Source: Candidatus Bathyarchaeia archaeon
GTDB taxonomy: Archaea > Thermoproteota > Bathyarchaeia > 40CM-2-53-6
Length of the DNA: 64,000 bases
Reading direction: 5' to 3'
Assembly: GCA_049517415.1 (NCBI GenBank)
Contig: JBEKSC010000004.1
Location: 32,001 to 96,000, forward strand
Shown here piece after piece: positions 1 through 64,000 of this stretch (positions within the stretch are counted from its first letter, which is position 1; the number at the start of each line of letters is the position of its first letter). Under the pieces are notes generated by a model. It was not told the DNA's origin. It ran no database searches and saw only the letters and a list, made by a program, of their open reading frames with translations. The translations under genes were made by a program, and so were the position numbers.

Positions 1-34
1 TGAATTAGGGTTCAAGAAGGTCGCAGATTTCGTT

Positions 35-760
35 TCAAGCGGCAAGAGCTGACCGCGAGACTCGTGCAAGGATAATTATGACGCCGCCGAGTGAGAATTC
101 CCAGATTTTCACCTCACCAAACCGTTGACTTATGGATTGGACCAGTTCCCGATTAGTTACTAGCAACCGGTAGGTTGGAACAATCATTCGCCATGGATTA
201 CCGCGGATACGATTAGACTTCGAGAAGCGAGCGATCAAGGGCATGAGGCGTTCAATGTATAATGTGACGAAGGTTCTTTTGAGAATCTTGTTGGGTTTTC
301 CTAAATCTATTATCGCGAAGGATCCGTCTTCTCCCAAAATCCTACGGAATTCATCAATAGCCACCCCTCGGTCCCTAGCATCTCTGAAAGCATATGCGCT
401 TACAATTCGGTCAAGCGTGCCCTTTCTGATCGGAACTGCTTCGAAGGTTGCACGAACAAGGTGAACTTGCCCTTCCTTTGACGACCTGAACCTTTCACGG
501 GCAGCCCCCAAGAGCGTCGTGGATGCGTCTAACCCCACAATCGTTAGGCCCTTAGATTTTGAAAGCAGAACTTGACTCATAGTGCCTGGGCCGATTCCCG
601 CATCAAGAATTGTCATCCCTTCGCTGACGGCGATTTGATCGGCGGCGTACTCGCGGGCCTTAAGTGCCCGGCCGAGTGATACTTTTTCGTTGACTTTGTC
701 GTATTCAGGGATCGAGTCTTCAATCGCACGAATTACTGCTTTCCACACATCGTTCTTCAT
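35..760 (-). CDS. Class I SAM-dependent methyltransferase, UbiE/MenG family
   Basis: YDKVN..SLG N-terminus, ILDAGIGPG motif I, GLDAS, AYAFRD. Confidence 0.8.
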   Translation of the reverse strand: MKNDVWKAVIRAIEDSIPEYDKVNEKVSLGRALKAREYAADQIAVSEGMTILDAGIGPGTMSQVLLSKSKGLTIVGLDASTTLLGAARERFRSSKEGQVHLVRATFEAVPIRKGTLDRIVSAYAFRDARDRGVAIDEFRRILGEDGSFAIIDLGKPNKILKRTFVTLYIERLMPLIARFSKSNRIRGNPWRMIVPTYRLLVTNRELVQSISQRFGEVKIWEFSLGGVIIILARVSRSALAA

Positions 761-794
761 TGAAGAGGCGCTCCGTAGGCATCTCCGTGAATCA

Positions 795-1538
795 CTAGCC
801 GTTGTATCCGCTTTGTGACAAGTAGTCTCTGACGCCTTCCCAGCCCTTGTCGGTCTTTGCTTTTACAATGGCGAAAGCATCCTTTCCGCTCAGTGAGCCA
901 GGTTCCACGCCGGTAACCTCGCGTATCATGAATCGTGCCGCGCTCAAAACTTCTCCATTAAGGTCAGCTTCAGCAGAATCCCCGAGGTGGCATATCAAGG
1001 CCTCAATGGTCATCGGCCCTATGGGCCCGTACTGCCGGCCGTGACTCGCGGCCACAACGTGCACGGCGTCAAGAGGAAATCCTCGCCGAATTAGCTCCGC
1101 GCTAGCCAAGGTCAGATGGTCGACTCGTTCGGCCAAGGCAGACGGTCGATACCTTCCGTCCTCTGCTCGAGAATAAGTAGCGGGTTTGAAAATGTCGTGA
1201 AGCAAAACTCCACAAATCACTAGGTCATTATCTACTTTGCAGCCGTAGATCACCTTTGCCACTCGGGACAAGCTCATGCAGAGTTCGTAAAGTGCCAACG
1301 TATGTTCGATGAACCCCCCGGGGTAATTGTGATGATGCCGAATGCTCGCGGGGGATTTCTCAATCGGCAATCCAGAGAAAGTTTTGCCCCCTATCTTTAC
1401 GGTCGGATTGTCAAGCAGTGCATAGACCTTCTTTCGGAGATTTCTATTCCGAATCTTGTTGACGAGAGTGATTAGGCGTTTGTCCAAGGGAATCAGCGTT
1501 TCACTTGGTGTCTCGGGAAATAAAGTTGGATTCTCCAC
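795..1538 (-). CDS. HD-domain protein (YhaM/Cbf1-like 3'-5' nuclease HD domain)
   Basis: PASIRHHHNYPGGFIEHT, LLHDIFK, DH, SHG, HLGD motifs. Confidence 0.8.
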   Translation of the reverse strand: MENPTLFPETPSETLIPLDKRLITLVNKIRNRNLRKKVYALLDNPTVKIGGKTFSGLPIEKSPASIRHHHNYPGGFIEHTLALYELCMSLSRVAKVIYGCKVDNDLVICGVLLHDIFKPATYSRAEDGRYRPSALAERVDHLTLASAELIRRGFPLDAVHVVAASHGRQYGPIGPMTIEALICHLGDSAEADLNGEVLSAARFMIREVTGVEPGSLSGKDAFAIVKAKTDKGWEGVRDYLSQSGYNG

Positions 1539-1683
1539 GATTGGAACCCTTCGAGGGAGGGCCCACTAGGTAGCGTTGGATGGGGGTTGTCCTTTCGCTG
1601 TTGACGGCAGTGATGCCGTCTACTAGCTGAGGTTCTTTGAACGAGTTGGCGGGCGATGTGAACTAGTATTGCCTATGTGTGGT

Positions 1684-4272
1684 TTAGGAGCAAGCGCCCC
1701 AGCCGCATTCGTGGCATATGTAGCAGCCTTCTTGGTACACGACTTGGCTTTGGCATTGGGGGCAAAGTTTGATCTGTTCGCTTGTGCCTTGGGAGGCGCC
1801 CACCAAGGGCACGGCCAAGAGTTTGGGTGCGCGAGGCGATTGTTCTTCGTCTGTGTTCTCTTCCTCTTTGGTTCCTTCAGTCTTCTTGCGGGGCACAACC
1901 AATACTTGGCCCTTAATCGATGTATCACGGAAAACGGTAACATCTTTGCAACCCAGTTTGTAGGCGAGGAGGTATGATTCACGCATGTCTTCGACCGTCG
2001 CATTGGCTGGGAAATTGTTTGTTTTTGAAATCGAAGAGTCCGTCCATCTTTGAAATGCCGCCAGAGCTCGGATATGGTCCTCTGGGCGAATGTCCATGGC
2101 GGTTATGTAGACGCGTTTCAGGTCTTCGGGGATGTAGCTTATTCTCTGAATTGAGCCGCCGTGGTCGTTCACATCTCTCAGTAGGTCATCGCCGAACAGG
2201 CCTTCTTCACTCATGACGCGTTCAAACACTGAGTCGATGTAGTAGAAGCTTCCAACCTTCACGTGTTTCTCGTAAACGAGTGAATAGACGGGTTCAATTC
2301 CGCTGCTGCATCCCGCGATCATGGAGATGCTACCGGTAGGTGCAATTACAGTTGTGTACCCGTTCCTGACGCCGTGTTGCTTGACCATCTCTGCTACTTT
2401 GTCCCAATCGAAGTGCCATAATTTTCGGTTCGCGAACCCCGCGAAGGGCAGTTTTCCTTCAGGGTAGAAGCTCTTGTTATAGTATGGTACGGGGCCTCGT
2501 TCTTTTGCTAGGTCTATTGATGCTAACTTTGAGTGGTAGTTGATGAACTCCATCAACTCTTCCATAAACTTGCGGCCATCGTCACTATTGTAGGCTGCAC
2601 GAAGTTCGAAGAGTAAGTCCGCCAGCCCCATAACTCCTAGCCCAATCTTCCGTGTTGCAAGTGTCATTTCCTCAATCGCTTTGAGCGGGAAATTATTCAC
2701 GTCGATTACGTTGTCGAGGAATCTGGAACCTACGTTGACCGCTTCCTTCAACCCGTCCCAATCGAAACTAATTTTTCCATTATTGTCCCGTTTAGCGAAG
2801 GCCCATACATTGATGCTGCCCAGGTTACAGGATTCGTTTGGGTAGAGCAATACTTCGCCGCACGGGTTTGTTGTGACTATTGGGCCGAGGTGTTTGAGGA
2901 AGGGGTTGTACTCGTTAACGTGGTCGAAGAAAATTACGCCTGGTTCGGCGCTCTCCCACGCCTGGTACACTATCATATCGAACAATAGGCGAGGGTTGAC
3001 CTCACGCACAACCTGCCCGGTTCTCGGGTTGATGAGCGGGTATGGCTTATTCTTGTTGTAGCATTCCCAAAAGTCAGGCATCAAGAGAACTGAGATGTTG
3101 AAGTTTCTCAGTGCCTTGTTTCCTTTCTTTGCCGTTATGAATTTCTCGACGTCTGGATGATTGCTGTTGAGTATTCCCATGTTGGCGCCGCGGCGGATTC
3201 CGCCTTGCTTTATCACGTCGGTCATAGTATCGAACAACATCATGAAACTGATCGGGCCCGACGCTACGCCCGAGGTTGAGCTTACGTAATCTCCTTCGGG
3301 CCTTAGTTTTGAGAAGTTGTAGCCCATGCCTCCGCCTGCTTTGAAGACCACTGCGGTTTGCTTCAACGTCTCCATAATGCTCTCGATGGAATCGTCCACA
3401 CCCAAGACGAAGCAAGCGGAGCCCATTCCGAGAACGTTTCCGAAATTGGCTATTGCGGGTGTGTTGGGCATGAATTTTTTGGAAACCATCAACCCATAAA
3501 ACGCGTCAATGGATTTCTCGTACTTGTTAAAGAGGCCTGCCTGGAGCATTTCGAAGAAACGTGACCAAGAGACCTTCGCGGCGCCTTCGCGGTCAAATCG
3601 GTCATACATTCGCTTCAAGGCTTCGAGATGGTATCGGTTGAGTGGGTATTTTCCGATGCTCACTTTCTCGTGGAATTGAAGGGGGTCAAAGTTTTCTTGT
3701 GGATGGGACTTCTGTTTGTTGGTTATGTCGTACATCTCTAGGTCGTAGAACAAATCAGGTAGCGCTGCGTGGACTGCGATTCGCGTGAAGAGTTGCTTCG
3801 GTGTTTCTATGAGCTTACCCGCTTCGTCTTTTTTCAGGTACCTGGCCTTGAGAACCCTGAGGGCGTTTAGGTCGAACACCTTGTCTACTTCATCGATAAT
3901 TTCTTTCTCTAGAATTCGTTGCTTCTCACGCCTAATCTCAGCCCTTTTCTGCCGGTAGATTATGTACGCCTTAGCAACTTTCGCTTGCCCATTTTCAACC
4001 AGGGCCCTTTCTACAACGTCCTGAACATCCTCAACGGCTGGGATCCCTTCGCCGCCATACTTGTCATCTAGAATCTCAACCACGCGTGATGATAGCGACT
4101 CGGCGAGTGCGCGGTCTCGACTGCCCGATGCCTGTATGGCTTTGTAAATTGCGTTTGCGATTTTCTCTTTGTTGAATTGGACAATGCGCCCATCGCGCTT
4201 TCTAATCTGGATGATTCTTGATTTCGGAGGAACGTCATTCGTCGAAGCTTCAACGTGGGACTTCAAATGCAC
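1684..4272 (-). CDS. nrdJ: Adenosylcobalamin-dependent (class II) ribonucleotide reductase with N-terminal ATP cone and C-terminal Zn ribbon
   Basis: IRKRDG ATP cone, SACFV, QGGIRRGANMG, TNPCGEV, IAPTGSIS, CPQC..EGCYICHECGWGAC. Confidence 0.95.
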   Translation of the reverse strand: MHLKSHVEASTNDVPPKSRIIQIRKRDGRIVQFNKEKIANAIYKAIQASGSRDRALAESLSSRVVEILDDKYGGEGIPAVEDVQDVVERALVENGQAKVAKAYIIYRQKRAEIRREKQRILEKEIIDEVDKVFDLNALRVLKARYLKKDEAGKLIETPKQLFTRIAVHAALPDLFYDLEMYDITNKQKSHPQENFDPLQFHEKVSIGKYPLNRYHLEALKRMYDRFDREGAAKVSWSRFFEMLQAGLFNKYEKSIDAFYGLMVSKKFMPNTPAIANFGNVLGMGSACFVLGVDDSIESIMETLKQTAVVFKAGGGMGYNFSKLRPEGDYVSSTSGVASGPISFMMLFDTMTDVIKQGGIRRGANMGILNSNHPDVEKFITAKKGNKALRNFNISVLLMPDFWECYNKNKPYPLINPRTGQVVREVNPRLLFDMIVYQAWESAEPGVIFFDHVNEYNPFLKHLGPIVTTNPCGEVLLYPNESCNLGSINVWAFAKRDNNGKISFDWDGLKEAVNVGSRFLDNVIDVNNFPLKAIEEMTLATRKIGLGVMGLADLLFELRAAYNSDDGRKFMEELMEFINYHSKLASIDLAKERGPVPYYNKSFYPEGKLPFAGFANRKLWHFDWDKVAEMVKQHGVRNGYTTVIAPTGSISMIAGCSSGIEPVYSLVYEKHVKVGSFYYIDSVFERVMSEEGLFGDDLLRDVNDHGGSIQRISYIPEDLKRVYITAMDIRPEDHIRALAAFQRWTDSSISKTNNFPANATVEDMRESYLLAYKLGCKDVTVFRDTSIKGQVLVVPRKKTEGTKEEENTDEEQSPRAPKLLAVPLVGASQGTSEQIKLCPQCQSQVVYQEGCYICHECGWGACS

Positions 4273-4519
4273 CTTTGCCTCTTAGAAATTGAAAACTGTT
4301 GCTAATGACCTGGATGCACTTTAATAGTTTTCGACAGAATTGTTTAAAATATTGTACCCGCCGACGATGGAAATGCATCACCGTACTCAACTGCCTATGG
4401 GGACTTCGACTGGAAAACAAGTAGCACACCATCCTCGAACTCGGTTGGCTCCTGAAAAGGCTTTTATGGATTACGAGGCACGCGATCCATGCCTCGTAAG
4501 CGAAAATATTCGCCGCAGC

Positions 4520-5173
4520 TTACTTCGGATGGGACGGTGCCTTCAATGGGTCGACTATGCCGACATCTCCGAATGCCTTTTCCCTTGTGTAGCAACCGCG
4601 GCATTTTCCGCACGGGATAGGCAAGTCCTCATAGCAACTCCAGGTTAGTTCGAGTGGAACCTTGAGCTTTAGCGCGAGCCTGAGCACCTCAACCTTGGTG
4701 TAGTGGATTAACGGGTTGACGATCTTTATTTCAGCGCCCTCTTGGCCTGACCTTGTTCCGGTTCGGATTAACTCATTCATGAGTTGAATGAATGAGGGTT
4801 TTGCATCAGGGAGCTCCATAGCGTCGTCGGCATTTGACCCAAACACTATCTCGAGGGCGCCGATGGCTTCGGCGTAAGCGGCGGCAACGCCGTAAAAGAC
4901 GATGTTTCGCGCGGGAACGTAAGCGGAAGAGATCTCAGAGGAGGGAGCAGGCCGGTAGCGAGTTTCAATGTCCTTGAAGAATGGAAGGTAAACGCTGAAG
5001 TGTTCTTTCACTTGGGCGGCTGCTGCCAGTTTCTTAGACGCTTCCGCTTCGCTATCGTAAGTTTGCGTGTAGATCATAGTCATGGAATAAACGTCGTCGG
5101 TTTCTTGCTTGGTTAGGTAGAGTGCGGTTGCGGAGTCGATCCCTCCGGAAAGAAGGATTAGCGCTCTAACCAA
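4520..5173 (-). CDS. queC: 7-cyano-7-deazaguanine synthase
   Basis: LSGGIDS, YVPARN, TWSCY..PCGKCRGC. Confidence 0.93.
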   Translation of the reverse strand: MVRALILLSGGIDSATALYLTKQETDDVYSMTMIYTQTYDSEAEASKKLAAAAQVKEHFSVYLPFFKDIETRYRPAPSSEISSAYVPARNIVFYGVAAAYAEAIGALEIVFGSNADDAMELPDAKPSFIQLMNELIRTGTRSGQEGAEIKIVNPLIHYTKVEVLRLALKLKVPLELTWSCYEDLPIPCGKCRGCYTREKAFGDVGIVDPLKAPSHPK

Positions 5174-5336
5174 ACGGTTACCCCTCAGGCATGGATTCTT
5201 TTCCGCACGGACGCAGGCTTGGATGGCGTCTCAATATGTGGTGTAGTTTTGTGGGGACAACTTGTTACTCGTCTCGAATGGCGGTGGAGAATAAGCCTTG
5301 AGGGAGGCCCCGCAAAACCTCCTCGGTTTCGCCGGC

Positions 5337-5570
5337 CTAATGTGTTTTCATGAAGGTGTCGACGGATTCCTTTCTGCACTGGGGGCAGATCTTCAGGTGA
5401 TAGCGATCGTTGGGGAGCGGTTGGTGGCACCACTCGCACCGTTTGATTCTCGGGGTCTCCATCTCAGGGATTTCTTCGAACAGTAACTTTTCGAGGTCTT
5501 CAACCAATTTCTTTTCCTCCTTTTTTTCTGGCCCTTGTGCCTTGTTTGCCGATGCAAACGAGGCAAGCAT
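5337..5570 (-). CDS. Small Zn-finger protein
   Basis: CEWC...CPQC; own AT-rich upstream region. Confidence 0.55.
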   Translation of the reverse strand: MLASFASANKAQGPEKKEEKKLVEDLEKLLFEEIPEMETPRIKRCEWCHQPLPNDRYHLKICPQCRKESVDTFMKTH

Positions 5571-5672
5571 GTACTACAGGTTAAGGAGTGTTAAAAGAAT
5601 TAACAAGATTTATAAGAAACCTATGTAATCAATGTTAGCAAGATATCAGATTAAGCACAGTAACTTTGTGAG

Positions 5673-6092
5673 TTGGCTATCATGGCAAACAATGCGGTCC
5701 TGATTCGCGGGTTGGATCGGGATATCTACAATGGTGTGATAGCCAAAGCTAAACAGCAAGGAAAGAACGTGGCCGAACTCGTAAACGAGGCCCTGCAGCA
5801 GTATATGCGAGAATCTCCATCTGAAAGCGAGAATGTCTTTGACACGAAGAAGCTAATCATCGCTGGTTCCGTCCTCCTCTCCAAAGCCGACATCCTAGGG
5901 TTGCACAAGGAGCTTGGCAACTTCCACCTCGAGAACAGTGGCGAACTAACCTTCGACAAGGACGTCGACCGCGAAGCCTTCCAGAAGATTGAGCACATCC
6001 ACAACACAGGGAAGCTTCGGGTCCCTACAGACGTCCATCACTTCGCCCTACTGAAGGCTGGGCACGTACGCGGAGAAGTCGAAAAGTACTAG
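5673..6092 (+). CDS. Hypothetical protein with N-terminal ribbon-helix-helix-like segment
   Basis: VLIRGLDRDIY..AKQQGKNVAELVNEALQQY resembles RHH. Confidence 0.6.
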   Translation: MAIMANNAVLIRGLDRDIYNGVIAKAKQQGKNVAELVNEALQQYMRESPSESENVFDTKKLIIAGSVLLSKADILGLHKELGNFHLENSGELTFDKDVDREAFQKIEHIHNTGKLRVPTDVHHFALLKAGHVRGEVEKY

Positions 6093-6130
6093 TGCTGAGC
6101 CCGATAAATTGCCGAGTTTGTAGTCGTTTT

Positions 6131-6466
6131 TCACACGGTCTCGACGCCGAACTTTCCAGTCTCCCATAGCTCAATTTTGACGGTAGTCTTGAAGAAGATA
6201 CTGAGCTGTTCTTGTAACTGCCTTGCCAGCCTCTCACAAGACATGTTCCCTATGTCATGGTGGTCGTACTTTTCGTCGATGAATTGGTCCACTTTTTTCT
6301 TGATGTCCTCGAAATCTAACCATTCCTCACTCTTCCCGTAGACCTTTGCGAGCAGTTGGTAGTTATGACCGTGCAACCGGCCGCAGCGTGGGTGGCCGGC
6401 GATAATGTGGGCTGAGGCGAACTCCCGCCGGTAAAGGCGTGCAATATCCGGCTCCGTAGAGGACAT
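6131..6466 (-). CDS. queD: 6-carboxy-5,6,7,8-tetrahydropterin synthase
   Basis: FASAH, CGRLHGHNY, DH, E, WET motifs. Confidence 0.9.
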   Translation of the reverse strand: MSSTEPDIARLYRREFASAHIIAGHPRCGRLHGHNYQLLAKVYGKSEEWLDFEDIKKKVDQFIDEKYDHHDIGNMSCERLARQLQEQLSIFFKTTVKIELWETGKFGVETV

Positions 6467-6468
6467 CC

Positions 6469-7035
6469 CTAGACTTCCCTGCGTAACATCTGAAAGAATT
6501 CGCTTCGTGTTTCAAACTTCTCGAATTGGCCTCGGATTTCCGAGGTAACTATGTCAGCGCCGCTCTTAACGCCCCTCATCTCCATGCACAGATGCCTAGC
6601 TTGGACTACGACTACAACCCCATGCGGGTGCAAATTTTCGTTCAGGGCGTCAGCGAGCTGTTTTGTCATTCGTTCTTGGAGTTGAAGGCGCTTACTGAAG
6701 CAGTCGACTAACCTAACCAGCTTTGACAGGCCAACCACTGCCCTTGAAGGAATGTATCCAATGTGCACTTTCCCATGGAAGGGCAAAATGTGATGCTCGC
6801 AGAGGCTGAAAAACCCAATATCCTTCGCCACTACCATCCCACTGACCTCACTCCATTCCCTGGAAAGAATCTGCTTGGGGTTCATGGAATACCCTTCAGT
6901 CAGCTCAGCGAACATTTCCGTGACACGCCTCGGCGTGTCCAGAAGGCCTTCGCGCTTGGGGTTCTCACCAATCTCTTCGAGAAGCGTTCTCGTCAGCGCC
7001 TGCATCTTATTCTTGTCCATAATCCCGCAAACCAA
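6469..7035 (-). CDS. folE: GTP cyclohydrolase I
   Basis: REGLLDTPRRV, SLCEHHILPF, QLQER, HLCMEMRG. Confidence 0.95.
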   Translation of the reverse strand: MVCGIMDKNKMQALTRTLLEEIGENPKREGLLDTPRRVTEMFAELTEGYSMNPKQILSREWSEVSGMVVAKDIGFFSLCEHHILPFHGKVHIGYIPSRAVVGLSKLVRLVDCFSKRLQLQERMTKQLADALNENLHPHGVVVVVQARHLCMEMRGVKSGADIVTSEIRGQFEKFETRSEFFQMLRREV

Positions 7036-7117
7036 AGACTAATCTCATTTTAGCCTGGCGAGAAGGCCTATCAAAAGTTCACAATTAAGTCTTCCTTCGA
7101 ATAAGGGCTCCGAGACA

Positions 7118-7753
7118 GTGATCGAGGCTTTGAATGATGAGTCGAACCCTTGTGCCGAGGGGATGGGCATGAAACCTCGCATACTTCCCCGCGACTTCTA
7201 CGAACGCGATACGGTCAAGGTGGCAAAAGATCTTCTTGGCAAACGTTTGGTTCGAGTAAAAGGCCGGAATAGAATGGAAGGAAGAATCGTAGAAGTTGAA
7301 GCCTATCGCGGCTTAGATGACCCCGCAAGCCATGCATTTCGCGGCCCAACGCCTCGAAACGCCCCAATGTTCGGCGAACCGGGTCACGCGTACATTTACT
7401 TCACTTACGGGAATCACTACTGCCTCAACATTACAACGCAAGAAGTGGGAACGCCCGGCGCCGTTTTAATTCGAGCAATCCAACCACTCGAGGGATTGCG
7501 TGAGATGAGACGGCTACGACCCAAGGTTCTGGACTCAAACTTGACCAATGGGCCAGGCAAATTAACGAAGGCACTAGGAATCGACAAGTCACTAAACGAG
7601 ATTGACATGACAAGACGGGAGGACCTCTTCGTCACCGAATCAGATGAGACAACATTCAAGGTAGCCAAATCTGCGCGAGTCGGAATAAGTCAAGCTGCAG
7701 ATCGGTTATGGAGATTCTATGTTGCAGGCAATTCATACGTTTCGAAAGGCTAG
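7118..7753 (+). CDS. mpg: DNA-3-methyladenine glycosylase (Mpg/AAG family)
   Basis: IVEVEAY, DPASH, YIYFTYGNH, AVLIRA, NGPGKL, RVGI. Confidence 0.92.
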   Translation: MIEALNDESNPCAEGMGMKPRILPRDFYERDTVKVAKDLLGKRLVRVKGRNRMEGRIVEVEAYRGLDDPASHAFRGPTPRNAPMFGEPGHAYIYFTYGNHYCLNITTQEVGTPGAVLIRAIQPLEGLREMRRLRPKVLDSNLTNGPGKLTKALGIDKSLNEIDMTRREDLFVTESDETTFKVAKSARVGISQAADRLWRFYVAGNSYVSKG

Positions 7754-7976
7754 AACTTAGGCTAGGTCAAACGACTTTAGCTGAGTCCAACCCGCAAAGT
7801 TGCCTTCATCGGCTCCGGGGAAGCTAACCCGTCAAGCGCAGTCTCCGGCCTTCTGAGAGGTTACGTGATGGGAACTCCGCCTGTAACTTTGTTCAGCTGG
7901 TGTTCTCTGCCGTTTTCATCTTGGCTCGAGCGGGGCTTTATGCTGCAACCATCGAACGCTACGTCTAAGTCGCGTA

Positions 7977-8762
7977 TCATGTAGCAAGGAACTTGAAGGC
8001 GTAGTATAAGTTCCTCAGACGCAGCATGAAACTGAATTTGGTCCTTCCTTTGCGAAGCCGAAATCCAACTGGGATCTCGCGCACCCGCAAACCTTCTTTG
8101 AAGAGATTGACAAAGAGTTCCAACTCTATTTCGAACCCCGTCGAATGAATTTCGGGGTAGATTCGCTGAACCGAGTTCCTCGTGAATACCCAGTACCCGG
8201 TCTGGACATCCGTAAACAGGCGCCGGAACTTGGCGCCGAGCAAAAATGAGACCGTGACGTTGGAAGCGAAGCTTATCAAAGGCATCGAGTGTGCTTCTCT
8301 TGGCCCCCGGGTTCTTGAACCCAGAACCACATCAGCTTCACCCCTCTCGACGATCGTCATCATCTTTGGAAGCCACGACGGGTCGTTCGTCCCATCTCCA
8401 TCTATGATGCAGAGTACGTCTGCGTCTTCTTGGAGGAAATCTCGCATAGCCGTTCGGATGCCGCACCCTTTGCCTTTCCCGAAATCTTGTACAACAACTC
8501 TGACACCAGCTTCTTCCGCAATCTCTTCAGTCCGGTCAGTGCTCTTACCATCGACCACCATTATTCTCTCAAAGCCAGATGCTCGTGCTTCGGCGAGTAA
8601 TCCTTCGATAGCGTCTTCTTCGTTAAGAGTTGGAATCACAAGGAGCGCTTCGGTGAATAGGCTTGGATTAGCTTTTTGAGTTGAGCGCTGTGGGATCGCT
8701 TCAGAAGGATTACCAGCCATGCGTGCCACAAACATTCTCATTCTAATTTGTATTCTAGTCAC
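7977..8762 (-). CDS. GT2 glycosyltransferase, polyprenol-phosphate hexosyltransferase-like (true start probably near 8720)
   Basis: IPTLNEE, VVDGKSTD, DGDG, GSR, TDVQTG, GFEIELE. Confidence 0.85.
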   Translation of the reverse strand: MTRIQIRMRMFVARMAGNPSEAIPQRSTQKANPSLFTEALLVIPTLNEEDAIEGLLAEARASGFERIMVVDGKSTDRTEEIAEEAGVRVVVQDFGKGKGCGIRTAMRDFLQEDADVLCIIDGDGTNDPSWLPKMMTIVERGEADVVLGSRTRGPREAHSMPLISFASNVTVSFLLGAKFRRLFTDVQTGYWVFTRNSVQRIYPEIHSTGFEIELELFVNLFKEGLRVREIPVGFRLRKGRTKFSFMLRLRNLYYAFKFLAT

Positions 8763-9357
8763 TCTTTACGCCTGGACATTAAGTCCCGCGGATGTCGATC
8801 GTTATCTTGCTTTCAACCTTAATAATTTGCAAGAGGGAAGAGTTTGGACGCTTGTCACAGCCATCTTCGTCCACGCCAGCATACTTCACATACTTGGAAA
8901 CATGATTTTCCTGTACGTTTTCGGAAATACTTTGGAAAGCGTGACAAACTCTCACAGAAAGATGCTCACCGCTTTCTTCCTAGGGGGCATACTTAGTTTT
9001 CCGCTAAGTTTACCATTCTTTCCACCTGGCACGAGCTTTGTCGGTGCTTCTGCCGCAATCTTCACGCTAACCGCCGTCGTCATGTTGACGAAACCTTTGA
9101 GATGGTCGTGGCTCTTGCTGATGCCCGTAGGGTTAGTTGCCATACTGTACTTCCTTTACAATGGGTTGGTGGTCTACTACCAACAGCAAAGTAATGTTGC
9201 CTACATCTCACACATCATAGGGTTCTCACTGGGGTTACCGCTCGGTATAGCTTGGAGCACGCAGTGGAAGAGGAACTTGCTGATTTCGATTGGGTTACTC
9301 GCCGTATACTTCCTGTTACTTTACTTCGTCACACATTACATCCTTCCGTCGCTTTAG
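8719..9357 (+). CDS. Rhomboid-family intramembrane serine protease
   Basis: WTLVTAIFVH, HILGNM, VGASAA, SHIIG; several TM helices. Confidence 0.9.
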   Translation: MRATNILILICILVTLYAWTLSPADVDRYLAFNLNNLQEGRVWTLVTAIFVHASILHILGNMIFLYVFGNTLESVTNSHRKMLTAFFLGGILSFPLSLPFFPPGTSFVGASAAIFTLTAVVMLTKPLRWSWLLLMPVGLVAILYFLYNGLVVYYQQQSNVAYISHIIGFSLGLPLGIAWSTQWKRNLLISIGLLAVYFLLLYFVTHYILPSL

Positions 9358-9500
9358 GAAACTATAGACCGAACGACGTCACGGTCGGGCGAAATTCTTC
9401 GAGAACTTATCCTAATGCTTTCAAGATGACTTGGGTTTAAAAGATTAAAGAAAAAAGATTGAAGGGATTTTTCCGCAGCGGTCTGCTGCAATTTCGAATT

Positions 9501-10070
9501 TTAGTACCGGTCGCGTCCGCGGCCTCTGCCGCCGTAGCCGCCTCTACCCCGGCCTCCACCATACCCGCCGCCACCCCCACCGCCACCGCGGCCGTAACCT
9601 CCGCCGCCGCGCCCGTAGCCTCCGCCGCCTCCGCCGTAGCGTCTTCCGCCGCCGAAGGAGCGGTAAGGTCTTTCTTCTTCAACGAGCTTGTCGGAAAGGT
9701 TGTTCTGTGTGTTCACGTCGCCGAGGGGAGTTTCTGCTGGCTCTAGGGTACCGTAACGGCCTATGTTAAGGCGCATCGAACCCTTGAAGGGTCTTACGTA
9801 CCCGTTCTTGACGTTCACTGAGTCGCCCTCATTCACTTTGTCAATGTTGTCGTCCCAAAGGGTCATGTAGATTGCACCGGTATCGTCTCCAACAAGTGCG
9901 TCCAACACGCGATGTGTTGTCCCGTCTTGTCGGGAAACGGTTTCCCGTGCTTCGCCCTTCTGGACAACCTTGACGGTTGTATTGACTTGCTTCGAGTAGG
10001 GGCCAAGTTCGCTAACTTTTACAGGTGGTGCCGAAACGCCGGCTGCTTGTCCTTCTTCTGACATTTTCAA
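9501..10070 (-). CDS. ssb: Single-OB-fold ssDNA-binding protein with Gly/Arg/Tyr-rich tail
   Basis: LVGDDTGAIYMTLWDD, KNGYV, LNIGRYG; C-terminal GGYGRGG repeats. Confidence 0.85.
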   Translation of the reverse strand: MKMSEEGQAAGVSAPPVKVSELGPYSKQVNTTVKVVQKGEARETVSRQDGTTHRVLDALVGDDTGAIYMTLWDDNIDKVNEGDSVNVKNGYVRPFKGSMRLNIGRYGTLEPAETPLGDVNTQNNLSDKLVEEERPYRSFGGGRRYGGGGGGYGRGGGGYGRGGGGGGGGYGGGRGRGGYGGRGRGRDRY

Positions 10071-10249
10071 GTCGACTTCTGTTCAAACGGTGAAACCTCA
10101 ACAGGGCCGCGGCAGTCTTAAGCGTTATGATTCATCAGGCTGACCTGACACAAAGAATACCATAGACGTGTTCGTATAGCCCCTCTCTCAGAATCGGCTC
10201 ATTCTTGGTTAGGGTAACCAGTTTTCCTTTGCGCCAGGAAGGAAGATGA

Positions 10250-11032
10250 TTAGATGAGTCTTCCAAGGTCGTCTACTGTTTCGAATACGGCGTCGGGTTT
10301 GATTCTTGAAAGCTTGATCGTTTCTCGTGTCTCCACTCCGGTAAGAACTAGAATTGTGTGTACGCCAGCCTTGCGGGCTCCCAGGACGTCGGTTTCTATT
10401 TGGTCTCCAATCATAACGGCGTGAGAAGGTCTTTCGCATGCTAGTTGAAGTGCCAGCTGGAACATTCGCGGCGACGGTTTACCGATCATAATCGCCCTCT
10501 TGTTCGACCCGTACTCCAACGCCTTGATGATCGGCCCCGCTGAAAGCGCAGGCCCATGGTCACTCATGTAAACCGCGCCACCGTAGCTGCCGACTAGCTT
10601 AGCCCCTTCACGTAGGAATCTGAGGGCATCGTCCAATTTTTCATATGTCAATTTTCTGTCGAAACCGACTACCACAACCTGAGGCTCGGTCTCTGAAACT
10701 TGATGGCCTGCTGTTTCAAGTTCGCGTTTCAACCCGTCCTCGCCAACTAGGAAAAACGACGCTTTTCCAAACTTTCGGGTGAGGTAATTCGCCGTGAGGA
10801 AACTTGATGTTAGTATATCGTCCACGGCGAATGCGAAGCCTAGGTTCGCTAGGTTTTGTTGAATCTCTTGCCGCGTGTGTGTCGAGTCGTTTGTAAGAAC
10901 GAGCGCCTTCTTTCCTAGAGCCTTGATCTTCTCTACAACTTCACGGCCACCCAAATAGCGTGGGGTTTCCTTTCCGATTGAGAGCACACCGTCAAGGTCA
11001 AAGAAGAAGACCTTCATTGAACTTAGCTTCAT
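10250..11032 (-). CDS. HAD-IIA hydrolase (NagD-like)
   Basis: DLDGV, LTND, GKP, IGDQIETD, VLTG. Confidence 0.9.
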   Translation of the reverse strand: MKLSSMKVFFFDLDGVLSIGKETPRYLGGREVVEKIKALGKKALVLTNDSTHTRQEIQQNLANLGFAFAVDDILTSSFLTANYLTRKFGKASFFLVGEDGLKRELETAGHQVSETEPQVVVVGFDRKLTYEKLDDALRFLREGAKLVGSYGGAVYMSDHGPALSAGPIIKALEYGSNKRAIMIGKPSPRMFQLALQLACERPSHAVMIGDQIETDVLGARKAGVHTILVLTGVETRETIKLSRIKPDAVFETVDDLGRLI

Positions 11033-11248
11033 TCTACTTCCCCATTCTCCAACTTATTCGATTGTATGGCAAGATAGTAATTTTCGCCCATCGAAGGGCT
11101 TGAAACTCGGGTCTTGTTGGACCTGTTGCTAAGTAAACATTATTTTGTAAGAAACGGGCTGTGTCTGGTTCGGTTTTGACACGTAGTGCGTACTTAATCA
11201 TACATGTCAATTGCAATTGAGGGTGTGGTAACTTGAGACATGTAGCTG

Positions 11249-13852
11249 TTGTTTTCGATGAGAGTCTGGTCGATATTAACAGCGCTCCTAATGGTATCTT
11301 TACTGATTATCTCAAGCTCTGCCGTTTCACCAGTTAAGGCTACGGCGGTGTGGAGGGATATCACACCCGCGGCCTACCTTAATCCCCCGCAGGATCCGGT
11401 CTTGGGGGCCGTGTACATGTTTCCGCCGGACTCTAGTTCACCTGAAGAAGGATGGGCTATTGGAACAATCCAAGCACCGACCAATGCTGACACGAGTTTG
11501 CCCGCGATATTCCACTACGACGGTTCGTTCTGGAACCCGGTTCCTGCACCGAGGATCCCGGCCTTTCCAGCCTTACAGTGTCCGTACAACTTGAATGGGT
11601 TGAGCTTCGGCCCACCAAACCAACCCATTAGTAAGAATGATGGGTGGGCCGTTGGTCAGTTAGTGTTCATTGACGATGTGCATGCGCAGGTGATTACCAC
11701 GAACACCGAATGTGAAGCACATAACGCGACAGCGATTCATTGGGACGGTGTTGCTTGGAGGCCTGAGCTGTCAGGGTTATCCGGGTTCGAAGCTGGAACA
11801 CTTAACTCAGTTTTCATGGTAAGCCCGACTGATGTCTGGGCGGTGGGGCAAGATCAAGGAGGTTGCCCGACTTGTCATGGGACGGTTTGGCATTGGACAG
11901 GAGTCCCAGGCCTCGGCGGTGGTTGGAACCTTGTATATACCGATCCGACACTAAATTCCGTTTTAGATTCCGTTTTCATGGTAAGCTCAACGGAGGGATG
12001 GGCTGTCGGCCGGGACGGCACTATACTCCACTATTTCGGTGGGACATGGACACCTTTTCCTTCCCCGTTCCCCACATCAGTATGCGTCATATCATGCGAA
12101 CTATTCTCTGTTTACATGATCAGTCCCACGGAGGGCTGGGCGACCGGAGTTCGAGGACTCATAATCCATTACAGCCAGGGAATATGGTCTGGCCCCGTAA
12201 GCCCCGGGATAACTACCGACGATTTGTTCTCGGTTTTCATGGTTTCGTCTGGAGAAGGTTGGGCTACGGGAGGAGGAATCCTAACGGAAACAAGTGCAAC
12301 AATACTTCATTATACTGGAGGCGTTTGGACCCAACTGCCCGTCAATCTGCTTCCATTCTCCCCGACCGTCGATTTCAGTCTCAACTCTGTGTACTTCACT
12401 ACCCCCACCGATGGTTGGGCTGTCGGCGGTTTCGGGTTGATCATTCATTTCGATGGAAGTAACTGGGGATCGATAACCAGCCCAACTACAAACAATTTCA
12501 CATCCGTTAATTTCGGTCCACCATTGATTGGGCCAATAAACCCGAATGATGGTTGGGCGGTTGGAAACGTTTCGTTAACCGCGCCAACCGAACCGACCAT
12601 CTACCACTGGAACGGATTCGCGTGGACTAAGGGCATCACGATTGGAGTATCGAATGATTTGAACAGCGTATTCATGCTCAATGGGGGAGACGTCTGGACT
12701 GTTGGCGGCGGCCCACATTCTACGGCATCATGTCCCGCAACGCCTATCGCCCTGTGCCCAGTCATACTGCACTTTACGGGCGGCGCGTGGAATACCGTAA
12801 CCCCGCCCCCGGGCACTTACCGACTCAAATCAATATTCATGGTGACTTCGACCGAAGGATGGGCAGTTGGTGAACAAGCTGGTTCCACGGGAATTATTCT
12901 TCACTATACTGTAACTGGTGGCGTTGGAACTTGGGGCATATTTCCTTCGGCCTCTACGATCAGCGGCTTAAATTCGGTCTTCATGCTCAGCCCCTTCGAA
13001 GGATGGGCTGTGGGTGACAATCAGACAATCTTGCATTACACTGTCACAGGCGGAGTCGGAACCTGGAACCCGGTGACGGTTAGTGGAACGCCAACATTGT
13101 CCGGCGACGCGAATCTCACATCAGTCTTCATGTTGAGCACAACAAGTGGTTGGGCTGTGGGAGGAATTCAGGCGGGCAGCTCATCATCCGCTGGCCCAGT
13201 AATCTTGTATTGGGATGGTACAAAATGGACCCAAGTGGCAACGCCGACAATCCCCGGCGGGATTTCGCCAACAGGTCACACAAGCGCCACATTGAAATCC
13301 GTATTTTGTTCGGGACCGAATGATTGTTGGGCATCCGGTCTGCCAGGCAAAATTTTCGCTACCCTCTTCCATTGGGACGGCGTAACGTGGACGAATATTC
13401 CAACAATGCCTGCGTTGCTCGGACAGGTTCCGCCAATCCTAACTTCAATTTACATGACTGGCCCTGACACTGGTTGGATCGTTGGGTCGGCCCCTGAATT
13501 TCCGTCAATTCTCGCCCAAGATTTTTCCGTTGGCGGGACCGCAGCCCTCTCAACGATGCTTCGCGCAGCACCATTTGTCGTATTTCAGACAGCAACAAAC
13601 ACCGTAACTTCAATCGTGACAACTCAAACTACTTCCTTGACAGGAGTGGCAACATCCGTCAACACATTTTTCACAACCGTCACAAGCACAAACACAACGG
13701 TCGGGCCTCCTGCACCTGGTGGGGCTTTAGTTCCTGTAATTGTGGCAATCGTTCTAACGCTCATTCTCGGCTTGTTAGCAGTATTCTATTTCTTAACGCG
13801 AAGACGACCCAGACGCCCAGTGATACTTTACCCGATTCCGAGAAGACCCTAG
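11249..13852 (+). CDS. Secreted, C-terminally membrane-anchored beta-propeller repeat protein
   Basis: Signal peptide; many L.SVFM.S..EGWAVG..G.I.H..G..W repeats; Thr linker, TM helix, Arg/Pro tail. Confidence 0.85.
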   Translation: MFSMRVWSILTALLMVSLLIISSSAVSPVKATAVWRDITPAAYLNPPQDPVLGAVYMFPPDSSSPEEGWAIGTIQAPTNADTSLPAIFHYDGSFWNPVPAPRIPAFPALQCPYNLNGLSFGPPNQPISKNDGWAVGQLVFIDDVHAQVITTNTECEAHNATAIHWDGVAWRPELSGLSGFEAGTLNSVFMVSPTDVWAVGQDQGGCPTCHGTVWHWTGVPGLGGGWNLVYTDPTLNSVLDSVFMVSSTEGWAVGRDGTILHYFGGTWTPFPSPFPTSVCVISCELFSVYMISPTEGWATGVRGLIIHYSQGIWSGPVSPGITTDDLFSVFMVSSGEGWATGGGILTETSATILHYTGGVWTQLPVNLLPFSPTVDFSLNSVYFTTPTDGWAVGGFGLIIHFDGSNWGSITSPTTNNFTSVNFGPPLIGPINPNDGWAVGNVSLTAPTEPTIYHWNGFAWTKGITIGVSNDLNSVFMLNGGDVWTVGGGPHSTASCPATPIALCPVILHFTGGAWNTVTPPPGTYRLKSIFMVTSTEGWAVGEQAGSTGIILHYTVTGGVGTWGIFPSASTISGLNSVFMLSPFEGWAVGDNQTILHYTVTGGVGTWNPVTVSGTPTLSGDANLTSVFMLSTTSGWAVGGIQAGSSSSAGPVILYWDGTKWTQVATPTIPGGISPTGHTSATLKSVFCSGPNDCWASGLPGKIFATLFHWDGVTWTNIPTMPALLGQVPPILTSIYMTGPDTGWIVGSAPEFPSILAQDFSVGGTAALSTMLRAAPFVVFQTATNTVTSIVTTQTTSLTGVATSVNTFFTTVTSTNTTVGPPAPGGALVPVIVAIVLTLILGLLAVFYFLTRRRPRRPVILYPIPRRP

Positions 13853-14342
13853 GGCCACCTGACCGCGTTTGAGTCGCAAGACAACTCCGAAACTTGGGAG
13901 CCAAAGGACCGAATGTAAACCAAACCGGGAAGAACGTGTTTTGAAAAAGTAGCTTGTTTGTCTAACGTGATTCTGGCGACTGTTTCCAAGTCGACTTGAA
14001 CAAGCGGCAGAAATTTTGAGCGCTCAAAACCTCGAAAAGAATCTCTCCAAGTCGCGAATATGGAGCTCTGATGGGATTTTTTTCAAGCAGATAGGCGCAC
14101 TGAGTGCTCGAACCAACTTCGATTGATGCTAGTACTCGGCATTAATGACAACGGCGATTAGAACTCAACATTTTGCATGGCACTTTATTTTTTTCCATAA
14201 CATAAATGCTGAACCATAATAACTTAATTTCTCGCCGCTTTTGCTTTGAAAAGGATGATTCGAGACCATTTTAATAGGAACGGTTGAGTTTTGAACGGTT
14301 TGAACGAAAAGGACGATTACACTAGACTAGGCGATAGGCTAC

Positions 14343-17300
14343 ATGGTTAAGATGTCTCAAAAAATAGTCCTATCGCTCTTGATTATTCAGTTTGCCATAT
14401 CAGGCCTCGTTGTTGCGACCCCGGTCGCAGCGAATGGAACGTTCGGTGTCACCCTAGCCTCAAGCTGCGGATCCGCCGGCGGGTCCGTGAAATTTGGTCC
14501 TTACGGAGTCGTCAACGTCGGCCAGACAATAAGTGTGGTTCTTGGAACGTACTCGCTTCAGTACATACCCAACGCTGGTTACGCGTTCCATTCTTGGTCG
14601 ACCACGGGAGGCCTTTTCGTCGCCTCATCAAACAGTCCTAGCACTACATTGCAAGTTGGGGGGACAGGCACCCTAACGGTAAACTGCGGCACCCAAACAA
14701 CGACCACGACGACTTCAACTACGACGATTTCAACAACTACGACGCCTCCAACGACTACTGCTACGACTACGACGCCTCCGACGACGACTTCAACTACTAC
14801 GAAACCTCCAACGACGACTTCAACTACTACGAAACCTCCAACGACGACTTCAACAACTACGACGCCTCCAACGACTACTGCTACGACTACGACGCCTCCG
14901 ACGACGACTTCAACTACTACGAAACCTCCAACGACGACTTCAACAACTACGAAACCTCCAACGACGACTTCAACAACTACGACGCCTCCGACGACGACTT
15001 CAACAACCACGTCGTCTTCGGCTCCATCAACGGTGACCGTAACCATCACTAACACTCAGACCTCAGTCTCCGTGACAACTGTGACTGTTACTGCTGCGAG
15101 TACCGCGTCAGCGACTGTGACCAACACTGTTACTTCTTCAACGACCATCACGACCACGAATACTAAATCAACGACCAGCATCCTTACTGCCGCTACCTTT
15201 ACGACGACTCCGACTACAACTGCTGCGACTGTTACTACGACGCCCACTACGACTGCGGCGACTGTGACGGCTACTCGGACAGCTTCTACTGCTACGATTA
15301 CTTCGACTTCCACGGGTTCGACTGTAACGACGACTCCTACTCAGACTGCTTCCGTGGTGACAACTACGCCTACTACGACGGCTGCCACGGTAACGACGAC
15401 GCCCACTACGACTGCAGCCATTGTAACTACAACGCCGACCCAGACAGCGTCTGCAGTAACAACAACTCCAACTACGACGGCGTCTACCCAGAGCGTTACC
15501 GTAACTACGACGGCGGCTACTCAATCTGTCACTTTGACTTCAACCGCGTCGTCTACTACGACTGAGGTTGCTACTTCGACGGTGACCACTTCGCTTTCAG
15601 GAGCTTTGACCACGTATACGACTACGATTAGTTCTACGGTTCCGTCTACGACTGTGAGTTTGTCTACGGTTGCTACAACTTTGTCTGGTGCTTCGACTTC
15701 GTATACGACTACGATTAGTTCGACGATTCCGTCGACGACTCTGAGCCTGTCGACGATTACTACGACGTTATCTGGTGTTTCAACTACGTATACGACGACG
15801 ATCTCTTCGACTGTTCCTTCGGCTACTGTGAGTTTGGCTACGGTTACTACGACGTTGTCTGGTCAGTTGACGACTTATACGACGACGGTTGTTTCGGTGG
15901 TGCCTTCGACGACTGTGAGCTTATCCACGGTTACTACGACGGTGTCTGGTACGTTGACTACGTATACGACGACGATCAGGTCGACTGTTCCTTCGACTAC
16001 TGTGAGTTTGTCGACGGTTGCGACTAGGTTGTTTGGTACTGAGACTACGTATACGACTACGATTAGTTCAACGATTCCGTCGACGACTGTGAGTTTATCC
16101 ACGGTTACGACTTCGGTTTCGGGTCAGTTGACTACGTATACGACGACGGTTACTTCGTTGGTTCCTTCTACGACTGTGAGTTTGTCTACGGTTACGACGG
16201 CGTTGTCTGGTGTTTCGACTACGTATACGACTACGGTTCCTGTGACGGTTCCGTCTACTACGGTTGCTACTGAGACAACTTCAACTGCGTTGTCGGGTGC
16301 GACTACGACTTATACGACTACGCTTTCATCTACGATTCCTTCGACGACCGTGAGCTTGTCGACGGTTACTACGACTTCGTCTGGTGAGTCGACGGTTTAC
16401 ACGACTACGGTTTCGTCTACGGTTCCTTCGACGACTGTGACTTCGTTGACGACGTTTACTACGAGTGTTCCGACTACCGTAACTTCTACGGTTAGCACGG
16501 TTACTTTTCCGACCAGTACTCGGACTGTTCTCACTACCTATACGACTAGTGTTCCGACTACGGTTACATCTACAGTATCTACAGCTACAGCCACGCTTCA
16601 CACTACGACTAACACGGTGTTGACGACTTATACGGCGACGATTACTTCGGCTGTTCCGTCTACTACAGTTTCGTTGTCGACGGTTACGACGGCTTTGTCT
16701 GGTGTTTCGACTACGTATACAACTACGATCTCGTCTACGGTTCCGTCTACTACGGTTGCTACTGAGACGACTTCGACTGCGTTGTCGGGTGCGACTACGA
16801 CCTACACGACGACGATTAGTTCTACGGTTCCGTCTACGACTGTGAGCTTATCGACGGTTACGACGGCGTTGTCTGGTACTTCGACTACGTATACTACCAC
16901 GATCTCTTCGACTGTTCCTTCGGCTACTGTGAGCCTGTCGACGGTTACGACTACGTTGTCGGGTCAGTCGACGACTTATACGACTACGATTAGTTCAACG
17001 ATTCCTTCGACGACTGTGAGCTTGTCAACGGTTAGTACGATTTTGTCTGATGCTTCGACCGTTTATACGACTACGTTGTCATCTACGATTCCTTCGACGA
17101 CTGTGAGCCTGTCGACGATTACTACGACGTTGTCTGGTGCTTCGACTACGTACACGGCGACGATTACTTCGACGATTCCGTCTACGACTCTGCTCTACAT
17201 TACGGTTACTACGACGTTGTCTGGTCGGTCTACGACTTATACGGCGACGCATGTTTCGACTGTTCCGTCTACGACTCTGCTTGAAATTACGGTTACTACG

Positions 17301-19133
17301 ACTTCGTCTGGTACTGCGACTACGTATACGACTACGATTTCTTCGACTGTTCCTTCGACGACTGTGAGCTTGTCGACGGTTACGACTACGTTCTCTGGTT
17401 CTGCGACTACGTATACGGGTACGATTACTTCGACTGTTCCGTCTACTACCGCTTCGTTGCTTACGACTTATACGACGAGTGTTCCGACGACGGAGACGTC
17501 GACGGTTGCTACGGTTACGTTCCCGACTACGACTGAGATTTTGCTGACGACTTACACGACTAGTGTTCCTGTGACGGAGACGTCTACTTCTACGGTAACT
17601 TCGACGACTTCGACTAGTACTTCAACGGTATTGACGACGGTTAGCACGTATGATTCGACGACTGTGACATCAACGCAAACTTCGACGACGTCTACGAGCA
17701 CATCGCTAACTACGACTACTGCAAATGTTGCTACGACTACGGTTTCAACGGTTACTTCTACGGTTCCAACGACGACCGTGGTTTCAGTGACAACCACAAC
17801 GACGAGTGTTCCTACTACAACGGTTTCAACGTCGACTTTGACGATTGTTACTTCGACTCAAACTTCAGTTACGCTGACTACGACCAGTGTCCCCACGACG
17901 ACCGTGTCAACATCTACTATAACGACGCCGTCTACGACTGTGAGTTTGGCTACGGTTACTACGACGCTTTCTGGTCAGTTGACGACTTATACGACGACGA
18001 TCGTTTCCACGGTTCCGTCTACGACTGTGAGCCTATCAACGGTTACTACGACTTCTACGTTGACTACTACAACTTCGACATCAACTTCGACGATTCGCAC
18101 TACAATAAGCACTTATGATTCAACAACGGTCACCGGGACTGTTACTGTGACTGCTTCGGTTGTGACAACGACGCCCACCGTGACGGCGTCTACGGTGACG
18201 ACCACTCCAACGACGACAGCTGCGACTGTTACGGCCACTTCAACCGGGTCCACCCAAACTGTTACTGCGACTTCGACCACGACTAAGGCTACTTCTACGG
18301 TTACGGCTACTACGACTGGGTCTACTCAAACGGTTACTGCAACTACGACCGGTGCGACTTCGACTGTTACGGCCACTTCAACCGGGTCCACCCAAACTGT
18401 TACTGCGACTAAGACTGGTTCAACGGCAACTGTGACTAGCACTTCGACGCAATCTGCAACGGTGACCAACACTGCAACAATTACTCTTACTAATACTCAG
18501 ACCGCGCCCACGGTTACTGTGACGCCTACTGTAACCGAGACGCTTTCTACTGTGACGGTTACCACAACATGCCAAGGAGGTGTGTCGGGCCAGGTCTCAG
18601 CAGACCACGAAGGAGGTGGATGTTCGACCGTTACGGTTACAGGATCCTCAACTGTGACTGTCACTCCAACAGTCACTACAACTGCGGCAACTGTGACCGT
18701 CACTGCAACCACGAGTGTTTCTACTATTACTGTTACTAGTGGGACGACAGCGACGACAACTCTAAGCGGAGGAATCCTCGCCTGTTCCTTAGGTTACTGG
18801 AAGAACCACGACAGCCAATGGCCATCAGCATACAGCCCGAGTCAGACAATTGGTAGCGTCTTCTCACTGCCGTCGGGAGATCAGTATGCTTCCATGACGC
18901 TGCAACAAGGCCTAAGCTTGTCAGGCAATGGGGAACCCAACTTGCTTAGACAGGCAATTGCTGCGCTACTTAACTCGGCCAATCCAACTATCGGCCCCGA
19001 CTACCCGCTAACTACGAGTCAAGTCATAAGTCAAGTAGACGCAGCCATAGCGAGCGGCGACAGTAACCAGATGAACACTCTTCAAACGAACCTGGCTTAC
19101 TGGAACTCGAACTTCACATGCCCGCTAAGCTAG
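14343..19133 (+). CDS. Giant Thr/Ser-rich secreted surface protein with C-terminal GYWKNH domain
   Basis: Signal peptide, small N-terminal beta domain, long Thr/Ser/Val repeat stalk, C-terminal CSLGYWKNH...LLRQAIAALLN...CPL. Confidence 0.85.
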   Translation: MVKMSQKIVLSLLIIQFAISGLVVATPVAANGTFGVTLASSCGSAGGSVKFGPYGVVNVGQTISVVLGTYSLQYIPNAGYAFHSWSTTGGLFVASSNSPSTTLQVGGTGTLTVNCGTQTTTTTTSTTTISTTTTPPTTTATTTTPPTTTSTTTKPPTTTSTTTKPPTTTSTTTTPPTTTATTTTPPTTTSTTTKPPTTTSTTTKPPTTTSTTTTPPTTTSTTTSSSAPSTVTVTITNTQTSVSVTTVTVTAASTASATVTNTVTSSTTITTTNTKSTTSILTAATFTTTPTTTAATVTTTPTTTAATVTATRTASTATITSTSTGSTVTTTPTQTASVVTTTPTTTAATVTTTPTTTAAIVTTTPTQTASAVTTTPTTTASTQSVTVTTTAATQSVTLTSTASSTTTEVATSTVTTSLSGALTTYTTTISSTVPSTTVSLSTVATTLSGASTSYTTTISSTIPSTTLSLSTITTTLSGVSTTYTTTISSTVPSATVSLATVTTTLSGQLTTYTTTVVSVVPSTTVSLSTVTTTVSGTLTTYTTTIRSTVPSTTVSLSTVATRLFGTETTYTTTISSTIPSTTVSLSTVTTSVSGQLTTYTTTVTSLVPSTTVSLSTVTTALSGVSTTYTTTVPVTVPSTTVATETTSTALSGATTTYTTTLSSTIPSTTVSLSTVTTTSSGESTVYTTTVSSTVPSTTVTSLTTFTTSVPTTVTSTVSTVTFPTSTRTVLTTYTTSVPTTVTSTVSTATATLHTTTNTVLTTYTATITSAVPSTTVSLSTVTTALSGVSTTYTTTISSTVPSTTVATETTSTALSGATTTYTTTISSTVPSTTVSLSTVTTALSGTSTTYTTTISSTVPSATVSLSTVTTTLSGQSTTYTTTISSTIPSTTVSLSTVSTILSDASTVYTTTLSSTIPSTTVSLSTITTTLSGASTTYTATITSTIPSTTLLYITVTTTLSGRSTTYTATHVSTVPSTTLLEITVTTTSSGTATTYTTTISSTVPSTTVSLSTVTTTFSGSATTYTGTITSTVPSTTASLLTTYTTSVPTTETSTVATVTFPTTTEILLTTYTTSVPVTETSTSTVTSTTSTSTSTVLTTVSTYDSTTVTSTQTSTTSTSTSLTTTTANVATTTVSTVTSTVPTTTVVSVTTTTTSVPTTTVSTSTLTIVTSTQTSVTLTTTSVPTTTVSTSTITTPSTTVSLATVTTTLSGQLTTYTTTIVSTVPSTTVSLSTVTTTSTLTTTTSTSTSTIRTTISTYDSTTVTGTVTVTASVVTTTPTVTASTVTTTPTTTAATVTATSTGSTQTVTATSTTTKATSTVTATTTGSTQTVTATTTGATSTVTATSTGSTQTVTATKTGSTATVTSTSTQSATVTNTATITLTNTQTAPTVTVTPTVTETLSTVTVTTTCQGGVSGQVSADHEGGGCSTVTVTGSSTVTVTPTVTTTAATVTVTATTSVSTITVTSGTTATTTLSGGILACSLGYWKNHDSQWPSAYSPSQTIGSVFSLPSGDQYASMTLQQGLSLSGNGEPNLLRQAIAALLNSANPTIGPDYPLTTSQVISQVDAAIASGDSNQMNTLQTNLAYWNSNFTCPLS
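14725..15010 (+). repeat. Coding 30-bp tandem repeat (TTTSTTT[K/T]PP), about 9 units
   Basis: acgacgacttcaactactacgaaacctcca and variants in tandem; boundaries approximate. Confidence 0.85.
15570..17560 (+). repeat. Coding 87-bp (29-aa) degenerate tandem repeats
   Basis: Unit STVPSTTVSLSTVTTTLSGxxTTYTTTIS recurs many times; boundaries approximate. Confidence 0.8.
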
Positions 19134-19298
19134 ACCAAGCCAGAGCGGCCAGCAGCAGTCCGTAACATTACCACCTAACAAAACGGTGAGCTTGAATTTC
19201 AGTTGATCATAAATTGGATGCTAAAGTTTAGTCGAAAGAAAATTTGACTTGATTAATGTTATTAGCCGTTCGTCACGTATTAGAAATGGCTGACTTCG

Positions 19299-21851
19299 AT
19301 GCAAGGAGTTAGGCTAGCTGTCGCAACAGTTGTAGTTGTTATGATTCTTGCTTCTTCGGTGTCGGCTCAAACAACCCAGACCGGCGTGTTGGGTGCTTGG
19401 AGGGACATAAATCCCACAGCATATCTCACCCCGCCCGCCAACCCGCCTTTGGACTCGGTCTATATGTTAAACGCCACTAGCGGGTGGGCTGTAGGCGAGT
19501 ATGCACCCACGACCGATCCTACTGGTGGCGATCAAGCTTCACCGGTCATTCTGCATTACGATGGTACCACGTGGAACCTTGTTCCTGCACCTAAGAACCC
19601 AACGGAAGCTCCCGCCATACCTGGCGGCTACTCGTTAACTTCCGTGAGTTTCGGTCCACCTGGCAACCCGATTAGTGCAAACGATGGTTGGGCTGTTGGT
19701 TTCGGGTTTCAAGGAGTCGCGGGATCATGTGGAACGGCATTATCCTGTGGCGTCGCGCTTCATTGGAACGGTATAAGTTGGGAGGTACAACTCTCCGGCC
19801 TTACGGGACCCAGCGCAGGCAGCCTATCATCTGTCTTCATGGTTAGCCCGACGGACGTTTGGAGTGTTGGGTCGGATGCTGTTGGTTCGAATGGTGTGTT
19901 TTGGCATTGGACCGGTGTCCCGGGATTAGGTGGAGGTTGGACCCTTCAGGGGACGGCTCCTGGGGCTCCGCTCCTTTCCGTTTTCATGGTTGGCTCAACC
20001 GAGGGTTGGGCTGTCGGGGCAGGGGGCGTAATCTATCATTACTTCGGAGGAGCTTGGACGGCATTTTCGAGTCCGGTCACCGTACTCCTTCGTTCATTAT
20101 TCATGATTAGCCCGACGGAAGGCTGGGCCGTTGGAAACGCTGGTACAATTATACATTATACTAGCGGTACTTGGAACGGGCCTGTTAGCCCAGGCACCAC
20201 TACAATGGATCTTCTCTCCGTTCTGATGGTGTCTTCCACCGAAGGGTGGGCTCTCGGAAAAGGCAGTACGATAGTGCACTACTCAGGCGGATCTTGGAAA
20301 ACTCTTCCAATCAACCGGGTTCCAACGTTACCTGCAACCGGCTTCGACTTCAAGTCAGCCTCTTTCAACACAGCCAGCGATGGCTGGGGCGTTGGAACCG
20401 CGGGCGTAGTCTTGCACTTCGATGGGTCGAACTGGGGAACCGTAACCAGTCCTACGCAGACACCTCTCTCCTCAATATCCTTCGGCCCACCTTCGAAACC
20501 CATCGATCCAGATGACGGGTGGGCGGTTGGTCTAGCGACGTCTAGTCTTCCGGTCCCACCGGCGATAACGGAACCGACGATAATTCATTGGAATGGGTTC
20601 ATGTGGACGAAAGGCATCGCGAGTGGAACGCTGAACGATCTCTATTCAGTTTTCATGGTTTCATCGGGAGACGTTTGGACGGTGGGCGGAGGTGCCACTG
20701 CAACAGCGAGCTGCGCGGTAACTCCATGTCCCGAGATCCTGCATTTCACAGGGGGCACTTGGAACACGCTAACTCCTCCGCCCGGCTCGTACGTTCTGTT
20801 TTCGATTTTCATGGTGAGCTCGACTGAGGGGTGGGCCGTTGGTTGTAGTGGCGCCGGCGCGGGGTGCCTTTCCACCCCTGCGGCAGGTACGGGAATAATC
20901 CTCCATTATACATATTCGGCCGGTGTCGCATCATGGAGTATCTTTCCCAGCGCGGGCACAACGCCGCTTCCCCCTCTTACCTCGGTGTACATGTTGAGCC
21001 CGAACGAGGGTTGGGCTGTGGGTAATAGTGGTACGGTGCTTCACTACACGGTTACGGGTGGAGTTGGAAGCTGGAACGTGGTAGCCGTAGGCGGGTTGGA
21101 CCCAACGGCGAATCTGAACTCAATATTCATGTTAACCCCTACAAGTGGCTGGGCCGTCGGAGGATTCCCTGGTCCGCTCCCTGCGCCCACTGGGCCCTTG
21201 ATAATTTACTGGGACGGAACAGTCTGGAGCCGCGTCGCAACACCCACAATTCCGGGCGTCCAGCTCGTTACTCCGCCGATCTTAAACTCGATTTACTGCA
21301 CTGGGGCTCAAGATTGCTGGTCAGTTGGGGCTGAACAAACTGCGGAGCAACTATTGGCGACGATCTTTCATTGGGATGGTGTCGCGTGGACGCACATTAC
21401 CCTAGCGCCCGCGCTTATCGGCCTCTCATTTCCGACCGTCCTCGCAGCACCCCCAGTCCTCAATTCAGTATTCATGTTATCGCCGACTGAGGGCTGGATC
21501 GTGGGGTCACCGTTTCCTTCTTTCGGGATCAACAACCCACTCTCAACAATTCTCCGCTTTACTTCATTCGGGGCGACATCGGGGGCTACAACGCCCGCAA
21601 TATCAACCACAACGCAGACCGTGGTTTCGACTGTGACAGCACAAGCATCCGTTCAGACATCAGTTTACACACTGCTCACCAGTGCAGCCACAGGGGTTCC
21701 GCCTTTATCCAATCCTAGCGTAGCGCTAGTTTCACTCATTGTGATAGTCGTCGTTGTGCTCGTACTCGGCCTAGTATTGGTGCTGACCCTACTAACTCGG
21801 CGACCAAGACCACGCGTCCGGACACTTTACCCAGTTACTAGAAGGCCATAA
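19299..21851 (+). CDS. Paralogous membrane-anchored beta-propeller repeat protein
   Basis: Co-linear with 11249..13852 (WRDI.P.AYL.PP, HWTGVPGLGGGW, EPTI.HWNGF.W, TM + LYP..RRP tail). Confidence 0.85.
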   Translation: MQGVRLAVATVVVVMILASSVSAQTTQTGVLGAWRDINPTAYLTPPANPPLDSVYMLNATSGWAVGEYAPTTDPTGGDQASPVILHYDGTTWNLVPAPKNPTEAPAIPGGYSLTSVSFGPPGNPISANDGWAVGFGFQGVAGSCGTALSCGVALHWNGISWEVQLSGLTGPSAGSLSSVFMVSPTDVWSVGSDAVGSNGVFWHWTGVPGLGGGWTLQGTAPGAPLLSVFMVGSTEGWAVGAGGVIYHYFGGAWTAFSSPVTVLLRSLFMISPTEGWAVGNAGTIIHYTSGTWNGPVSPGTTTMDLLSVLMVSSTEGWALGKGSTIVHYSGGSWKTLPINRVPTLPATGFDFKSASFNTASDGWGVGTAGVVLHFDGSNWGTVTSPTQTPLSSISFGPPSKPIDPDDGWAVGLATSSLPVPPAITEPTIIHWNGFMWTKGIASGTLNDLYSVFMVSSGDVWTVGGGATATASCAVTPCPEILHFTGGTWNTLTPPPGSYVLFSIFMVSSTEGWAVGCSGAGAGCLSTPAAGTGIILHYTYSAGVASWSIFPSAGTTPLPPLTSVYMLSPNEGWAVGNSGTVLHYTVTGGVGSWNVVAVGGLDPTANLNSIFMLTPTSGWAVGGFPGPLPAPTGPLIIYWDGTVWSRVATPTIPGVQLVTPPILNSIYCTGAQDCWSVGAEQTAEQLLATIFHWDGVAWTHITLAPALIGLSFPTVLAAPPVLNSVFMLSPTEGWIVGSPFPSFGINNPLSTILRFTSFGATSGATTPAISTTTQTVVSTVTAQASVQTSVYTLLTSAATGVPPLSNPSVALVSLIVIVVVVLVLGLVLVLTLLTRRPRPRVRTLYPVTRRP

Positions 21852-21939
21852 GAATCGGGGCACGTAGTCGAAGCATTGAAGATTATGCTATTATCGCTGA
21901 AGCTCTTATTCTTCAGGCGTATCAAAATAGCTTCGAGTC

Positions 21940-22641
21940 GTGCGGAAGTTGAAAAGAGCACTATACGCTTTAGCCGCATTGTTGATTCTATCTTCGCTTA
22001 TCGCGTCGGCCGGGGCTCAGAGTTTTCCGATTAGTCTGAATTTTGGTATTGCGCTTCCTGTGCCGATTGGTCAAACACGCATAGTTACTGTCACCGTGAA
22101 GAATGTTGTCAGCTCGACGGTGCAACTTGTTTTCGTTGGGCTTCGGTTCGAGTGGAGTTTGCCGAATACTTTCTTCATTGGGAACAATAGCCAGAAGGGT
22201 GCGATTTTAGCTGCAGCACAGCAAATCGTATACAACATACCCGTCACGGTTCTAGGTAACGTCACGCCTGGAACGCACCGACTGAGCGCGTACGTTACGT
22301 ACCGTGTGAATAACAAAGGGAAATGGACTGGGACACTCGGAGGGTGGTGGGTCGCAGACCTTCAAATGGCCTACGCACCAATCACGCAAGCCTCAGCCTC
22401 AACCCCACCCTCGACGCCAAGCGCGGCGCCGCCGTCGTCATTTAGCGTTGAAACCGTAGGCGCGCTCGCCGCAGTGGTCGTGATAGGACTATTTCTGGAA
22501 CGTGGCCGAATCAACCGATTTGTGAACAAATACGGAAAAACCAAGACGCCTACGGCCACGCCCGAGAGTGAGAAGCCTAAAGATGAGAAACAGGAGCAGG
22601 TAGAAAAGGAGCCGGACGCAGACCGCTGGACGCAGCCATAG
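21940..22641 (+). CDS. Secreted single-TM Ig-like protein (copy 1 of 3; altered C-terminus)
   Basis: GLRFEW, PGTHRLSAYVTYRV, IGLFLERG shared with the 27630 and 40210 ORFs. Confidence 0.8.
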   Translation: MRKLKRALYALAALLILSSLIASAGAQSFPISLNFGIALPVPIGQTRIVTVTVKNVVSSTVQLVFVGLRFEWSLPNTFFIGNNSQKGAILAAAQQIVYNIPVTVLGNVTPGTHRLSAYVTYRVNNKGKWTGTLGGWWVADLQMAYAPITQASASTPPSTPSAAPPSSFSVETVGALAAVVVIGLFLERGRINRFVNKYGKTKTPTATPESEKPKDEKQEQVEKEPDADRWTQP

Positions 22642-22721
22642 CGAGCGGCGACAGTAACCAGATGAACACGCTTCAAACGACCCTGAATTACTGGGCCCTC
22701 TCACCGCCGGTTGAATAAGAA

Positions 22722-24860
22722 ATGAATTTCGCAGAGGGGGAGAGGCGAAAATCGAATCAGATTAGAGCTTGCAACATAGCTCTCGTGCTAGTGCTAGTTT
22801 TAGCATCATTGCCCGCCAACATCTCTCCTATCCAACGTGTCTACGCAGTTTCATGCGACTCATTGCCCGTTAAGATTTATTCCAGTGGCGTTTGGCAATG
22901 GTGGATAAATGACACCACCACCTGCGCCCAGTACTTGGCTAATCAGGCTGCCGTTGACCTGTTTTTCCCGTTCCCAGACCTAGTCGTCGGTTGGTTTCAT
23001 GACCACCTCGGAGGCACAAATCTGCTTGCATCACCAATGATACTCAATCTAATTCCAGCTGGAAGAGGTGCATACTCGTCCGGTGGTAATACAATCGGCA
23101 TTTCGATAGATTCCTTCTATGATTCTTATCTTGGAATCGAAGCGTTCTGGGCGTATAGTTTCATTCTGCAAGAATTTACGAATACTTACATTGGGAAAAC
23201 TGTCAGTGGGGGTTTTCCGAGCGATTGGTGGGCCGATGACCGTAGTCCCTTTCCACTCGTTACCGGAGTAGAAGTAAATACTGCCCTGAATTGGAATAAC
23301 AGTACCGCGGCAGGCACTGCGCAGTATGCCGCGCACTCAGTAGACCCGCAAGTCGTTATGTTCAAACAGCTCTACGACACGTACGGTGCTGGAATGTTTG
23401 ATTCAGCTTTCAACGCAATACGTTCCGATGGCATCAGGTGGGGAAACATTGCAAGTAACCCCTCGGCCTTATTGACGAACTACGTCGCAGCCTACCTCAT
23501 GATTGGAGCAAACGCAAACTTGACCTCGGTCCTGAACGGAATTGTGCCAGGGTTTGATAACACAAACGCTCAGAACATCGAACAAGCCCGAACAAACCTT
23601 CAAAATGTGTCGCGAAGCAGTCCACTGTGGGCCCATTATCTTGAGGGAGATTATGGACCTGCTTTTCATGGGTACCTCTACTTCGGAAACAACATGGTAG
23701 GAGCCCCTGCCGCGGAGTATCAAAGCTACAACCAAAGTAACATTGATTTCAACTATCCACGCTACTTCAATAATGAAACGGCTAATTGCTTCACAAATGG
23801 ACCGAATGCCTTCAGCCTATATCAGGCCACCTTCGATTTGCATCAAAACGGGTATCCGCGCGGCTCAATGTACGCTGTCCTGTACAACGCTTCAGGGACC
23901 ACTAGATCCGGGGCTGTACCGGGAACTGCACTGGCCGTGAGTCAATCAAGAAACGCCACCAACGTTGTTCAAACAACGTTGCTGACTTTCACTTTTCCCG
24001 AGCCATATTCGATCGTGACAGCTAACGGTGGCTATTGCATCAGTGTGAGGTACACGCATGGTGATGCGAATGATTGGGTTTCAACCCTTGGCAGTAGCCA
24101 GGCCCCGCTGAAAGGTGACTTAGCACAGTTGCCTGTTGGTGCCGGATCTTGGAGGGCAAATAACAGCTACAGCATGTACTTCGCGTTAGCTGGAATACAG
24201 ACCAACACTCTGACTGGACACGCTGAAGCCTCACTTTTCAAGCTCTTAGATTCAGCGAACGTGACGAGCGTCGGCTTCTACGCGCATGGTTCCGGAAGTT
24301 TTCGGTTAGCCATATACAACAACTCAAACGGGACACCTCAATCCCTCCTCTGGCAATCTCCTAACACGAGTACGGCTGCGTCCCCCGGCCTGCAACGTGT
24401 GGTGATTTCGGCAGGAACTCCCAGTTCTCTGTCCCTGAACCCAGGAGATGAATGGCTTGTGTGGCAGTGGAATTCTAGTAACGTTGGGCCATCGTACGTC
24501 GTCGGCTCTTTGGCCACGGGCGCTTACCTTACACAGGCTTATGGCGCCTTTCCGTCGACTTGGTCAGGAAACAATGAAACCGTAGCAAATTGGGCAGAGT
24601 ACGTAAACTACACCATACCGGAATCCCCACTCAACTTGAAGATTGTCGCTGGGAATGCAAGTACACCTCTCACCGGTAGCACCGTGGCAATGAAGAATGG
24701 CACAACCGAGAACCGACCCGTCACCTGGGGCAGTGTTTGGGTTAATTTCACCGGTATATCTACCGCAAGCGTCACACTAACGGTTACGTGGGAAGAAACA
24801 GTCGTTTATGGACCTTCAACTCAGAGGCATGCTTCGTGGAAGTTTGGGGCGCCGGGCTAG
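22722..24860 (+). CDS. Large secreted multidomain protein, possibly C-terminally truncated
   Basis: Signal peptide; helical N-domain with QEFTN; beta-rich C-domains; ends abruptly next to the TA patch. Confidence 0.7.
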   Translation: MNFAEGERRKSNQIRACNIALVLVLVLASLPANISPIQRVYAVSCDSLPVKIYSSGVWQWWINDTTTCAQYLANQAAVDLFFPFPDLVVGWFHDHLGGTNLLASPMILNLIPAGRGAYSSGGNTIGISIDSFYDSYLGIEAFWAYSFILQEFTNTYIGKTVSGGFPSDWWADDRSPFPLVTGVEVNTALNWNNSTAAGTAQYAAHSVDPQVVMFKQLYDTYGAGMFDSAFNAIRSDGIRWGNIASNPSALLTNYVAAYLMIGANANLTSVLNGIVPGFDNTNAQNIEQARTNLQNVSRSSPLWAHYLEGDYGPAFHGYLYFGNNMVGAPAAEYQSYNQSNIDFNYPRYFNNETANCFTNGPNAFSLYQATFDLHQNGYPRGSMYAVLYNASGTTRSGAVPGTALAVSQSRNATNVVQTTLLTFTFPEPYSIVTANGGYCISVRYTHGDANDWVSTLGSSQAPLKGDLAQLPVGAGSWRANNSYSMYFALAGIQTNTLTGHAEASLFKLLDSANVTSVGFYAHGSGSFRLAIYNNSNGTPQSLLWQSPNTSTAASPGLQRVVISAGTPSSLSLNPGDEWLVWQWNSSNVGPSYVVGSLATGAYLTQAYGAFPSTWSGNNETVANWAEYVNYTIPESPLNLKIVAGNASTPLTGSTVAMKNGTTENRPVTWGSVWVNFTGISTASVTLTVTWEETVVYGPSTQRHASWKFGAPG

Positions 24861-24896
24861 GGGCCACTAATTGTTGCAGCATTGAAAGTCGAGGTC

Positions 24897-25052
24897 TCAA
24901 TGTTTCAATTCGTGGTGTTGCCCGATGGGTTTACGCAACAAATCGTCAGGCTCGACTCTGTTGATATCTAGTTCGAGAAGTCTCTCGCACTCGTCAGCCC
25001 GTTTTTGGTCTAGCAGAAGCTCTAGGAAGATGTTTGTGTCTAGAAGATTCAA
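24897..25052 (-). pseudogene. VapC/PIN toxin remnant with large internal deletion (51 aa)
   Basis: My translation MNLLDTNIFLELLLDQKRADECERLLE-LDINRVEPDDLL: PIN N-terminus joined to a C-terminal-like segment; start overlaps the antitoxin stop. Confidence 0.7.
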
Positions 25053-25282
25053 TCAACGCGCGACCAAATCTTGTGTTGTAGTTGAACCGAGCTTGTTCCT
25101 ACATTCTTTAGCGCTCCTCTGACCAAATGCCAGTCAGCCCTTCCAGGGGTAGAGAATCGCTTCATTGTCGCCTCAAGCGCAGCCTTCATCGCGCCCTTAT
25201 TGTAACCGTATAGTTCCATTGCTTTCTTTCTGAATTTCTTTGCCAAAGCCTCGTCTACTTCCACTTTGATGATTTCGGGCAT
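25049..25282 (-). CDS. Putative antitoxin (RHH-like, 77 aa)
   Basis: ATG at 25282: MPEIIKVEVDEALAKKFRKKAM..YGYNKGA..SSVQLQHKIW; coupled to the PIN remnant. Confidence 0.7.
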   Translation of the reverse strand: MPEIIKVEVDEALAKKFRKKAMELYGYNKGAMKAALEATMKRFSTPGRADWHLVRGALKNVGTSSVQLQHKIWSRVD

Positions 25283-25495
25283 AAGGCCGATAGGTACATT
25301 TGGACCATATAATCCTGGCCAAGAAATAGGGAGCAGAGGATGTAACGCGGGACCGCAGGAACTCACTGCGGCTACGCGGTGAGTATGCATTAGGGTTGCG
25401 CTAAATATGAAGCGCGAATGTGGCCGGTCGAGGTTGTAAGAAGGCTTATTGTTTGCTATACGTTGTATATACGCGCCAGGGGAGGGGTATGGCAA

Positions 25496-25783
25496 TTGGC
25501 TTTGGTCACGGTTAGGGTACCTGAAGGTCTGAAGAAGCAGATGCGTAAGCTCAGGTCGGTTAACTGGTCCGAGCTATTGCGTCAGGCCATCGAGGACAGG
25601 ATTGAGCTGGAGCAACGAAACCTCGTGAAGGATTGGGGTCGCGTTAGGGAAGGTAGCAGAAAAGCTGATGCAATTCGGCATGAGCTGGAGAGAAAATACG
25701 GGCACGTTGATTTCAACAGCGCGGAGACAATCAAGTATTGGAGAGAAAACAGGTTCAGCGCTTCATCACCGACGCCTCAGTAG
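25496..25783 (+). CDS. VapB-type RHH antitoxin
   Basis: In-frame TTG at 25496; VTVRVPEGLKKQM...VNWSELLRQAIE; upstream of a PIN gene. Confidence 0.8.
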   Translation: MALVTVRVPEGLKKQMRKLRSVNWSELLRQAIEDRIELEQRNLVKDWGRVREGSRKADAIRHELERKYGHVDFNSAETIKYWRENRFSASSPTPQ

Positions 25784-26187
25784 CGGTAAAGTGGTTTGTT
25801 GACGAGCAAGAGACACAAATCGCTCTGAAACTGAAGCAACTATTCGAAGATGGCGAAGTGGACCTCGAAGCCCCATCCCTGCTAGGCTACGAGGTTGCTT
25901 CTGCACTGCGATTCCACCCCAAGGTCAGCCTAACTCTGAAGCAATTTCGTGGGGTAAGGGAATCACTCGACGAAATGCAAATTTCGCGCGAGCCAAACGA
26001 ACGTGAGTGGAATATGGCTTTTCGGCTCTCCCTAGAGAACACGGTGTCGCTCTACGATGCCGTTTACGTTGCCTTCGCCCTATCGGGCCGATCCAAACTG
26101 GTCACCGCCGACGCCAGCCTTCTCAGCAAACTGAAATTCCCCGACGCCAAACAGAATGTTGTGACGCTCGCAAATCTAGACCTTTAA
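25738..26187 (+). CDS. vapC: VapC PIN-domain toxin
   Basis: DASVAVKW, E, SLYDAVY, LVTAD. Confidence 0.88.
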   Translation: MERKQVQRFITDASVAVKWFVDEQETQIALKLKQLFEDGEVDLEAPSLLGYEVASALRFHPKVSLTLKQFRGVRESLDEMQISREPNEREWNMAFRLSLENTVSLYDAVYVAFALSGRSKLVTADASLLSKLKFPDAKQNVVTLANLDL

Positions 26188-26312
26188 GCTGTGCCAGATT
26201 TCCCTAGGCCTCGCGGCCCACAGCTCATTGTTAGATAGCAACAACAGCTTTCCTTCCCTGGTCGCGGTCCGGGTTCGGTCTTAATCTCTGGTTTGGCTCT
26301 GTCGCGCAGAGA

Positions 26313-26369
26313 TCAGAAGAGCGTCAGAAATTCTTCGACCGTTAATCCTGCAACTGTGATTATGGCTCT
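26313..26369 (-). pseudogene. C-terminal remnant of HicA toxin
   Basis: RAIITVAGLTVEEFLTLF* matches typical HicA C-termini; directly abuts hicB. Confidence 0.65.
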
Positions 26370-26554
26370 TCAATAGGCGGGGGAATGGGTTCATCGTGTT
26401 TCTTCAAGCTTCTGAGATAACCCTGAATTGCATCCTTGATATTAGTCAGCGCCTCTTCTCTGTTCTTTCCCTCAGAAATACATCCGGGCAGACTATCACA
26501 TTGCACAACGAACATACTGTCCTCATCTACCTCAAGAGATACCCTGAACTTCAT
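26360..26554 (-). CDS. hicB: HicB-family antitoxin
   Basis: DEDSMFVVQCDSLPGCISEGKNREEALTNIKDAI. Confidence 0.88.
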   Translation of the reverse strand: MKFRVSLEVDEDSMFVVQCDSLPGCISEGKNREEALTNIKDAIQGYLRSLKKHDEPIPPPIEEP

Positions 26555-26897
26555 GCGAACTCCACTTCGGGTTGAACCGCGTTCTCTTTGGAACTGGCGG
26601 CCCTTATACTTTTACACGGTAGATAATCGGCCAACCAACGAAACACATTAAGCCATGGTTCTGACGGTATGAAAATTCTCATGTTGTCAGCCACTGTCCT
26701 AGGATGTGTTGGCTTAGGCCTGAAACGTGACTACCCCGCGTGAGGCTCTGACTAGAGGCATAGACGAAGGGCGAAATATGGACTGTCGATGTGGTCATAT
26801 CTGTCTAATCTTGTTGCAGAGTAGCGTGCGAGACTGCAGGTCCACAAGGATTTTATTATAATACATTATAATATAATCGCATACCTAGGCGGTCCGA

Positions 26898-27113
26898 TTG
26901 GTGATCGAGGCAAAGGTTAGGAAGATTGGAACAGGACTTGGGATCCTGATTCCAAAGAAGACGCTCGAAGCGGTGGGCGCGAGAGAGGGGACCGTTGTCA
27001 TAGTCAAGAGAATAGAACGGCCCGTGAAGGAAATCCGGGGAATACTGAAGGGGTCTCGCTTTAGGTTCGAGAGACAGGCAGAAGATAGAGATCTGAATGA
27101 CCGTCAGCAATAG
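26898..27113 (+). CDS. AbrB/MazE-type antitoxin
   Basis: KVRKIGTGLGILIPK; overlaps the downstream PIN gene. Confidence 0.82.
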   Translation: MVIEAKVRKIGTGLGILIPKKTLEAVGAREGTVVIVKRIERPVKEIRGILKGSRFRFERQAEDRDLNDRQQ

Positions 27114-27507
27114 TGTGGTAATCTTCGACACCTATGCGTGGGTTGAGTACGCGCTCGATGGTCCTAAAGCCGAAAGAGTGGCACAGTTACTTGAGAGTGC
27201 TGCGGAGGCAATTACGCCCGCATCTGTCTTGGCCGAACTGAAAGAGTCGATGCTTAGGCAAGGCATTCGTGCCCCCGTCATGAACCACATACTGACCTAC
27301 ATCAAGAGCCGAACAACAGTAGCGGGAATCGACTCGACCGTCGCAGAACTCGCCGGAGAGATAAACTTCACCCAAAAAGGAACCATCAAAAACTGGGGCA
27401 TGCTCGATTCTTTCGTCTACGCTGCAGCCAAACTGCGCCGCGGAACAGTGCTAACGGGTGATCCTCATTTCAAACAACTAGAGGATGTGATCTACATCGG
27501 CGCATGA
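27097..27507 (+). CDS. vapC: VapC PIN-domain toxin
   Basis: FDTYAWVEY, LAEL, WGMLDS, LTGDPHF. Confidence 0.88.
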   Translation: MTVSNSVVIFDTYAWVEYALDGPKAERVAQLLESAAEAITPASVLAELKESMLRQGIRAPVMNHILTYIKSRTTVAGIDSTVAELAGEINFTQKGTIKNWGMLDSFVYAAAKLRRGTVLTGDPHFKQLEDVIYIGA

Positions 27508-27629
27508 AGAAGGCGCTAAAGAAGAGGCTCTGTGAAATCAGAAGCTGGATTAAATGTGACCCAGCGCAGAAGCGAATCCGAAGAGACTCACTATCACTTG
27601 AATGATCCCTCTCCTGAGCGCTTCTTCGC

Positions 27630-28373
27630 ATGCGACCTAATCACATGGGTGCAAGAAGTTTTATTTCACTGGAAGACCATGCGAACTTGGTTGCTAGAAC
27701 TTTGCGTAGGACACTATACGCCATAGCCGCGTTGTTGATTGTTTCGTTACTTGTTGGCTCCGTGGGGGCTCAGGGGTTCCCGATTAGTCTGGGTTTTGGT
27801 ACCGGACTTCCAATGCCAATCGGCCAAACAGACATAGTCACAGTCACGGTGACCAATATAGTGAATAGCACAATTCAATTGACTTTTCTGGGGCTTCGGT
27901 TCGAGTGGGATTTAGCGAACAACTTCTTCATTGGGAACAACAGCGAGAAAGGTGCGGTATTAGCTGCAACGGAGCAAATCATATACTCCATACCCGTCAC
28001 GGTTCCTGGCAACGTCACACTTGGAACGCACCGGCTGAGCGCGTACGTTACGTACCGTGTGAATAACAAAGGAAAATGGACAGGCGTACTCGCAGGCTGG
28101 TGGGTCACGGACCTCCAAATGGCCTACGCACCAACCACGCAAGCCCCAACCTCAACGCCGAGCGCGGCGCCGCCGTCGTCATTCAGCCTTGAAACCGTAG
28201 GCGCGCTCGCCGCGGTAGTCGCGATAGGACTATTTCTGGAACGTGGCCACATCAGCCGATTCGTGAGCAAATACCGAAAAACCAAAACACCTTCGGCCGG
28301 GCCTGAAAGTGAGAAGCCTAAAGATGAGAAACAGGAGCAGGTAGAAAAGAAGGAGGCCGAAGAAGACCTCTAA
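27630..28373 (+). CDS. Secreted single-TM Ig-like protein (copy 2 of 3)
   Basis: Paralog of the 21940 and 40210 ORFs; true start probably later. Confidence 0.8.
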   Translation: MRPNHMGARSFISLEDHANLVARTLRRTLYAIAALLIVSLLVGSVGAQGFPISLGFGTGLPMPIGQTDIVTVTVTNIVNSTIQLTFLGLRFEWDLANNFFIGNNSEKGAVLAATEQIIYSIPVTVPGNVTLGTHRLSAYVTYRVNNKGKWTGVLAGWWVTDLQMAYAPTTQAPTSTPSAAPPSSFSLETVGALAAVVAIGLFLERGHISRFVSKYRKTKTPSAGPESEKPKDEKQEQVEKKEAEEDL

Positions 28374-28399
28374 ACGCCCCGACCATCTTCCTAGAAGTC

Positions 28400-28966
28400 T
28401 TGGATGGCTTCTCAACGATGAAAGGAATGAGAGAAGCCCGAACAATTCCGTTATCCGCGTTGCTCCTGATCATTTTTCTAATTCTCGTCATGCAACCGGT
28501 GAGTGCGCAAACGCCATTCAATGTCGATTTTTCGTTTCAGTCCAGCTGGCTCGTCTCCGGTGCGCCCAACTCGGCCGTTATCCATTTCCAGAACATTGCG
28601 CTTGTACCGATCCTACTGGTGTCAGTTGGAATCAATTTCCCATGGATGCAGACCGACTCCTACATTATACCGAACGCCTCTCAAGCGGACCTGGCCGTCA
28701 ACCAGACGTTAGTGTACACTATCCCATTCGAAGTGCCGGCAAACGTGTCCACAGGAGAATACTACATGAATACTCTGGTGAGCTTCCAAACCAATCAATC
28801 GGTAGGGGTTGAATGGGTCGCATACGTCCGATATATCGCAGTGGTAGGCCAAGTGACGCCGTTCTGGGTGGGCTACGATTTGTCTGACGGGCGCCTGTAT
28901 TCGGCTATGGCGGTTATCATTTTGGTTGGATGGTTTTTGCCGAGAAAGTTGCGGTCTAAGGCGTGA
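28400..28966 (+). CDS. Secreted single-TM protein, paralog of 40909..41487
   Basis: SVGI.FPWM, TG.Y.MNTL, DGR.YSA, GW.LP. Confidence 0.8.
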   Translation: MDGFSTMKGMREARTIPLSALLLIIFLILVMQPVSAQTPFNVDFSFQSSWLVSGAPNSAVIHFQNIALVPILLVSVGINFPWMQTDSYIIPNASQADLAVNQTLVYTIPFEVPANVSTGEYYMNTLVSFQTNQSVGVEWVAYVRYIAVVGQVTPFWVGYDLSDGRLYSAMAVIILVGWFLPRKLRSKA

Positions 28967-28975
28967 GGGCTGAGG

Positions 28976-30145
28976 TTGCAGCTTAGACTGAGGGATATCT
29001 TAGCGCTTACTACTGTCGCCTACCTTGTTAGCGTAGCACACAAGCTCCTTTTCCCTAGAATTCTATTTTTTCCTACTGACATTGGATACGTCTACTTTCT
29101 CTTCGTACTGCCGACAAACAATGGGATCCCGTATCATGCTTATTCCGCGCTCAGCCATCCTGGCTATGTATATCCTGCGATTCCATCGATTCTGACGTGG
29201 CTGAGTGGGTTTGCTCCAGACCCACTAACCTTCTTTGCCACCATGGCTTTCCTGACGTTTCCCTTCGTCTTGGGTGGAGCTTACTTTCTATATCGGATAT
29301 GCACGGAGTTCGGTTTTGACCGGGGGAGGATGCTCCCGTTCTTCATTATGGCCCCCTCGTTCCTGATACTCTCCTTCTATAGTTGGGACATTATCGCGGC
29401 GTCTTTCGTAATTATCGCGATTTACTTCGTCTTCAAGAAAAGGCCGAGACTTACGGGTCTGTGTATAGGGTTGGGGTTCGCGGCGAAGGCGTACCCGCTG
29501 CTCCTTCTGCCGGTGTTTCTGAAGGAGGCGGAGTCTTGGCGGGGTCGTTTAGAGTTGTTTCTCTCAGCCGCCTTGGGGGCGCTTCTTCCCAACTTGCCAT
29601 TCATGATCATCGACTTTCACGGATGGTTCTCCACTGTAGCCTGGCCTTCCGGGGCTGAGCCTGGGGGGACTGGAGGATTCTACCTTGAAAACAGCATATG
29701 GGTCATCATACGTTACTACCACTTGATCAGCCAAGACTGGCTGATGGGAGCGATCGTCTGGTCGCTCATAGCACTGGGAATTCTTTACGTGACCTTTTCC
29801 AGTTATCCCTTCGTCAAGAAGTTGTGGCTTGTAGTCGCGATTACGATCCTCATATTTCCCATATACCCGCCGCAATTCAACGTTTGGTTGCTCCCGCTCT
29901 TCGTACTGAACCCTCTTCCCCTTATTCCATTCTTGGTGTTTGATTTTCTTGATACAGCCATTATTCTTTCTTGGTTCACGGTTGACGACCCACGCCAACC
30001 CTGGGGCCCAGTCTGGATCATATTCGTAATCAGAATAGTGGTGCTAGCGCTCATACTGACTTGGGCTGCACTAAAAAGAAACGACCAGCCCCCACATTCA
30101 AGAGTAGAATCGGTTTTGCCCGATCCTACCGCGGCCACGACATAA
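28976..30145 (+). CDS. GT-C membrane glycosyltransferase (GT87-like)
   Basis: Polytopic; TDI, VYP, WD, G..AKAYP, PQFNVW motifs. Confidence 0.8.
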   Translation: MQLRLRDILALTTVAYLVSVAHKLLFPRILFFPTDIGYVYFLFVLPTNNGIPYHAYSALSHPGYVYPAIPSILTWLSGFAPDPLTFFATMAFLTFPFVLGGAYFLYRICTEFGFDRGRMLPFFIMAPSFLILSFYSWDIIAASFVIIAIYFVFKKRPRLTGLCIGLGFAAKAYPLLLLPVFLKEAESWRGRLELFLSAALGALLPNLPFMIIDFHGWFSTVAWPSGAEPGGTGGFYLENSIWVIIRYYHLISQDWLMGAIVWSLIALGILYVTFSSYPFVKKLWLVVAITILIFPIYPPQFNVWLLPLFVLNPLPLIPFLVFDFLDTAIILSWFTVDDPRQPWGPVWIIFVIRIVVLALILTWAALKRNDQPPHSRVESVLPDPTAATT

Positions 30146-30399
30146 GCCACTGTCCTTGGCTCGTGCCGCGAAAGTGCAACTGTCTAACAATGGCGACGAG
30201 ACAACTGGATGGCCACAGAGGTGATTCCCAGGTTTGCTCAGATCCTCGACTGACGTTCGTGATAATACATGCAAGATACGTGCCCTTGTATCTGTTCTTC
30301 CGAAGCCGAAACTAGATAAATCGAGCCGGTCACCTTCCGAAGACTTTTCGGGAAGAACACAAATAGGTTAAGAATCCGTGGCAATAACTTTCTTGAGTT

Positions 30400-31467
30400 A
30401 TGGTATCCACGAAGCGTTCGCTCATCTCAATATTCCTCATCATCATCGTTTCTTCAACGGTGGTTGGTGCCTACTTTGTATTTCTGGCCCCTCCTAAGAC
30501 ACCAGCTAGTAATGTGGTCAAAGTTACTCGTTACGTCGGGGCCCTGGCCGATAGCGAGGCAGCGTTCTTCGCTGCCGACGCAGAAGGATTTTACGAACAG
30601 AATGGGATTTCATTGACGCAAGTCATAACGGGCGGAACAACTGTTGCGATCCAAGCTCTAGCAGCTGACAAAACGGGCTTATCATTCGTGTGGGGTAGTC
30701 TCATCAATATTGTGTTATTTGAGAGTCAAAATCCAAACTCCACCGAACTCATTAGTGTCGCTAGCACCGGCCACGCAAATCCAGTTAGTATTCAGTACCT
30801 CAAGAGCAGTGGGATTTCCAAACCTTCGGATTTGGTCGGGAAAGTAGTCGGGGTCAATCCGACAGGCCTAAGTTTCACCATGTTTCAAGCTTTCTTGAAG
30901 CAGAACGGCCTTACTGACAAAATACGTATCGAGATGATCGCAGTTCCAGCTCTCGTTCCGGCACTCCTATCAAGGAAAGTCGACGCGATCGTTCAATTTG
31001 CAACCAACTTCGCTGTCTTGAACTCTAACGCCAAGGAGATCAATGAGGAGGCTAGTATGTTTCTCCTATCCGACTACGGGCTGCCAAACCTTGGGCTTGG
31101 GATTATCGTGCAGAAGAAACTGGTTAGCGATCGCCCAGACGTCGTGAAGAGGATTGTGAACGCGACGATGCAAGGGATGCGGTTTTGTGTTCTTGAACCA
31201 GCCTCCTGCGCTGCAGATTTCGTAAAAGTCAATCCAACATTCGAGTTTAATGAAACATTGGACGACTTGGGTTTCTTCATTAACTTCGATCTTGGCCCCC
31301 CATTCAACAACCACGATAAGATGACTAACCTAACCGCTCTACAGCTTGGTTGGCATGACCCAAAGGAGGTGGCACAAATAGTTGAGTTCGCCAAGGAAAC
31401 ATATAGTGTCTCTGCGGAACTTAGTCCAGAATCGGTTTACACAAATCAATTTGTTGAGCAGCCCTAA
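30400..31467 (+). CDS. ABC substrate-binding protein, NMT1/THI5/SsuA family
   Basis: A..EGFYEQNGI, SGISKPSDLVGK, LLSRKVDA; N-terminal anchor. Confidence 0.85.
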   Translation: MVSTKRSLISIFLIIIVSSTVVGAYFVFLAPPKTPASNVVKVTRYVGALADSEAAFFAADAEGFYEQNGISLTQVITGGTTVAIQALAADKTGLSFVWGSLINIVLFESQNPNSTELISVASTGHANPVSIQYLKSSGISKPSDLVGKVVGVNPTGLSFTMFQAFLKQNGLTDKIRIEMIAVPALVPALLSRKVDAIVQFATNFAVLNSNAKEINEEASMFLLSDYGLPNLGLGIIVQKKLVSDRPDVVKRIVNATMQGMRFCVLEPASCAADFVKVNPTFEFNETLDDLGFFINFDLGPPFNNHDKMTNLTALQLGWHDPKEVAQIVEFAKETYSVSAELSPESVYTNQFVEQP

Positions 31468-31484
31468 GATCGAACTGAACACAC

Positions 31485-32258
31485 TTGCGATTTGCATATA
31501 CGTTCCAAAGGAATTTCAAGGACAGGCTTATCGTTGTAGTTGTCTTCGTCATCGCGGTTATGCTGTGGCAATTCACATCAGCAGTGGGCCTAGTTCCGCG
31601 GTATCTTATTCCACCGCCAACTGAGATAGTCAAAGAACTGTTCAACCCGAGCGTAGATTGGCCTAAGCAAATTCTAGCAACCACCGCAACGATCATTTTG
31701 GGATTTGCATTCGGCACTCTGGGTGGAGTAGCGCTTGCCTTCTTGGTTACACTGTCCCGTCTACTAAGAAAAATCCTGCTACCCTACTTAGTTGGCATTG
31801 AGGCTTTACCCAAGATCGCGATTGCTCCGGTCTTATACATTCTACTTGGGTTCAGCGACCTGGCTAGAATTGTTCTGGTCGTCCTCCTCACTTTCTTTCC
31901 CGTTGTAATCGCCACATCAACGGGTCTTGTTGATGTCGATCAGAATCTTCTTTATCTGCTAAGATCACTCGGCGCCAGTGAAACCAAAATCTTTTACAAG
32001 ATCAGGCTGCCAAACTCACTACCTCACATGTTTGACGGCCTAAGATTGGCAGTAATCAGCGCTGTAGCAGGTGCTGTAATAGCTGAATTCATAAGCTCAT
32101 CCGCCGGCCTAGGCTACTTGATAATAAACGCGCAGAACTTTTTTGACACAAGTTTGGCCTTTGCTGCTTTCACCGTGTTAAGCATACTCAGCTTAGCGCT
32201 ATACGGCTCAGTTGAACTGGCGGCCTATATCATAATGCCATGGTTTAGGAAGAAGTAG
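31485..32258 (+). CDS. ABC permease (SsuC/TauC type)
   Basis: PKIAIAP, LGAS..IRLP, AEF..GLGYLI. Confidence 0.9.
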   Translation: MRFAYTFQRNFKDRLIVVVVFVIAVMLWQFTSAVGLVPRYLIPPPTEIVKELFNPSVDWPKQILATTATIILGFAFGTLGGVALAFLVTLSRLLRKILLPYLVGIEALPKIAIAPVLYILLGFSDLARIVLVVLLTFFPVVIATSTGLVDVDQNLLYLLRSLGASETKIFYKIRLPNSLPHMFDGLRLAVISAVAGAVIAEFISSSAGLGYLIINAQNFFDTSLAFAAFTVLSILSLALYGSVELAAYIIMPWFRKK

Positions 32259-32260
32259 CC

Positions 32261-33028
32261 ATGGCATCAGTTGAGCTGCTTCGCTTAAGCAATGTGAGCA
32301 AAACCTACGAGCCTGTCACTGGGGAGAACGTGGAAGCCATCAGAGGCATATCACTCTCATTAGCTGACGGAGAGGTGCTGGCGTTGCTTGGCCCGAGTGG
32401 ATGTGGGAAGTCCACACTCCTGAGGTTGATAGCTGGCGTCGAGATACCTACGTCAGGGAATATTGAGAGGGCAAGTGGGGCAGGGAATAAGCAATTCGTA
32501 GTGGGTTATGTGTTCCAGGATTCAAGTCTCATGAGGTGGAGAACAGTGCGGGACAACATTAGGATTCCACTTGAAATCCTCGGAAAGAATGACGACAAAA
32601 GAGTGACTGAAATGATTCGGTTGGTGGGACTCACAGGATTTGAAAGGGCATATCCGATCGAATTGTCTGGTGGAATGCAAAGAAGAGTCGCGGTGGCGCG
32701 AGCATTGATTCATGAGCCTAGTGTCTTGTTAATGGATGAGCCTTTCACAGGAGTCGATGAAATGACGAAGGAGACTCTACAAGGAGAGCTAAATCACCTG
32801 ATTAGACGCCTCCATGTGACCGGAGCACTTGTCACACATGACATCGAGGAAGCGGTCTATATCGCAAGCCGAGTCTTGGTAATGTCATCCCGCCCAGGAA
32901 CAATAATCGAAGAAGTCAGAGTTCCCCTACCCGACGAACGACAACCAATTATGAGAATTGAGGAACCCTTCATAAGTTGTTGCAGAGTCATCCGAGAGAA
33001 GCTCAACTTGCTTCAAGCAGTCAAATGA
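32261..33028 (+). CDS. ABC ATP-binding protein (SsuB/TauB type)
   Basis: GPSGCGKST, LSGGMQ, LLMDEPF, VTHD. Confidence 0.93.
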   Translation: MASVELLRLSNVSKTYEPVTGENVEAIRGISLSLADGEVLALLGPSGCGKSTLLRLIAGVEIPTSGNIERASGAGNKQFVVGYVFQDSSLMRWRTVRDNIRIPLEILGKNDDKRVTEMIRLVGLTGFERAYPIELSGGMQRRVAVARALIHEPSVLLMDEPFTGVDEMTKETLQGELNHLIRRLHVTGALVTHDIEEAVYIASRVLVMSSRPGTIIEEVRVPLPDERQPIMRIEEPFISCCRVIREKLNLLQAVK

Positions 33029-33254
33029 TTAGTGCGACGCAAAGGGATGTGCCCGTGAGAATAGTGACGGCGCATCATGGCAGTTGTAATCGACTGATTG
33101 GATCTTTCTCTATTTCTCTGAATATCTAGGTAGACTCATATCTTCTTTCAGGTAAGAATCAGCGCAGTGAAACCCCTGCGCGCTTACCTCTTAACACACG
33201 TAACTTCGGAAACGAAACTGCGACAGCAGCCAGTTGGTTAAGGTGTTCTAGGAA

Positions 33255-34550
33255 TTGTTTATTCAGGTTCTAAGGAACTGGGCGTCGCTCCAGCATTCAC
33301 AATGGATGAACCGTAGCTCTCTTGTGAAGCTTCAGAACGGCAGACTACGGAACATTGTTGATCTCGCTTACCACAGAGTCCCCTTTTATCGCGAGTTGTA
33401 CCAGAACGCAGGCCTGAAACCTGGCGACGTCACAGACGTCAAGGCCATCTGGAAACTCCCCACCATCAACAAGGAGCAGCTCCGAGCCGTCTCGCTGGAA
33501 AAGAGGACGGCCGATGGAACAGATCTTGGCGCTTGTAGAGTTCATACTACTTCTGGTTCAACTGGAACGACGCTCGTATTACTGGAGGATGAGTACGCAT
33601 TCGCATTTCGCGATGCCCTAAACCTGCGATTCCTCTGGGCTTATGGTGTAACGCCTCGGGACAGAGTGGTGAGGATGAGAACAAGCGAAGTGGGGGGAGC
33701 GCAACCTAGAGTCCGTCTCGGTGACAGGCGCGGCTTATGGTCCTACGTCAGAAAGAAATGCGCAAGGCAGCTAACCTATGACACCGACATTGAAGAGCAT
33801 CTGCGGCTGTTTTCGGAGTTGAAACCTGACGTGTTAATGGCTCAGACTTCCTACTGCCACGCTCTCGCCGAGTTTAGTGAGCTTACCGGAAATACCCTCA
33901 ACTTTAGGATCATAGTCACTAGTGGCGGGATATTGGACGAGGCGACTCGGAAACTCATTAGCGATAGGTTTGGAGCCGAGGTGTACGATCATTACGGTAG
34001 TGAGGAGGCGGGGGGATCGATTGCGTGGGAATGCCCATCCCACTCAGGTTACCACGTAAACGCTGAGACTTTGCTCGTAGAGTTCCTTCGCAATGGAGGG
34101 GCTGTTCTAGGCGAACCAGGTGAGGTTCACGTAACCTCCTTCTGTAGGGTCGCTACGCCGATCATACGCTATTCCATCAGTGATGTAGCGACTCCAATCG
34201 GTGATGAATGTTCATGCGGTCGAGGATTGCCTTTGATCGGGGGAATCCAAGGAAGGGTTGTGGATTTCATTCTAACGGAGGATGGTCAATATGTGTCTCC
34301 CTTAGCTGTTCTAAATGCTCTTCAAAATGTGCCTGGCGTGGACCGGTTCAAGGTGACGCAACGCCCAGACTTCTCAATCGAAATCCTCGTCACATGTCAG
34401 GGAGACGACGCAAAGTCAGTTACTGCAAATGTGCGCAGTCGCTGTCAAGCAGTGTTTCGAGGATTGCCTTTTGAGATAAAGCTGGTCGACAGAATAGAAA
34501 ACTCAAACGTTCCGAAATTTCGCGTAGTGGAATCACGTGTAGCGCATTGA
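33255..34550 (+). CDS. Phenylacetate-CoA ligase/CapK-like adenylate-forming enzyme
   Basis: VPFYRELY, TTSGSTG, YGSEE, PIIRY..DV, GR..D. Confidence 0.85.
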   Translation: MFIQVLRNWASLQHSQWMNRSSLVKLQNGRLRNIVDLAYHRVPFYRELYQNAGLKPGDVTDVKAIWKLPTINKEQLRAVSLEKRTADGTDLGACRVHTTSGSTGTTLVLLEDEYAFAFRDALNLRFLWAYGVTPRDRVVRMRTSEVGGAQPRVRLGDRRGLWSYVRKKCARQLTYDTDIEEHLRLFSELKPDVLMAQTSYCHALAEFSELTGNTLNFRIIVTSGGILDEATRKLISDRFGAEVYDHYGSEEAGGSIAWECPSHSGYHVNAETLLVEFLRNGGAVLGEPGEVHVTSFCRVATPIIRYSISDVATPIGDECSCGRGLPLIGGIQGRVVDFILTEDGQYVSPLAVLNALQNVPGVDRFKVTQRPDFSIEILVTCQGDDAKSVTANVRSRCQAVFRGLPFEIKLVDRIENSNVPKFRVVESRVAH

Positions 34551-34851
34551 GTTCCATAGAACCCCTAAAGAAACCATCTGCGTCCTCCCGCCAAATATCG
34601 CAAACGCATAGTTATTTCCGAATAGATTTTGTCGTCACAAATGGTCAATGCGAAGTCTCCGTCCCTCAGCCCAGTCGATAAGAAATTTACAAATTTACAA
34701 ATTCACGAATACCTAACCCTACTATGTCTACGTGGCTCCGTGACGAAAACGGAAAATTTGCGGGATAGCTTAATTCCAAATGCGAGTCCTGAAGTTGTAA
34801 AATCTTAAGAGCTTATGAGCTGTTTTCAGTGTCGCCTTGAAAGGATAACCC

Positions 34852-37794
34852 TTGACTCGCACATTATCTCGCAAGCCCCTACTACTCCTAACAGTATTAG
34901 CTTTCGTACTGTTTCTAACTCCAGCCCAGCCGTATAATTTCAGCACAACTAACACTGGGTCAGTCCAGAACGCGTCCGTGAAGGACGGGAAACTATCTTT
35001 CAATGGTGGGAACCGTGGTGGTCTCTTGGGCGCAGGGGCCATTCAACCAGTATTTGCCTACGGCACTGGACAGTATGCCAGCCTAGAACTCGGACAAAAA
35101 CCAGCAAGCTTCATTGAGGGCAGCGCTTGGCCATTCACTCAGTATGGACTGTTTGAACCGAAGGGGTTAGGAGTTGATTCGCATGGTAACGTCTGGGTTG
35201 CGGATTATTATGATAATCGTGTTTTGGAGTTTACCCGCCCATTCAGTAATGGTGAAAATGCGGTGTTGGTGTTAGGGCAGTCAGGCTACGGTACGTACAC
35301 AGCTGCGGATACCCCGAGCGGAATGAACGGCCCAAGTGGTGTAGCGGTTGATTCGAGTGGTAACCTTTGGGTTGCTGACGCGGGGAATAATCGTGTTTTA
35401 GAGTTTACTTGCACCGCCACTAGCACTTGTTCGAACGGTAACACTGCGGTAATGGTGCTGGGGCAATCAGCCTTCAACACCAAGACAGCTGCGGATACTA
35501 TGAGCGGAATGAGCGGACCAACTGGCTTAACGTTTGATTCAAATCATTGGCTGTGGGTTTCAGATACCGGGAACAATCGTGTTTTAGAGTTTACTTGCAC
35601 CGCCACTAGCACTTGTTCGAACGGTAGTGACTGGGTGGAAGTGCTGGGTCAATCATACTACGGCACCAACACAGCTGCTGACACCCAGAACGGAATGAGC
35701 GGCCCACGCGGTTTAGGGTTTGATGGTTCCAGCGTTCTCTGGGTTGCGGATTACGGTAATAATCGCGTTTTGGGGTTTGTTTGCACCGCCCGAGAGAATT
35801 GTGCGTGGGGTAGTAGTGCGTCGGTGGAGCTGGGTCAACCAAGCGGCGCAACAGCCTTCACTACAAACACCGCTGCCACCTCCCAGAGCGGAATGAGCGG
35901 ACCAAGTGACGTAGTGACTGATTCGCACGGTTACCTCTGGGTTTCGGATTTTGGTAATAATCGCGTTTTGGAATTTACTTGCGACTACGGGTATGGTTGT
36001 TCGGATGGTAATGATGCGGTGCTGGTGCTGGGTCAGTCGGGCTTCAGCACAAAAACTTCTGCTACCTCCCAGAACGGAATATGGGAACCATACGGTTTAG
36101 GGTTTGATTATTCCGGTAATCTCTGGGTTGCGGATCACGTGAATAGTCGAGTGTTAGCGTTTTGGGCCAACGAGGTGACGGCTGATAGTGACATCATAAC
36201 CCTCAGTGGTGGGGATGGGTCGTTTACGTCTAGTCTGACGAGTATGACGGTTACGATTAGCGGATCAACAGCTAGCGCATCCGTCTTTATCTTACCTCAG
36301 ACTCTCTCCACACAGAATTATGGCCTCCCGACGTTCGAGTTGAATAATCCAAAGCTCTTCGACGTAGCCATCTCAGGGATAACAACTGGCACAGCCAACG
36401 TGTGCGTACCGGACAGTTTAGCGGATTCAGCCACCGTCATCCAATATTGGAACGGCATATATTTCTGGTCCACCGCGTCGAGTATAACTGTAACTGATGG
36501 AACATCGGTCTGTGGTAACATTCCCGTCTCCTCCCTGCAAGGAAACAACATTGGAGCGGGTGATCCAGTTACTCCGACTACAACGACGACCACAACCTTA
36601 ACTTCGACGAGCATTACCGCGACGACGAGTTCTACGAGTACGACTTCAACGTTTTCAACTATCACCGGCTCGACGACCTTATCCGCGGTCACGAATGCTC
36701 CGACGGTTACCGGGACCATGACGACCACTAGTACGGTTACTGGTCCCGTGGCTGGCACTGCCACCACGATCTACACGACTATTCTGTCCACAAGCACATC
36801 GACTAGTTTGGTGACTTCCAGTGTTGGGGAGACGACTACGGAGACGGGTGTGACGACGCTCAGCACCGGTACCTCGACCAGTACGGCTACGGAGACGGCG
36901 TTTGCGACGACGACGGCTGGTGGGACGGTGACGGTTACCGAGACGAATACTTTCAACGTGCTTTTGACGAATGTCTTTCATGAGTTGCATCAGTTTGCGG
37001 ACGAGTTCCTGCAGCTGGTCGGAGTCCAGCCAGTAGTCACACCCTTCGGTCAGCAGGTGAATAGTGTTCAGGTGACGGTTCTGACGCCATGTGCGGGCTG
37101 TGTTACAAGTACCAAGACTGCTCTTACCACTCTCACCACAGTTGTGGCTACGTTGTTGAAGGGGACGACTACTACTGCGACGTCGACTGCTTCTGCCACT
37201 GTTACGCGTACTACGCCTGTTGTGTTTAGTACGACTCAGACTGCGACTCGTTCTGCGACCGCAACAAAGACTCTGACTTCAACTGCAACTGTGACTAATA
37301 CCAAGTCGGTTACGGTGGTTTCTGCGGTTTCTACGAGTACCGTGACTCCAACTAAGACTGCGGCAACCGTCACCACAACGCCAACCTCCACGGCTGCTAC
37401 TGCGTCTGTGACTGCAACCAGTACTGCGGCTACCCTGCGTGTCCCCGCAACTACTACTGGCACGGATACCGACACTACTCAAGTGACTGTTACCTTCTAC
37501 AGCTACACTAACGTTATTGTTACGGCTACCTCGACCGCCACCGTGTTCTCGCCGACTGTTACGCTATCTACTACTGCGGCTACGTTGCGCGAGCCTGCAA
37601 CTACCACTACTGTCAGCAACACGGCCACTGCGACTAGCGTTAGCACTGCGTCTGTGACGAACACTAAGACTAGCACTCAAACCTCAACCGTTACGGTCCT
37701 CCACGTGGCTACGACAACTACTCAGACTACGGCCGCTGCCACTCCCACTGTAACAGTAGTCACCACGGTGACAACAACAACATCAGGCGCATGA
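34852..37794 (+). CDS. Secreted NHL-repeat protein with Thr-rich C-terminal stalk
   Basis: Six P.G...DS.GNLWVAD..NNRVLEF repeats; Thr-rich C-terminal part. Confidence 0.87.
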   Translation: MTRTLSRKPLLLLTVLAFVLFLTPAQPYNFSTTNTGSVQNASVKDGKLSFNGGNRGGLLGAGAIQPVFAYGTGQYASLELGQKPASFIEGSAWPFTQYGLFEPKGLGVDSHGNVWVADYYDNRVLEFTRPFSNGENAVLVLGQSGYGTYTAADTPSGMNGPSGVAVDSSGNLWVADAGNNRVLEFTCTATSTCSNGNTAVMVLGQSAFNTKTAADTMSGMSGPTGLTFDSNHWLWVSDTGNNRVLEFTCTATSTCSNGSDWVEVLGQSYYGTNTAADTQNGMSGPRGLGFDGSSVLWVADYGNNRVLGFVCTARENCAWGSSASVELGQPSGATAFTTNTAATSQSGMSGPSDVVTDSHGYLWVSDFGNNRVLEFTCDYGYGCSDGNDAVLVLGQSGFSTKTSATSQNGIWEPYGLGFDYSGNLWVADHVNSRVLAFWANEVTADSDIITLSGGDGSFTSSLTSMTVTISGSTASASVFILPQTLSTQNYGLPTFELNNPKLFDVAISGITTGTANVCVPDSLADSATVIQYWNGIYFWSTASSITVTDGTSVCGNIPVSSLQGNNIGAGDPVTPTTTTTTTLTSTSITATTSSTSTTSTFSTITGSTTLSAVTNAPTVTGTMTTTSTVTGPVAGTATTIYTTILSTSTSTSLVTSSVGETTTETGVTTLSTGTSTSTATETAFATTTAGGTVTVTETNTFNVLLTNVFHELHQFADEFLQLVGVQPVVTPFGQQVNSVQVTVLTPCAGCVTSTKTALTTLTTVVATLLKGTTTTATSTASATVTRTTPVVFSTTQTATRSATATKTLTSTATVTNTKSVTVVSAVSTSTVTPTKTAATVTTTPTSTAATASVTATSTAATLRVPATTTGTDTDTTQVTVTFYSYTNVIVTATSTATVFSPTVTLSTTAATLREPATTTTVSNTATATSVSTASVTNTKTSTQTSTVTVLHVATTTTQTTAAATPTVTVVTTVTTTTSGA

Positions 37795-37997
37795 AGAACC
37801 TTTCACCAAGACCGCAGACGCATCACTGCAAATAGATCAAGAACGCGAGCGTGCTTCTGAAACTTCCGATTCTCAAAGTTCATGAAAATACTACTAGATG
37901 CTTGACAGGACGTTTGTGGTTGGAGACTCTGGAGTGCCCCGCGAACTCAAATACGTTCGAAGCAAACACTGAGTCCCCCGTTGGCTAGGTGGACTGA

Positions 37998-39188
37998 TTG
38001 GAATCAGCTCTTCTTCCAAGATACGACCCGGAGCTCGTTATCTCCTCAAATGATGTGTTAGGAAATTGCCACTTTGTTGTGGACCGATCTGTTCTTGGTA
38101 GATGCTGGGGAGGTATCAGAGTTGCAACCCATCTAGACTTGGAAGAGGTCAAAACCTTAGCAAGGTCGATGACGTTGAAGGGCATAATGGCAGGCATTCC
38201 GATTGGCGGCGCAAAGTGTGGATTAGACATTAGTTCGAACGATTATGACAGACAGGTTGTTGTGAGATTAGTTGCTCGAACGATTTCTACATTTATCCGA
38301 AGAGGATCATACTTTCCGGGCACCGACATTGGATTCAACGAAGCTGACGTTGATGCAGTCACTACTCTATCTGAGACCGCTCGCAGATTGTTCAGGGGTA
38401 TTGTTTCGGTAGGAGATGCCTGCGCAATAGGAATTCTAGCGTGCGTCAAATATGCCAACGGAACGCACCCGGATTTCAAGGCTCGCACGGTTGCCCTGGA
38501 AGGCTTCGGGAGAGTTGGGGTCCCCACAGCAAAGTTGTTTTCCTCGGAAGGCTTCAGAGTTGTGGCCGTTGGCAACCTGTATGGGACGGTGTGTGACCCT
38601 CATGGCTTGAACGTGGAGGACCTGGCTTCACTTTCTCCCCTTGGTGTTGAGCAAATGCTCCGAGCTTACGTGAATGCACACCCAGCAGCGAGCTTGCATC
38701 CCAAAGAATACGTGAACGTTGCGGAGGCGGATATTCTTATTCCAGGTGCCCGAGCACTGACGTTAAACGCTGCAGTGGCGGGTCAAGTTAGGGCGAAGAT
38801 AGTTTGCCCACTATCAAATTCACCAGTAACCGTTCAGGGAGAGAAAACCTTGGCCGAAAGAAGAATCATCTCAATCCCCGATTTCATTTCGAACTCAGGG
38901 GGCATCATAGCAAGCTTCGCTCAACAACTCGCAGCGAATTCAAAGGAGACCCATGCGCTGATCTCTAAGATAGTAACCAGCAACCTTGAAACAGTGTTTA
39001 AGGGGCTTCCCGCCGGGGAAATTCCGAAAGAGAAAGCGTGCCAGATCGCGGTCGAAAAATTAGACCAGCTTTCTTCAAACGAACGCCTCGAATCTCTCAG
39101 GCTAATGTTCCGTTGGACGAGAGCTTTGGGCCCCAAGGCGGCTTTGAAGGGTTTGAGCGAATATGCCTCATTGAAGCTCTACGGTTAG
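37998..39188 (+). CDS. Divergent Glu/Leu/Phe/Val dehydrogenase-family protein
   Basis: GGIR, MTLK, GGAK, GFGRVG, PDFISNSGG. Confidence 0.8.
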   Translation: MESALLPRYDPELVISSNDVLGNCHFVVDRSVLGRCWGGIRVATHLDLEEVKTLARSMTLKGIMAGIPIGGAKCGLDISSNDYDRQVVVRLVARTISTFIRRGSYFPGTDIGFNEADVDAVTTLSETARRLFRGIVSVGDACAIGILACVKYANGTHPDFKARTVALEGFGRVGVPTAKLFSSEGFRVVAVGNLYGTVCDPHGLNVEDLASLSPLGVEQMLRAYVNAHPAASLHPKEYVNVAEADILIPGARALTLNAAVAGQVRAKIVCPLSNSPVTVQGEKTLAERRIISIPDFISNSGGIIASFAQQLAANSKETHALISKIVTSNLETVFKGLPAGEIPKEKACQIAVEKLDQLSSNERLESLRLMFRWTRALGPKAALKGLSEYASLKLYG

Positions 39189-39212
39189 GCAGCTGTCGGA
39201 TGACTAAACCGC

Positions 39213-40031
39213 GTGGGACGAGGAGCGGAATTCTTGCTCTCAAAAGTTGAGGTGGAGATGCTTAGGACGTGGGAGGACATTGCACCGCGTTTTAAGACAG
39301 GACGAAGCAGCGTCGCCTTCAAGGACATTGCCTTTCGTGAGGTATACGGCGAACTCATCAGGCAAGTGATAAGGAAGCATCTTCCTCGGAGATGTTTGGT
39401 TCTCAAAACCGATTTGTGGAACGAAGGCATCGAGGTTGATAGGAACCTCGCAGCGTATGTCAACGATTCATCCAAGAAGTGTCGGCTCGTTGCGATTGAT
39501 GTATGTCGATATGTTTGCGAATCTGCGAAGCAATCGAATCCGGGGCTCGAGGTAGTCCGGGCTACCCTGCTGGCTTCTCCATTTCGACGAAAATTCGATT
39601 TCATAATCGACGCTTCAACCGTAGATCATATGCCTGAACGCTTACGAGAGGTTTGGGTTTCCGGTGAATCTCAGGCATTGAAGGCAGGTGGGGTTTTGCT
39701 GATCTCATTCGATTGCCGTATGAACCTCTTCACTGAGCTGTACCATAAACTCTCTACTCGGCGGGTATACCCTGAATGGACCCTCGCCCCAGCCCAGGTT
39801 CGGGCCCAGCTTGTTTCGAGCCATTTGACTGTGATTCGCGAGCACGCCGTCTTTGTGGCAGGGCTATTCCTTGGGACACACCGCCCCTGGTTTCCCTTCT
39901 CGCCTCTCCTAAAAAACAGGGGCATGTTCAGTTTCATCAAGAAAACGGAACTTTCGAAACGCTCTCACATCCTCTCATTTCTCGCGCCACAGTACGTGAT
40001 AGTCGCACGTAGAAACCCCATTGGAAGATAG
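39213..40031 (+). CDS. Class I SAM-dependent methyltransferase-like protein
   Basis: VLKTDLWNEG, VAID, FDFIID.STVDH, LKAGGVLLI. Confidence 0.7.
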   Translation: MGRGAEFLLSKVEVEMLRTWEDIAPRFKTGRSSVAFKDIAFREVYGELIRQVIRKHLPRRCLVLKTDLWNEGIEVDRNLAAYVNDSSKKCRLVAIDVCRYVCESAKQSNPGLEVVRATLLASPFRRKFDFIIDASTVDHMPERLREVWVSGESQALKAGGVLLISFDCRMNLFTELYHKLSTRRVYPEWTLAPAQVRAQLVSSHLTVIREHAVFVAGLFLGTHRPWFPFSPLLKNRGMFSFIKKTELSKRSHILSFLAPQYVIVARRNPIGR

Positions 40032-40209
40032 AAAGTGCCAGGTGAAAAGTGGGAGGGTCGCTTCTAAACCTCATAGTGCACTGGCATAGCTATTCTTTCT
40101 TGGATGGCGTTTCGCTAGTGAAACTTTGGATCAGCATTCGACCCAGAGCGCATATGCAAGAGGTTTTATTTCTCAGGGCCTCAGACTCACGTAGGGTCGT
40201 GCAAGAAGA

Positions 40210-40875
40210 GTGAAAAGAACATTATACGCCTTAGCCGCTTTGCTGATTCTATCTTCACTTGCGGCATCGGCCGCGGCCCAAGGGTTCCCCATATCTGTTA
40301 ATTTTGGTACTGCGCTTCCTATGCCAATTGGGCAAATCGACACCGTCGCAGTTACGATTACGGACACGGTAAACAGCACGGTACAGCTGACATTCGTTGG
40401 CCTCCGGTTTGAATGGGACGCGCCCAACAATTTCTTCATTGGCGGAAACAGCGATAAGGGTGCAGTTCTAACGGGCGGGGAACAAATAGTGTACTCCATA
40501 CCCGTCACGGTTCCTAGCAACGTCACGCCCGGAACGCACCGGCTGAGCGCATACGTTACCTACCGCGTCTCGAACCAGAAAAATGCGACAACCGTCCAAG
40601 CTGGATGGTGGGTAACGGACTTGCAATTGGCCTATCCTCAAACTCAGCAAAGCCAAACATCAACAGCGGGCACTGGAACACAATCATCATCGAGCTCGGA
40701 AACTATCGGAGTACTCGTTGCGGTGGTCGCAATAGGCCTATTCCTTGAACGAGGCCGAATCAAACGACTCATTAGGAAACCCAAGGAGACTGCTCCGACG
40801 CCGGGGCAACCTGAGGGTGAGCCGCCCGCAGCCGAGAAGCCTGCCGTAGTCGAGAAGAAGGAAGAAGACCTCTAA
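40210..40875 (+). CDS. Secreted single-TM Ig-like protein (copy 3 of 3)
   Basis: Paralog of the 21940 and 27630 ORFs. Confidence 0.8.
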   Translation: MKRTLYALAALLILSSLAASAAAQGFPISVNFGTALPMPIGQIDTVAVTITDTVNSTVQLTFVGLRFEWDAPNNFFIGGNSDKGAVLTGGEQIVYSIPVTVPSNVTPGTHRLSAYVTYRVSNQKNATTVQAGWWVTDLQLAYPQTQQSQTSTAGTGTQSSSSSETIGVLVAVVAIGLFLERGRIKRLIRKPKETAPTPGQPEGEPPAAEKPAVVEKKEEDL

Positions 40876-40908
40876 CCCCCCGGAGAACGGACCCGAGGGT
40901 TCCCCCCA

Positions 40909-41487
40909 ATGAACGGACTCCCAAGCTCGAAGAAGACGACAATAACGCTATTCATCTTCGGCGCTTCACTACTACTCTCTTTAGCCCTCATCCCCGCTCC
41001 GGTGCTAGGACAGGAACCATTCGACGTGAACTGGTCATTCGATTACAGCCCCCTCGTCTCCGCAGCCCCCAATTCGGTCGATGTGAAAATCAATAACACT
41101 GGCCTAACGCCAATTCGACTACTATCAGTTGGAATTAGTTTTCCATGGATGAATGGCACGTATCTCTCATCAGGAATCCCTAAAACGGGGATAGATGTCG
41201 CTCCAGCAGGGGGAGTGCAGTATAGAATTCCTTTTCAGATTCCCGCAGATACTTTAACTGGAAAGTACTCGATGAATACGCTTTTGCAGTATGAGATATT
41301 TCAGACCACACAATATGGTGGGCCTCAATCAATCGTGTACGCACTTGATGTGGTCGTGGTAGGCCGAACAAGCTCATATTCAATGACGTTCGATCCGTAC
41401 GACGGGCGGTTCTACTCCGCGGTTGCGGTCTTTACCCTTCTTGGATGGTACTTGCCGAAGAGGTTGCTGCACAGGACTAAGGGCTGA
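40909..41487 (+). CDS. Secreted single-TM protein, paralog of 28400..28966
   Basis: Co-linear motifs. Confidence 0.8.
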   Translation: MNGLPSSKKTTITLFIFGASLLLSLALIPAPVLGQEPFDVNWSFDYSPLVSAAPNSVDVKINNTGLTPIRLLSVGISFPWMNGTYLSSGIPKTGIDVAPAGGVQYRIPFQIPADTLTGKYSMNTLLQYEIFQTTQYGGPQSIVYALDVVVVGRTSSYSMTFDPYDGRFYSAVAVFTLLGWYLPKRLLHRTKG

Positions 41488-41489
41488 AA

Positions 41490-42584
41490 ATGCGTCTCAA
41501 ACTCCGAGATTTCCTAGCCCTATCCACTGCAGCATACCTTCTCAGCGTTTCATCTAAGATACTTTATCCAGGATTCTATACAGACATTACCTCGCTATAC
41601 TACAGAGTCGTTCTCCCGACGAATAACGGAATCCCCTACCACGCCTACTTTCTTGAGTACCCGGCAATCCCGGCAATCATGATCTGGGTAAGCGGACTTG
41701 CGCCCAGCTTCTTCTACTACATAGTGACCATGGCTTTTCTGATATACCTCTTCGTCATAGCCGCTGTATACTTTCTCTACCGGACTTGCACGGAGTTTGG
41801 ATTGGATCGCGGAAGAATCATCCCGTTCTTCATAATGGCGCCGTCCTTCCTAGTTATGTCATTTTTCAACTGGGACATCGTAGCAATATGCTTCGTAATT
41901 GCAGCTATTTACTGCCTATTCAGAAAGAAGTCACGACTTTCGGGGTTCTGCTTGGGTTTGGGTTTTGCGGCTAAGGCCTATCCTCTGCTCCTGCTTCCTC
42001 CATTCATGAAAGAGGTAGGTTCGTGGCGCGATCGTTTCGAGATGCTGCTCTCAGCCGTCCTGGGTGGGCTGATTCCAAATTTGCCGTTCATCCTCATAGA
42101 TTTCCAAGCGTGGTTGAACTCGAATCTGTCGGCCAGACAGGCGGTGTACGTAGAAGATAGCATATGGATGGTGATACGCTACTACGGGTTAGCCACTCAA
42201 GATTGGCTGATAACGGCAGTGGCATGGTCACTTATAATTCTCGCAATTCTCCACATGACCTTTTCCAACAGGTCTCTCGTGCTGAAGGCATGGGTCATAA
42301 CCGCGGTGACGATTCTTGTTTTTCCATCCTACCCGCCCCAATACAATATATGGCTTCTTCCAATGTTTGTCCTAAGTCCGGTTTTCACCCTTATCCCATT
42401 CTTAGCCTTCGACTTTCTTAATTCAAGCATCATTCTCTCTTGGTTCTCGGTTGACAATCCGTTTCAGCCGTGGGGTCCAATCTGGGACATCAGTCTGATT
42501 AGAATAGGGCTTTTGGTGGTCTTACTGATTTGGGCTACCCGCCGAGGAGCCACCAATACTCAACAGCAATTTCCAGAGAAATAA
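41490..42584 (+). CDS. GT-C membrane glycosyltransferase (GT87-like), paralog of 28976..30145
   Basis: LEYP, NWD, AKAYP, PQYNIW. Confidence 0.82.
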   Translation: MRLKLRDFLALSTAAYLLSVSSKILYPGFYTDITSLYYRVVLPTNNGIPYHAYFLEYPAIPAIMIWVSGLAPSFFYYIVTMAFLIYLFVIAAVYFLYRTCTEFGLDRGRIIPFFIMAPSFLVMSFFNWDIVAICFVIAAIYCLFRKKSRLSGFCLGLGFAAKAYPLLLLPPFMKEVGSWRDRFEMLLSAVLGGLIPNLPFILIDFQAWLNSNLSARQAVYVEDSIWMVIRYYGLATQDWLITAVAWSLIILAILHMTFSNRSLVLKAWVITAVTILVFPSYPPQYNIWLLPMFVLSPVFTLIPFLAFDFLNSSIILSWFSVDNPFQPWGPIWDISLIRIGLLVVLLIWATRRGATNTQQQFPEK

Positions 42585-42971
42585 TCAAGTACCTTTGACT
42601 GCACGAATCCTCTTCGTTCGAAGTCAAGGAGCGTCATTTCGCATTTCTCGATTAGAGTTGCCCGCTGATCCCGCATCCAACCTACCCATTAATGCACACC
42701 TCTTTCGAGATCAATCGATGATTTAAGCTGAATCGCCGGGTCTCCGACTCCCTGGCCAAGAAGAAAACATCTCATGCGTCTAGCCACACAGGAATCCAGT
42801 TACGCAATAACGAGACTGTTTGGATCCGTGTTACAAGGTCTACGGTGGAATGCTAAGCTTGAGGCATTTGTTATCAGAAAGAACTTCTTTTCGCATAAAC
42901 CGCGTATCCGTTTTTCTCGTGAGTTCACTCCGACTACTTGGAGCATGGTTGTAGTTTTTGCGATATTTTGG

Positions 42972-44066
42972 TCAGGGCCGCTGAAACGGATGTGAGAGCA
43001 TGAAGCCCGGTCCGCGCCGAGCTATGGGATGATAGATTTTGCCCAAGCCTAACCTTAGTTCGATGCTCCAAGGGATTAAACTCCGCTTAAGCTCCGAATC
43101 GGGGAAGCGTCGGGATCTCTGAATTCTTCTTCGCTCTAGAACTGTATCTTTGAGTTGCCGCAGATTCCAAATGTAAGCGGATAACACGGCACGAACCTCT
43201 TTTGCGTCTTTATCGACGATTACGGCGTATCCTATGTGAAGTATTTTTAGAATTGCGAGAGTAGGAAATATGGTTACAAGCGTTCTCACTTGGTAATTCT
43301 TTAGCAGTGTTCGGAACCGGTTACGTTCCCACAACCCGATTATCCCGCTGCGACCACTTGCCATCATCGTTCCCATATGGTGGTGGTAAACTACCGACCT
43401 GGGATTGTACGCAATCTTGTGGCCCCTTAAGATGAGACGCCACGAGAAGTCTACGTCCTCGTGATAGATCATGTAAGTTTCGTCAAGATATCCGATTTCA
43501 TCAAATACGGATTTCCTGACAATGGCGGCTCCGAGACACCCATAGGGCACATAACAGGGTTGGTCGTATTGGCCTCGGTCCACTTCACCTATGCCTCGAT
43601 TGTAGGCAAAGCCGTAGTAGTCGCATGCGCCTCCGGTTGAGTTGAGTCGTCCATGGAAATCGTACATTTTCGGCACCGTCATAGCGACATTTGGGTCTTG
43701 GTGGTCCTTCATTAGGATGTTGAGCCAATTGGGAGTAACCTTCATGTCATTGTTGAGTAAGCAGACGAAGGGTGCGTTAGATTTGCTGACCGCAAAATTA
43801 AGGGCTCGAGAAAACCCCAGGTTAGTTCCCATCTCAATTAATTTCACGTTTGGATAGTTTTTTCGAACAAAATCCTGAGAGCCATCGGTGGAGCCATTAT
43901 CAACAACATGGACTGTGAAATTAGGCCATGTCATTTTGAAGAGTGATGGTAATATTCGCTTTAAGTGGTTTTGACCATTGTAATTCAGGACGAAGACATC
44001 GATCTTAGGACTAGCGTACCTTTGCTTTCCACTATGCGTTGTTCTTCTCTGTTGGCTCATGTCCAA
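42972..44066 (-). CDS. GT2 glycosyltransferase (WbbL-like)
   Basis: LNYNG, VDNGSTD, NLGF, LNND, YHEDVD.SWR. Confidence 0.9.
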   Translation of the reverse strand: MDMSQQRRTTHSGKQRYASPKIDVFVLNYNGQNHLKRILPSLFKMTWPNFTVHVVDNGSTDGSQDFVRKNYPNVKLIEMGTNLGFSRALNFAVSKSNAPFVCLLNNDMKVTPNWLNILMKDHQDPNVAMTVPKMYDFHGRLNSTGGACDYYGFAYNRGIGEVDRGQYDQPCYVPYGCLGAAIVRKSVFDEIGYLDETYMIYHEDVDFSWRLILRGHKIAYNPRSVVYHHHMGTMMASGRSGIIGLWERNRFRTLLKNYQVRTLVTIFPTLAILKILHIGYAVIVDKDAKEVRAVLSAYIWNLRQLKDTVLERRRIQRSRRFPDSELKRSLIPWSIELRLGLGKIYHPIARRGPGFMLSHPFQRP

Positions 44067-44128
44067 ACCGCGGTCTCTCCGTTTTGGGAGGGCCTGATAG
44101 ATTTCAGGCGCAAGTTGTGCATTTCACA

Positions 44129-45136
44129 TCAGATTGATTGCTCGATCCAAACCTTGGGGGCGTTCTTGGTTATTTCAAGCGGCAGCGTATACGTCGGCTC
44201 CTGTTGTCCCATGACCCTTGCCCATTCAATCATCTTCTGGAGCCCGTTCCTGAGCGGATGGCGAGTCTGGTAGTCTAGGAGTTTCATTGATTTCTCAGCC
44301 GTGCTGTAGGCATATTTCACGTCGTTTGGTCGCGCCGGGACCTTTTCAGGCTTCAATGTGGTTCCAGTAAGTTCGAGGACTAATCTGCATGCTTCATTGA
44401 TAGTGACTGCCTCTTCGCTGCCCAAGTTAATGATTTGACCTTGTGCCTTAGCGTAGAAGCCTGCATTTGCAAGAGCCGGCGTGATGTCCTCTATGTAAGA
44501 GAACGCGCGCTTCTGCTCGCCATCGCCATAAATTAGAGGGTTCTTACCCCTCATGATCCGGTTGATCCAAATGCCCAACACGTTCCTGTATGGATCAGCG
44601 ATGTTCTGCTTGGCGCCATACACATTATGCGGACGAACAATCACATATTCGAGCCCGTAGACTCGGCTAAAAATTTCTAACATATTCTCACAGTACGCTT
44701 TGGCCGCACCGTAGGGATCTTCAGGCCGGCGTGGAAGGTCCTCGCCGAAGGGCGGTTTTTGGTCTCCGTACACCGCCATAGACGAAGTAAAGACAAATCT
44801 CTTGACGCCGTGGTTGACCGCGGATACTAGCAGGTTGTTCATGGGAGCTATGTTGATTTCATTTATCGCTATTGGCGAGAAAACCGACTGGCCTTCTGCG
44901 GCGTATGCTGCCAAATGGAAAATCACATCCACACCTTGACCAACGATGGCTTCAACTTGTTCCTTTTTTGTGAGGTCGGCTTTCACAAACTTGCAGCCGG
45001 GATTGACATTTTCTTGTTTTCCACCCAACAGGTTGTCTGCTGCAATAACCTCGTTTCCCCTATTGAGAAGTTCGTCTCCGAGCCATGAACCCATGAAGCC
45101 GGCTCCGCCAGTGACGAGAATACGACTAGTAGCCAA
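44129..45136 (-). CDS. NAD-dependent nucleotide-sugar epimerase/dehydratase
   Basis: TGGAGFMGS, SSMAVYG, YGAAK, NVYG. Confidence 0.92.
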   Translation of the reverse strand: MATSRILVTGGAGFMGSWLGDELLNRGNEVIAADNLLGGKQENVNPGCKFVKADLTKKEQVEAIVGQGVDVIFHLAAYAAEGQSVFSPIAINEINIAPMNNLLVSAVNHGVKRFVFTSSMAVYGDQKPPFGEDLPRRPEDPYGAAKAYCENMLEIFSRVYGLEYVIVRPHNVYGAKQNIADPYRNVLGIWINRIMRGKNPLIYGDGEQKRAFSYIEDITPALANAGFYAKAQGQIINLGSEEAVTINEACRLVLELTGTTLKPEKVPARPNDVKYAYSTAEKSMKLLDYQTRHPLRNGLQKMIEWARVMGQQEPTYTLPLEITKNAPKVWIEQSI

Positions 45137-45286
45137 ATGACCAACACCGCCTACGCCTAAGGTGTGTTCCGTGATATAACATGATGAGTCTACGCAATGC
45201 GGCTAACCTGCGATATTTCTTGTTTCCCTGGCAACCTTACACAGTCCCGTCTGTTAGGCCTCTAGATATCCAACAGGGTAGCTTAC

Positions 45287-46624
45287 CTAACTTTCCGGTC
45301 CCAGCCCGATCGCCCTAACGTGTACTCCAGCCGATCTGAAAATCGCCAGGTCCAAGAAACGTCTGCCATCAATGACAAATGGTTGACGCATCTTCTTGAT
45401 GTAGACTTCTGGACGGATTTTCTTGAACTCGGGCCACTCGGTTATGAGAATGCAGCAGTCGGCTTGTTCGAGGCAATCGGAACTGCCAGTTGCATATTCA
45501 ACCCTGTTTCCGAATATTCGCCGAGCATTTTCCATGGCTTCTGGATCCCAGACTGCAACGGTTGCCCGTTCGTTTAGGAAGTTGTTGATGATTGGCACGG
45601 AGACAGCTTCTCGCATATCGTCGGTCTCTGGTTTGAACGCTAGCCCCAACACTGCGATGCGTTTTCCTCCTAACGAACCCAAGAAGTGTTTCGCGAATTG
45701 GACTGCTTTCTCAGCCTGTTTCTTGTTTGTCTCAACAGTCGCCCGGATCAAATCCGCGCCGTATCCAAGCCCTCGGCTAAAGCTGAGTAGGGCTTCGAGA
45801 TCCTTTGGAAAGCACGACCCGCCCCAACCTAACCCTGCGTCAAGGAACTGGTGCCCTATCCGTTTATCCAATCCTATGCCCGCCGCTATAGGTTTGACAT
45901 CCGCGTGCGGGACGAGTTCCGCTATATTTGCTATGCAATTGATGAAACTGATTTTAGTGGCCAAGAAGGCATTGTTCGCATACTTTGTTAGCTCTGCATT
46001 CTCGAAGTCGGTCCTTATTACCGGAGGAATCTTGGGCCCGTGAAATTTCTTGTAGAATCGTTCAAGTCTACGCATAGCAGCAAGGTCATCACTTCCAATC
46101 ACTATCCGGTCTGGAAATTCCGTATCATAGATAGCGTTTCCTTCTCGTAGGAATTCAGGGTTTGAGCAAACTGAGAAGTCAATCTCCGGCGTCTTTTGAG
46201 ATTCCCGTTGAATGGTTGCCTTGACTACGTTACGGGCGGTGCCGGGCGTTACTGTGCTCTTGATTACTACGAGCTGATATTTGGCCGCGCCCCGCAGCGA
46301 CTGTCCGATCATTTCCGCTGCCTTCTCGACGTATGACAGATCTATTCCACCTTCAGCTCGACTCGGTGTACTCACCGCGATGTAGGCTAGGTCAGAACTC
46401 GAATTCAATGTAGAGTCCTGTGTTACCAGCAGCGTTCGTTTCTTCAATGCATGATCAAGATATTCCCTCAATTTAGGCTCGTAGAATGGAGGGACGCCTT
46501 TTTGGAGCATTTCGATTACGCGTGGATTCGGATCGATCCCGATGACTTTGAGCCCATGCTTTGCAAAGGACGTTGCCATTACTAGCCCGACGCGGCCTAG
46601 ACCGAATATGGAAATTCTTCGCAT
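45287..46624 (-). CDS. ugd: UDP-glucose 6-dehydrogenase
   Basis: Likely start 46624 (MRRISIFGLGRVG); KSTV, NPEFLREG, GGSCFPKD, AFKPETDD. Confidence 0.92.
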   Translation of the reverse strand: MRRISIFGLGRVGLVMATSFAKHGLKVIGIDPNPRVIEMLQKGVPPFYEPKLREYLDHALKKRTLLVTQDSTLNSSSDLAYIAVSTPSRAEGGIDLSYVEKAAEMIGQSLRGAAKYQLVVIKSTVTPGTARNVVKATIQRESQKTPEIDFSVCSNPEFLREGNAIYDTEFPDRIVIGSDDLAAMRRLERFYKKFHGPKIPPVIRTDFENAELTKYANNAFLATKISFINCIANIAELVPHADVKPIAAGIGLDKRIGHQFLDAGLGWGGSCFPKDLEALLSFSRGLGYGADLIRATVETNKKQAEKAVQFAKHFLGSLGGKRIAVLGLAFKPETDDMREAVSVPIINNFLNERATVAVWDPEAMENARRIFGNRVEYATGSSDCLEQADCCILITEWPEFKKIRPEVYIKKMRQPFVIDGRRFLDLAIFRSAGVHVRAIGLGPES

Positions 46625-46628
46625 GTCC

Positions 46629-46679
46629 CTCACAAATCCAACTTCCAATGAAACCAGCGCCACCTGTAACCAATATAGT
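46629..46679 (-). pseudogene. N-terminal remnant of an NAD-dependent epimerase/decarboxylase
   Basis: TILVTGGAGFIGSWICE ends abruptly at the ugd start region. Confidence 0.65.
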
Positions 46680-46759
46680 TGGCCCTCTGAACGATTAAAC
46701 CCCACTAAGGCTTTCTTGGAATGCTTCGATGCTACCCTTAACGGACGGATCCGAAATGC

Positions 46760-47683
46760 TCAGGTCCGTACCGAACCTGTCTTCGCCGTGGCGTTGCGAT
46801 AGGACAGCTCCAGTGCTTCCCAATATGTCTCAGGCGTTCCGATGTCCAAGCGCAGGTCCTCTGGTTGTAGGCTGACTGCCTGAACGTTGTGTCCCGACTC
46901 CAATAGACCCTGAATGGCGTCCGTCAGCTGAATCTCTCCCAGCTGATCCCTCTTGGTTTTCCTAAGGGATTCGAAAATAGTTCCGTTGAAGATGTAAAGG
47001 GGCATGATAGCCAATTTGCTCTTTGGGTGCGTCGGTTTCTCCTCGACGCCCAACACCTGCTGTCCTGTGCTTGATGCGCGTACCTCCGCTATCCCATAGC
47101 CTCTCGGGTCTTCCACTTGTTGAATTGTAAGAGTCGCATCTGCAACATTGTTGAAGTGCGCATGAAGTAGACGTGATTGTATTGGGATCGAGGCCGAAGT
47201 TATGTAAGTGTCCCCTGCGTGCACAAAGAATGTTTCAGAATCAACTAATGGCTCGGCTAGAAGAACAGCGTGGCCGAATCCCTGAGGTTCAGGCTGATTC
47301 ACCCAAACTATTGTTGATTTATCGATTCTATCGTAAAATCGCTCCAACTGCAGCGCTTGGGCAGTCTTACCGTGTGTGTTCAGCCCCATAACATAGTCTC
47401 GGTCAGGGGTAAAGTGATCCTCGATCGCACGTTTCTCCTTACCAACGACGAAGCAAAATTCCCTCAGGCCTAGCTCGAACATTTGCTCGAATATCTGTTG
47501 GACAGCTGGCTTTAGGCATAGAATCCCGTCGTCTGAGGCGAACAGTGGCAGCATCTCCTTGGGTTGTTCTTTCGTGGCGGAAAGGAGACGCGTCCCCAGA
47601 CCCGCAGCTGGGATGACTGCCTTTGAAACTTCGCCCATGACTCCCATTTTCGGTGACACTGCTTGTTCTTCTCGATGACACAC
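46760..47683 (-). CDS. galU: UTP-glucose-1-phosphate uridylyltransferase
   Basis: AVIPAAGLGTRL..PKEMLP, Q.EP.G.GHA, EEKP, GEIQLTDA. Confidence 0.9.
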   Translation of the reverse strand: MCHREEQAVSPKMGVMGEVSKAVIPAAGLGTRLLSATKEQPKEMLPLFASDDGILCLKPAVQQIFEQMFELGLREFCFVVGKEKRAIEDHFTPDRDYVMGLNTHGKTAQALQLERFYDRIDKSTIVWVNQPEPQGFGHAVLLAEPLVDSETFFVHAGDTYITSASIPIQSRLLHAHFNNVADATLTIQQVEDPRGYGIAEVRASSTGQQVLGVEEKPTHPKSKLAIMPLYIFNGTIFESLRKTKRDQLGEIQLTDAIQGLLESGHNVQAVSLQPEDLRLDIGTPETYWEALELSYRNATAKTGSVRT

Positions 47684-47830
47684 TCTAAATACGCTATATG
47701 AATACTACTCGAAATGCGCTCAACGTTGGATATAGAATGATCTTCTCAAATTGGGTAGCGATTGACTTCCATCAAACTACTCTCGGTAGCGGCGCTTACG
47801 CTAGGGAGTGTTGCGTGCGGAAAAATAGTC

Positions 47831-48220
47831 CTAGTACGCTGATTCCCACAGGTCTACGGAATATTCGATGAAGTACCAGCCTGGGTACCAGTTTCCGGCT
47901 AGGATCGTGCTGTGTATGTCCCCCATTTTAGCGTTGAACGTCGTTACGCCATCTTGCATGTCGAATAGTCTCGTTACGCCGTCGCGCAAGCGTCGCAGCT
48001 TCGCCAGCTCATTGGCTGCCCAGGCGATCGTTGTTGCTCTGATTTCTCCTGAAACGGTGGCAGTACGGCCTTTATTCCATGCCGTTGAAGGCGTCCAATG
48101 GTCTACGTTTCGCGCAGGCACCACAGTGTCAAGTAATACCTGGTTGGCAGCGAAGTCAACTTCCAGAACGTGTTGAAAGACGACCGGGCCGAATTGAACT
48201 TTCGTTTCGTCGTCAGCCAT
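47831..48220 (-). CDS. Putative Dit/gpU-like tail-tip protein
   Basis: GRTATVSGEI...IEYSVDLWE pattern; resembles the C-terminal domain of the upstream ORF. Confidence 0.45.
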   Translation of the reverse strand: MADDETKVQFGPVVFQHVLEVDFAANQVLLDTVVPARNVDHWTPSTAWNKGRTATVSGEIRATTIAWAANELAKLRRLRDGVTRLFDMQDGVTTFNAKMGDIHSTILAGNWYPGWYFIEYSVDLWESAY

Positions 48221-50139
48221 CAGTCTATCGCCTCTTGAGCCACGAAGGAGTAATTGTAGATCGCGCCATCTTCCGCCTTCTTAGGTTTAGGCACGGACGA
48301 TACGTAGGCGTAGAAACTCTCGCCTGTTGGTAGCATGAAGAAATGCTTCGTGTTGTTTGCTAAGCCAAGAATCATTGCAAGCTCGCCGGCCAAGTCCGTC
48401 GTCCAACCGGTGATCGTTAATTTTCGTCCCTTACCACCCTGGTAGACCTCATTAGGCAACCCGTCGCTCGCCGGCAGGTTCGTCATATTCACGAGCTCAT
48501 CTAACTGAACGGTGAGAACGTGGGAGAACGACGTTCCGTCCACGCTAAGTTGTCCCTGCATCGTGTAGGCGAGTTCAACCGCTAAACCGATCTCGGGAAC
48601 GATTGGCACTGGCCACGGTACAAGGATATATTCTGTGAACGTTCCACTATCCGTAGACTTCAATGAGGCAAGGACGGATTGAGTTATTTCCGTACCTTGA
48701 GTTGATTCTCCAGTCGTTATCAGAGGGCCAGGTGTAAGCTTCTCCGTACCTGTGCCTGTTTCATTGATTCCGGGGCCTCCAGAAACGCTGGATCCGTGCG
48801 CTCCAGAACCTGTTTCAGTGATGGTAAATGATGCTGTTAGGCCCCAGCCTTCAACACCTAACCCGGAGTCGGCAACGGTGAAGGTTACGCTGAGAGCTGG
48901 CAGGTCGGTGCCGGAGCCTGTTTCATTAATCGCTGGGCCTCCAACGGTGCTAAGTAATTCAGTCCCAGCTACAGACTCGAACACGTCAACCTCCGTGTAG
49001 ACGGCGACCGTGAACACTTCACTAAAGACGCCTTCCTCTAACACAACTGGCGAGTAGTAGGGTAGAACGCCGGTGGTCCTGATGTCCGTTTCCGTGTAAG
49101 TGCCAACCTCAGTCACAGTCAAAATGTAGGTGGGGAAATCGTTTTCCGATCCGATGCCGCTTTCAGCCGCAATCGGCGTGTTGACGGGAGTAAGCGCTTC
49201 GGTACCGGTTCCACTCTCAGCAGGCGCTAGAACCGGTTGCAGAGACACCGTCAAATCAGTGCCTGTACCAGCCTCAGATGTGGAGATGAAATTTATCGCT
49301 TTGAATGTGGCGATGACCGCCACTCGATTGGCTTGGGCTCCTGAGTCGGTGTATGTGGTACTTTGTGTTCCGGTTGAAGTCACAATCTTATACATGTAAG
49401 CGCTGGTGGCAACATTAGACCCACCTGTACCGTCAAGCAACGTGTAACCGTTGCTTGGGCTTGATATTGAGGTCGCTCCTCCGTTCCAAGTTCCGGCGCT
49501 GACTACCACTAATTCATTGGCGAACGTTGTTGCGCCACTTGTTGAAATCGTTACGGGCGACGTGACATTCGCTACGGTCCCGTTTTGGTCTACTGGACTT
49601 ACTGTCGTTATGCCTGACCATTCGCAAACGTTGACTACTGCCAAACTGGCTGGATTGCCGCTTAGAGTCACGGTTATTGACTTAGAGGTCCCGCTACCAA
49701 TTAGCCCCCACCACAGTTCGCATTGTTCCCCAAAATTGGAGATCGAATTAACGTAAGTCCAAGTTACACCGGTTTGAGTTATGCCGGTGACAGCGAGATT
49801 CGTGCCACTGTTACCGCTGTTATTCGCGATAGCCAATATGAGTAAGTTACCGTTCGTAGGTGTACTGCCAAGTAAATTGGTGAATACAAGCGGGCTACTG
49901 GTCCCTGTGCCTCGATATGGACCTTGAACGAGAACGATGTTTGCTGCTGCGCCTCGAAGAAAAATTAGTCCCAGAATAGCGTCGCGCAGAAATTTCTCGT
50001 ATGCTTTCTCGTTCCAAGATGTAACGGGGTAGAGGATGGTTTGCTCGTACCCGACAGCGAGGGCTAGAATAGCGAGAGTTTGGACGAGATGCCTACGGCT
50101 AGTACCTCCATAGCATCTACTCTCCGACAAGGTTACCAC
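48220..50139 (-). CDS. Tail fibre/adhesin-like protein with E.G.G.E repeats and a C-terminal Dit-like domain
   Basis: Beta-sandwich N-domain (PTNGNLLI, EWSGI), repeated ExGxGxE/D units. Confidence 0.6.
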   Translation of the reverse strand: MVTLSESRCYGGTSRRHLVQTLAILALAVGYEQTILYPVTSWNEKAYEKFLRDAILGLIFLRGAAANIVLVQGPYRGTGTSSPLVFTNLLGSTPTNGNLLILAIANNSGNSGTNLAVTGITQTGVTWTYVNSISNFGEQCELWWGLIGSGTSKSITVTLSGNPASLAVVNVCEWSGITTVSPVDQNGTVANVTSPVTISTSGATTFANELVVVSAGTWNGGATSISSPSNGYTLLDGTGGSNVATSAYMYKIVTSTGTQSTTYTDSGAQANRVAVIATFKAINFISTSEAGTGTDLTVSLQPVLAPAESGTGTEALTPVNTPIAAESGIGSENDFPTYILTVTEVGTYTETDIRTTGVLPYYSPVVLEEGVFSEVFTVAVYTEVDVFESVAGTELLSTVGGPAINETGSGTDLPALSVTFTVADSGLGVEGWGLTASFTITETGSGAHGSSVSGGPGINETGTGTEKLTPGPLITTGESTQGTEITQSVLASLKSTDSGTFTEYILVPWPVPIVPEIGLAVELAYTMQGQLSVDGTSFSHVLTVQLDELVNMTNLPASDGLPNEVYQGGKGRKLTITGWTTDLAGELAMILGLANNTKHFFMLPTGESFYAYVSSVPKPKKAEDGAIYNYSFVAQEAID

Positions 50140-50194
50140 GGCTTGAAATCGTGAGGGTGCTGAGCTGAAAGAAACTCAGCGAAGGAAAGAAAGC

Positions 50195-50826
50195 TTAGGC
50201 TAACGTGATCTGCACAGTAGCGATCCAGGAAGCTGCGGCCTTCAACTTATGTATTGAAGGTTTCCGCTAACCTTAGTGCCCATCGCTTGCTGCGCACGGT
50301 CCAGCATCGTTCCGCCACCGGCAGCCGCGTTGAAGATACCGATTTCATTCCACGCATAGTCGGCGACGGCGCTGGCAAAGGTTGCCTGCCAAGTCGCCAG
50401 CTGCGAAGATCCGAAAGTCGGGTATCCTCCATTCATGGCTGCGTATGCTTTGTTCGTGCTGGCTTGAAGTGCGACCTGTGTTGCTACTGCCGCGCTTGTG
50501 CTATCACCCACACCGATGTACGCGTTGACATTGTTGAATAGAGTTGCACCCGTCCCGGCTACTAGAGTCCAAAGTATGTTGATTCCAGCGTTCAGAAGGC
50601 AGTTGCCGCGGAATCGTTTGATGGCCAGTAATGTGTCGAACTGTCGCATGATCTCGTCTAGCCCTACGCCGTCTATGGCTGCGCGAGCCACACGGTCCTT
50701 GGGGTCCCTGAATTTGTGGATCGTGAACTGCGAATAGTGCTGGGCGTAGTCGTGTGCGCCGTATCGTTGGGCGACGCGGATGGCGGCTCTTGCAATAGCC
50801 CGATCTACTAGGTTCTGGCCTGTCAA
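50195..50826 (-). CDS. Tail fibre/baseplate-associated protein; 200 aa if the 29-nt intron 50233..50261 is spliced
   Basis: NCLLNAGI, YIGVGD, ATF..A.YAWNEIGIFN, MLDR..GTK; spliced end GTKVSGTSWIATVQITLA*. Confidence 0.7.
50233..50261 (-). other. Candidate 29-nt BHB-type archaeal intron
   Basis: GCGG/CCGC 4-bp helix, bulges AAA and AGC, stem CCUUCAA/UUGAAGG; canonical cuts restore the frame. Confidence 0.75.
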
Positions 50827-51008
50827 GTTCCCCCACCCTCCACATAGCGAGCGAGTTCTGCGATCACTGCGTTAGCGCTCATCATTAGGGCAGCAGAAAC
50901 AGGGCCCAGTTTCAGTGTGCCGTCTTGACTTGTCAGTATCAAGTTGCCGTTGACGTCCGACTGGAGAGTCCAATCGGCGTTCTGGACTGCGAAATTAAAA
51001 TAGCTCAT
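50823..51008 (-). CDS. Small hypothetical virion-associated protein
   Basis: 61 aa, GGAGG upstream, overlaps the next start. Confidence 0.6.
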   Translation of the reverse strand: MSYFNFAVQNADWTLQSDVNGNLILTSQDGTLKLGPVSAALMMSANAVIAELARYVEGGGT

Positions 51009-51084
51009 AGAAATTTTTCCTCCACTTCCCTATCTACTTGTAAGGCGCTGCTGTTAGGAGGCGCCATCATTCAGTAACGAATGA

Positions 51085-53172
51085 TTATGCTGCCAGGGTG
51101 ATTCCGGCGCTGAGGTCGCTTAGCATTCGGCTTGAGGTTTCGTCAAGCTCCCACAGTTGAGGCATACGCCGGTTCAGGTCGATTGTGGCAATCGTCGGGT
51201 CACTTAGATCCCGCTGAATGCGAACCACGGTGTATAGGCCAGCTAACCCGAGGTCGGGAATGTTGACGGTAATCGAATCCTCAGGCCCGAAAGTGTCTGG
51301 AGGATTCGTGTCTCTCACAGTTATTTGGGCGATGAGTTCGGTGTTTTCGGAATCCGCGAGCATAGCCTGACAGGCTATGGCTAGGGTGGTTGCGTCGGTG
51401 ACGGTTTTCTGGAATGCCACCTGTTCAATTAAGCCGTATTTGTTGATGCTATCGCTGTCACTTTGAATGCTGACTATACCGTTTCCAACCAGGTACATTC
51501 GGTTGCCCATCGTGGAGAAATCTAGTTCACTCGTTGAGTCACCCACCGTATCGCCTTCATTGAAGGCAACGTTCGATGTGCCGCCTCCGAACTGCGAGGC
51601 GAAGTCAAGGGTCAAGTTCGGGTTGACTCGGTACGTCCAACCAATGAGGCCGCAAACCTGCTGGATCGCAGCGCGAAGCGTAACATCAGTGAAAAGTACG
51701 CTTGGTAACGTGATGCCCGTAGTGCCTAGCTGTCCCACCATTATGCCGCATTGGTAATTGGTTAGTAGGCTGTTGATGATGAACTCTGGGCTTGCCGCAA
51801 GAAACTCCGCTTCCTGAATTATTCGGGTGTCTAAGAGTTTGGAGGCGTCAGAACCTGAAAGAGTAATCTTGTACGAGCTGCCTATAGTTCGCTTAATATC
51901 CTCTAGGAGTCCAGCGTACTCTAAGACACCGTACCGATAGACCCGAACGATTCCCCGCGGCGTAAGCGTTGGATAATAACGCGGCAGGTCGAACGTGAAG
52001 GTTTCGATCTTCTGCTGATAGTTCTGCCCGTAATGACTTGTGCCACCGGTTCCACCCACATAGGAATACGGGCAGCCCTCAACGTATAGTTGGAAAGGCT
52101 GCGTTTCATCCGGTCCCTCAGCATCGTAGAATACGTGAACGTTGACGAAGCCGGTTGCAGCGCCCACGGTAGCGTCGCCCGTCCAAGTTGCTTGAACCAC
52201 AGCGAGGCCCGGGGTGGTCGAGGTGAGGGATACGACCGCTAACCCAGCGGCGCTTGTGGTCGCACTTGCCGCGCTGAGTGTTCCGAGGGAGGTTGAGAAG
52301 TTAATTGTTTTACTAGGATACGGTAACTTGGTAGCTAAATTGATCAGCGTAGCCGTGATAACTGCAGTTGTCGGCTGGGCTTTGGATGGGGCGTTCTTCT
52401 GGTAAATCTGAAAATTATCCACGGTGAGACTCAACGTTTGAAGCGGTGTCCAATTCCAAACGTCGCCGCCACACATTGTTTGAGGCTGCGTCTGCTCAAC
52501 TAAAGTTGAACCATCGGCGGCGTAGACCATCGCGTATATTTGCGCGGGCAAAGCAGCCCAAACACTCGCAAGACTGATGACGACTGATGTGGCGTTACCA
52601 GCACAGGTGGCAGACCCGACTAAGCCACCGCCGGGTCCAGCCGTGTAGAGTGAAACTTTCTGACCGCCAGCTAACCCAGTTATAGTTACATTGTTAGACG
52701 AGTAGATCAGTAGGTCCTCGACAGCGATCTCTACGCTTTGGCCAGAAGTATCGGGGCTAAGGGCGAAAGCGTAACCGATCTGAATTTGTTGCGTACCACC
52801 CGGTAGAGTACCCTGTATGCCTGTCCAAGCTGCTTCACCAACGGTACCGAAACTGGTGCTTCCCACTTTAAGTGCGGCAACGTTCGACCTACCTGCAGCT
52901 GGCGGAATTGGCGTCTTGTAATTCAGCCGGAAAACTGCGCCGGTTCCGAGGTTGAAGGACTGATAGAAGTAAGCGTAGGCTTCGAAGCACGCGTAGAAAA
53001 GAGCCCACGCGTTGCCGTTGCTGAACGCCGTAGTCTCAAAGAAACCTGGGACGGTGCATGTTCCCAGACTATAATTATCGTTGGGCGTATCCCAAATGGT
53101 GGTTTTCCAATTACCGAGCGAACTTAAATCGCTACTGTAAATGATGCCCGAGGACCGCTGTGTGAGCGTCAA
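51085..53172 (-). CDS. Tail hub/Tal-like protein with N-terminal beta and Ig-like (Big_1-like) domains
   Basis: Follows the tape measure; FSTSLGTLS..ATT...G.A.V.LTS Ig motif; TLRAAIQQVC, N..YLVG, SINKYG, GPEDSITV hub-like motifs. Confidence 0.7.
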   Translation of the reverse strand: MTLTQRSSGIIYSSDLSSLGNWKTTIWDTPNDNYSLGTCTVPGFFETTAFSNGNAWALFYACFEAYAYFYQSFNLGTGAVFRLNYKTPIPPAAGRSNVAALKVGSTSFGTVGEAAWTGIQGTLPGGTQQIQIGYAFALSPDTSGQSVEIAVEDLLIYSSNNVTITGLAGGQKVSLYTAGPGGGLVGSATCAGNATSVVISLASVWAALPAQIYAMVYAADGSTLVEQTQPQTMCGGDVWNWTPLQTLSLTVDNFQIYQKNAPSKAQPTTAVITATLINLATKLPYPSKTINFSTSLGTLSAASATTSAAGLAVVSLTSTTPGLAVVQATWTGDATVGAATGFVNVHVFYDAEGPDETQPFQLYVEGCPYSYVGGTGGTSHYGQNYQQKIETFTFDLPRYYPTLTPRGIVRVYRYGVLEYAGLLEDIKRTIGSSYKITLSGSDASKLLDTRIIQEAEFLAASPEFIINSLLTNYQCGIMVGQLGTTGITLPSVLFTDVTLRAAIQQVCGLIGWTYRVNPNLTLDFASQFGGGTSNVAFNEGDTVGDSTSELDFSTMGNRMYLVGNGIVSIQSDSDSINKYGLIEQVAFQKTVTDATTLAIACQAMLADSENTELIAQITVRDTNPPDTFGPEDSITVNIPDLGLAGLYTVVRIQRDLSDPTIATIDLNRRMPQLWELDETSSRMLSDLSAGITLAA

Positions 53173-53173
53173 C

Positions 53174-55507
53174 TCATGTTACCGCCGTGTATTTGTAGCC
53201 TGAACCAAATTTTCTTTGCCGAATAATCTTCTGCTCAAGTATGCTTGCGACCGTTTGCCCATCCAACTGAACGACGGTTTGGTTCTGAAGTTGCATCGGG
53301 CCGGATCCTCCTTGGGAAGTTGGCGCTGCGGGTGGCGTTAGACCTGCGCCTATGGCTGCCTGTTGCGCCGGCGTTAGAACCTCCTCGCCGCCGTGAAGCA
53401 TGTAGATCCCCGTTGTGGGAACCATGCCGCCGAGTTGATAGCCTGGGCCTGTAAATTCTCCAAGTCCAGCCCCCGAAAGGCTCACGTTAATGCTGGTCAT
53501 AATCTCGCTGGGGATTTTGTCGAGCCAACTGATGACGTTTTGAATAACGCTGATCGCATCATCCGCAATCGTGGTGACAGTCGTTTCTATCATCGACGGA
53601 ATTGTAGAGATAACTGCGGTGACTTGGTCGAATCCAGTAACCGCATCCGAAACCACAGAACTAACAGTGATGTCCTTTGTGGACGGGATTGCCGCTAAAC
53701 CTGAGGTAACGGCGCCGAACGCTGCCTGCGCCCCACTTTGAATCTGCGACCATGTATTACTGAGAGCCGCAGCCACAGGCTGCACGGCCGTTGTTACTTT
53801 AGACCATAACGTTGAGCCAAGGTTAGTGTTGATTTGGTTTCCAATATTCAAAGTGGTAGTGGCCAGCGGCCCCATCCCGCTCGCTGCTGCGGTGGTCACG
53901 TCGTCCGTTCCAGTAGTCGTATCCTGGGTGGTCTTAGCCCAGAGGCCGTTCCACCAGTCGGTTAGATCTTGCCCCGCTGTCTGCGCGCCCTTCTGGATGC
54001 CCGTCGTGAAATTAGCCCAGTCCTGCTGGTACGTTTGAAGCCACCCGGGGGCGTTTTGTTCTTGGTTCGCGCCAGTGAAAATTTGGTCGGTCGGCGGGTT
54101 TAGGTTCTTTTGACTGAAAGCTTCGGGCGGTGGCGTTACATTCGTAAGTGTGGCCTGGTATGTCGGGGCGTTGGATTGAGGAATGACTTGGGCCGTCTGT
54201 GCAGTCGCGACGCCCATTGGTATGATGCCTACACTTTGAAGCCACTTCACATCGGTCATGATGGCGTTTAAGAAATCCATGCCCGTGATCGCGAGGTCGA
54301 GTGCTACTTCAATTGCGCCTTTAGCAACCTCAGAGACGAACCCCATGAGTTCAGTCAAGTCGCCAGAAGCCACGAACCCCGAGAAGACGCCCATGAATTT
54401 ACTCCACGTTGTCTGGACGCTTGGGTCGAGGGCTAGTGAAGTGATCCAGCTTGTGAATTTGGGCAGGTTGTCGTCAAGCCAACTGGTGAGGGATGTGAGT
54501 GTGGGGAGAAGCATGTCTCCAATTTGTATTTGGAGGTCGGCCCATTCGTTCGTGAGTTGCTGCTGCTTTCCCGCGTACGTGTCCAGCTGGGTTTGAGCTG
54601 CGCTCCCGAACTTATCGTTCAGCTGCGCCATAATGTCGTTGTAGTCTGACGCCTTAGCCGTTGCCCAGTCAAAGTTGATGCCCAGGGCGTGAGTTATGTC
54701 GTTCATCTGGGATGTGGTGATGGTGCCGGCTTTCCATGCGGTAACTAACTCGCCCGTAATCTGTGTCGCAGTCAGCTCTTTCCCGGTAGTAGTTGTGAGG
54801 CTGATTCCTGCCTGTTGAAGTATCTGTGTGAAGGGTTGTAGGGCGTTGACGCCGGCTTTCTGAATCGCAGCCGTTAAGTCGGCGGTTCCTTGTTTAAGAT
54901 CTGCGTTCGCCTTCGTCGTAGTCTGAATAATAATTCCGTACCGGGAGAGGGTGGTTGTGACACCGTCGAATGCTTTCCCGACAAGGTTCACGGCAGTGGT
55001 TAGGTCAAGATTCTTCGCGGCGGACAGGTTAGTTGCGACGGTCAGCGCTTGTTCCGCTTGCGTTGCGTTCATGCCGTAGGTTGCAAGAAGTTGCAGCCCC
55101 TGAACGGCAGCGGTTTGGCTGACGGTTGAAACCTGCTCTAAGCCCTGGACGAAGTTCTGGATCTGTGGTTGCTGCGCAGCCCAGGCGGCGCCGGTTAGGT
55201 GGAGGGATTGTTGAAGCATCGCCCACGCTGACTGTGAAGCTGCCGCAGCGGCTACGGCTTGTTGTATGCCTTGGACGACTTCGCCGATTCCAATAACCGC
55301 CGCGCCTGTCCATCCTGCAACCGCGAAGCCTTGCATCATCTGGCCGACTTGCGCGAAGCCTGGGCCGAGCTGCTGCAACTCCATACCCATTAGGCCCATT
55401 GAAGCGCTAATCTTCCCCATCACACTACTTGCTTCGTGACGGCGCCGTTTTTGTTACGGCTCTACCGCTTGGATGGCGAAGACTATACTTCCGATGTTTG
55501 TACTCAA
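53174..55507 (-). CDS. Tail tape measure protein; 769 aa from TTG 55507 if the 24-nt intron 55438..55461 is spliced
   Basis: Ala/Gln/Thr-rich helical; LSRYGI, KFGSAA..DTYAG, GG.VPTTGIYMLHGGEEVL; spliced start MSTNIGSIVFAIQAVDEASSVMGKI. Confidence 0.85.
55438..55461 (-). other. Candidate 24-nt BHB-type archaeal intron containing an in-frame UAA
   Basis: CGGU/GCCG helix, bulges AGA and UCA, stem GCCGU/ACGGC; splicing gives GCG GUA GAC GAA GCA (AVDEA). Confidence 0.75.
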
Positions 55508-55551
55508 ATCACGTTCACCTTCGTGGATGGTGTTTCTTAAAAATCGGAAGC
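55497..55551. repeat. Direct repeat of 57336..57390 (chaperone end / tape-measure start junction)
   Basis: 55 bp, 6 mismatches by hand alignment. Confidence 0.85.
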
Positions 55552-55849
55552 CAGGTTCGTTGCAGGGATGGTCCCATGTTGGCGCAAGCGCAAGAAGTCG
55601 AAAGGCTCCGCGAAGAAAACAGGGGACATAGAGAAATTTAATCGGCTAGAAAAAGTTGCCAATGAGATAATGATAAAGCAAGAGGAACGAATCAAGAAAC
55701 TAGAGACCGCATCAAGCCTCAAGGTCGAGCACCCAAGCCACGATAAGACGCCCGTATCCAAGGACAAGAAGCCTTAATCAAACTCTAGGGACGATAATTG
55801 GCTTTGTCGTCCTCCAATTCTGAAGACCCTATCCCGTTTTTCGCCATTC

Positions 55850-56364
55850 TCATGTGTTTATGGGAAGCTTGAAGTACATGAATGGCTCGCGCCGACCTTT
55901 CGGTTGATTTTCAGCCAGTTTGAATCCGCAATGTTCGTAGAAAGGAATAGACGCTATCTTTGCATTTAGTATCACAAATTGACATGCAACTTCCTCACGT
56001 ACTTTGGCAGCTGTGGCGATGGCATAGAGGCAGAGTATTCGGCCGACTCCCTTGCCTTGAAATTGCAGTTCAGTAGCAAGTCGTCCAATCATCAATGACG
56101 GATAGTATCGGTACGGCGTGTGCAACGGGCGGTGTTTTTCGTCAATGCTACTGACTTCGATGCTGCTCATACAAGACTCAAGAAGCCTGCAATTTGCGTG
56201 TTGAACAAGGCCAGATAAATGACAGCCGCGTGCTGAAGTTGCTGGTCTTTGGCTTGGTATCTTATGTAGTCATTAAGGTCTGAATTGCCGCAGTCAAAGA
56301 ACCCTGTGTCGTCAGCTATGCTTAGCTTGCGTAGGTTGATTTCTTCGACGGAAAAGATGGACAA
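55850..56364 (-). pseudogene. GNAT acetyltransferase toxin (AtaT/TacT-like), frameshifted near 56168
   Basis: FDCGNSDLNDY..IAGFLSL in one frame, YPSLMIGRLA..QGKGVG..FYEHCGF in the next; one base missing. Confidence 0.8.
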
Positions 56365-56373
56365 GAAAATAAG

Positions 56374-56502
56374 TTACTTCGGGAAGCGTTTCAAAGCCTC
56401 TTCGACTAATCTCTTCTGCGCTTCTGTCGGAGGCTCCGCTGCGTCTTTCAAGAACGCCTCTGCTTCCTTCCCCTTCAAGGTTGGGGGTGGATTTGGTAGC
56501 AT
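56374..56502 (-). CDS. 42-aa putative antitoxin of the GNAT toxin
   Basis: My translation MLPNPPPTLKGKEAEAFLKDAAEPPTEAQKRLVEEALKRFPK; directly upstream of the GNAT. Confidence 0.65.
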   Translation of the reverse strand: MLPNPPPTLKGKEAEAFLKDAAEPPTEAQKRLVEEALKRFPK

Positions 56503-56598
56503 TTTCGTATCCTCCGTTGTCCATTATATCATCATGATGACGATGCCATATAAGTCGTATGCTTGGAAATTAGAACCCTCTCGAACTTCGCTAAGCTG

Positions 56599-56816
56599 TC
56601 AAGTCGTAGTGGCAGCAGTCGTAGTGATAGTTACAGTGACAGACCTCGTCGCAGTGTTAGTAACCGTAGCAGACTGCGTGTAAGTCACACTCCTAGTTGA
56701 AAGGGTCTTAGTGGAGGTAACACTCACAGTGCTCGAGGTAACCGAATTGCTGGTCTGAGTGGCGCTCATGGTCCGAGTGTTAGTTACGGTCGCAGTACTA
56801 GTAACTGTGGCACTCT
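56599..56816 (-). pseudogene. Orphan Thr-rich surface-protein fragment
   Basis: SATVTSTATVTNTRT...TQSATVTNTATRSVTVTITTTAATTT* with no start codon. Confidence 0.65.
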
Positions 56817-56930
56817 TTCCAAAAGTACGTGCACAAGAGGAAGTTGAATGTAACGCTTAGTTCCATCCTTCTGGGTGAAAAGGTAGCTGAGATACTTGCA
56901 GACAATCTTGGTTCCCGCAGCTTGAGACAT
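56817..56930 (-). pseudogene. Truncated N-terminus of a putative retropepsin-like partner of the upstream gene
   Basis: MSQAAGTKIVCKYLSY..YIQLPLVHVLLE broken by the Thr fragment before any DxG motif; position after a DUF5678-like gene. Confidence 0.4.
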
Positions 56931-56952
56931 GGGAAGCCCAAGAAAGCTACCA

Positions 56953-57168
56953 CTACATGACCATTACAGGATCTGACGGAACTTTCATCACGAATGGGAT
57001 CTTGTCTGGGTACTGGTGCTTGGCCTTTATGAAGACCTCTTTCGCGGAATTGCCTTCAGCGATGATCTTGTCGTCCACAACAGCAATCCAGCAATTCACA
57101 TAGTCCCCTAGCTTATCTCCAATTGACATTACGTACTCTAGTTCTCCTTTCATGGGGAATTTCCTCAA
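56953..57168 (-). CDS. DUF5678-like small protein
   Basis: YVNCWIAVVDDKIIAEG.SAKEV..AK..P..KVP. Confidence 0.75.
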   Translation of the reverse strand: MRKFPMKGELEYVMSIGDKLGDYVNCWIAVVDDKIIAEGNSAKEVFIKAKHQYPDKIPFVMKVPSDPVMVM

Positions 57169-57335
57169 GAGAGAGATGACCGGTGGTCATCACTCTATAT
57201 TTATGTGTAGTCACCAAGGCACACTCTCAATGCATCCCACTTCGATCTGAACTCTAGCTTCAGAGCCCTGCACTCCTCAGCGTGCGATTCACTTAATCCA
57301 AAATCAGGGGACTGTACCAACCCCTCGCGGGAATT

Positions 57336-57390
57336 TTTGTACTCAAATCATTTTCACCTTCGTGGATGCTGTTTTTTAAAAATGAGAAGC
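57336..57390. repeat. Direct repeat of 55497..55551
   Basis: Hand alignment. Confidence 0.85.
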
Positions 57391-57889
57391 AGCCACTCTT
57401 GTTGTAAACGAGTGGGTTCCTCCATTCGTTCGGTTAACTTGTAACCGAACTCTGAGACTAGGACTTCGAGAGGGGCCGAGTAGACGGATCCTTCAGCGAA
57501 TGAACTCAGTTTGGCTTTGAGGCTTTTGGGCCCGCGGACAATCCGGATAGCTCAAACGAACGCAGAATAAGTTTCAAGCTTTCCATGGGCATCAAGGCTT
57601 TGGCCACGTCTGGCGCGCCTGTGGCGATGGCTGCGCCTTTCTGTAGAAACGCCAAGTTCGACGCCAACTTATCCTTGTTGCCGATATCCTTCAAGTCCAC
57701 GTTTGTTGACTGTAGGAGCTCTGCCAGGTCCGCGTCGCTCATTGGTGAGACCTCGAACTTGTGCAGTTCATTGTCGACGCCCTTGACCTCGACGGCTTCA
57801 TGGTACTTGGTGCCCTTCGTGATGAGTTCGGCTAGTTTCTGGTTCGCCGCTCTGGCTTCCAAGATTGCCTCTCGTTTTTCTTGACTCAA
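57354..57889 (-). CDS. Tail assembly chaperone (G 57506..57889; GT extension to 57354 via -1 frameshift)
   Basis: Position between tail tube and tape measure; C CCA AAA at 57524..57530; open -1 frame of 59 codons including the stop. Confidence 0.7.
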
Positions 57890-57985
57890 ATCTTTTCACG
57901 CTCCTCGTTTTCTTCCCGTGAGCTTCCGCCTTTGTAGCTTGATCGCGGAAGTGTCACCTTGAGGATTCAATGCACTTGCGTGGCA
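57804..57985. repeat. Direct repeat of 58884..59071 (partial third copy near 59686..59720)
   Basis: tacttggtgcccttcgtgatgagttcg...cacttgcgtggca present twice. Confidence 0.88.
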
Positions 57986-58021
57986 GGCAGGAGGTAGACG
58001 CCAAGGTAGGATGATAAGTAT

Positions 58022-58044
58022 TTATTGATAACAGTTATCAATAA
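58022..58044. promoter_or_regulatory. Perfect palindrome, probable TA autoregulation operator
   Basis: TTATTGATAAC-A-GTTATCAATAA just upstream of the antitoxin start. Confidence 0.7.
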
Positions 58045-58060
58045 TTAATATGGTGGGGGC

Positions 58061-58381
58061 ATGCCTTCAAGTTACAATCTGCCGGAGCTCGTCAAGAAGG
58101 AAATAAGTGCGTTGGTCAAGGCTGGATACTACTCAAGCAAGTCCGATGTCGTAAAGGACGCCCTCAGAACCTTTCTCTCTTCGAAGCGAAGCCTGAGACT
58201 AGCAGCCGCAGCAGAGTTGTATAAGGACGGCGAAGTCACGTTGGGCAAAGCCGCCGAGATTGCGGAGGTTGGGGTAGTTGAGTTCAAGGAAATGTTGGCA
58301 AATCTCGGTCATAAGAGGATGATCTCCGTAAACAGGAGCGATGTCAGAAGGGCTGACGAAATTATGAAAAAGATGAGATAA
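58061..58381 (+). CDS. RHH/CopG + UPF0175-like antitoxin
   Basis: LVKAGYYSSKSDVVKDALR; LYKDGEVTLGKAAEIA. Confidence 0.82.
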   Translation: MPSSYNLPELVKKEISALVKAGYYSSKSDVVKDALRTFLSSKRSLRLAAAAELYKDGEVTLGKAAEIAEVGVVEFKEMLANLGHKRMISVNRSDVRRADEIMKKMR

Positions 58382-58863
58382 TGGACGTTGTCGTCGACAC
58401 AGACATTCTCTCCACATTTGCCAAGGTCAACAAGCTGAAACTGCTCGTCAGACTTTTCCCAAAATCGCGAATCTTGGTCTGCCCAAGTGTTAATCTGGAA
58501 ATTAAGAAAGGAGCAGAATTGGGGCTTCTGAGATACTCGCATCCTCCCGATTTCATTTCAGTCAAGTTGGGCATGCGTGAAAAGGCGGCAGCCGGAGAAG
58601 TCAGAGAAGCTCTGAACTTGGGGTTAGGAGATGCTGAATGTTTGGCAGTCGCTCGAAATAGGAATTGCTTACTTCTCACCAACGACAGGAAAGCGGAGAG
58701 GGCTGCGGGTTCGCTTTCCATCCATTATCTCAATCTCCCGTTGCTGTTGAGAGAACTCTGGAGGAGCCACGTTATGACTAAATCGAGGGTGGCCAAACTT
58801 ATCGACGAAATCGAGAGAAAGGATAACGTCGTGATCAAGAATCGAGAATTTGTTTTCAAATGA
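58381..58863 (+). CDS. PIN-domain protein (DUF3368-like)
   Basis: VVDTDILS, LGLGDAECL, LLTND. Confidence 0.82.
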   Translation: MDVVVDTDILSTFAKVNKLKLLVRLFPKSRILVCPSVNLEIKKGAELGLLRYSHPPDFISVKLGMREKAAAGEVREALNLGLGDAECLAVARNRNCLLLTNDRKAERAAGSLSIHYLNLPLLLRELWRSHVMTKSRVAKLIDEIERKDNVVIKNREFVFK

Positions 58864-58883
58864 ACCCCAAATCACAAGAACGA

Positions 58884-59071
58884 TACTTGGTGCCCTTCGT
58901 GATGAGTTCGCCGAGTTTCTGGTTGGCCGCTCTGGCTTCCAAGATTGCTTCACGCTTTTCTTGACTCAAATCTTTTCACACTCCTTCTGTCTTCTGCCTA
59001 TGAACTTCCGCCATTGTAGTTCAGTGATTGGGCAAGTGTAACCTTGCAGGATCCGGTCCACTTGCGTGGCA
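58884..59071. repeat. Direct repeat of 57804..57985; truncated chaperone 5' copy
   Basis: Encodes MSQEKREAILEARAANQKLGELITKGTKY, then diverges. Confidence 0.85.
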
Positions 59072-59098
59072 ATTGCTACCTAGAAGCAGCCGAACAAA

Positions 59099-59359
59099 TT
59101 ACCTTTCATAAGCATCCTTCCGATGCTCAAATCTCAATAAGATCAGCTTGTCACCCTCGACTTTGTAAATGAGTCTGAAAGGCTTCACGTAAATGCACCA
59201 TTCGCCCTTCAGGCCATAACGCAGGTGCTTTCCGAAGTTTGGATTATCGGCAACTTTGTCTATTTGCTTTTGCAGTTTTTCCTTCAGGCTCTTGTCCCTT
59301 ATCCTTCTTACATCACGCTCGAATTTGTCGGTGGGTACGATGAACTTTATTTCTACCAT
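59099..59359 (-). CDS. relE: RelE/ParE-family toxin
   Basis: KFERD, NPNFGKHL...LKG, FRLIY, HRKDAY. Confidence 0.85.
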   Translation of the reverse strand: MVEIKFIVPTDKFERDVRRIRDKSLKEKLQKQIDKVADNPNFGKHLRYGLKGEWCIYVKPFRLIYKVEGDKLILLRFEHRKDAYER

Positions 59360-59631
59360 TTCTTGAACTCTTTGAAGAAGGCTTTCCTCGAATAGATCTC
59401 ATACCTTCCTTCTTCTATATCCTGCCATGCTTCCTCAATCAGCTTAAGTGTCCTCAAATCTTCGGGCTTCATTCCGGTCTCCAACTTCTTCAACACGATC
59501 ATATCCTTCCTCGCCGTCACGGCGAACACGCTCCCCCTCTTGATCCCAAGCTGTCTCCTAATGATGCTGGGTATCACTATCTGGCCTTTCGAACTTGCTT
59601 TTGTCAACTCAGGGATTCTTGATTCTTTCAT
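59353..59631 (-). CDS. AbrB/MazE-domain antitoxin
   Basis: SSKGQIVIP..IRRQLGIKRG. Confidence 0.85.
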   Translation of the reverse strand: MKESRIPELTKASSKGQIVIPSIIRRQLGIKRGSVFAVTARKDMIVLKKLETGMKPEDLRTLKLIEEAWQDIEEGRYEIYSRKAFFKEFKKW

Positions 59632-59699
59632 ACGAGTAAGATATGCTTACATCTATTTAAAGCGAGGATGAACGAACTGCCTGCGACGCTTTTCTAGAC

Positions 59700-60029
59700 T
59701 CAAGTCTTTTCGCTCCTTCTCGTTTTTCGATTGTGAATCTCAGTGAGTACACTCAGGTCGCCCTGAAGGGCTTTCTCCACCTGCGCCGCACGCAGAAGGA
59801 AGAGTGAATTGTTGCTGACGGTTTGGAACACTATGCGTCCCCCAGCCTCCTGAATCTGACTCCGGATCTTCTGCACGTCGCCAAGTCTGCAGCTCATGAC
59901 GACGCCAAAGGTGATGGGGAATTGTAGGTCGGGGCTATCGCTAGGCTGTGTTGCGTCCGGAAAAAGAGTAGGGGAGTTATGTTCTTGCTTGCTTAATTCT
60001 TTGTAACTGCGGTTCTCCATTTTCTCCAT
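59700..60029 (-). CDS. Hypothetical protein between tail tube and chaperone
   Basis: 109 aa, purine-rich upstream; 3' end overlaps a relic chaperone start. Confidence 0.6.
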   Translation of the reverse strand: MEKMENRSYKELSKQEHNSPTLFPDATQPSDSPDLQFPITFGVVMSCRLGDVQKIRSQIQEAGGRIVFQTVSNNSLFLLRAAQVEKALQGDLSVLTEIHNRKTRRSEKT

Positions 60030-60059
60030 CTCTCCAATCTTAAACGGCCTAAGAAAGGC

Positions 60060-60521
60060 CTACGGACCCGGCGAGCCGGTGGTGTTGGTGATTGAGGCGA
60101 ACATGAAAGTCCATGTTTCCTCAAGGAACCCGTCAGTAGTCTTGAGATCCTCTTGGTAGTCACCTATACAGCCACAAAGCACGATCCCGGTCCCGGTTAG
60201 CTTGTTCTTGACCGCCAAGAAGAGCGGTGTCAAAGCACCGATTGTGAAGGCGCCCACATTTGTTGCGAAAGATCCTGTGGCACCGGATACTTCGGCGAGT
60301 TCATCAACCCAGCGTACTATCGTGCCAGTGTACTTGACGAGTGTTCCGTAGACTTCGGTCCCTCGAGAGCCGATTCCCACGGCCACCTGTGTGGTGTTCT
60401 GATTGACTTTGTAGGTGAGACTCTCAAGGTTGGTTAGTGGAGGCGCAGTTAGGCAGTTCGTTGCTGAGGTCCCTATTCTTATGACCACCTCATCGCCAGT
60501 GTATTTCAAAGCTTGTTTCAC
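60060..60521 (-). CDS. Probable tail tube (major tail) protein
   Basis: Beta-rich 153 aa, YTG.EV, YTGTI.R, ETWTF; position after the gp10-like gene. Confidence 0.6.
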   Translation of the reverse strand: MKQALKYTGDEVVIRIGTSATNCLTAPPLTNLESLTYKVNQNTTQVAVGIGSRGTEVYGTLVKYTGTIVRWVDELAEVSGATGSFATNVGAFTIGALTPLFLAVKNKLTGTGIVLCGCIGDYQEDLKTTDGFLEETWTFMFASITNTTGSPGP

Positions 60522-60556
60522 GCTCCGTCAGGTCTCAATGAGACTGTGACCAGAAA

Positions 60557-60908
60557 CTACTGGAACGCCCAGAGAATCCCGTCCCGAACAAGGGACAATA
60601 ACTTCGCCTGCCCCTCTTCTGCCGAAGGGCGAATGAACGGCTCCGCGGCCATTTTCCGCGTGCCACATTCCACGAAAAAAGGTGTAGTCGGCATCCGCTC
60701 CTAATTCCAGCTGCATCCCGTCCACCGTGTGGTAGATGCTGCTTTGCAGATGGCCCGTTCTTACCGGGACCAGCTGCCTCGAGTGAGCTTCCATATCGGT
60801 GCCGGCCTCCTCAAGGGCGGTAGCGATCGCTTTCTGAATCTCGGCTTTCGCGGCGAGAAGCTTAGCCGTAACCGTATCCGACACAATCTGGATGCTGAAG
60901 CCTGGCAA
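60557..60908 (-). pseudogene. HK97 gp10-like tail-completion protein with a +1 frameshift in a T6 run
   Basis: VPVRTGHLQSSI..DYTFF; +1 frame continues VECGTRKMAAEPFIRPS..AFQ*. Confidence 0.8.
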
Positions 60909-61130
60909 CTATTTTCCCCAACCGATGAGTTTGACGTCGTCGTGAAATCCGCAGAGCGTGCAGAGAACGCTTGGCCGTACGGTCCCATCTACTTCAATCG
61001 TATGCCTGGCCAAGGAGAGCAGGTCGGTTCCGTCGTTGATGTACACAATTCGCCTGCCGTCCTGGGCTTGATAGTAGTGCCAGGTGCGCGGTTGCCAGTC
61101 TGCGTTCAGCGCTTTCGGAAGTTCCAACAT
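60909..61130 (-). CDS. Small Cys/His protein
   Basis: HTI..DGTV.PSVLC..CGFH. Confidence 0.65.
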   Translation of the reverse strand: MLELPKALNADWQPRTWHYYQAQDGRRIVYINDGTDLLSLARHTIEVDGTVRPSVLCTLCGFHDDVKLIGWGK

Positions 61131-61136
61131 TCCTGA

Positions 61137-61583
61137 TCAGCTTGAGTAGAGTACAATGTTCGCGTGGAAATCGTCAGGCAACGGCAGCATGTTATGCGCC
61201 CACACTTCAACGGTGAACGAGCTCAGCGGTTCCGGGAAGGGCGTGTAGAAGTTCGCGTTCCCACTATCGCCAGTGTTGACCTGGGCGATCTCGGTCCCGT
61301 TGACGAAGATGTGAATCGAAACATGGAGCCAGAACCAAGTCGAAACTGTGACCTGCGCCGCCTTCACTGGCTGCCCAAGATGGACAATGATGAAGCGATA
61401 GTAGACGGTCTTGGCGGAAATCATCTCGTACACGTAGATCGGACTCTGCGTCGCCGTCACCTGTTCAGTGAAGACTGGTTGCGGTAACGCGCCGTAGAAT
61501 GATAGGAACACTAGGCTGATCAGTACCAGGAAACCGAATTGCTTCAGCGCCGATTTCGTGCGCTTGACAATGTCTTCTTTCAT
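61137..61583 (-). CDS. Membrane-anchored or secreted hypothetical protein
   Basis: N-terminal TM helix then beta-rich domain. Confidence 0.6.
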   Translation of the reverse strand: MKEDIVKRTKSALKQFGFLVLISLVFLSFYGALPQPVFTEQVTATQSPIYVYEMISAKTVYYRFIIVHLGQPVKAAQVTVSTWFWLHVSIHIFVNGTEIAQVNTGDSGNANFYTPFPEPLSSFTVEVWAHNMLPLPDDFHANIVLYSS

Positions 61584-61584
61584 G

Positions 61585-62052
61585 CTAAGTGGCCAGCTTA
61601 CGGTGGGTCCAGAAGGTCCAATCTTGAATCACCCTGGCTTCTCGCGTCAATACCGGGACCCGTACTGAGGCGCCGAGGGGTAACGTGTCTATGTCCATGA
61701 CTTTCTGTAGGCTGTGAATATCGTAAGTGTCCCGGAGAGCGTCGTGGGCGTTCCAGATAGCCTGCTCAACCTGGTCGGCCAGTTTGCTGCACCCTGCTTT
61801 GTCGTCGAAGTTCACGTCGACCTGCAGCCGGTAGAGGTTCATGACTGCACGGCCACCCGGGGCGCTTGCCGGTCCGCCGTACATGCTGACGCCAGTGGTT
61901 CTACTTGTGCCGGCAACTATGGTGAGGACGATGCTGCGTATGTCGGCGCCTTCGAATGGCAACTCCTTGTAGATCGTGACTCCCAGGTTCGCGGCTGTGA
62001 GAACCGCGGCGAAGGCTGCGCGGACATCCTGCCGAGGCGTAGGCGTACTCAA
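61585..62052 (-). CDS. Probable tail terminator/completion protein
   Basis: R..FAAVL....VTIY..., RLQVDV..D......LADQVEQAI pattern and position. Confidence 0.6.
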   Translation of the reverse strand: MSTPTPRQDVRAAFAAVLTAANLGVTIYKELPFEGADIRSIVLTIVAGTSRTTGVSMYGGPASAPGGRAVMNLYRLQVDVNFDDKAGCSKLADQVEQAIWNAHDALRDTYDIHSLQKVMDIDTLPLGASVRVPVLTREARVIQDWTFWTHRKLAT

Positions 62053-62058
62053 AGGAGG

Positions 62059-62169
62059 TCATCCGTGAAGCGCTACGGCGATGGCTAGGACGATGAGTAC
62101 GACCGCGGCGCAGATGCCCAGAGCGATGTAGCAACCTGAAAGAAAACCACGTACGGCAGCTCGCAGCAT
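62059..62169 (-). CDS. Small single-TM peptide
   Basis: MLRAAVRGFLSGCYIALGICAAVVLIVLAIAVALHG after an AGAAGAAGUGA RBS-like sequence. Confidence 0.45.
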   Translation of the reverse strand: MLRAAVRGFLSGCYIALGICAAVVLIVLAIAVALHG

Positions 62170-62174
62170 TGAAA

Positions 62175-62378
62175 TCACTTCTTCTTGAGCATGCAGAGGA
62201 CAGCTACGACGGCGAAAGCGAGGCCGCCAAGCGTCAGGCTGCCCGTGAGGTACCATACAACGACGGCCAGCACGATGGCGGGTAGGAAGTAGATTGCCGC
62301 CTTCAGTAGAATGATCAGGATCGTCCCAACCACGAGAAACACGCCTAAGAAGAATATGTCAACCAAGAATGGCATCAT
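62175..62378 (-). CDS. Small multi-TM membrane protein
   Basis: Highly hydrophobic, KKK tail, GAGGUGA RBS. Confidence 0.65.
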   Translation of the reverse strand: MMPFLVDIFFLGVFLVVGTILIILLKAAIYFLPAIVLAVVVWYLTGSLTLGGLAFAVVAVLCMLKKK

Positions 62379-62394
62379 AACATTCTCACCTCTC

Positions 62395-62778
62395 CTAATT
62401 CGCCAAGTACTCGGCGATCGGGAACACGACCTTCCGCAGCACCCAATCCTTTAAGGCCGCATGCGGCCGGTCCAGTTGGATGTACATTCGATATCGGCTA
62501 ACGGGAATGACCGAGGGTAGCTTGCCTTGGGCAACTCTCTTGAGTCGACAGAACATCAGGCACGTGAAGTGCGGGCGCCGATAGTGCAGGCCTGGGTGGC
62601 AGATGCAATTCCAACGCGTAACCACAATGTTCGGCGGCGTCATCTTCATGTACAGTTTGCCGTCGAGAACGTCACGCATGATCATGGCGTTTGGGCCAAA
62701 CGGCTCAAGCGGAACCAGGTTGTCTCCGGATCCCGTGCCACCGGATACGTGCCACTCATTGGTCGGGGGTTGACTCAT
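62395..62778 (-). CDS. Hypothetical protein
   Basis: 127-aa ORF co-oriented within the operon. Confidence 0.55.
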   Translation of the reverse strand: MSQPPTNEWHVSGGTGSGDNLVPLEPFGPNAMIMRDVLDGKLYMKMTPPNIVVTRWNCICHPGLHYRRPHFTCLMFCRLKRVAQGKLPSVIPVSRYRMYIQLDRPHAALKDWVLRKVVFPIAEYLAN

Positions 62779-63016
62779 TAATTTTCACGTTCACGTTCCA
62801 GAACACTTTCCAAGGTCTGCAGCCGTAGACATCACTATGTCGAACCACGGCAGCCACAACGTCGTCAGCTGAAATACGGCAATCTTGTCGGAAGCAGGAG
62901 TAGATAACACGAAGGCAAAGGGGGCAAAGCGCTGAGATTGGCGGAACGATACAACACTCTAGTATCACTGCGACTTTGGGAAAGTCTTCAACTGATGATA
63001 GTTTGCTCAATCCCAT
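62756..63016 (-). CDS. Cys-rich hypothetical protein
   Basis: CPLC; C-terminus NESTPDQ copies that of the upstream gene. Confidence 0.4.
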   Translation of the reverse strand: MGLSKLSSVEDFPKVAVILECCIVPPISALCPLCLRVIYSCFRQDCRISADDVVAAVVRHSDVYGCRPWKVFWNVNVKINESTPDQ

Positions 63017-63028
63017 GTGACTTCCCTC

Positions 63029-63508
63029 TCATTGGTCTGGAGTGGGTTCATTCCAGCCGTCGACTATGTTCGGCGTCTGGTACTTGCTGACAGCGGTGTA
63101 CGGATAGCGCTTGATCCAGGGCGTCAGCAAGTCCTGCAGATCCTTGGGTAGCACGGCCTGGAGGGGGATTGAGATTTGGAACATGGTCTCGTGAACGAGT
63201 GGTCCCATCTTGTTGGTGACCATGTACTGAATCATATTCGACGACGCCCGTGCGGCAATGTCCTGGATGGCAGGCGGGATTGCTCCTGGGAAGTCGACGT
63301 CGAAATCCCGCTTACAGAAACGATTGATGTGACTTTGAGCCCGAGGAATCAGCGTGTTGTCTATGAAAGTGTTGAACGCGGCCTCGTTAGGAAATGGGGC
63401 TTGAACGCCCCCTGCGCCCGTCGTGCCAGACACGTTGAGAGCACTCCACTTCGTAGCCGCGTAAATCTTGACTTCAGCGCTGGTGGTCCATGCTGACATA
63501 CTATGCAC
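63029..63508 (-). CDS. Head-tail adaptor (gp6/gp15-like)
   Basis: WTT.AEVK, AQSHINRFCKRDF, P.AIQDIA, L..W pattern. Confidence 0.7.
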   Translation of the reverse strand: MHSMSAWTTSAEVKIYAATKWSALNVSGTTGAGGVQAPFPNEAAFNTFIDNTLIPRAQSHINRFCKRDFDVDFPGAIPPAIQDIAARASSNMIQYMVTNKMGPLVHETMFQISIPLQAVLPKDLQDLLTPWIKRYPYTAVSKYQTPNIVDGWNEPTPDQ

Positions 63509-63511
63509 CTG

Positions 63512-63808
63512 CTACCTTCCGCTATCGCTAAGGTTCTTCTCGTTGAGTCGCCGCGTAACATCTCGGACGGCGAGCCGGCGCTTGGCTTCTCGGAGGTCTG
63601 CTTTGCCTGCGGAGCCCGCGGTGCGGAGGCGTGATCTAATCGGGGCCTTCTTGGCCACGACGACCAGGGCTTTGGTTACCGCGTGAATGGTCTTGATCAG
63701 TTTCGCTTTCTCGTTCACAGAATGCAGCAAAGTGAAGGTGGTGAGTAAGGTGTTGATGCTCGTGGCTACAAGGGCCACGGAAACGAGGACGGTGTCAGCA
63801 TCTACCAT
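63512..63808 (-). CDS. Hypothetical protein, N-terminal hydrophobic helix and basic C-terminus
   Basis: 98-aa ORF within the operon. Confidence 0.5.
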   Translation of the reverse strand: MVDADTVLVSVALVATSINTLLTTFTLLHSVNEKAKLIKTIHAVTKALVVVAKKAPIRSRLRTAGSAGKADLREAKRRLAVRDVTRRLNEKNLSDSGR

Positions 63809-64000
63809 CTACTATCTACCTTCCACTGATGATTAGTCCCGCTCGAGTGGGACGGCTGGGGACAGCCGAAGTCTCGTTCACTATGCGACCGCTGGCCGCA
63901 TGATTATTGTGACTGCTGATCCTTCAGGTTCCAATGTTCTACGGTCACGCTGAGGGGTACCGTGTCGGCGCTTGCCGCCCACTCGGGTGTCGGGGTATGG

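Follow-up and report, generated by a model that had tools for sequence, protein, structure and literature searches.

The window analysed here is a stretch of 64,000 nucleotides (G000:C4:32001-96000 of the host genome, G000) and holds the tail half of an integrated head-tail provirus (47831..64000, minus strand), which runs on to ~G000:C4:106600. The head-tail module comprises a terminase (two ORFs), a portal, a protease-like gene, an HK97-type capsid gene, a gp10-like gene, a tape-measure gene and tail proteins. One tail gene, lying with all of its parts on the minus strand, contains a 29-nt insert (50233..50261), which the predicted cuts, HMM deletions and RNA folding characterize as a putative BHB intron of the relaxed HBh' type. 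Exon 1 (50262..50826), defined by the ORF and its phrog_23653 match, starts with TTG and carries codons 1-188 plus one base; exon 2 (50195..50232), placed by the HMM, the homolog P0157 and a structural model, contributes two bases, 11 codons and a TAA stop and encodes the last beta-strand. If the insert is retained, the ORF (50242-50826) yields a protein of 194 aa and ends at a stop codon inside the insert (50244-50242), and the C-terminus typical of the family lies in another frame (50232-50195). Against phrog_23653 this ORF scores an E of 6e-30; phrog_5417 and phrog_4176 (tail fiber) are weak matches.

The window copy of the provirus looks partly decayed and is maybe defective, and the insert could be silent here today. 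The HK97-gp10-like gene (60528-60908, minus strand), which is intact in the related genomes G061 and G021, changes frame where a run of T near 60680 holds one base more: mutation, assembly error or recoding would each account for it. None of the six Phage_integrase matches lies on the provirus contig C4, and an att repeat sought for the provirus was not found. However, decay does not explain the intron, because the G061 provirus shares it and has an intact gp10-like gene. In a further sign of decay, the start of a 127-aa tail gene occurs twice (near 58960 and 57880), on either side of inserted PIN-domain and other toxin-antitoxin-like ORFs (~57800-59700); a GNAT gene block likewise lies between short duplicated stretches near 57360 and 55520. 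The large terminase subunit is split over two ORFs, one for the ATPase and one for the nuclease (G000:C4:104453-105902; L098:3766-5179; L100:114-1725), which overlap in two cases; as an intron site it was rejected, given that the split is found in all three proviruses and that no BHB candidate lies at the overlap. A scan with Pfam of a subset of the window-provirus ORFs found no homing endonuclease family. In G061 a free-standing DUF559/Vsr-like endonuclease ORF lies upstream of the protease and capsid genes (L098:7688-8449, minus strand); in G000 and G021 its place is filled by other genes.

Geometry of the insert and the reading frame of the tail gene

The 5′ strand of the central helix, GCGG (50264..50267, read from 50267 to 50264), lies within exon 1 and pairs with CCGC in the intron (50238-50235): all four pairs are Watson-Crick, with pair probabilities of 0.98-1.0. 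The intron hairpin (50239..50260) consists of seven Watson-Crick pairs, CCTTCAA/TTGAAGG (50260-50254 with 50245-50239, pair probability 0.99-1.0), and an 8-nt loop; its stem resembles that of the D-arm intron of the host tRNA-Leu(TAG). Two bulges of 3 nt each flank the central helix, at 50263-50261 (5′) and 50234-50232 (3′). ViennaRNA leaves the 5′ bulge unpaired with a probability of 1.0; the 3′ bulge has the right spacing but is predicted to pair with upstream exon bases (unpaired probability 0.01-0.14), and holding both bulges open would cost 1.6-3.6 kcal/mol. Beside the bulges a single in-register pair makes up the outer helix, so that the insert departs from the strict hBHBh' motif; exon-exon helices further from the insert are predicted by folding. 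The insert fits the relaxed HBh' class, as the accessible text of PMC4090602 describes it, and not the strict class. The earlier note had described a 4-bp helix, a 7-bp stem, two 3-nt bulges and a weak outer helix, and this description holds, with the addition that the 3′ bulge, though rightly spaced, is paired in the predicted fold. A scan of the 2.65-Mb genome for strict BHB hairpins gave 67 hits, in comparison to 41, 48 and 45 in three shuffles: BHB geometry alone is weak evidence, and the relaxed motif does not carry the case by itself.

Two other kinds of element were considered for the insert and rejected. A target-site duplication, which the earlier note had named as the sign of a transposon, was sought by inspection of both ends of the 29-nt insert and no direct repeat was present; nor does the genome contain a second copy (the best other match is 14 nt), and a transposon or MITE footprint was discarded on these grounds. 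Self-splicing introns of group I or II have a ribozyme core of some hundreds of bases, and in group I the last base of exon 1 is U. At 29 nt and with A as the last base of exon 1, and given that nothing in the window reached the gathering score of any Rfam family, the insert is not a self-splicing intron of group I or II.

The frame break was located independently by homology. We built an HMM from 145 homologs, taken from the best 150 of 1108 relatives after the two closest and three long ones had been left out, and scored with it 3660 deletions (61 starts combined with lengths of 1-60). Removal of the insert in the BHB register raised the score from 214.8 bits for the unspliced sequence to 231.4 bits, the top score of all 3660 deletions, which the BHB register shares with two neighbouring 29-nt registers; deletions of any other length reached 228.4 bits at best. 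In 106 of the 145 homologs G-x-K is followed after five residues by W, and the protein ends nine residues beyond this W in 100 of 107 occurrences of the pattern; across 120 homologs the exon-2 Trp is conserved to at least 90%. P0157 represents a natural intronless allele, with P0274 as a second member: it has 200 aa, is 87% identical over 188 aa and ends GTKASGTSWISTVQITLA. Its junction residue is Thr, and among the top registers the BHB register alone yields Thr, the neighbours giving Ala or Asn; the product after the BHB cuts has 200 aa and agrees with P0157 in both length and junction residue. The two predicted cuts coincide with the break located by homology, and coincidence by chance is rejected. 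In keeping with the earlier note, homologs align to the downstream frame, and the cuts land in the right frame although the length is not a multiple of three; the HMM comparison of spliced and unspliced C-terminus, a check that the note had proposed, favours the spliced one.

The uninterrupted gene is the rule among relatives. A single-piece gene with the family C-terminus is found in 81 of 89 fetched loci that carry the gene; the other eight are L001 and its duplicate L092, L093-L095, which are 100% identical to the window and therefore non-independent, L096, L097 and one contig-end fragment. The family-type end is present in 113 of 117 further homologs, and the homolog in G021, a genome of the same genus (L003), has the C-terminus seen in P0011, a protein labelled Candidatus Bathyarchaeia. 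In a further set of loci the gene is present in 79 of 82 and interrupted in none (56 by a strict rule and 23 by eye; four are cut by contig ends and many repeat earlier contigs). Among 59 genomes of the family the gene is detected at E 1e-8 only in G000 and G021, and the G021 copy is uninterrupted.

A PDB search by sequence gave no match for the tail protein. The P0157 model, built from a 120-row alignment (pLDDT 94), has a last beta-strand at residues 189-199. The unspliced protein, modelled from an 18-row alignment, has a short strand at 189-193 formed by insert-coded residues; with alignments of such different depth the confidences of the two models are not comparable. The earlier note had held that splicing restores the last beta-strand: the strand is there in the P0157 model, and the need to restore it is inferred, the unspliced model also having a short strand. 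The best Foldseek match of the P0157 model is a domain of the HFTV1 tail chain 9h4p_BD (E 3.5e-5), and the modelled fold is akin to this protein, the phi812 baseplate protein 9euf_b, the GP4 fibre-tail adaptor 8jou_a and A511 gp105, with structural Z values for tail, baseplate and fibre-adaptor matches of 11.4 (rmsd 6.6, 134 aligned), 9.2 (2.4, 101) and 7.7 (3.4, 116). The predicted fold resembles tail and baseplate-arm proteins, a shared fold that leaves the exact tail role unfixed.

The insert in related proviruses and further putative introns

In the G061 provirus the insert (L001:3161-3189) is identical at 28 of 29 bases, the one change falling in the loop. The surrounding gene is far more diverged: between the window and L001, 113 of 480 bases differ over codons 1-160 (58 synonymous and 27 non-synonymous codons), whereas 0 of 30 bases differ over codons 189-198. 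Past codon 198 exon 2 of L001 keeps the Leu through a synonymous change, has a different last residue and ends in TGA instead of TAA. Either structural constraint or a recent short transfer would fit the unusual sameness around the intron. Through its loop change L001 has a stop inside the insert in the exon-2 frame. Contig L096 contains the first nine intron bases and then ends, and these two, G061 and in part L096, are the only other viruses with the 29-nt intron. The exact intron pattern was found across viral contigs in G061 only, a protein scan of genome contigs for intron-bearing relatives gave none, and a search for the junction pattern returned no viral locus and three genome loci, none of them with an HMM match. 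Two more features were noted downstream of the tail gene: L001 preserves the intergenic hairpins at ~50130-50190, beyond exon 2, much more closely than it does the coding sequence, and an in-frame stop at L001:4487-4494 splits the following gene, which is one 639-aa ORF in the window.

Some more distant proteins are broken in the same place. P0167, a distant homolog, and P0260, P0278, P0279 and P0284 break right after G-T-K-A-S-G, at the same codon as the intron. By length, four of the ten members of the P0260 cluster are broken (205 aa) and the other six have 186 aa (one read, intact); an intact mate in this cluster is P0276. The short hydrophobic tail of P0167 is similar to that of the unspliced product. 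From these protein sequences a break after the G-T-K-x-S-G motif appears to recur in two distant lineages, P0167 and the P0260 cluster.

Comparison with relatives revealed three further putative BHB introns. The window provirus itself has a second mini-intron of 24 nt near the start of the tape-measure gene (55438..55461, minus strand): it contains a stop, is absent from G061 and G021, and the BHB cuts restore their reading. A stop-containing BHB intron of 39 nt lies near the end of the major capsid gene of G061 (L098:11561-11599) and is absent from the capsid genes of the window and G021. The third, of 32 nt, interrupts the Tyr135 codon of the same tail gene in L096 (876-907) and has a 3-bp outer helix; the database proteins P0002, P0154 and P0155 end at this site. 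Each of the three inserts (24, 32 and 39 nt) introduces a stop or breaks the frame, is absent from relatives and leaves a restored reading after the bulge cuts, so that with the 29-nt insert four different BHB inserts over three structural genes have cut sites that restore the relative's reading in each.

The Tyr135 site, uninterrupted in the window (approximately 50420..50425, minus strand), is occupied by the 32-nt BHB intron in L096 and by a different type of element in L001. This 698-nt element (L001:2301-2998; its start is also seen in L097 from ~968) sits one base upstream of the 32-nt intron site and contains an in-frame LAGLIDADG ORF (E 3.5e-5). U is the last base of exon 1 and G that of the element, and a P1 helix folds; no Rfam family reached its gathering score, and RF00028 matched weakly (12.6 bits, E 2). 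From the boundary bases, the P1 fold, the partial core match, the LAGLIDADG ORF and known motif features we classify it as group I-like. Recent co-conversion from this site to the 29-nt intron is not supported: over codons 135-178 the window and L001 differ at 31 of 132 bases. With the 32-nt intron one base from the LAGLIDADG-bearing group I-like site, some mini-introns may persist by breaking the target of a homing endonuclease.

Host splicing enzymes and the tRNA-Leu(TAG) intron

The host encodes two EndA-family genes and the ligase RtcB. Its catalytic EndA subunit is closest to Aeropyrum/Sulfolobus-type enzymes (E 7.5e-39) and aligns at the Tyr, His and Lys positions of crenarchaeal chains, which we take to be the catalytic triad; the second subunit is without these residues and looks non-catalytic. 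The loop of the catalytic subunit reads K-P-K where the reference has K-P-R, and a loop motif of the K-P-K type is tied to relaxed substrates or broad specificity in the accessible text of PMC12397907. Two-subunit EndA enzymes are linked to HBh' sites in that of PMC4090602. Judged by its genes, the host appears to have a crenarchaeal-type two-subunit EndA able to cut relaxed motifs, plus a ligase. G000 also has many intron-bearing tRNA calls, and in a rough catalogue of host tRNA introns, some of which are probably false, the outer helix has two pairs or fewer in 15 of 18 candidates.

A search with the stem pattern led to the tRNA-Leu(TAG) gene, the similar intron being its first, in the D-arm region. 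This intron was parsed in 17 of the 18 best loci of the genus, including the host copy at G000:C5:2273-2298. Viral and host intron have in common the 5′ bulge of AA followed by A, six leading pairs of the stem, four bases of the loop and the final two bases, and they differ in the helix strand, as required. G000 has 577 BHB candidates in the neighbourhood of T-arm motifs; of these, the tRNA-Leu(TAG) intron has a likeness score of 23 and the next candidate a score of 9. Shuffles of the viral stem and loop reached a score of 23 in 1 of 300 and 15 of 4000 cases, figures that come from a rough catalogue and short sequences; corrected for four introns tested and one matching, the chance is ~0.015. 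The other three viral introns are without a match, 284, 67 and 156 of 300 shuffles being as good. Across 401 genomes of the class the stem pattern occurs at 23 places in 21 genomes, the two matches in G002 being plain hairpins, and a central helix of four pairs was found among 21 loci examined only in the window insert and the tRNA-Leu copy of G012. The host tRNA-Leu(TAG) gene (G000:C5:2259-~2460, L207; also L206) has an extra insert of ~65 nt just after the T-loop, which G000 and G018 share and which most of the other copies read from the genus lack.

Given a rough catalogue and such short sequences, a common origin of the viral and the tRNA-Leu(TAG) intron is close to an even call. The direction would be from tRNA to virus, because the tRNA has the intron throughout the genus and the virus only in places: the viral intron would have been copied from the host tRNA-Leu(TAG) intron, with four helix bases adapted to the new exon. 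More generally, host tRNA introns might jump into viral structural genes as mobile mini-introns, from tRNA-Leu(TAG) in this case, and tie virion assembly to EndA and RtcB; this is a tentative proposal, and we lean somewhat against it.

Interpretation and relation to known archaeal introns

The insert is most probably a BHB-type mRNA intron in a provirus tail gene, and the virus very probably borrows the tRNA-splicing enzymes of its host to make the tail protein. In the tail transcript the end of exon 1 would pair with the end of the intron in the 4-bp helix, and the intron would fold as a hairpin. The two-subunit endonuclease of the host would then cut after the second base of each 3-nt bulge, and RtcB would join the exons. 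The joined mRNA would move into the frame of the last beta-strand and give a protein of 200 aa, and without splicing, translation would end inside the intron after 194 aa. We infer that the gene is transcribed, that the RNA is cut, that RtcB ligates it and that the last strand is needed; observed are the geometry, the agreement of the cuts with the homology break, the intronless allele, the same intron in a second virus (and its start in a third) and the host enzymes.

Other explanations have to be weighed against splicing. The hairpin could instead be an inert insertion, never spliced, which inactivated the tail gene while the provirus decayed; this would agree with the frameshifted gp10-like gene, with a contig that lacks an integrase match, with the inserted toxin-antitoxin-like modules and with a BHB geometry that alone is at chance level. 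It is very unlikely, however, in view of the same insert in G061, whose gp10-like gene is intact and whose exon 2 keeps frame and stop despite base changes, and of four inserts in three structural genes whose cut sites all restore the reading of a relative. The unspliced protein of 194 aa could also be the working form, with insert residues replacing the start of the last strand and splicing being optional or giving a second form. The conserved Trp of exon 2 and the ten unchanged codons of the G061 exon 2 make us regard this as highly improbable, although the unspliced model does contain a strand at 189-193 and the distant homolog P0167, whose reading breaks at this codon too, likewise ends in a short hydrophobic stretch.

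Recoding, either by a -1 frameshift or by a ribosome hop over the hairpin, would reach exon 2 without splicing. The exon-2 frame is open across the whole insert in the window, and a hairpin follows the break. In L001, however, the stop inside the insert leaves almost no room for a shift, and a shift would lengthen by about ten residues a spacing that is fixed at five in 106 of 145 homologs. Inspection of the sequence found neither a matching landing codon in the exon-2 frame nor a canonical slippery heptamer under the usual motif rules, and we consider recoding extremely improbable. Splicing of a BHB intron remains our preferred explanation.

Watanabe 2002 and Yoshinari 2006 are said to have reported the BHB intron of the cbf5 pre-mRNA. 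According to the accessible text of Yokobori 2009 (PMC2738675), this intron of Crenarchaeota resembles the viral insert in being short, intra-coding, patchy and of relaxed BHB geometry and in that its removal is needed for the conserved protein; there too the cuts fall between the second and third bulge bases and EndA is hetero-oligomeric. Unlike cbf5, the insert lies in a viral structural gene, in a Bathyarchaeia host and with several introns per morphogenesis module, and its splicing is predicted. In Haloferax a BHB intron lies in the 5′ UTR of HVO_1309, with cbf5 named as the only other mRNA case in the accessible part of Schwarz 2020 (PMC7714728). As far as that part describes it, the HVO_1309 intron is, as is predicted for the viral insert, an mRNA substrate of the tRNA splicing endonuclease, but it is situated in the untranslated region of a cellular gene. 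The nearest viral precedent is the putative in-frame introns of 12 bp that Peng et al. proposed in protein-coding genes of an archaeal virus, as summarised in the same accessible text of PMC2738675. These inserts, by that summary, are likewise short and in coding genes of an archaeal virus; unlike them, the 29-nt insert disrupts the reading frame and contains a stop codon, and the family C-terminus is unattainable without removal or recoding. For tRNA introns of Thermoproteales, transposition has been described (Fujishima 2010, as reported in the accessible text of PMC4090602 and of bioRxiv 10.64898/2026.10.13.758758). There, too, a similar short BHB intron is seen at unrelated sites; the Thermoproteales cases, as reported, go from tRNA to tRNA within a genome, whereas the present case would involve a viral mRNA as the second site.

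In the literature searched, mostly open-access main texts without their supplements, we found no frame-breaking BHB intron in a viral gene. The Bathyarchaeia virus preprint 10.1101/2023.08.24.554615, PMC11705971 and PMC11529989 do not use the word 'intron' in their main texts; it stands only in the reference list of PMC13465236, and PMC13149111 contained nothing relevant. BHB introns of mRNA are known from the cellular gene cbf5; what appears to be new is a viral insert that resembles an intron found genus-wide in the host tRNA-Leu(TAG).

Reviews, in their accessible parts, treat protein-spliced archaeal mRNA introns as an oddity of one or two genes (cbf5 and the HVO_1309 UTR). Here a few related proviruses have four predicted BHB introns, in genes for tail, tape-measure and capsid proteins, and natural intronless alleles serve as controls. 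Viral morphogenesis genes would thus be able to depend on the tRNA-splicing enzymes of the host. Gene callers truncate such proteins, and databases contain truncated forms of 194 aa and 139 aa. The origin and movement of BHB introns become testable, as one short gene unites a candidate donor (the tRNA-Leu intron), the insertion site, alleles without the insert and a rival group I-like intron. If true, a jump from tRNA to virus would be a traceable gain of an intron from tRNA into mRNA, and viruses would keep such mini-introns since EndA and RtcB of the host remove them.

Follow-up and report, generated by a model that had tools for sequence, protein, structure and literature searches.

Two tail genes of a provirus in a Bathyarchaeia-type archaeon from peat are each interrupted by a short insert that contains an in-frame stop codon, and the question raised by this locus is whether the genes are simply broken or whether their messages are repaired by splicing. 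The window is a stretch of 64,000 nt (assembly GCA_049517415.1, contig JBEKSC010000004.1, positions 32,001 to 96,000), and it covers the tail module and part of the upstream genes (Table 1) of a head-tail (Caudoviricetes-type) element of ~29 kb. Genes for capsid, portal, terminase, tape measure and tail are present, several of them with profile matches below curated cut-offs, and the capsid, protease, portal and split terminase genes lie past the window end, to about G000:C4:106560. A sequence-only reading had proposed that both inserts are BHB-type mRNA introns gating the tail genes. Since such inserts occur in tail, capsid and portal genes of related viruses, we propose that these viruses and the one in the window probably need the tRNA-splicing enzymes of their hosts to make particle proteins.

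Table 1. Features of the tail module and its surroundings, in window coordinates.
Feature	Position	Strand	Remarks
Tape measure protein gene, exon 1	55462..55507	-	TTG start 55507, 15 codons + 1 nt; same start in intron-less homologues L007, L243
Shine-Dalgarno-like GGTGA ahead of tape-measure TTG	55515-55519	-	Sequence
BHB-type intron of tape-measure gene	55438..55461	-	24 nt, in-frame TAA; geometry, ensemble probability, deletion test, DNA runs
Tape measure protein gene, exon 2	53174..55437	-	Spliced product 769 aa; PHROG tape-measure families, E 2e-11
Baseplate hub / distal tail protein (Prophage_tail, Ig-like domain)	51085..53172	-	Uninterrupted; profile matches
Small 61-aa ORF overlapping adaptor start	50823..51008	-	Found in sister L007 too
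Tail/fibre-adaptor-like gene (phrog_23653), exon 1	50262..50826	-	Profile; fold matches to tail and fibre-adaptor chains
Site A, BHB-type intron of adaptor gene	50233..50261	-	29 nt, frameshifting, in-frame TGA; common to L007, L010 (contig ends inside intron), L024, L034, L036, L037
Adaptor exon 2 (C-terminal beta-strand)	50195..50232	-	Strand present in 115/120 listed homologues
Fibre-like Thr/Gly-rich repeat protein, downstream of adaptor	48220..50139	-	No family match
Final tail-module gene	47831..48220	-	Followed by host-like sugar-nucleotide genes
Accessory cassette: DUF5678, frameshifted GNAT, small ORFs	55494..57390	.	Flanked by two copies of a 58-bp repeat
Upstream morphogenesis genes: chaperone-like, tail tube-like, HK97-gp10 (one extra T), adaptors	57506..64000	-	Toxin-antitoxin pairs inserted

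The place and architecture of both inserts, including the junctions, are as that reading had described them. On the minus strand, the tape-measure insert consists of a helix CGGT (55467-55464), a bulge AGA, a 5-bp hairpin, the partner GCCG (55443-55440) and a bulge TCA, and the adaptor insert of a helix GCGG (50267-50264), a bulge AAA, a 7-8-bp hairpin, the partner CCGC and a bulge AGC. Excised in silico, the tape-measure insert, whose 24 nt keep the frame, leaves a single 769-codon frame from the TTG, and the adaptor insert leaves a product of 200 aa; the unspliced products would be an 18-aa tape-measure stub and an adaptor predicted to lack its last core strand. The start region of the tape-measure gene is contained in the 58-bp repeat that flanks the accessory cassette; the cassette itself is missing from sister L007. 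Folding prediction gives both inserts the 4-bp helix (probability 0.96-1.0) with two 3-nt bulges, the first of them unpaired, and an intron-side helix h' of 5 bp in the tape-measure gene and 8 bp in the adaptor gene. The exon-exon helix falls short of the strict hBHBh' form, with only 1 contiguous bp in both, and the second bulge is mostly predicted to be paired (unpaired probability 0.01-0.4 with 30-nt flanks), and hence the motif is a relaxed, HBh'/BHL-like one rather than the textbook form. The weak exon helix and the predicted pairing of the second bulge count against splicing, and such motifs can be cut slowly (PMC3241643).

Loose BHB-like motifs are frequent (49,595 in 2.27 Mb). Among the 193 motifs of at most 40 nt in the 29-kb element, the two window introns rank first and second by ensemble probability (0.997 and 0.981), while the third (window about 53292, 24 nt, in frame) was rejected as having no homology support; a homology-free scan of the genome for host mRNA introns (10,708 motifs, a codon model with no null) was too noisy for counting. 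The boundaries were addressed by a blind deletion test, in which all deletions near a break (2,200-4,200) were scored against intron-less homologues with structure ignored. For the window introns the BHB cut was best or tied-best in 4/4 comparisons, with a single product each time, and cutting after the second nucleotide of each bulge does yield the in-frame, family-like proteins that had been anticipated, these being the products that best match the intron-less homologues. An intron-less allele (P0002, 87% identical) ends in the same way as the spliced adaptor, 18/19 other tape-measure loci are uninterrupted (some being one contig fetched twice), and the indel borders coincide with the predicted cuts. 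Assembly artefacts do not explain the inserts, which are covered without gaps or other letters by contigs of 4/4 DNA runs, all of which may include the source sample, and which are identical in two further assemblies of the same organism. In the structure model, adaptor exon 2 forms a high-confidence core strand; the pLDDT is 71.7 for the unspliced and 91.5 for the spliced form, a gap that is weak evidence because the unspliced alignment is shallower (39 vs 97 rows).

The related head-tail elements contain such introns at 14 sites, five in adaptor, two in tape-measure, six in capsid (one imperfect) and one in portal genes, with sizes of 21-70 nt and a patchy distribution that includes intron-less sisters. 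Over the whole set, the BHB cut was best or tied-best in 19/19 blind comparisons spanning 16 introns. A pass rule set post hoc retained 16/38 rows (a first loose pass had given 106, mostly noise), and among named genome loci a passing intron occurs in 2/13 archaeal and 0/33 bacterial ones, a difference that is not significant (Fisher p 0.075). In the alignment of six related sequences at site A, 92% of cells are paired and 4/11 pairs show two-sided changes, with three such pairs in helix h'; 0/500 shuffles were equally high in paired fraction and covariation score, and slid controls reached 36-44%. The proposal that the inserts are of BHB type is thus upheld at the DNA level by intron-less alleles, homology-matching boundaries and covariation. 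One capsid site holds 12 distinct introns of 26-70 nt, every one with an in-frame stop, and TAA, TAG and TGA interchange at one column in eight of them (the count leaves out L330/L332 and L333/L339, which came from a pattern scan but lack both a hairpin and a capsid setting). At the capsid site of relatives the 4-bp exon helix is 100% paired in eight sequences, without two-sided changes, and the strict hBHBh' form is present. The split terminase gene was rejected as a third intron, as related elements of the type have it split too and the break is free of a BHB; for the stop in the fibre gene of L007, the motif is weak and its excision leaves the frame unrestored. The tape-measure query had no match among viral contigs.

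The host appears, from its genes, to be equipped with an EndA able to cut relaxed motifs and with a ligase. Its EndA comprises a catalytic and a second, structural subunit, both of the EndA family, and the two genes lie near G000:C10:75178 and G000:C2:42070; the catalytic one, which matches the Aeropyrum alpha subunit best (E 8e-39), has the catalytic Y/H/K, a CSL-like loop and the CSL lysine. An RtcB gene is present, and 23/28 ARAGORN tRNA calls are intron-containing, two of them implausibly long. The host SHMT gene (glyA) is itself split by a 32-nt BHB exactly between Pfam positions 50 and 51, a case that ranks 24th in the homology-free scan amid many gene-boundary artefacts; an intact second SHMT-family gene lies in the same genome, and hence the glyA intron is no proof of obligatory mRNA splicing.

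Taken together, we consider it reasonably likely that the inserts are genuine mRNA introns spliced by EndA and RtcB. They would have come to occupy conserved structural genes by spreading and would be tolerated there, an in-frame stop often serving as a fail-safe. The late provirus transcript would fold locally into the 4-bp helix, 3-nt bulge and intron hairpin, a shape that is seen in the sequence with its folding predicted, and by established EndA/RtcB chemistry the two-subunit host endonuclease would cut each bulge behind its second base, and the exons would then be joined by RtcB. With boundaries taken from homology, this would restore the tape-measure start and the last beta-strand of the adaptor. 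The introns may have originated by the same kind of gain that loads the tRNA genes of the host, with spread or loss among related viruses proceeding site by site, and may persist because splicing renders them nearly silent. An in-frame stop, if selected, would ensure that unspliced messages give short dead products and not poisoned particle subunits. Stop enrichment over independent sites is modest, at 7/10 non-3n sites where the per-intron shuffle rates are 0.13-0.82, and 3n sites are detectable as breaks only when they contain a stop. Particle production would then depend on host splicing, with the intron a tolerated passenger and not a designed switch.

We regard as doubtful the bolder idea that the stop-bearing BHB introns of these capsid, portal, tape-measure and adaptor messages represent a selected OFF state, lifted only when EndA and RtcB outrun the ribosome. 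Virion assembly would then be under the tRNA-splicing pathway of the host, and regulated unconventional mRNA splicing would have a counterpart carried by viruses of a prokaryote. A regulatory gate, in which the introns are kept since the splicing rate, set by EndA/RtcB level or ribosome competition, switches particle-protein output between lysogeny and induction, is unlikely. Unspliced messages would indeed be dead ends, as at 11/14 sites the intron itself carries an in-frame stop, with stop codons replacing one another at one column, and the weak second bulge could give slow, tunable splicing. All passing introns are on the coding strand of structural genes, as a gate would have it, but this structural bias is due in part to the choice of queries and to homologue coverage. 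Against a gate, occurrence is patchy, at 7/204 other adaptor loci, 1/29 class-wide loci and 5/13 full-length capsid loci of the class search, and in the closest sister element the tape-measure gene is intron-less while the capsid gene has an intron. EndA is moreover a housekeeping enzyme whose knock-down harms growth (PMC7714728). Since the introns are not tail-specific and the set differs between sisters, the dedicated tail-gating system of the sequence-only reading is unsupported, and nothing in the data points to the post-transcriptional switch or host-range lock that it had offered. Its third option, intron spread, fits best, given the patchy sites and the FastTree tree, in which intron-bearing alleles are scattered among intron-less ones, many weak branches leaving gain and loss unseparated.

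It is quite unlikely that the spliced inserts are selected as a means of defense evasion, altering the DNA of conserved genes but not the protein and so breaking CRISPR protospacers or homing-endonuclease targets. The sites do cluster in the most conserved stretches, four of them falling in a stretch of about 10 codons at the C-terminal end of the adaptor, and the sister element has a LAGLIDADG-bearing group I-like intron inserted 1 nt away from site B. Conserved stretches are also where introns are best detected, however, and the spliced junctions have no match elsewhere in the host genome, where a crude finder called only one repeat array.

Equally improbable is the absence of splicing, with the inserts being DNA-level hairpins that inactivate decaying proviruses or that shorten the proteins by way of an internal stop or downstream start. 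Unspliced 12-bp inserts have been reported in an archaeal virus (PMC2738675), the tape-measure gene has a downstream GTG/ATG at 55423/55420, and at site A the unspliced frame closes with Y-I-x-stop in 5/5 distinct introns translated. The element may also be defective, given that its gp10 has a real frameshift (one extra T) and that no integrase (PF00589) match was found on contig C4 or among 24 upstream ORFs of four relatives, and these particular intron copies may therefore have escaped selection. On the other side, the borders are in exact bulge register at many independent sites, site A shows compensatory base changes, and exon 2 remains conserved where a frameshifting insert precedes it, as with the final 45 residues of the capsid protein; in the adaptor, exon 2 is a core strand modelled with high confidence. 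Ribosomal bypass without RNA cleavage, in the style of T4 gene 60 where the ribosome hops over a hairpin, is highly improbable: the inserts do share a hairpin and a stop codon just past the take-off point, but matched take-off and landing codons are not apparent, junction phases vary (0, 1 and 2) and bypassing would have no use for the conserved 4-bp/3-nt geometry.

Splicing by EndA and RtcB, the reading that we prefer, has precedents in cellular genes. A BHB intron in cbf5 pre-mRNA was reportedly described by Watanabe in 2002. In the cbf5 pre-mRNA of Desulfurococcales and Sulfolobales, the intron is EndA-dependent (Yokobori, 2009, PMC2738675), and like those described here it is short, within the coding sequence, at a conserved position, with BHB-like borders, patchy with intron-less relatives and missed by annotation; it differs in occupying one site of one cellular gene with splicing demonstrated, whereas the viral introns occupy 14 sites spread over four kinds of structural gene and are predicted to be spliced. 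HVO_1309 mRNA of Haloferax volcanii is likewise a substrate of the tRNA splicing endonuclease, although there the BHB intron is in the 5' UTR of a cellular gene and leaves the reading frame unbroken (PMC7714728). The tRNA genes of Thermoproteota contain non-canonical (HBh'/BHL) and transposed introns (PMC3241643, PMC4090602), and relaxed motifs are cut by (alpha-beta)2 EndA (PMC5829648, PMC3241643); these introns resemble ours in size, relaxed motif, need for (alpha-beta)2 EndA with CSL and recurrent gain at new positions, the difference being that the target here is viral mRNA. Recent copying from a host tRNA intron is unsupported, as neither window intron has a look-alike elsewhere in the host genome at up to 5 mismatches. 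The putative introns of 12 bp that Peng et al. reportedly described in the genome of an archaeal virus (cited in PMC2738675) are also short inserts in coding genes, but they keep the frame, whereas the present ones are 21-70 nt long, break the frame and have BHB geometry.

In sister L007 the adaptor gene contains a 698-nt insert, provisionally a group I intron, for which an Rfam search of L007 and L004 gave no match. Group I introns occur in phage genes and are self-splicing ribozymes of several hundred nt. They are also found in archaeal rRNA (PMC6125680). While both kinds reside in conserved genes of tailed viruses, including the same adaptor gene, the mini-introns have no catalytic core and would depend on host proteins; at 24 and 29 nt, the window inserts are too short for a P3-P9 core, which rules out a group I identity.

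In the literature consulted, the archaeal mRNA substrates of the tRNA splicing endonuclease are one coding gene (cbf5) and one UTR, and our search, which covered the main text of openly available papers, found no BHB intron inside any viral coding sequence; the sequence-only reading likewise knew of none in viral structural genes. If they are spliced, the introns described herein would be viral mRNA introns reliant on host tRNA-splicing proteins, unreported in the literature searched, and they would offer a fast-evolving system for BHB intron gain and loss and for their possible derivation from group I introns. Splicing would also imply that where archaeal proviruses have been annotated as broken on truncated capsid or tape-measure genes, the elements may in fact be intact. 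The junctions are exact, and any metatranscriptome from peat or sediment could serve to test them.

The inserts in the tape-measure and adaptor genes are a real feature of the window: contigs from four of four DNA runs (the source sample could be any of these) contain both of them unchanged and gap-free, in agreement with two further assemblies, and this disposes of an assembly artefact. They share one architecture: a 4-bp helix leads into a 3-nt bulge and a hairpin, after which come the partner strand of the helix and 3 further bases. Cuts placed after the second nucleotide in both bulges reproduce exactly the junctions that the sequence-only reading had proposed for these two tail genes, with predicted products of 769 aa (tape measure) and 200 aa (adaptor). 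Loose motifs resembling BHB (tRNA-type) introns are common (49,595 in 2.27 Mb), so shape by itself is little proof, and with an exon-side helix of 1 bp and a second bulge mostly paired in prediction, both window motifs count as relaxed. By ensemble probability they rank first and second among 193 motifs of ≤40 nt in the 29-kb element.

Locations of introns and neighbouring features (window, forward-strand coordinates; L-numbers, related loci, with L007/L291 the sister element; G000, host genome, with contigs C4 and C45)
Feature	Location	Strand	Details
Head-tail morphogenesis module	window 47831 to G000:C4 ~106560		~27 kb; terminase, portal, protease, capsid, neck, tape-measure, hub, fibre-like genes
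Tape-measure frame	start TTG 55507, GGTGA site upstream	-	15 codons, then insert
Tape-measure intron	55461-55438	-	24 nt, TAA in frame
Adaptor intron	50261-50233	-	29 nt, frameshifting, contains TGA; gene start 50826
Site A (adaptor) introns	window 50233-50261, L024, L034, L036, L037		TACAT kept in loop of all
Major capsid introns	L291:10879-10924; L171, L262, L268, L283, L285, L286, L289, L321, L322, L329, L338		six sites
Portal intron	L212		
Group I-like insert, adaptor	L007:10404-11101 (also L011)		698 nt
Host SHMT (glyA) insert	L280:1292-1323 (G000:C45)		32 nt
Split large terminase	L004:10454-11903; L272, L292, L293, L296, L297, L299, L300		
HK97-gp10-like gene	window ~60690	-	
58-bp direct repeats (88%)	window 55494-55551, 57333-57390		duplicate tape-measure start region
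188-bp direct repeats (85%)	window 57804-57985, 58884-59071		duplicate chaperone gene start region
Sugar-nucleotide and glycosyltransferase genes	window 42972-47683	-	directly 3' of tail module, same strand
GH32-like beta-propeller gene	L004:5476-6525	+	antisense between portal region and protease gene

The borders are fixed by homology. The strand encoded by adaptor exon 2 forms the C-terminal end in 115 of the 120 adaptor homologues listed (judged by eye), the remaining five being the window protein, three with the same stop point and a similar tail, and one ending at another intron. Eighteen of 19 other tape-measure loci (some being one contig counted twice) are uninterrupted and match the spliced form, and the nineteenth (L019) is interrupted 5 nt further along by a separate 21-nt BHB insert. 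When all deletions of 6-90 nt near each break were scored against an intron-less homologue, blind to structure, no deletion outscored the BHB cut in any of 19 comparisons (16 introns), and for each window intron it alone gave the top-scoring product, placing the indel borders where the cuts had been predicted. Six copies of the adaptor intron preserve the fold although 4 of their 11 base pairs, some in the central helix, have changed on both sides, and 92% of their alignment cells are paired (slid controls, 36-44%); 0 of 500 shuffles reached that paired fraction, a figure that is not a probability because the six sequences are related. The adaptor gene belongs to phrog_23653, and the model of an intron-less 87% homologue, P0002 (pLDDT 91.5), resembles a putative tail chain from Haloferax virus HFTV1 (133 aligned, rmsd 4.1, Z 10.4) and, at Z 7.2, the fibre-tail adaptor GP4; exon 2 supplies the last strand of the model, 11 residues long.

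The host genome encodes two EndA-family proteins and RtcB. Over its full length one EndA subunit can be aligned to the catalytic one of Aeropyrum, and it retains the catalytic Tyr, His and Lys together with the loop lysine, which a passage in PMC3241643 ties to broad specificity; the second looks structural. Introns are present in 23 of 28 host tRNA calls (ARAGORN), and a host SHMT gene carries a BHB insert, confirmed in DNA, exactly between profile positions 50 and 51, while a second SHMT-family gene (contig C7) is intact. We propose that the inserts are very probably spliced: in the presumed transcripts of these genes EndA would cut at the bulges and RtcB would join the exons. That they stay unspliced is improbable, and ribosomal bypass is scarcely credible.

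Two approaches, a BHB-first scan with homology support (291 loci, 3.26 Mb) and a homology-first sweep using 14 structural queries, of which one was out of frame and gave no information, together yield 14 intron sites. The adaptor holds five of these, the tape measure two, the major capsid gene six and the portal gene one; a mismatch interrupts the hairpin at one capsid site, and at another only 3/4 central pairs form. The L285 capsid and L027 adaptor genes each hold two introns. Intron-bearing adaptor loci are a minority (7 of 204 other loci), the class-wide genome search gave 1 of 29, and full-length capsid loci 5 of 13. Named Bathyarchaeia records hold related loci, and among named genome loci a passing intron occurs in 2 of 13 archaeal versus 0 of 33 bacterial ones, a difference in the expected direction and not significant (p 0.075), under a pass rule chosen after the rows had been seen. 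In the sister element (~78% nucleotide identity) the adaptor intron is present and the tape-measure intron missing, and its capsid gene has a 39-nt intron absent from the window element. Site A alleles fall into three subgroups on a rough tree, each adjoining intron-less alleles. Their unspliced frame ends Y-I-x-stop, with a synonymously varying Ile codon, and the L291 capsid intron ends alike; this may reflect shared ancestry, a C-terminal tag or a motif in the RNA.

The dedicated gating of tail genes suggested earlier is not supported. A gate in which splicing controls production is unlikely, since the introns are not tail-specific, occurring in capsid and portal genes too, are not common to sister elements, whose sets differ, and would depend on EndA, a housekeeping enzyme. 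Evasion of defence by means of spliced inserts is more doubtful still.

As for the element itself, a T run in the HK97-gp10-like gene is longer by one T, with the same sequence in other assemblies, which can be read as decay or slippage, and no tyrosine integrase was found on contig C4; the window copy may thus be defective. Separate ORFs encode the ATPase and nuclease parts of the large terminase, with a frameshift overlap in some cases and an intervening opposite-role small ORF of ~100 codons in others, and since related elements share the split it is a family trait. Toxin-antitoxin and GNAT accessory cassettes, missing from the sister element, are flanked by the direct repeats. Sugar-nucleotide and glycosyltransferase genes adjoin the tail module, and a GH32-like gene lies in L004 (see table).

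The sister adaptor also carries a much longer insert, whose LAGLIDADG ORF is joined in frame to that of the adaptor and whose core motifs we take to be group I-like. It lies 1 nt from BHB site B (another adaptor intron position) of L010; the exon ends in U, the intron in G, and there is a P1-like hairpin. No Rfam match was found for it. Archaeal group I introns are described, in the relevant part of PMC6125680, from rRNA genes only. According to PMC7714728 (2020), BHB introns in mRNA are limited to cbf5 and the UTR of HVO_1309, and PMC2738675 refers to 12-bp inserts, unspliced, from an archaeal virus. Term searches show that introns go unmentioned in the body of work on viruses of Bathyarchaeia and on Asgard mobile elements (PMC10848311, PMC11529989), and that in PMC13465236 the word stands only in the reference list; in the main text of openly accessible papers we found no BHB intron within a viral coding sequence.

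An in-frame stop lies within the intron at 11 of 14 sites, where the stop content of 3n sites is biased by the mode of discovery; among independent non-3n sites the count is 7 of 10, a modest excess. The best-sampled capsid site has a stop in all 12 distinct introns, at one column in eight of them, as TAA, TAG or TGA, with variation in the loop bases next to it, a pattern that suggests selection to terminate translation of unspliced messages. The in-frame stop would then act as a fail-safe, and we consider it reasonably likely, judging from these sequences, that the introns are tolerated spreading elements equipped with such a stop.

Follow-up and report, generated by a model that had tools for sequence, protein, structure and literature searches.

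How is a structural gene of an archaeal provirus read when a stop codon interrupts its frame shortly after the start? The question is raised by the tape-measure protein (TMP) gene on the minus strand of the window, by which we mean the whole 64-kb stretch of DNA analysed here, located in a provirus region of the 2.65-Mb genome (G000) of a Bathyarchaeia archaeon from peat. From the start codon TTG 55507, the frame reads LSTNIGSIVFAIQAVEP* and ends after 17 codons at the TAA 55456-55454, as the original prediction had stated, and the same frame then runs on into the TMP ORF. The text of the minus strand at 55461..55438 also corresponds exactly to the 24-nt bulge-helix-bulge (BHB) sequence which had been claimed there. 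The evidence presented below indicates that these 24 nt are very probably a BHB mini-intron spliced by the host in a viral structural gene. The elements of the locus are the following, where MFE stands for minimum free energy and ^ marks a cut.

55515..55521, minus strand: Shine-Dalgarno (SD)-like AAGGTGA, 7 nt upstream of the TTG start; in the alignment the element is conserved upstream of the TMP starts of the relatives
55462..55507, minus strand: predicted TMP exon 1, TTG start at 55507-55505, 15 codons plus 1 nt (LSTNIGSIVFAIQAV and the G of an Asp codon)
55438..55461, minus strand: putative BHB mini-intron of 24 nt, AGCCGTAACAAAAACGGCGCCGTC; a clean insertion relative to the relatives, with BHB geometry
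55464..55467, minus strand: 5′ strand of the central helix, CGGT, within exon 1; its partner is GCCG 55443-55440
55440..55443, minus strand: 3′ strand of the central helix, GCCG, within the putative intron (fold and geometry check)
55461..55463, minus strand: 5′ bulge AG^A, predicted to be cut between G and A; it has no base pairs in the MFE fold
55437..55439, minus strand: 3′ bulge TC^A, predicted to be cut between C and A; G55468 is the partner of its T in the free MFE fold
55444..55460, minus strand: intron hairpin, GCCGT 55460-55456, loop AACAAAA 55455-55449, ACGGC 55448-55444; inner helix of 5 bp
55454..55456, minus strand: in-frame TAA, which ends the unspliced reading after 17 codons
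55477..55481, minus strand: CTTCG, the distal strand of the outer helix; 9 unpaired nt lie between it and the central helix, and it pairs with CGAAG in the MFE fold
55432..55436, minus strand: outer-helix strand CGAAG at the start of exon 2 (MFE fold)
53174..55437, minus strand: predicted TMP exon 2; the spliced ORF would have 769 codons

Downstream of the stop, the TMP ORF is open from GTG 55423 or ATG 55420 over about 748-749 codons (53174..55423). Its product matched the tape-measure families of PHROG at an E value of 1.9e-11, and weakly PF10145. Gene callers place the start at the internal GTG 55423 or ATG 55420, and the corresponding proteins (P0001-P0004) begin with MGKIS or MGMEL. Excision at the BHB cuts removes the 24 nt and rebuilds a G^AC (Asp) codon, giving the junction peptide AIQAVDEASSVMGK; the boundary is ambiguous by 1 nt (A/A), and the product is unchanged either way. 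An alternative register of 26 nt is out of frame when read from the sequence, as had been foreseen.

We then compared the locus with 27 distinct 5′ regions of related TMP genes, that of the window included. Twenty of them are free of any insert and read ...AIQA[IV]DEASGVMGKIS, which is the spliced peptide predicted for the window. The 24 nt appear as a clean gap in the eight other rows of the alignment (8/8), and in a wider alignment the gap is found at this site in every one of the 26 rows outside the window and the four contigs identical to it. The nearest relative, L005, is sister to the window with 100/99 support, has 82% amino acid identity over 230 residues, and carries no insert. The N-terminus of tape-measure type expected from splicing was recovered, since LSTNIGSIVFAIQAVDEASSVMGKIS, obtained after BHB excision, matches the homologue P0005 (LSTNIGSVVFAIQAIDEASGVMGKIS). 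Neither of the two patterns named beforehand as speaking against an intron was encountered: all nine TMP homologues examined (P0005-P0013, each below 70% identity) extend upstream of MGKIS and contain [AI][IV]DEAS, and an 8-residue insertion with a sense codon was absent from all 27 distinct 5′ regions. No second copy of the 24-mer was found in the genome with up to 5 mismatches allowed, and the 20-mer core of the putative intron gave no match among viral contigs.

The insert has the geometry of a BHB motif. The central helix CGGT/GCCG comprises 4 bp (three Watson-Crick pairs and one G-U), is flanked by the bulges AGA and TCA, and all four of its pairs are present in the MFE fold. This fold has an energy of -15.5 kcal/mol with a z-score of -2.40, and 4 of 200 dinucleotide shuffles fold as well; with mononucleotide shuffles the z-score is only -0.5. 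The fold constrained to the BHB lies 2.0 kcal/mol above the free MFE, in which the central helix is one pair longer (5 bp) and the bulge is reduced to 2 nt. The pairing of the upstream CTTCG with CGAAG, suggested from inspection, is indeed part of the MFE fold, as a distal helix of 5 bp across a 9-nt loop. Because the outer helix directly beside the 3′ bulge amounts to 1 bp only, the motif belongs to the relaxed kind of BHB. In BHB motifs the cut falls after the second base of each bulge, a rule that agrees with two tRNA introns of the host.

The related genes also carry inserts of their own. Six distinct regions contain other inserts of 21-22 nt whose sequences differ from that of the window, so that, with the window included, inserts occupy four positions within 23 nt.

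Insert A1: in L004 and L062/L073
Insert A2: in L068, identical in intron sequence to A1 but displaced 6 nt downstream
Insert C: in L056 (22 nt) and L064 (21 nt)

The five other insert/exon contexts, at three further positions, each have a 4-bp helix, two 3-nt bulges and an inner helix of 3-5 bp. In all six distinct contexts there is a stop in the frame of exon 1, and excision restores the peptide ...A[IV]DEAS... in every one. A compensatory change was observed in the central helix, which is TCGT/GCGA in L004 and TGGT/GCCA in L062 (C:G to G:C), and the fourth pair of this helix is T:G in L062 and C:G in L068. The structure is thus conserved over a set that is small (six contexts). Constraining the fold to the BHB costs 0-2.0 kcal/mol relative to the free MFE in 6/6 contexts, and the central helix is present in the free MFE of only three of the six. 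The adjacent outer helix is stricter in the relatives than in the window, with 6 bp in L064 and 3 bp each in L068 and L056, and long outer helices occur in L064, L062 and L004. Taken together, the parallel BHB-shaped inserts strengthen the intron reading well beyond what the window alone allowed. An all-against-all blastn for short indels was too insensitive, as it recovered the insert of the window only partly; the same search also returned an indel of 39-41 nt in L005/L049. The 17 matches in viral contigs to the 17-mer of the A-type intron were attributed to chance, none being in a TMP context or fitting the helix.

The host encodes the enzymes that splicing would require. Two genes with the PF01974 endonuclease domain, of 190 and 187 aa, were detected with 79.5 and 56.5 bits, and RtcB with an E value of 3.4e-172 (572.9 bits). 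From motifs compared by eye, we take the 190-aa subunit to be catalytic and the 187-aa subunit to be structural; judged from its genes, the splicing endonuclease of the host is of the alpha/beta type. As far as the accessible portions of two reports go, a two-subunit splicing endonuclease accepts relaxed motifs (PMC5829648, PMC2738675). Introns were called by ARAGORN in 25 of the 30 host tRNAs; only 2 of 19 short ARAGORN introns fit a strict hBHBh′ motif within ±4 nt, a weak control because the calls look unreliable (odd anticodons). The glyA gene of the same host is interrupted by a 32-nt insert of the same geometry (GCGG AA^T AGGCA...TGCCT CCGT AG^G), likewise with an in-frame stop, a TAG at the start of the intron; it differs from the TMP insert in its length and in lying in the middle of a cellular gene.

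We infer cleavage and ligation in vivo, by the following pathway. Once transcribed, CGGU in the last bases of exon 1 would pair with the GCCG close to the 3′ end of the intron; the hairpin of 5 bp inside the intron would stack on one side, and each splice site would lie in a 3-nt bulge or a relaxed loop. The alpha/beta-type tRNA-splicing endonuclease of the host would cut after the second base of each bulge, and RtcB would join the exons to create the Asp codon and the 769-codon ORF. The unspliced mRNA would give only a peptide of 17 residues.

Could the 24 nt instead be an unspliced insertion, such as a cassette scar? TMP would then be made by re-initiation at ATG 55420/GTG 55423 with the loss of about 22 N-terminal residues, or the gene would be dead in a decaying provirus, an explanation that we consider unlikely. 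The starts of P0001-P0004 fit it, and a truncated TMP could be produced without splicing from the ATG, which lies only 34 nt downstream of the stop. However, this ATG is not preceded by an SD-like element, and re-initiation in L056, where Phe replaces the internal Met, would lose more protein. Several toxin-antitoxin-like cassettes are inserted in the provirus and its large-terminase gene is in two frames; because of these features the provirus may be defective, so this copy of TMP need not be expressed, and none of the 24 public runs listed, 20 of which contain the stretch, is on record as an RNA run containing it. Neither the terminase frame change in L103 and L105 nor the surroundings of the ~265-nt gap in L109 showed a convincing BHB. 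Against a dead gene stand the intact, open ORF and a dN/dS of 0.23 relative to L005, with a dS of 1.3 that is near saturation and thus leaves room for a recent loss of TMP function. Moreover, an unspliced insertion does not explain why BHB geometry occurs in the window and in five other contexts at the exact bonds that restore the peptide, nor the compensatory change in the helix. It also leaves unexplained an intact exon 1 with its SD and start, which retains 83% nucleotide identity (38/46) to the equivalent DNA of the insert-free L005, with five of seven codon differences synonymous, and the exon 1 of L062, L064, L068 and L004, recoded and yet conserved as a peptide.

Recoding by the ribosome over the 24 nt, through a bypass of the T4 gene-60 type or read-through of the TAA, would be compatible with an insert length that is a multiple of three, and the succession of a stop codon and a hairpin resembles the coding gap of T4 gene 60. 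We regard it as highly improbable. Matching take-off and landing codons 24 nt apart are absent, as GTA 55465-55463 would land on CGT, and the closest GTC (55440-55438), at a distance of 25 nt, is out of frame and runs into a TGA after five further codons. Read-through would put EP?QKRRRH in place of Asp, which is seen in no homologue examined. Furthermore, a single recoding rule would not do for the whole family, given that the insert of L056, at 22 nt, shifts the reading frame. That the insert is a chance hairpin or an assembly artefact is barely conceivable. A loose scan for ORF-joining BHB motifs did return 38 matches in the window and 17 in the reversed sequence, so that BHB shape alone is cheap and such a scan is too unspecific for finding introns. 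In contrast, the boundaries of the insert were defined by alignment and not searched for; at a given position and length, BHB geometry occurs at 7.4e-4 of positions with an inner helix of at least 3 bp and at 1.2e-4 with at least 5 bp (4,402,920 positions in the fetched loci), and the five further contexts have their geometry set in the same way. The identical insert is present in four metagenome contigs (L045-L048) and in the DNA contigs of all four public runs checked (2014 to 2020, 0 gaps), which argues against an artefact.

Two other ideas were considered. A self-splicing group I or II intron is incompatible with an insert of 24 nt, since the ribozyme core takes hundreds of nucleotides, and no Rfam match was obtained in 55200-55800 at E<=1. 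A role of the insert in CRISPR escape is unsupported: a simple repeat scan detected no CRISPR array in G000, and no spacer-like match to the insert-free TMP 5′ region was found in 401 genomes of the class, where the single 39-nt match (G073) sits in an unrelated coding gene.

If the host-spliced mini-intron is accepted, its surroundings bear on how it may have arrived. In the window, a cassette separates TMP from the upstream tail gene.

55494..55551, minus strand: right copy of a 58-bp direct repeat, containing the end of the upstream tail gene, the SD and the first 14-15 nt of TMP
57333..57390, minus strand: left copy of the repeat, containing the true end of the upstream tail gene and a remnant of the old TMP start (TTGAGTACAAAAAT)
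55552..57332, unstranded: cassette of 1.78 kb, inserted just inside the old TMP start
56953-57168, minus strand: DUF5678 gene in the cassette
56167-56364 and 55850-56170, minus strand: GNAT gene in the cassette, in two ORFs

The two copies of the repeat are 88% identical to each other, and the single joint reported in the contigs of the four public runs is this repeat. The cassette, which also contains ORFs without assignment, is toxin-antitoxin-like, and no homing endonuclease was recognised in it. Upstream DNA is available for five insert-bearing contexts, and in four of these, all from relatives, an endonuclease gene lies directly upstream of TMP; it is of the Vsr/DUF559/MTES_1575 type in L062, L064 and L004 and of the LAGLIDADG type in L068. 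A free-standing endonuclease gene beside TMP was thus found in relatives and not in the window, and tblastn gave no homologue of these endonucleases in G000. Searches with the endonucleases yielded one distant match in viral contigs and, across the genomes of the class, close relatives only in G004, the others being Vsr-like proteins of ~140 aa or fused proteins. In L062, L064, L068 and L004, exon 1 keeps its peptide in recoded DNA, with 46-62% nucleotide identity vs 78-93% downstream, and the distribution of the inserts on the tree is patchy.

In our reading, the insert of the window is a member of a family of TMP 5′ mini-introns with rapid gain, loss or movement, which in the relatives are located at the right end of cassettes with a homing-endonuclease gene. 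Tentatively, and short of calling it probable, we propose that the mini-introns are a working part of a new kind of mobile cassette. Such a cassette would combine a free-standing homing endonuclease gene, either LAGLIDADG or Vsr-like PD-(D/E)XK, with a ribosome-binding site and a start that belong to the cassette, with TMP exon 1 in recoded form, and with a BHB splice module complete in itself. In rival viruses, the conserved 5′ sequence of TMP would be the target of cleavage by the endonuclease, and the intron-bearing cassette would be copied into it during repair. In the carrier, the intron of 21-24 nt and the recoding would split the target site, while the tRNA-splicing enzymes of the host would restore the message. 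The window would represent a derived state, in which a toxin-antitoxin-like cassette replaced the endonuclease and the intron persisted. The proposal amounts to collaborative homing on an intron that is host-spliced instead of self-splicing. The likeness, in L062, L064, L068 and L004, lies in a free-standing endonuclease gene adjoining an ORF-less intron in a conserved phage-type gene, with a strongly diverged flanking exon and a patchy distribution on the tree; the difference is that the TMP intron is not self-splicing and would need host enzymes, and that the window has no endonuclease gene.

To our knowledge, BHB introns spliced by enzymes are confined almost entirely to archaeal tRNA and rRNA genes. 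Archaeal rRNA introns with LAGLIDADG genes, such as that of I-DmoI, are BHB-spliced; their endonuclease gene is inside a long intron, whereas in the TMP relatives it is outside, on the opposite strand and upstream of a 21-nt mRNA intron. No description of a BHB intron in the tail gene of a virus came up in a literature search that covered few subscription journals. The closest precedent is the intron in the cbf5 pre-mRNA of Crenarchaeota (Watanabe 2002; Yokobori 2009, PMC2738675), which the available part of a later report names as the only case in an mRNA coding region until one 5′ UTR intron (PMC7714728). As described in the accessible text of PMC2738675, the cbf5 intron is also of BHB type inside a coding region, often with a relaxed motif, tens of nucleotides long, gained or lost among relatives, and associated with a splicing endonuclease that is hetero-oligomeric and broad in its specificity. 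However, so far as this text goes, cbf5 has a housekeeping role in the cell and takes up its intron at a single site, whereas TMP is a viral structural gene with inserts at four positions within 23 nt of its 5′ end, of 21-24 nt, each with an in-frame stop, and linked in the relatives to an endonuclease cassette. In HVO_1309 of Haloferax volcanii, according to the part of PMC7714728 at hand, the archaeal splicing endonuclease likewise acts on an mRNA instead of a tRNA, close to its 5′ end; the intron of 46 nt is in the untranslated leader of a cellular gene and was demonstrated with circRNA-seq and a cleavage assay in vitro, whereas the TMP insert is in a coding region and its splicing is deduced from sequence. 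Finally, indels of 12 bp in ORFs of the rudivirus SIRV1 and of lipothrixviruses were proposed as possible introns (Peng 2004, as cited in the accessible parts of PMC2738675 and PMC4390879). They too are very short insertions in coding genes of archaeal viruses that appear or disappear quickly, but they are in frame and translatable, and a BHB fit or splicing is not demonstrated for them in the available text of PMC2738675; the TMP inserts, unlike them, bring stops or frame shifts and have BHB geometry and a compensatory change.

Such introns are invisible in the current annotation of archaeal viruses because gene callers truncate the proteins, as in P0001-P0004. The six natural variants at four sites constitute a compact and testable set of substrates, and the endonuclease cassettes linked to them in the relatives suggest a way in which BHB introns might spread as DNA. 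If TMP needs the tRNA-splicing machinery of the host to be read, this would mean that viruses exploit that pathway.

The frame opened by TTG 55507 reads LSTNIGSIVFAIQAVEP and ends at TAA 55456-55454, within the 24-nt insert on the minus strand; past this codon the same frame runs ...QKRRRHEASSVMGKIS into an ORF of 749 codons (53174..55423). At every point checked, the insert, its in-frame stop and the frame from TTG 55507 were as the original prediction had described them. The 749-codon ORF is the tail tape-measure gene (TMP): it matched four PHROG tape-measure families (best E 1.9e-11) and, weakly, PF10145. Its neighbours in the tail module encode a Prophage_tail-like protein and an HK97-gp10-like protein, and the major head, scaffold, portal and terminase genes lie on the same contig past the window's end. 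The insert-bearing stretch is contained in 20 public DNA runs, and in the four runs examined (2014-2020) positions 55250-55700 were covered by a contig with no gap and no other letter. Since four metagenome contigs (L045-L048) are also identical to the window at the insert, these data indicate that it is real DNA, stable in nature.

A protein search returned 34 matches. Four of them, of 98-100% identity, begin at MGKIS or MGMEL, which corresponds to a restart of the gene caller after the stop. All nine distant full-length homologues examined (P0005-P0013) extend upstream of this restart point and carry there the motif ...[AI][IV]DEAS[GSD]VM.K..., as expected if the gene does not begin at MGKIS; in P0005, P0009, P0011 and P0012 the N-terminus reads [LM]S.[NS]IGS[IV]V.... 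At the DNA level, 42 TMP loci with a 5′ end were collected from the window, from viral, metagenome and genome contigs and from two genomes of the host's genus, giving 27 distinct 5′ regions. An insert is absent from 20 of these, and against them the 24 nt of the window appear as a clean gap within an Asp codon. The closest relative (L005/L049), sister to the window with support 100/99 and 82% identical over 230 amino acids, is insert-free. The dN/dS of the open TMP ORF against L005 is 0.23 (0.14 over the first 350 codons), with dS near saturation.

The minus-strand text 55485..55425 reads ...GTCTTCGCCATCCAAG CGGT AGA GCCGT AACAAAA ACGGC GCCG TCA CGAAGC..., in which the boundaries taken from the alignment fall into a bulge-helix-bulge (BHB) arrangement.

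Elements of the window TMP 5′ end (^ marks the cut)
55521-55515, minus strand: Shine-Dalgarno-like AAGGTGA, upstream of TTG 55507
Exon 1 end and insert (55461..55438), minus strand: central helix CGGT (exon)/GCCG (insert), 4 bp, with one G-U pair
Insert ends, minus strand: 5′ bulge AG^A and 3′ bulge TC^A, across the alignment-defined boundaries
Insert, minus strand: inner helix GCCGT/ACGGC, 5 bp, with a 7-nt loop

Applying the rule of a cut after the second base of each bulge takes out 24 nt and yields LSTNIGSIVFAIQAVDEASSVMGKIS. With position and length fixed, such geometry is rare: 3,237 of 4,402,920 positions show it for an inner helix of at least 3 bp, and 509 for one of at least 5 bp. Thermodynamic support for the fold is only moderate: the window folds at -15.5 kcal/mol (z -2.40), all four central pairs appear in the free MFE structure in three of six insert contexts, and the BHB-constrained fold lies 0 to 2.0 kcal/mol above the MFE in all six. 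Beside the 3′ bulge stands a single G:C pair; the upstream CTTCG can pair with CGAAG as predicted, forming a distal helix beyond a 9-nt loop. The window motif is of the relaxed kind ascribed to hetero-oligomeric endonucleases (PMC2738675).

Related TMP genes carry inserts of the same shape at three other positions (A1, A2 and C), so that the four positions span 23 nt.

Inserts in related TMP genes
L004 (genome G004, host's genus): site A1, six codons upstream of the Asp codon, 21 nt; central helix TCGT/GCGA, inner helix GTAGC/GCTAC
L062 and L073: site A1, 21 nt; TGGT/GCCA, inner helix GTAGC/GCTAC
L068: site A2, 6 nt downstream of A1, with the A1 intron sequence, 21 nt; TGGC/GCCA, inner helix GTAGC/GCTAC
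L056: site C, after a Glu codon, 22 nt; GACG/CGTC, bulges AA^A and AT^G
L064: site C, 21 nt; GACG/CGTT, 6-bp outer helix

Each of these inserts holds a stop in the frame of exon 1, and the same cut rule restores ...A[IV]DEAS... in each. The predicted spliced ORFs have 685-838 codons, except in L073, where the ORF leaves the contig end, and L004, where it is interrupted further on and other frames of the assembly are broken as well. The central helix shows a compensatory change (C:G in L004 versus G:C in L062), and one further single-sided change preserves pairing. In a tree built from residues 1 to 230 the insert states are scattered, requiring six changes against a minimum of four, and within one clade insert-bearing and insert-free genes are almost without difference.

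The intron reading of the original prediction is thus supported by insert-free homologues, by cuts that restore a conserved peptide and by parallel BHB-shaped inserts. On this comparative evidence the feature is very probably a BHB-type mini-intron in a viral tape-measure gene, spliced by the host. The host endonuclease would cut both bulges of the transcript and RtcB would ligate the exons; full TMP would come from the spliced mRNA only, the unspliced one stopping after 17 codons. We speculate that the position within the first 18 codons, together with the constant in-frame stop, makes the unspliced state cheap.

The window copy may instead re-initiate at ATG 55420, or be a dead gene, and it does reside in a provirus with several inserted cassettes and a large terminase in two frames. 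Neither explanation, however, accounts for the BHB geometry, for the inserts found in parallel in relatives, for the compensatory change or for the preservation of exon 1. Translational bypass was rejected, as an in-frame matching landing codon is absent. Read-through of the TAA was likewise rejected: it would add eight residues, which no homologue carries, and the L056 insert shifts the frame.

Splicing of the TMP message would draw on enzymes encoded in the window's genome (G000, a 2.65-Mb archaeal assembly in which the window is C4:32001-96000). The nearest named relatives of this genome belong to the Bathyarchaeia. Pfam identified two genes with a splicing-endonuclease domain, of 190 and 187 aa; by eye, the Tyr...His...Lys pattern is retained in the former and not in the latter, a pair that would fit the two-subunit (alpha-beta)2 type. 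RtcB is also encoded, and ARAGORN placed introns in 25 of the 30 tRNA genes. Furthermore, the host glyA (L113 ~1495-1530, G000:C45 about 3285-3320) is broken by a 32-nt insert of layout GCGG AA^T AGGCA...TGCCT CCGT AG^G, which begins with an in-frame TAG and whose removal gives ...NRYAE^GWVGER.... Because this insert is BHB-shaped and the splicing enzymes are present, BHB inserts within coding sequences seem to be tolerated by this host.

Each insert-bearing locus was compared by blastn with its nearest insert-free relative, and at every one compared 0.8-2.8 kb of extra DNA lies directly upstream. The left homology ends 8-17 nt into the old TMP ORF in the window (57333), L062, L064 and L004, so that a remnant start stays behind; in L068 it ends ~120 nt further upstream. 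The right homology restarts 1-9 nt past the intron 3′ end in L062, L068, L064 and L004. Between the breaks lies an opposite-strand gene, followed by a new ribosome-binding site and start, and by exon 1 with the intron.

Endonuclease genes upstream of insert-bearing TMP genes
L062 2026-2847 (also in L073), minus in locus: Vsr/DUF559/MTES_1575-type, E 2e-12
L064 1999-2976, minus in locus: Vsr/DUF559/MTES_1575-type, E 2e-12
L064 790-1692, minus in locus: a second, LAGLIDADG endonuclease, further upstream
L068 1192-2040, minus in locus: LAGLIDADG endonuclease
L004 2980-3854, minus in locus: Vsr/DUF559/MTES_1575-type, split into two ORFs, recognised in tblastn searches from L062 and L064

These genes are free-standing and head-to-head with the insert-bearing TMP genes. 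Of the distinct insert-free regions, 15 extend 1 kb or more upstream, and none of these has such a gene beside the TMP, the loci being mutually related; insert-free L052 has a LAGLIDADG fragment 1.7 kb from its TMP. In the four endonuclease-linked loci exon-1 DNA is only 46-62% identical to the nearest insert-free relative while the peptide is almost the same, and the next 300 nt are 78-93% identical. Speculatively, a mobile endonuclease cassette in this family could end on its right with the intron: the intron would split the endonuclease target, and the host would restore the message. A parallel would be collaborative homing, in which group I introns act together with free-standing endonucleases (PMC3984707).

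The situation in the window is different from that in these relatives. The cassette there (55552-57332, 1.78 kb), just inside the old TMP start, encodes DUF5678 and a GNAT acetyltransferase, a toxin-antitoxin-like pair; homologues of the relatives' endonucleases were not found anywhere in G000, and exon 1 is not recoded (83% identity versus 87% downstream). A 58-bp direct repeat of 88% identity (55494-55551 and 57333-57390) flanks the cassette; the duplicated DNA takes in the end of the preceding tail gene, the SD and 14-15 nt from the TMP start. The GNAT gene consists of two minus-strand ORFs, of 65 aa (56167-56364) and 106 aa (55850-56170), overlapping by ATGA; a frameshift, coupling of the two ORFs or some other interruption may account for this. 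A second cassette (57994-58883) holds VapBC-like genes on the plus strand, UPF0175/RHH (58061-58381) and PIN (58381-58863), between ~187-bp copies (about 57807-57993 and 58884-59069) of a segment single in L005 (3294-3480). Cassettes of this module seem to insert with long target duplications. The module also contains ParE-like toxin and MazE/AbrB-like antitoxin genes (59099-59359 and 59353-59631, minus). About 2.5 kb upstream of TMP, a gene in L005 (1458-1498) and L049 (119-159) carries 39-41 inserted nt that six related loci, the window among them, lack.

Elsewhere in the provirus, the large-terminase gene runs in two frames that share 59 nt at the ATPase-nuclease linker (L103 8453-9902, G000:C4:104453-105902). 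The G004 provirus has the same break, with a 79% identical N-part and the common text AGACCTCCCGCGCTGACTACTGGG, and in G021 the matching parts are separated there by a DNA gap of ~265 nt. A search for a convincing BHB fit at the breaks and around the gap gave none; conserved recoding, a different type of insertion, or decay may lie behind the split. Some 22 kb past the window's end, near a possible provirus end, ARAGORN called a tRNA-Val with a 1197-nt 'intron' (G000:C4:117730-119008); this may represent a long intron or else the halves of a tRNA at an attachment site.

The literature covered, mostly outside subscription journals, yielded no description of a BHB intron in genes of tailed archaeal viruses, and none of such an intron paired with a free-standing endonuclease. 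PMC2738675 connects the introns of cbf5 with relaxed motifs and with endonucleases of the hetero-oligomeric type, and describes 12-bp putative introns in an archaeal virus as never shown to be spliced; these viral indels are treated in PMC4390879 under avoidance of CRISPR interference. According to PMC7714728, cbf5 was the only mRNA known with a BHB intron, besides the HVO_1309 leader. The TMP intron would add a viral structural gene to these two mRNA cases.
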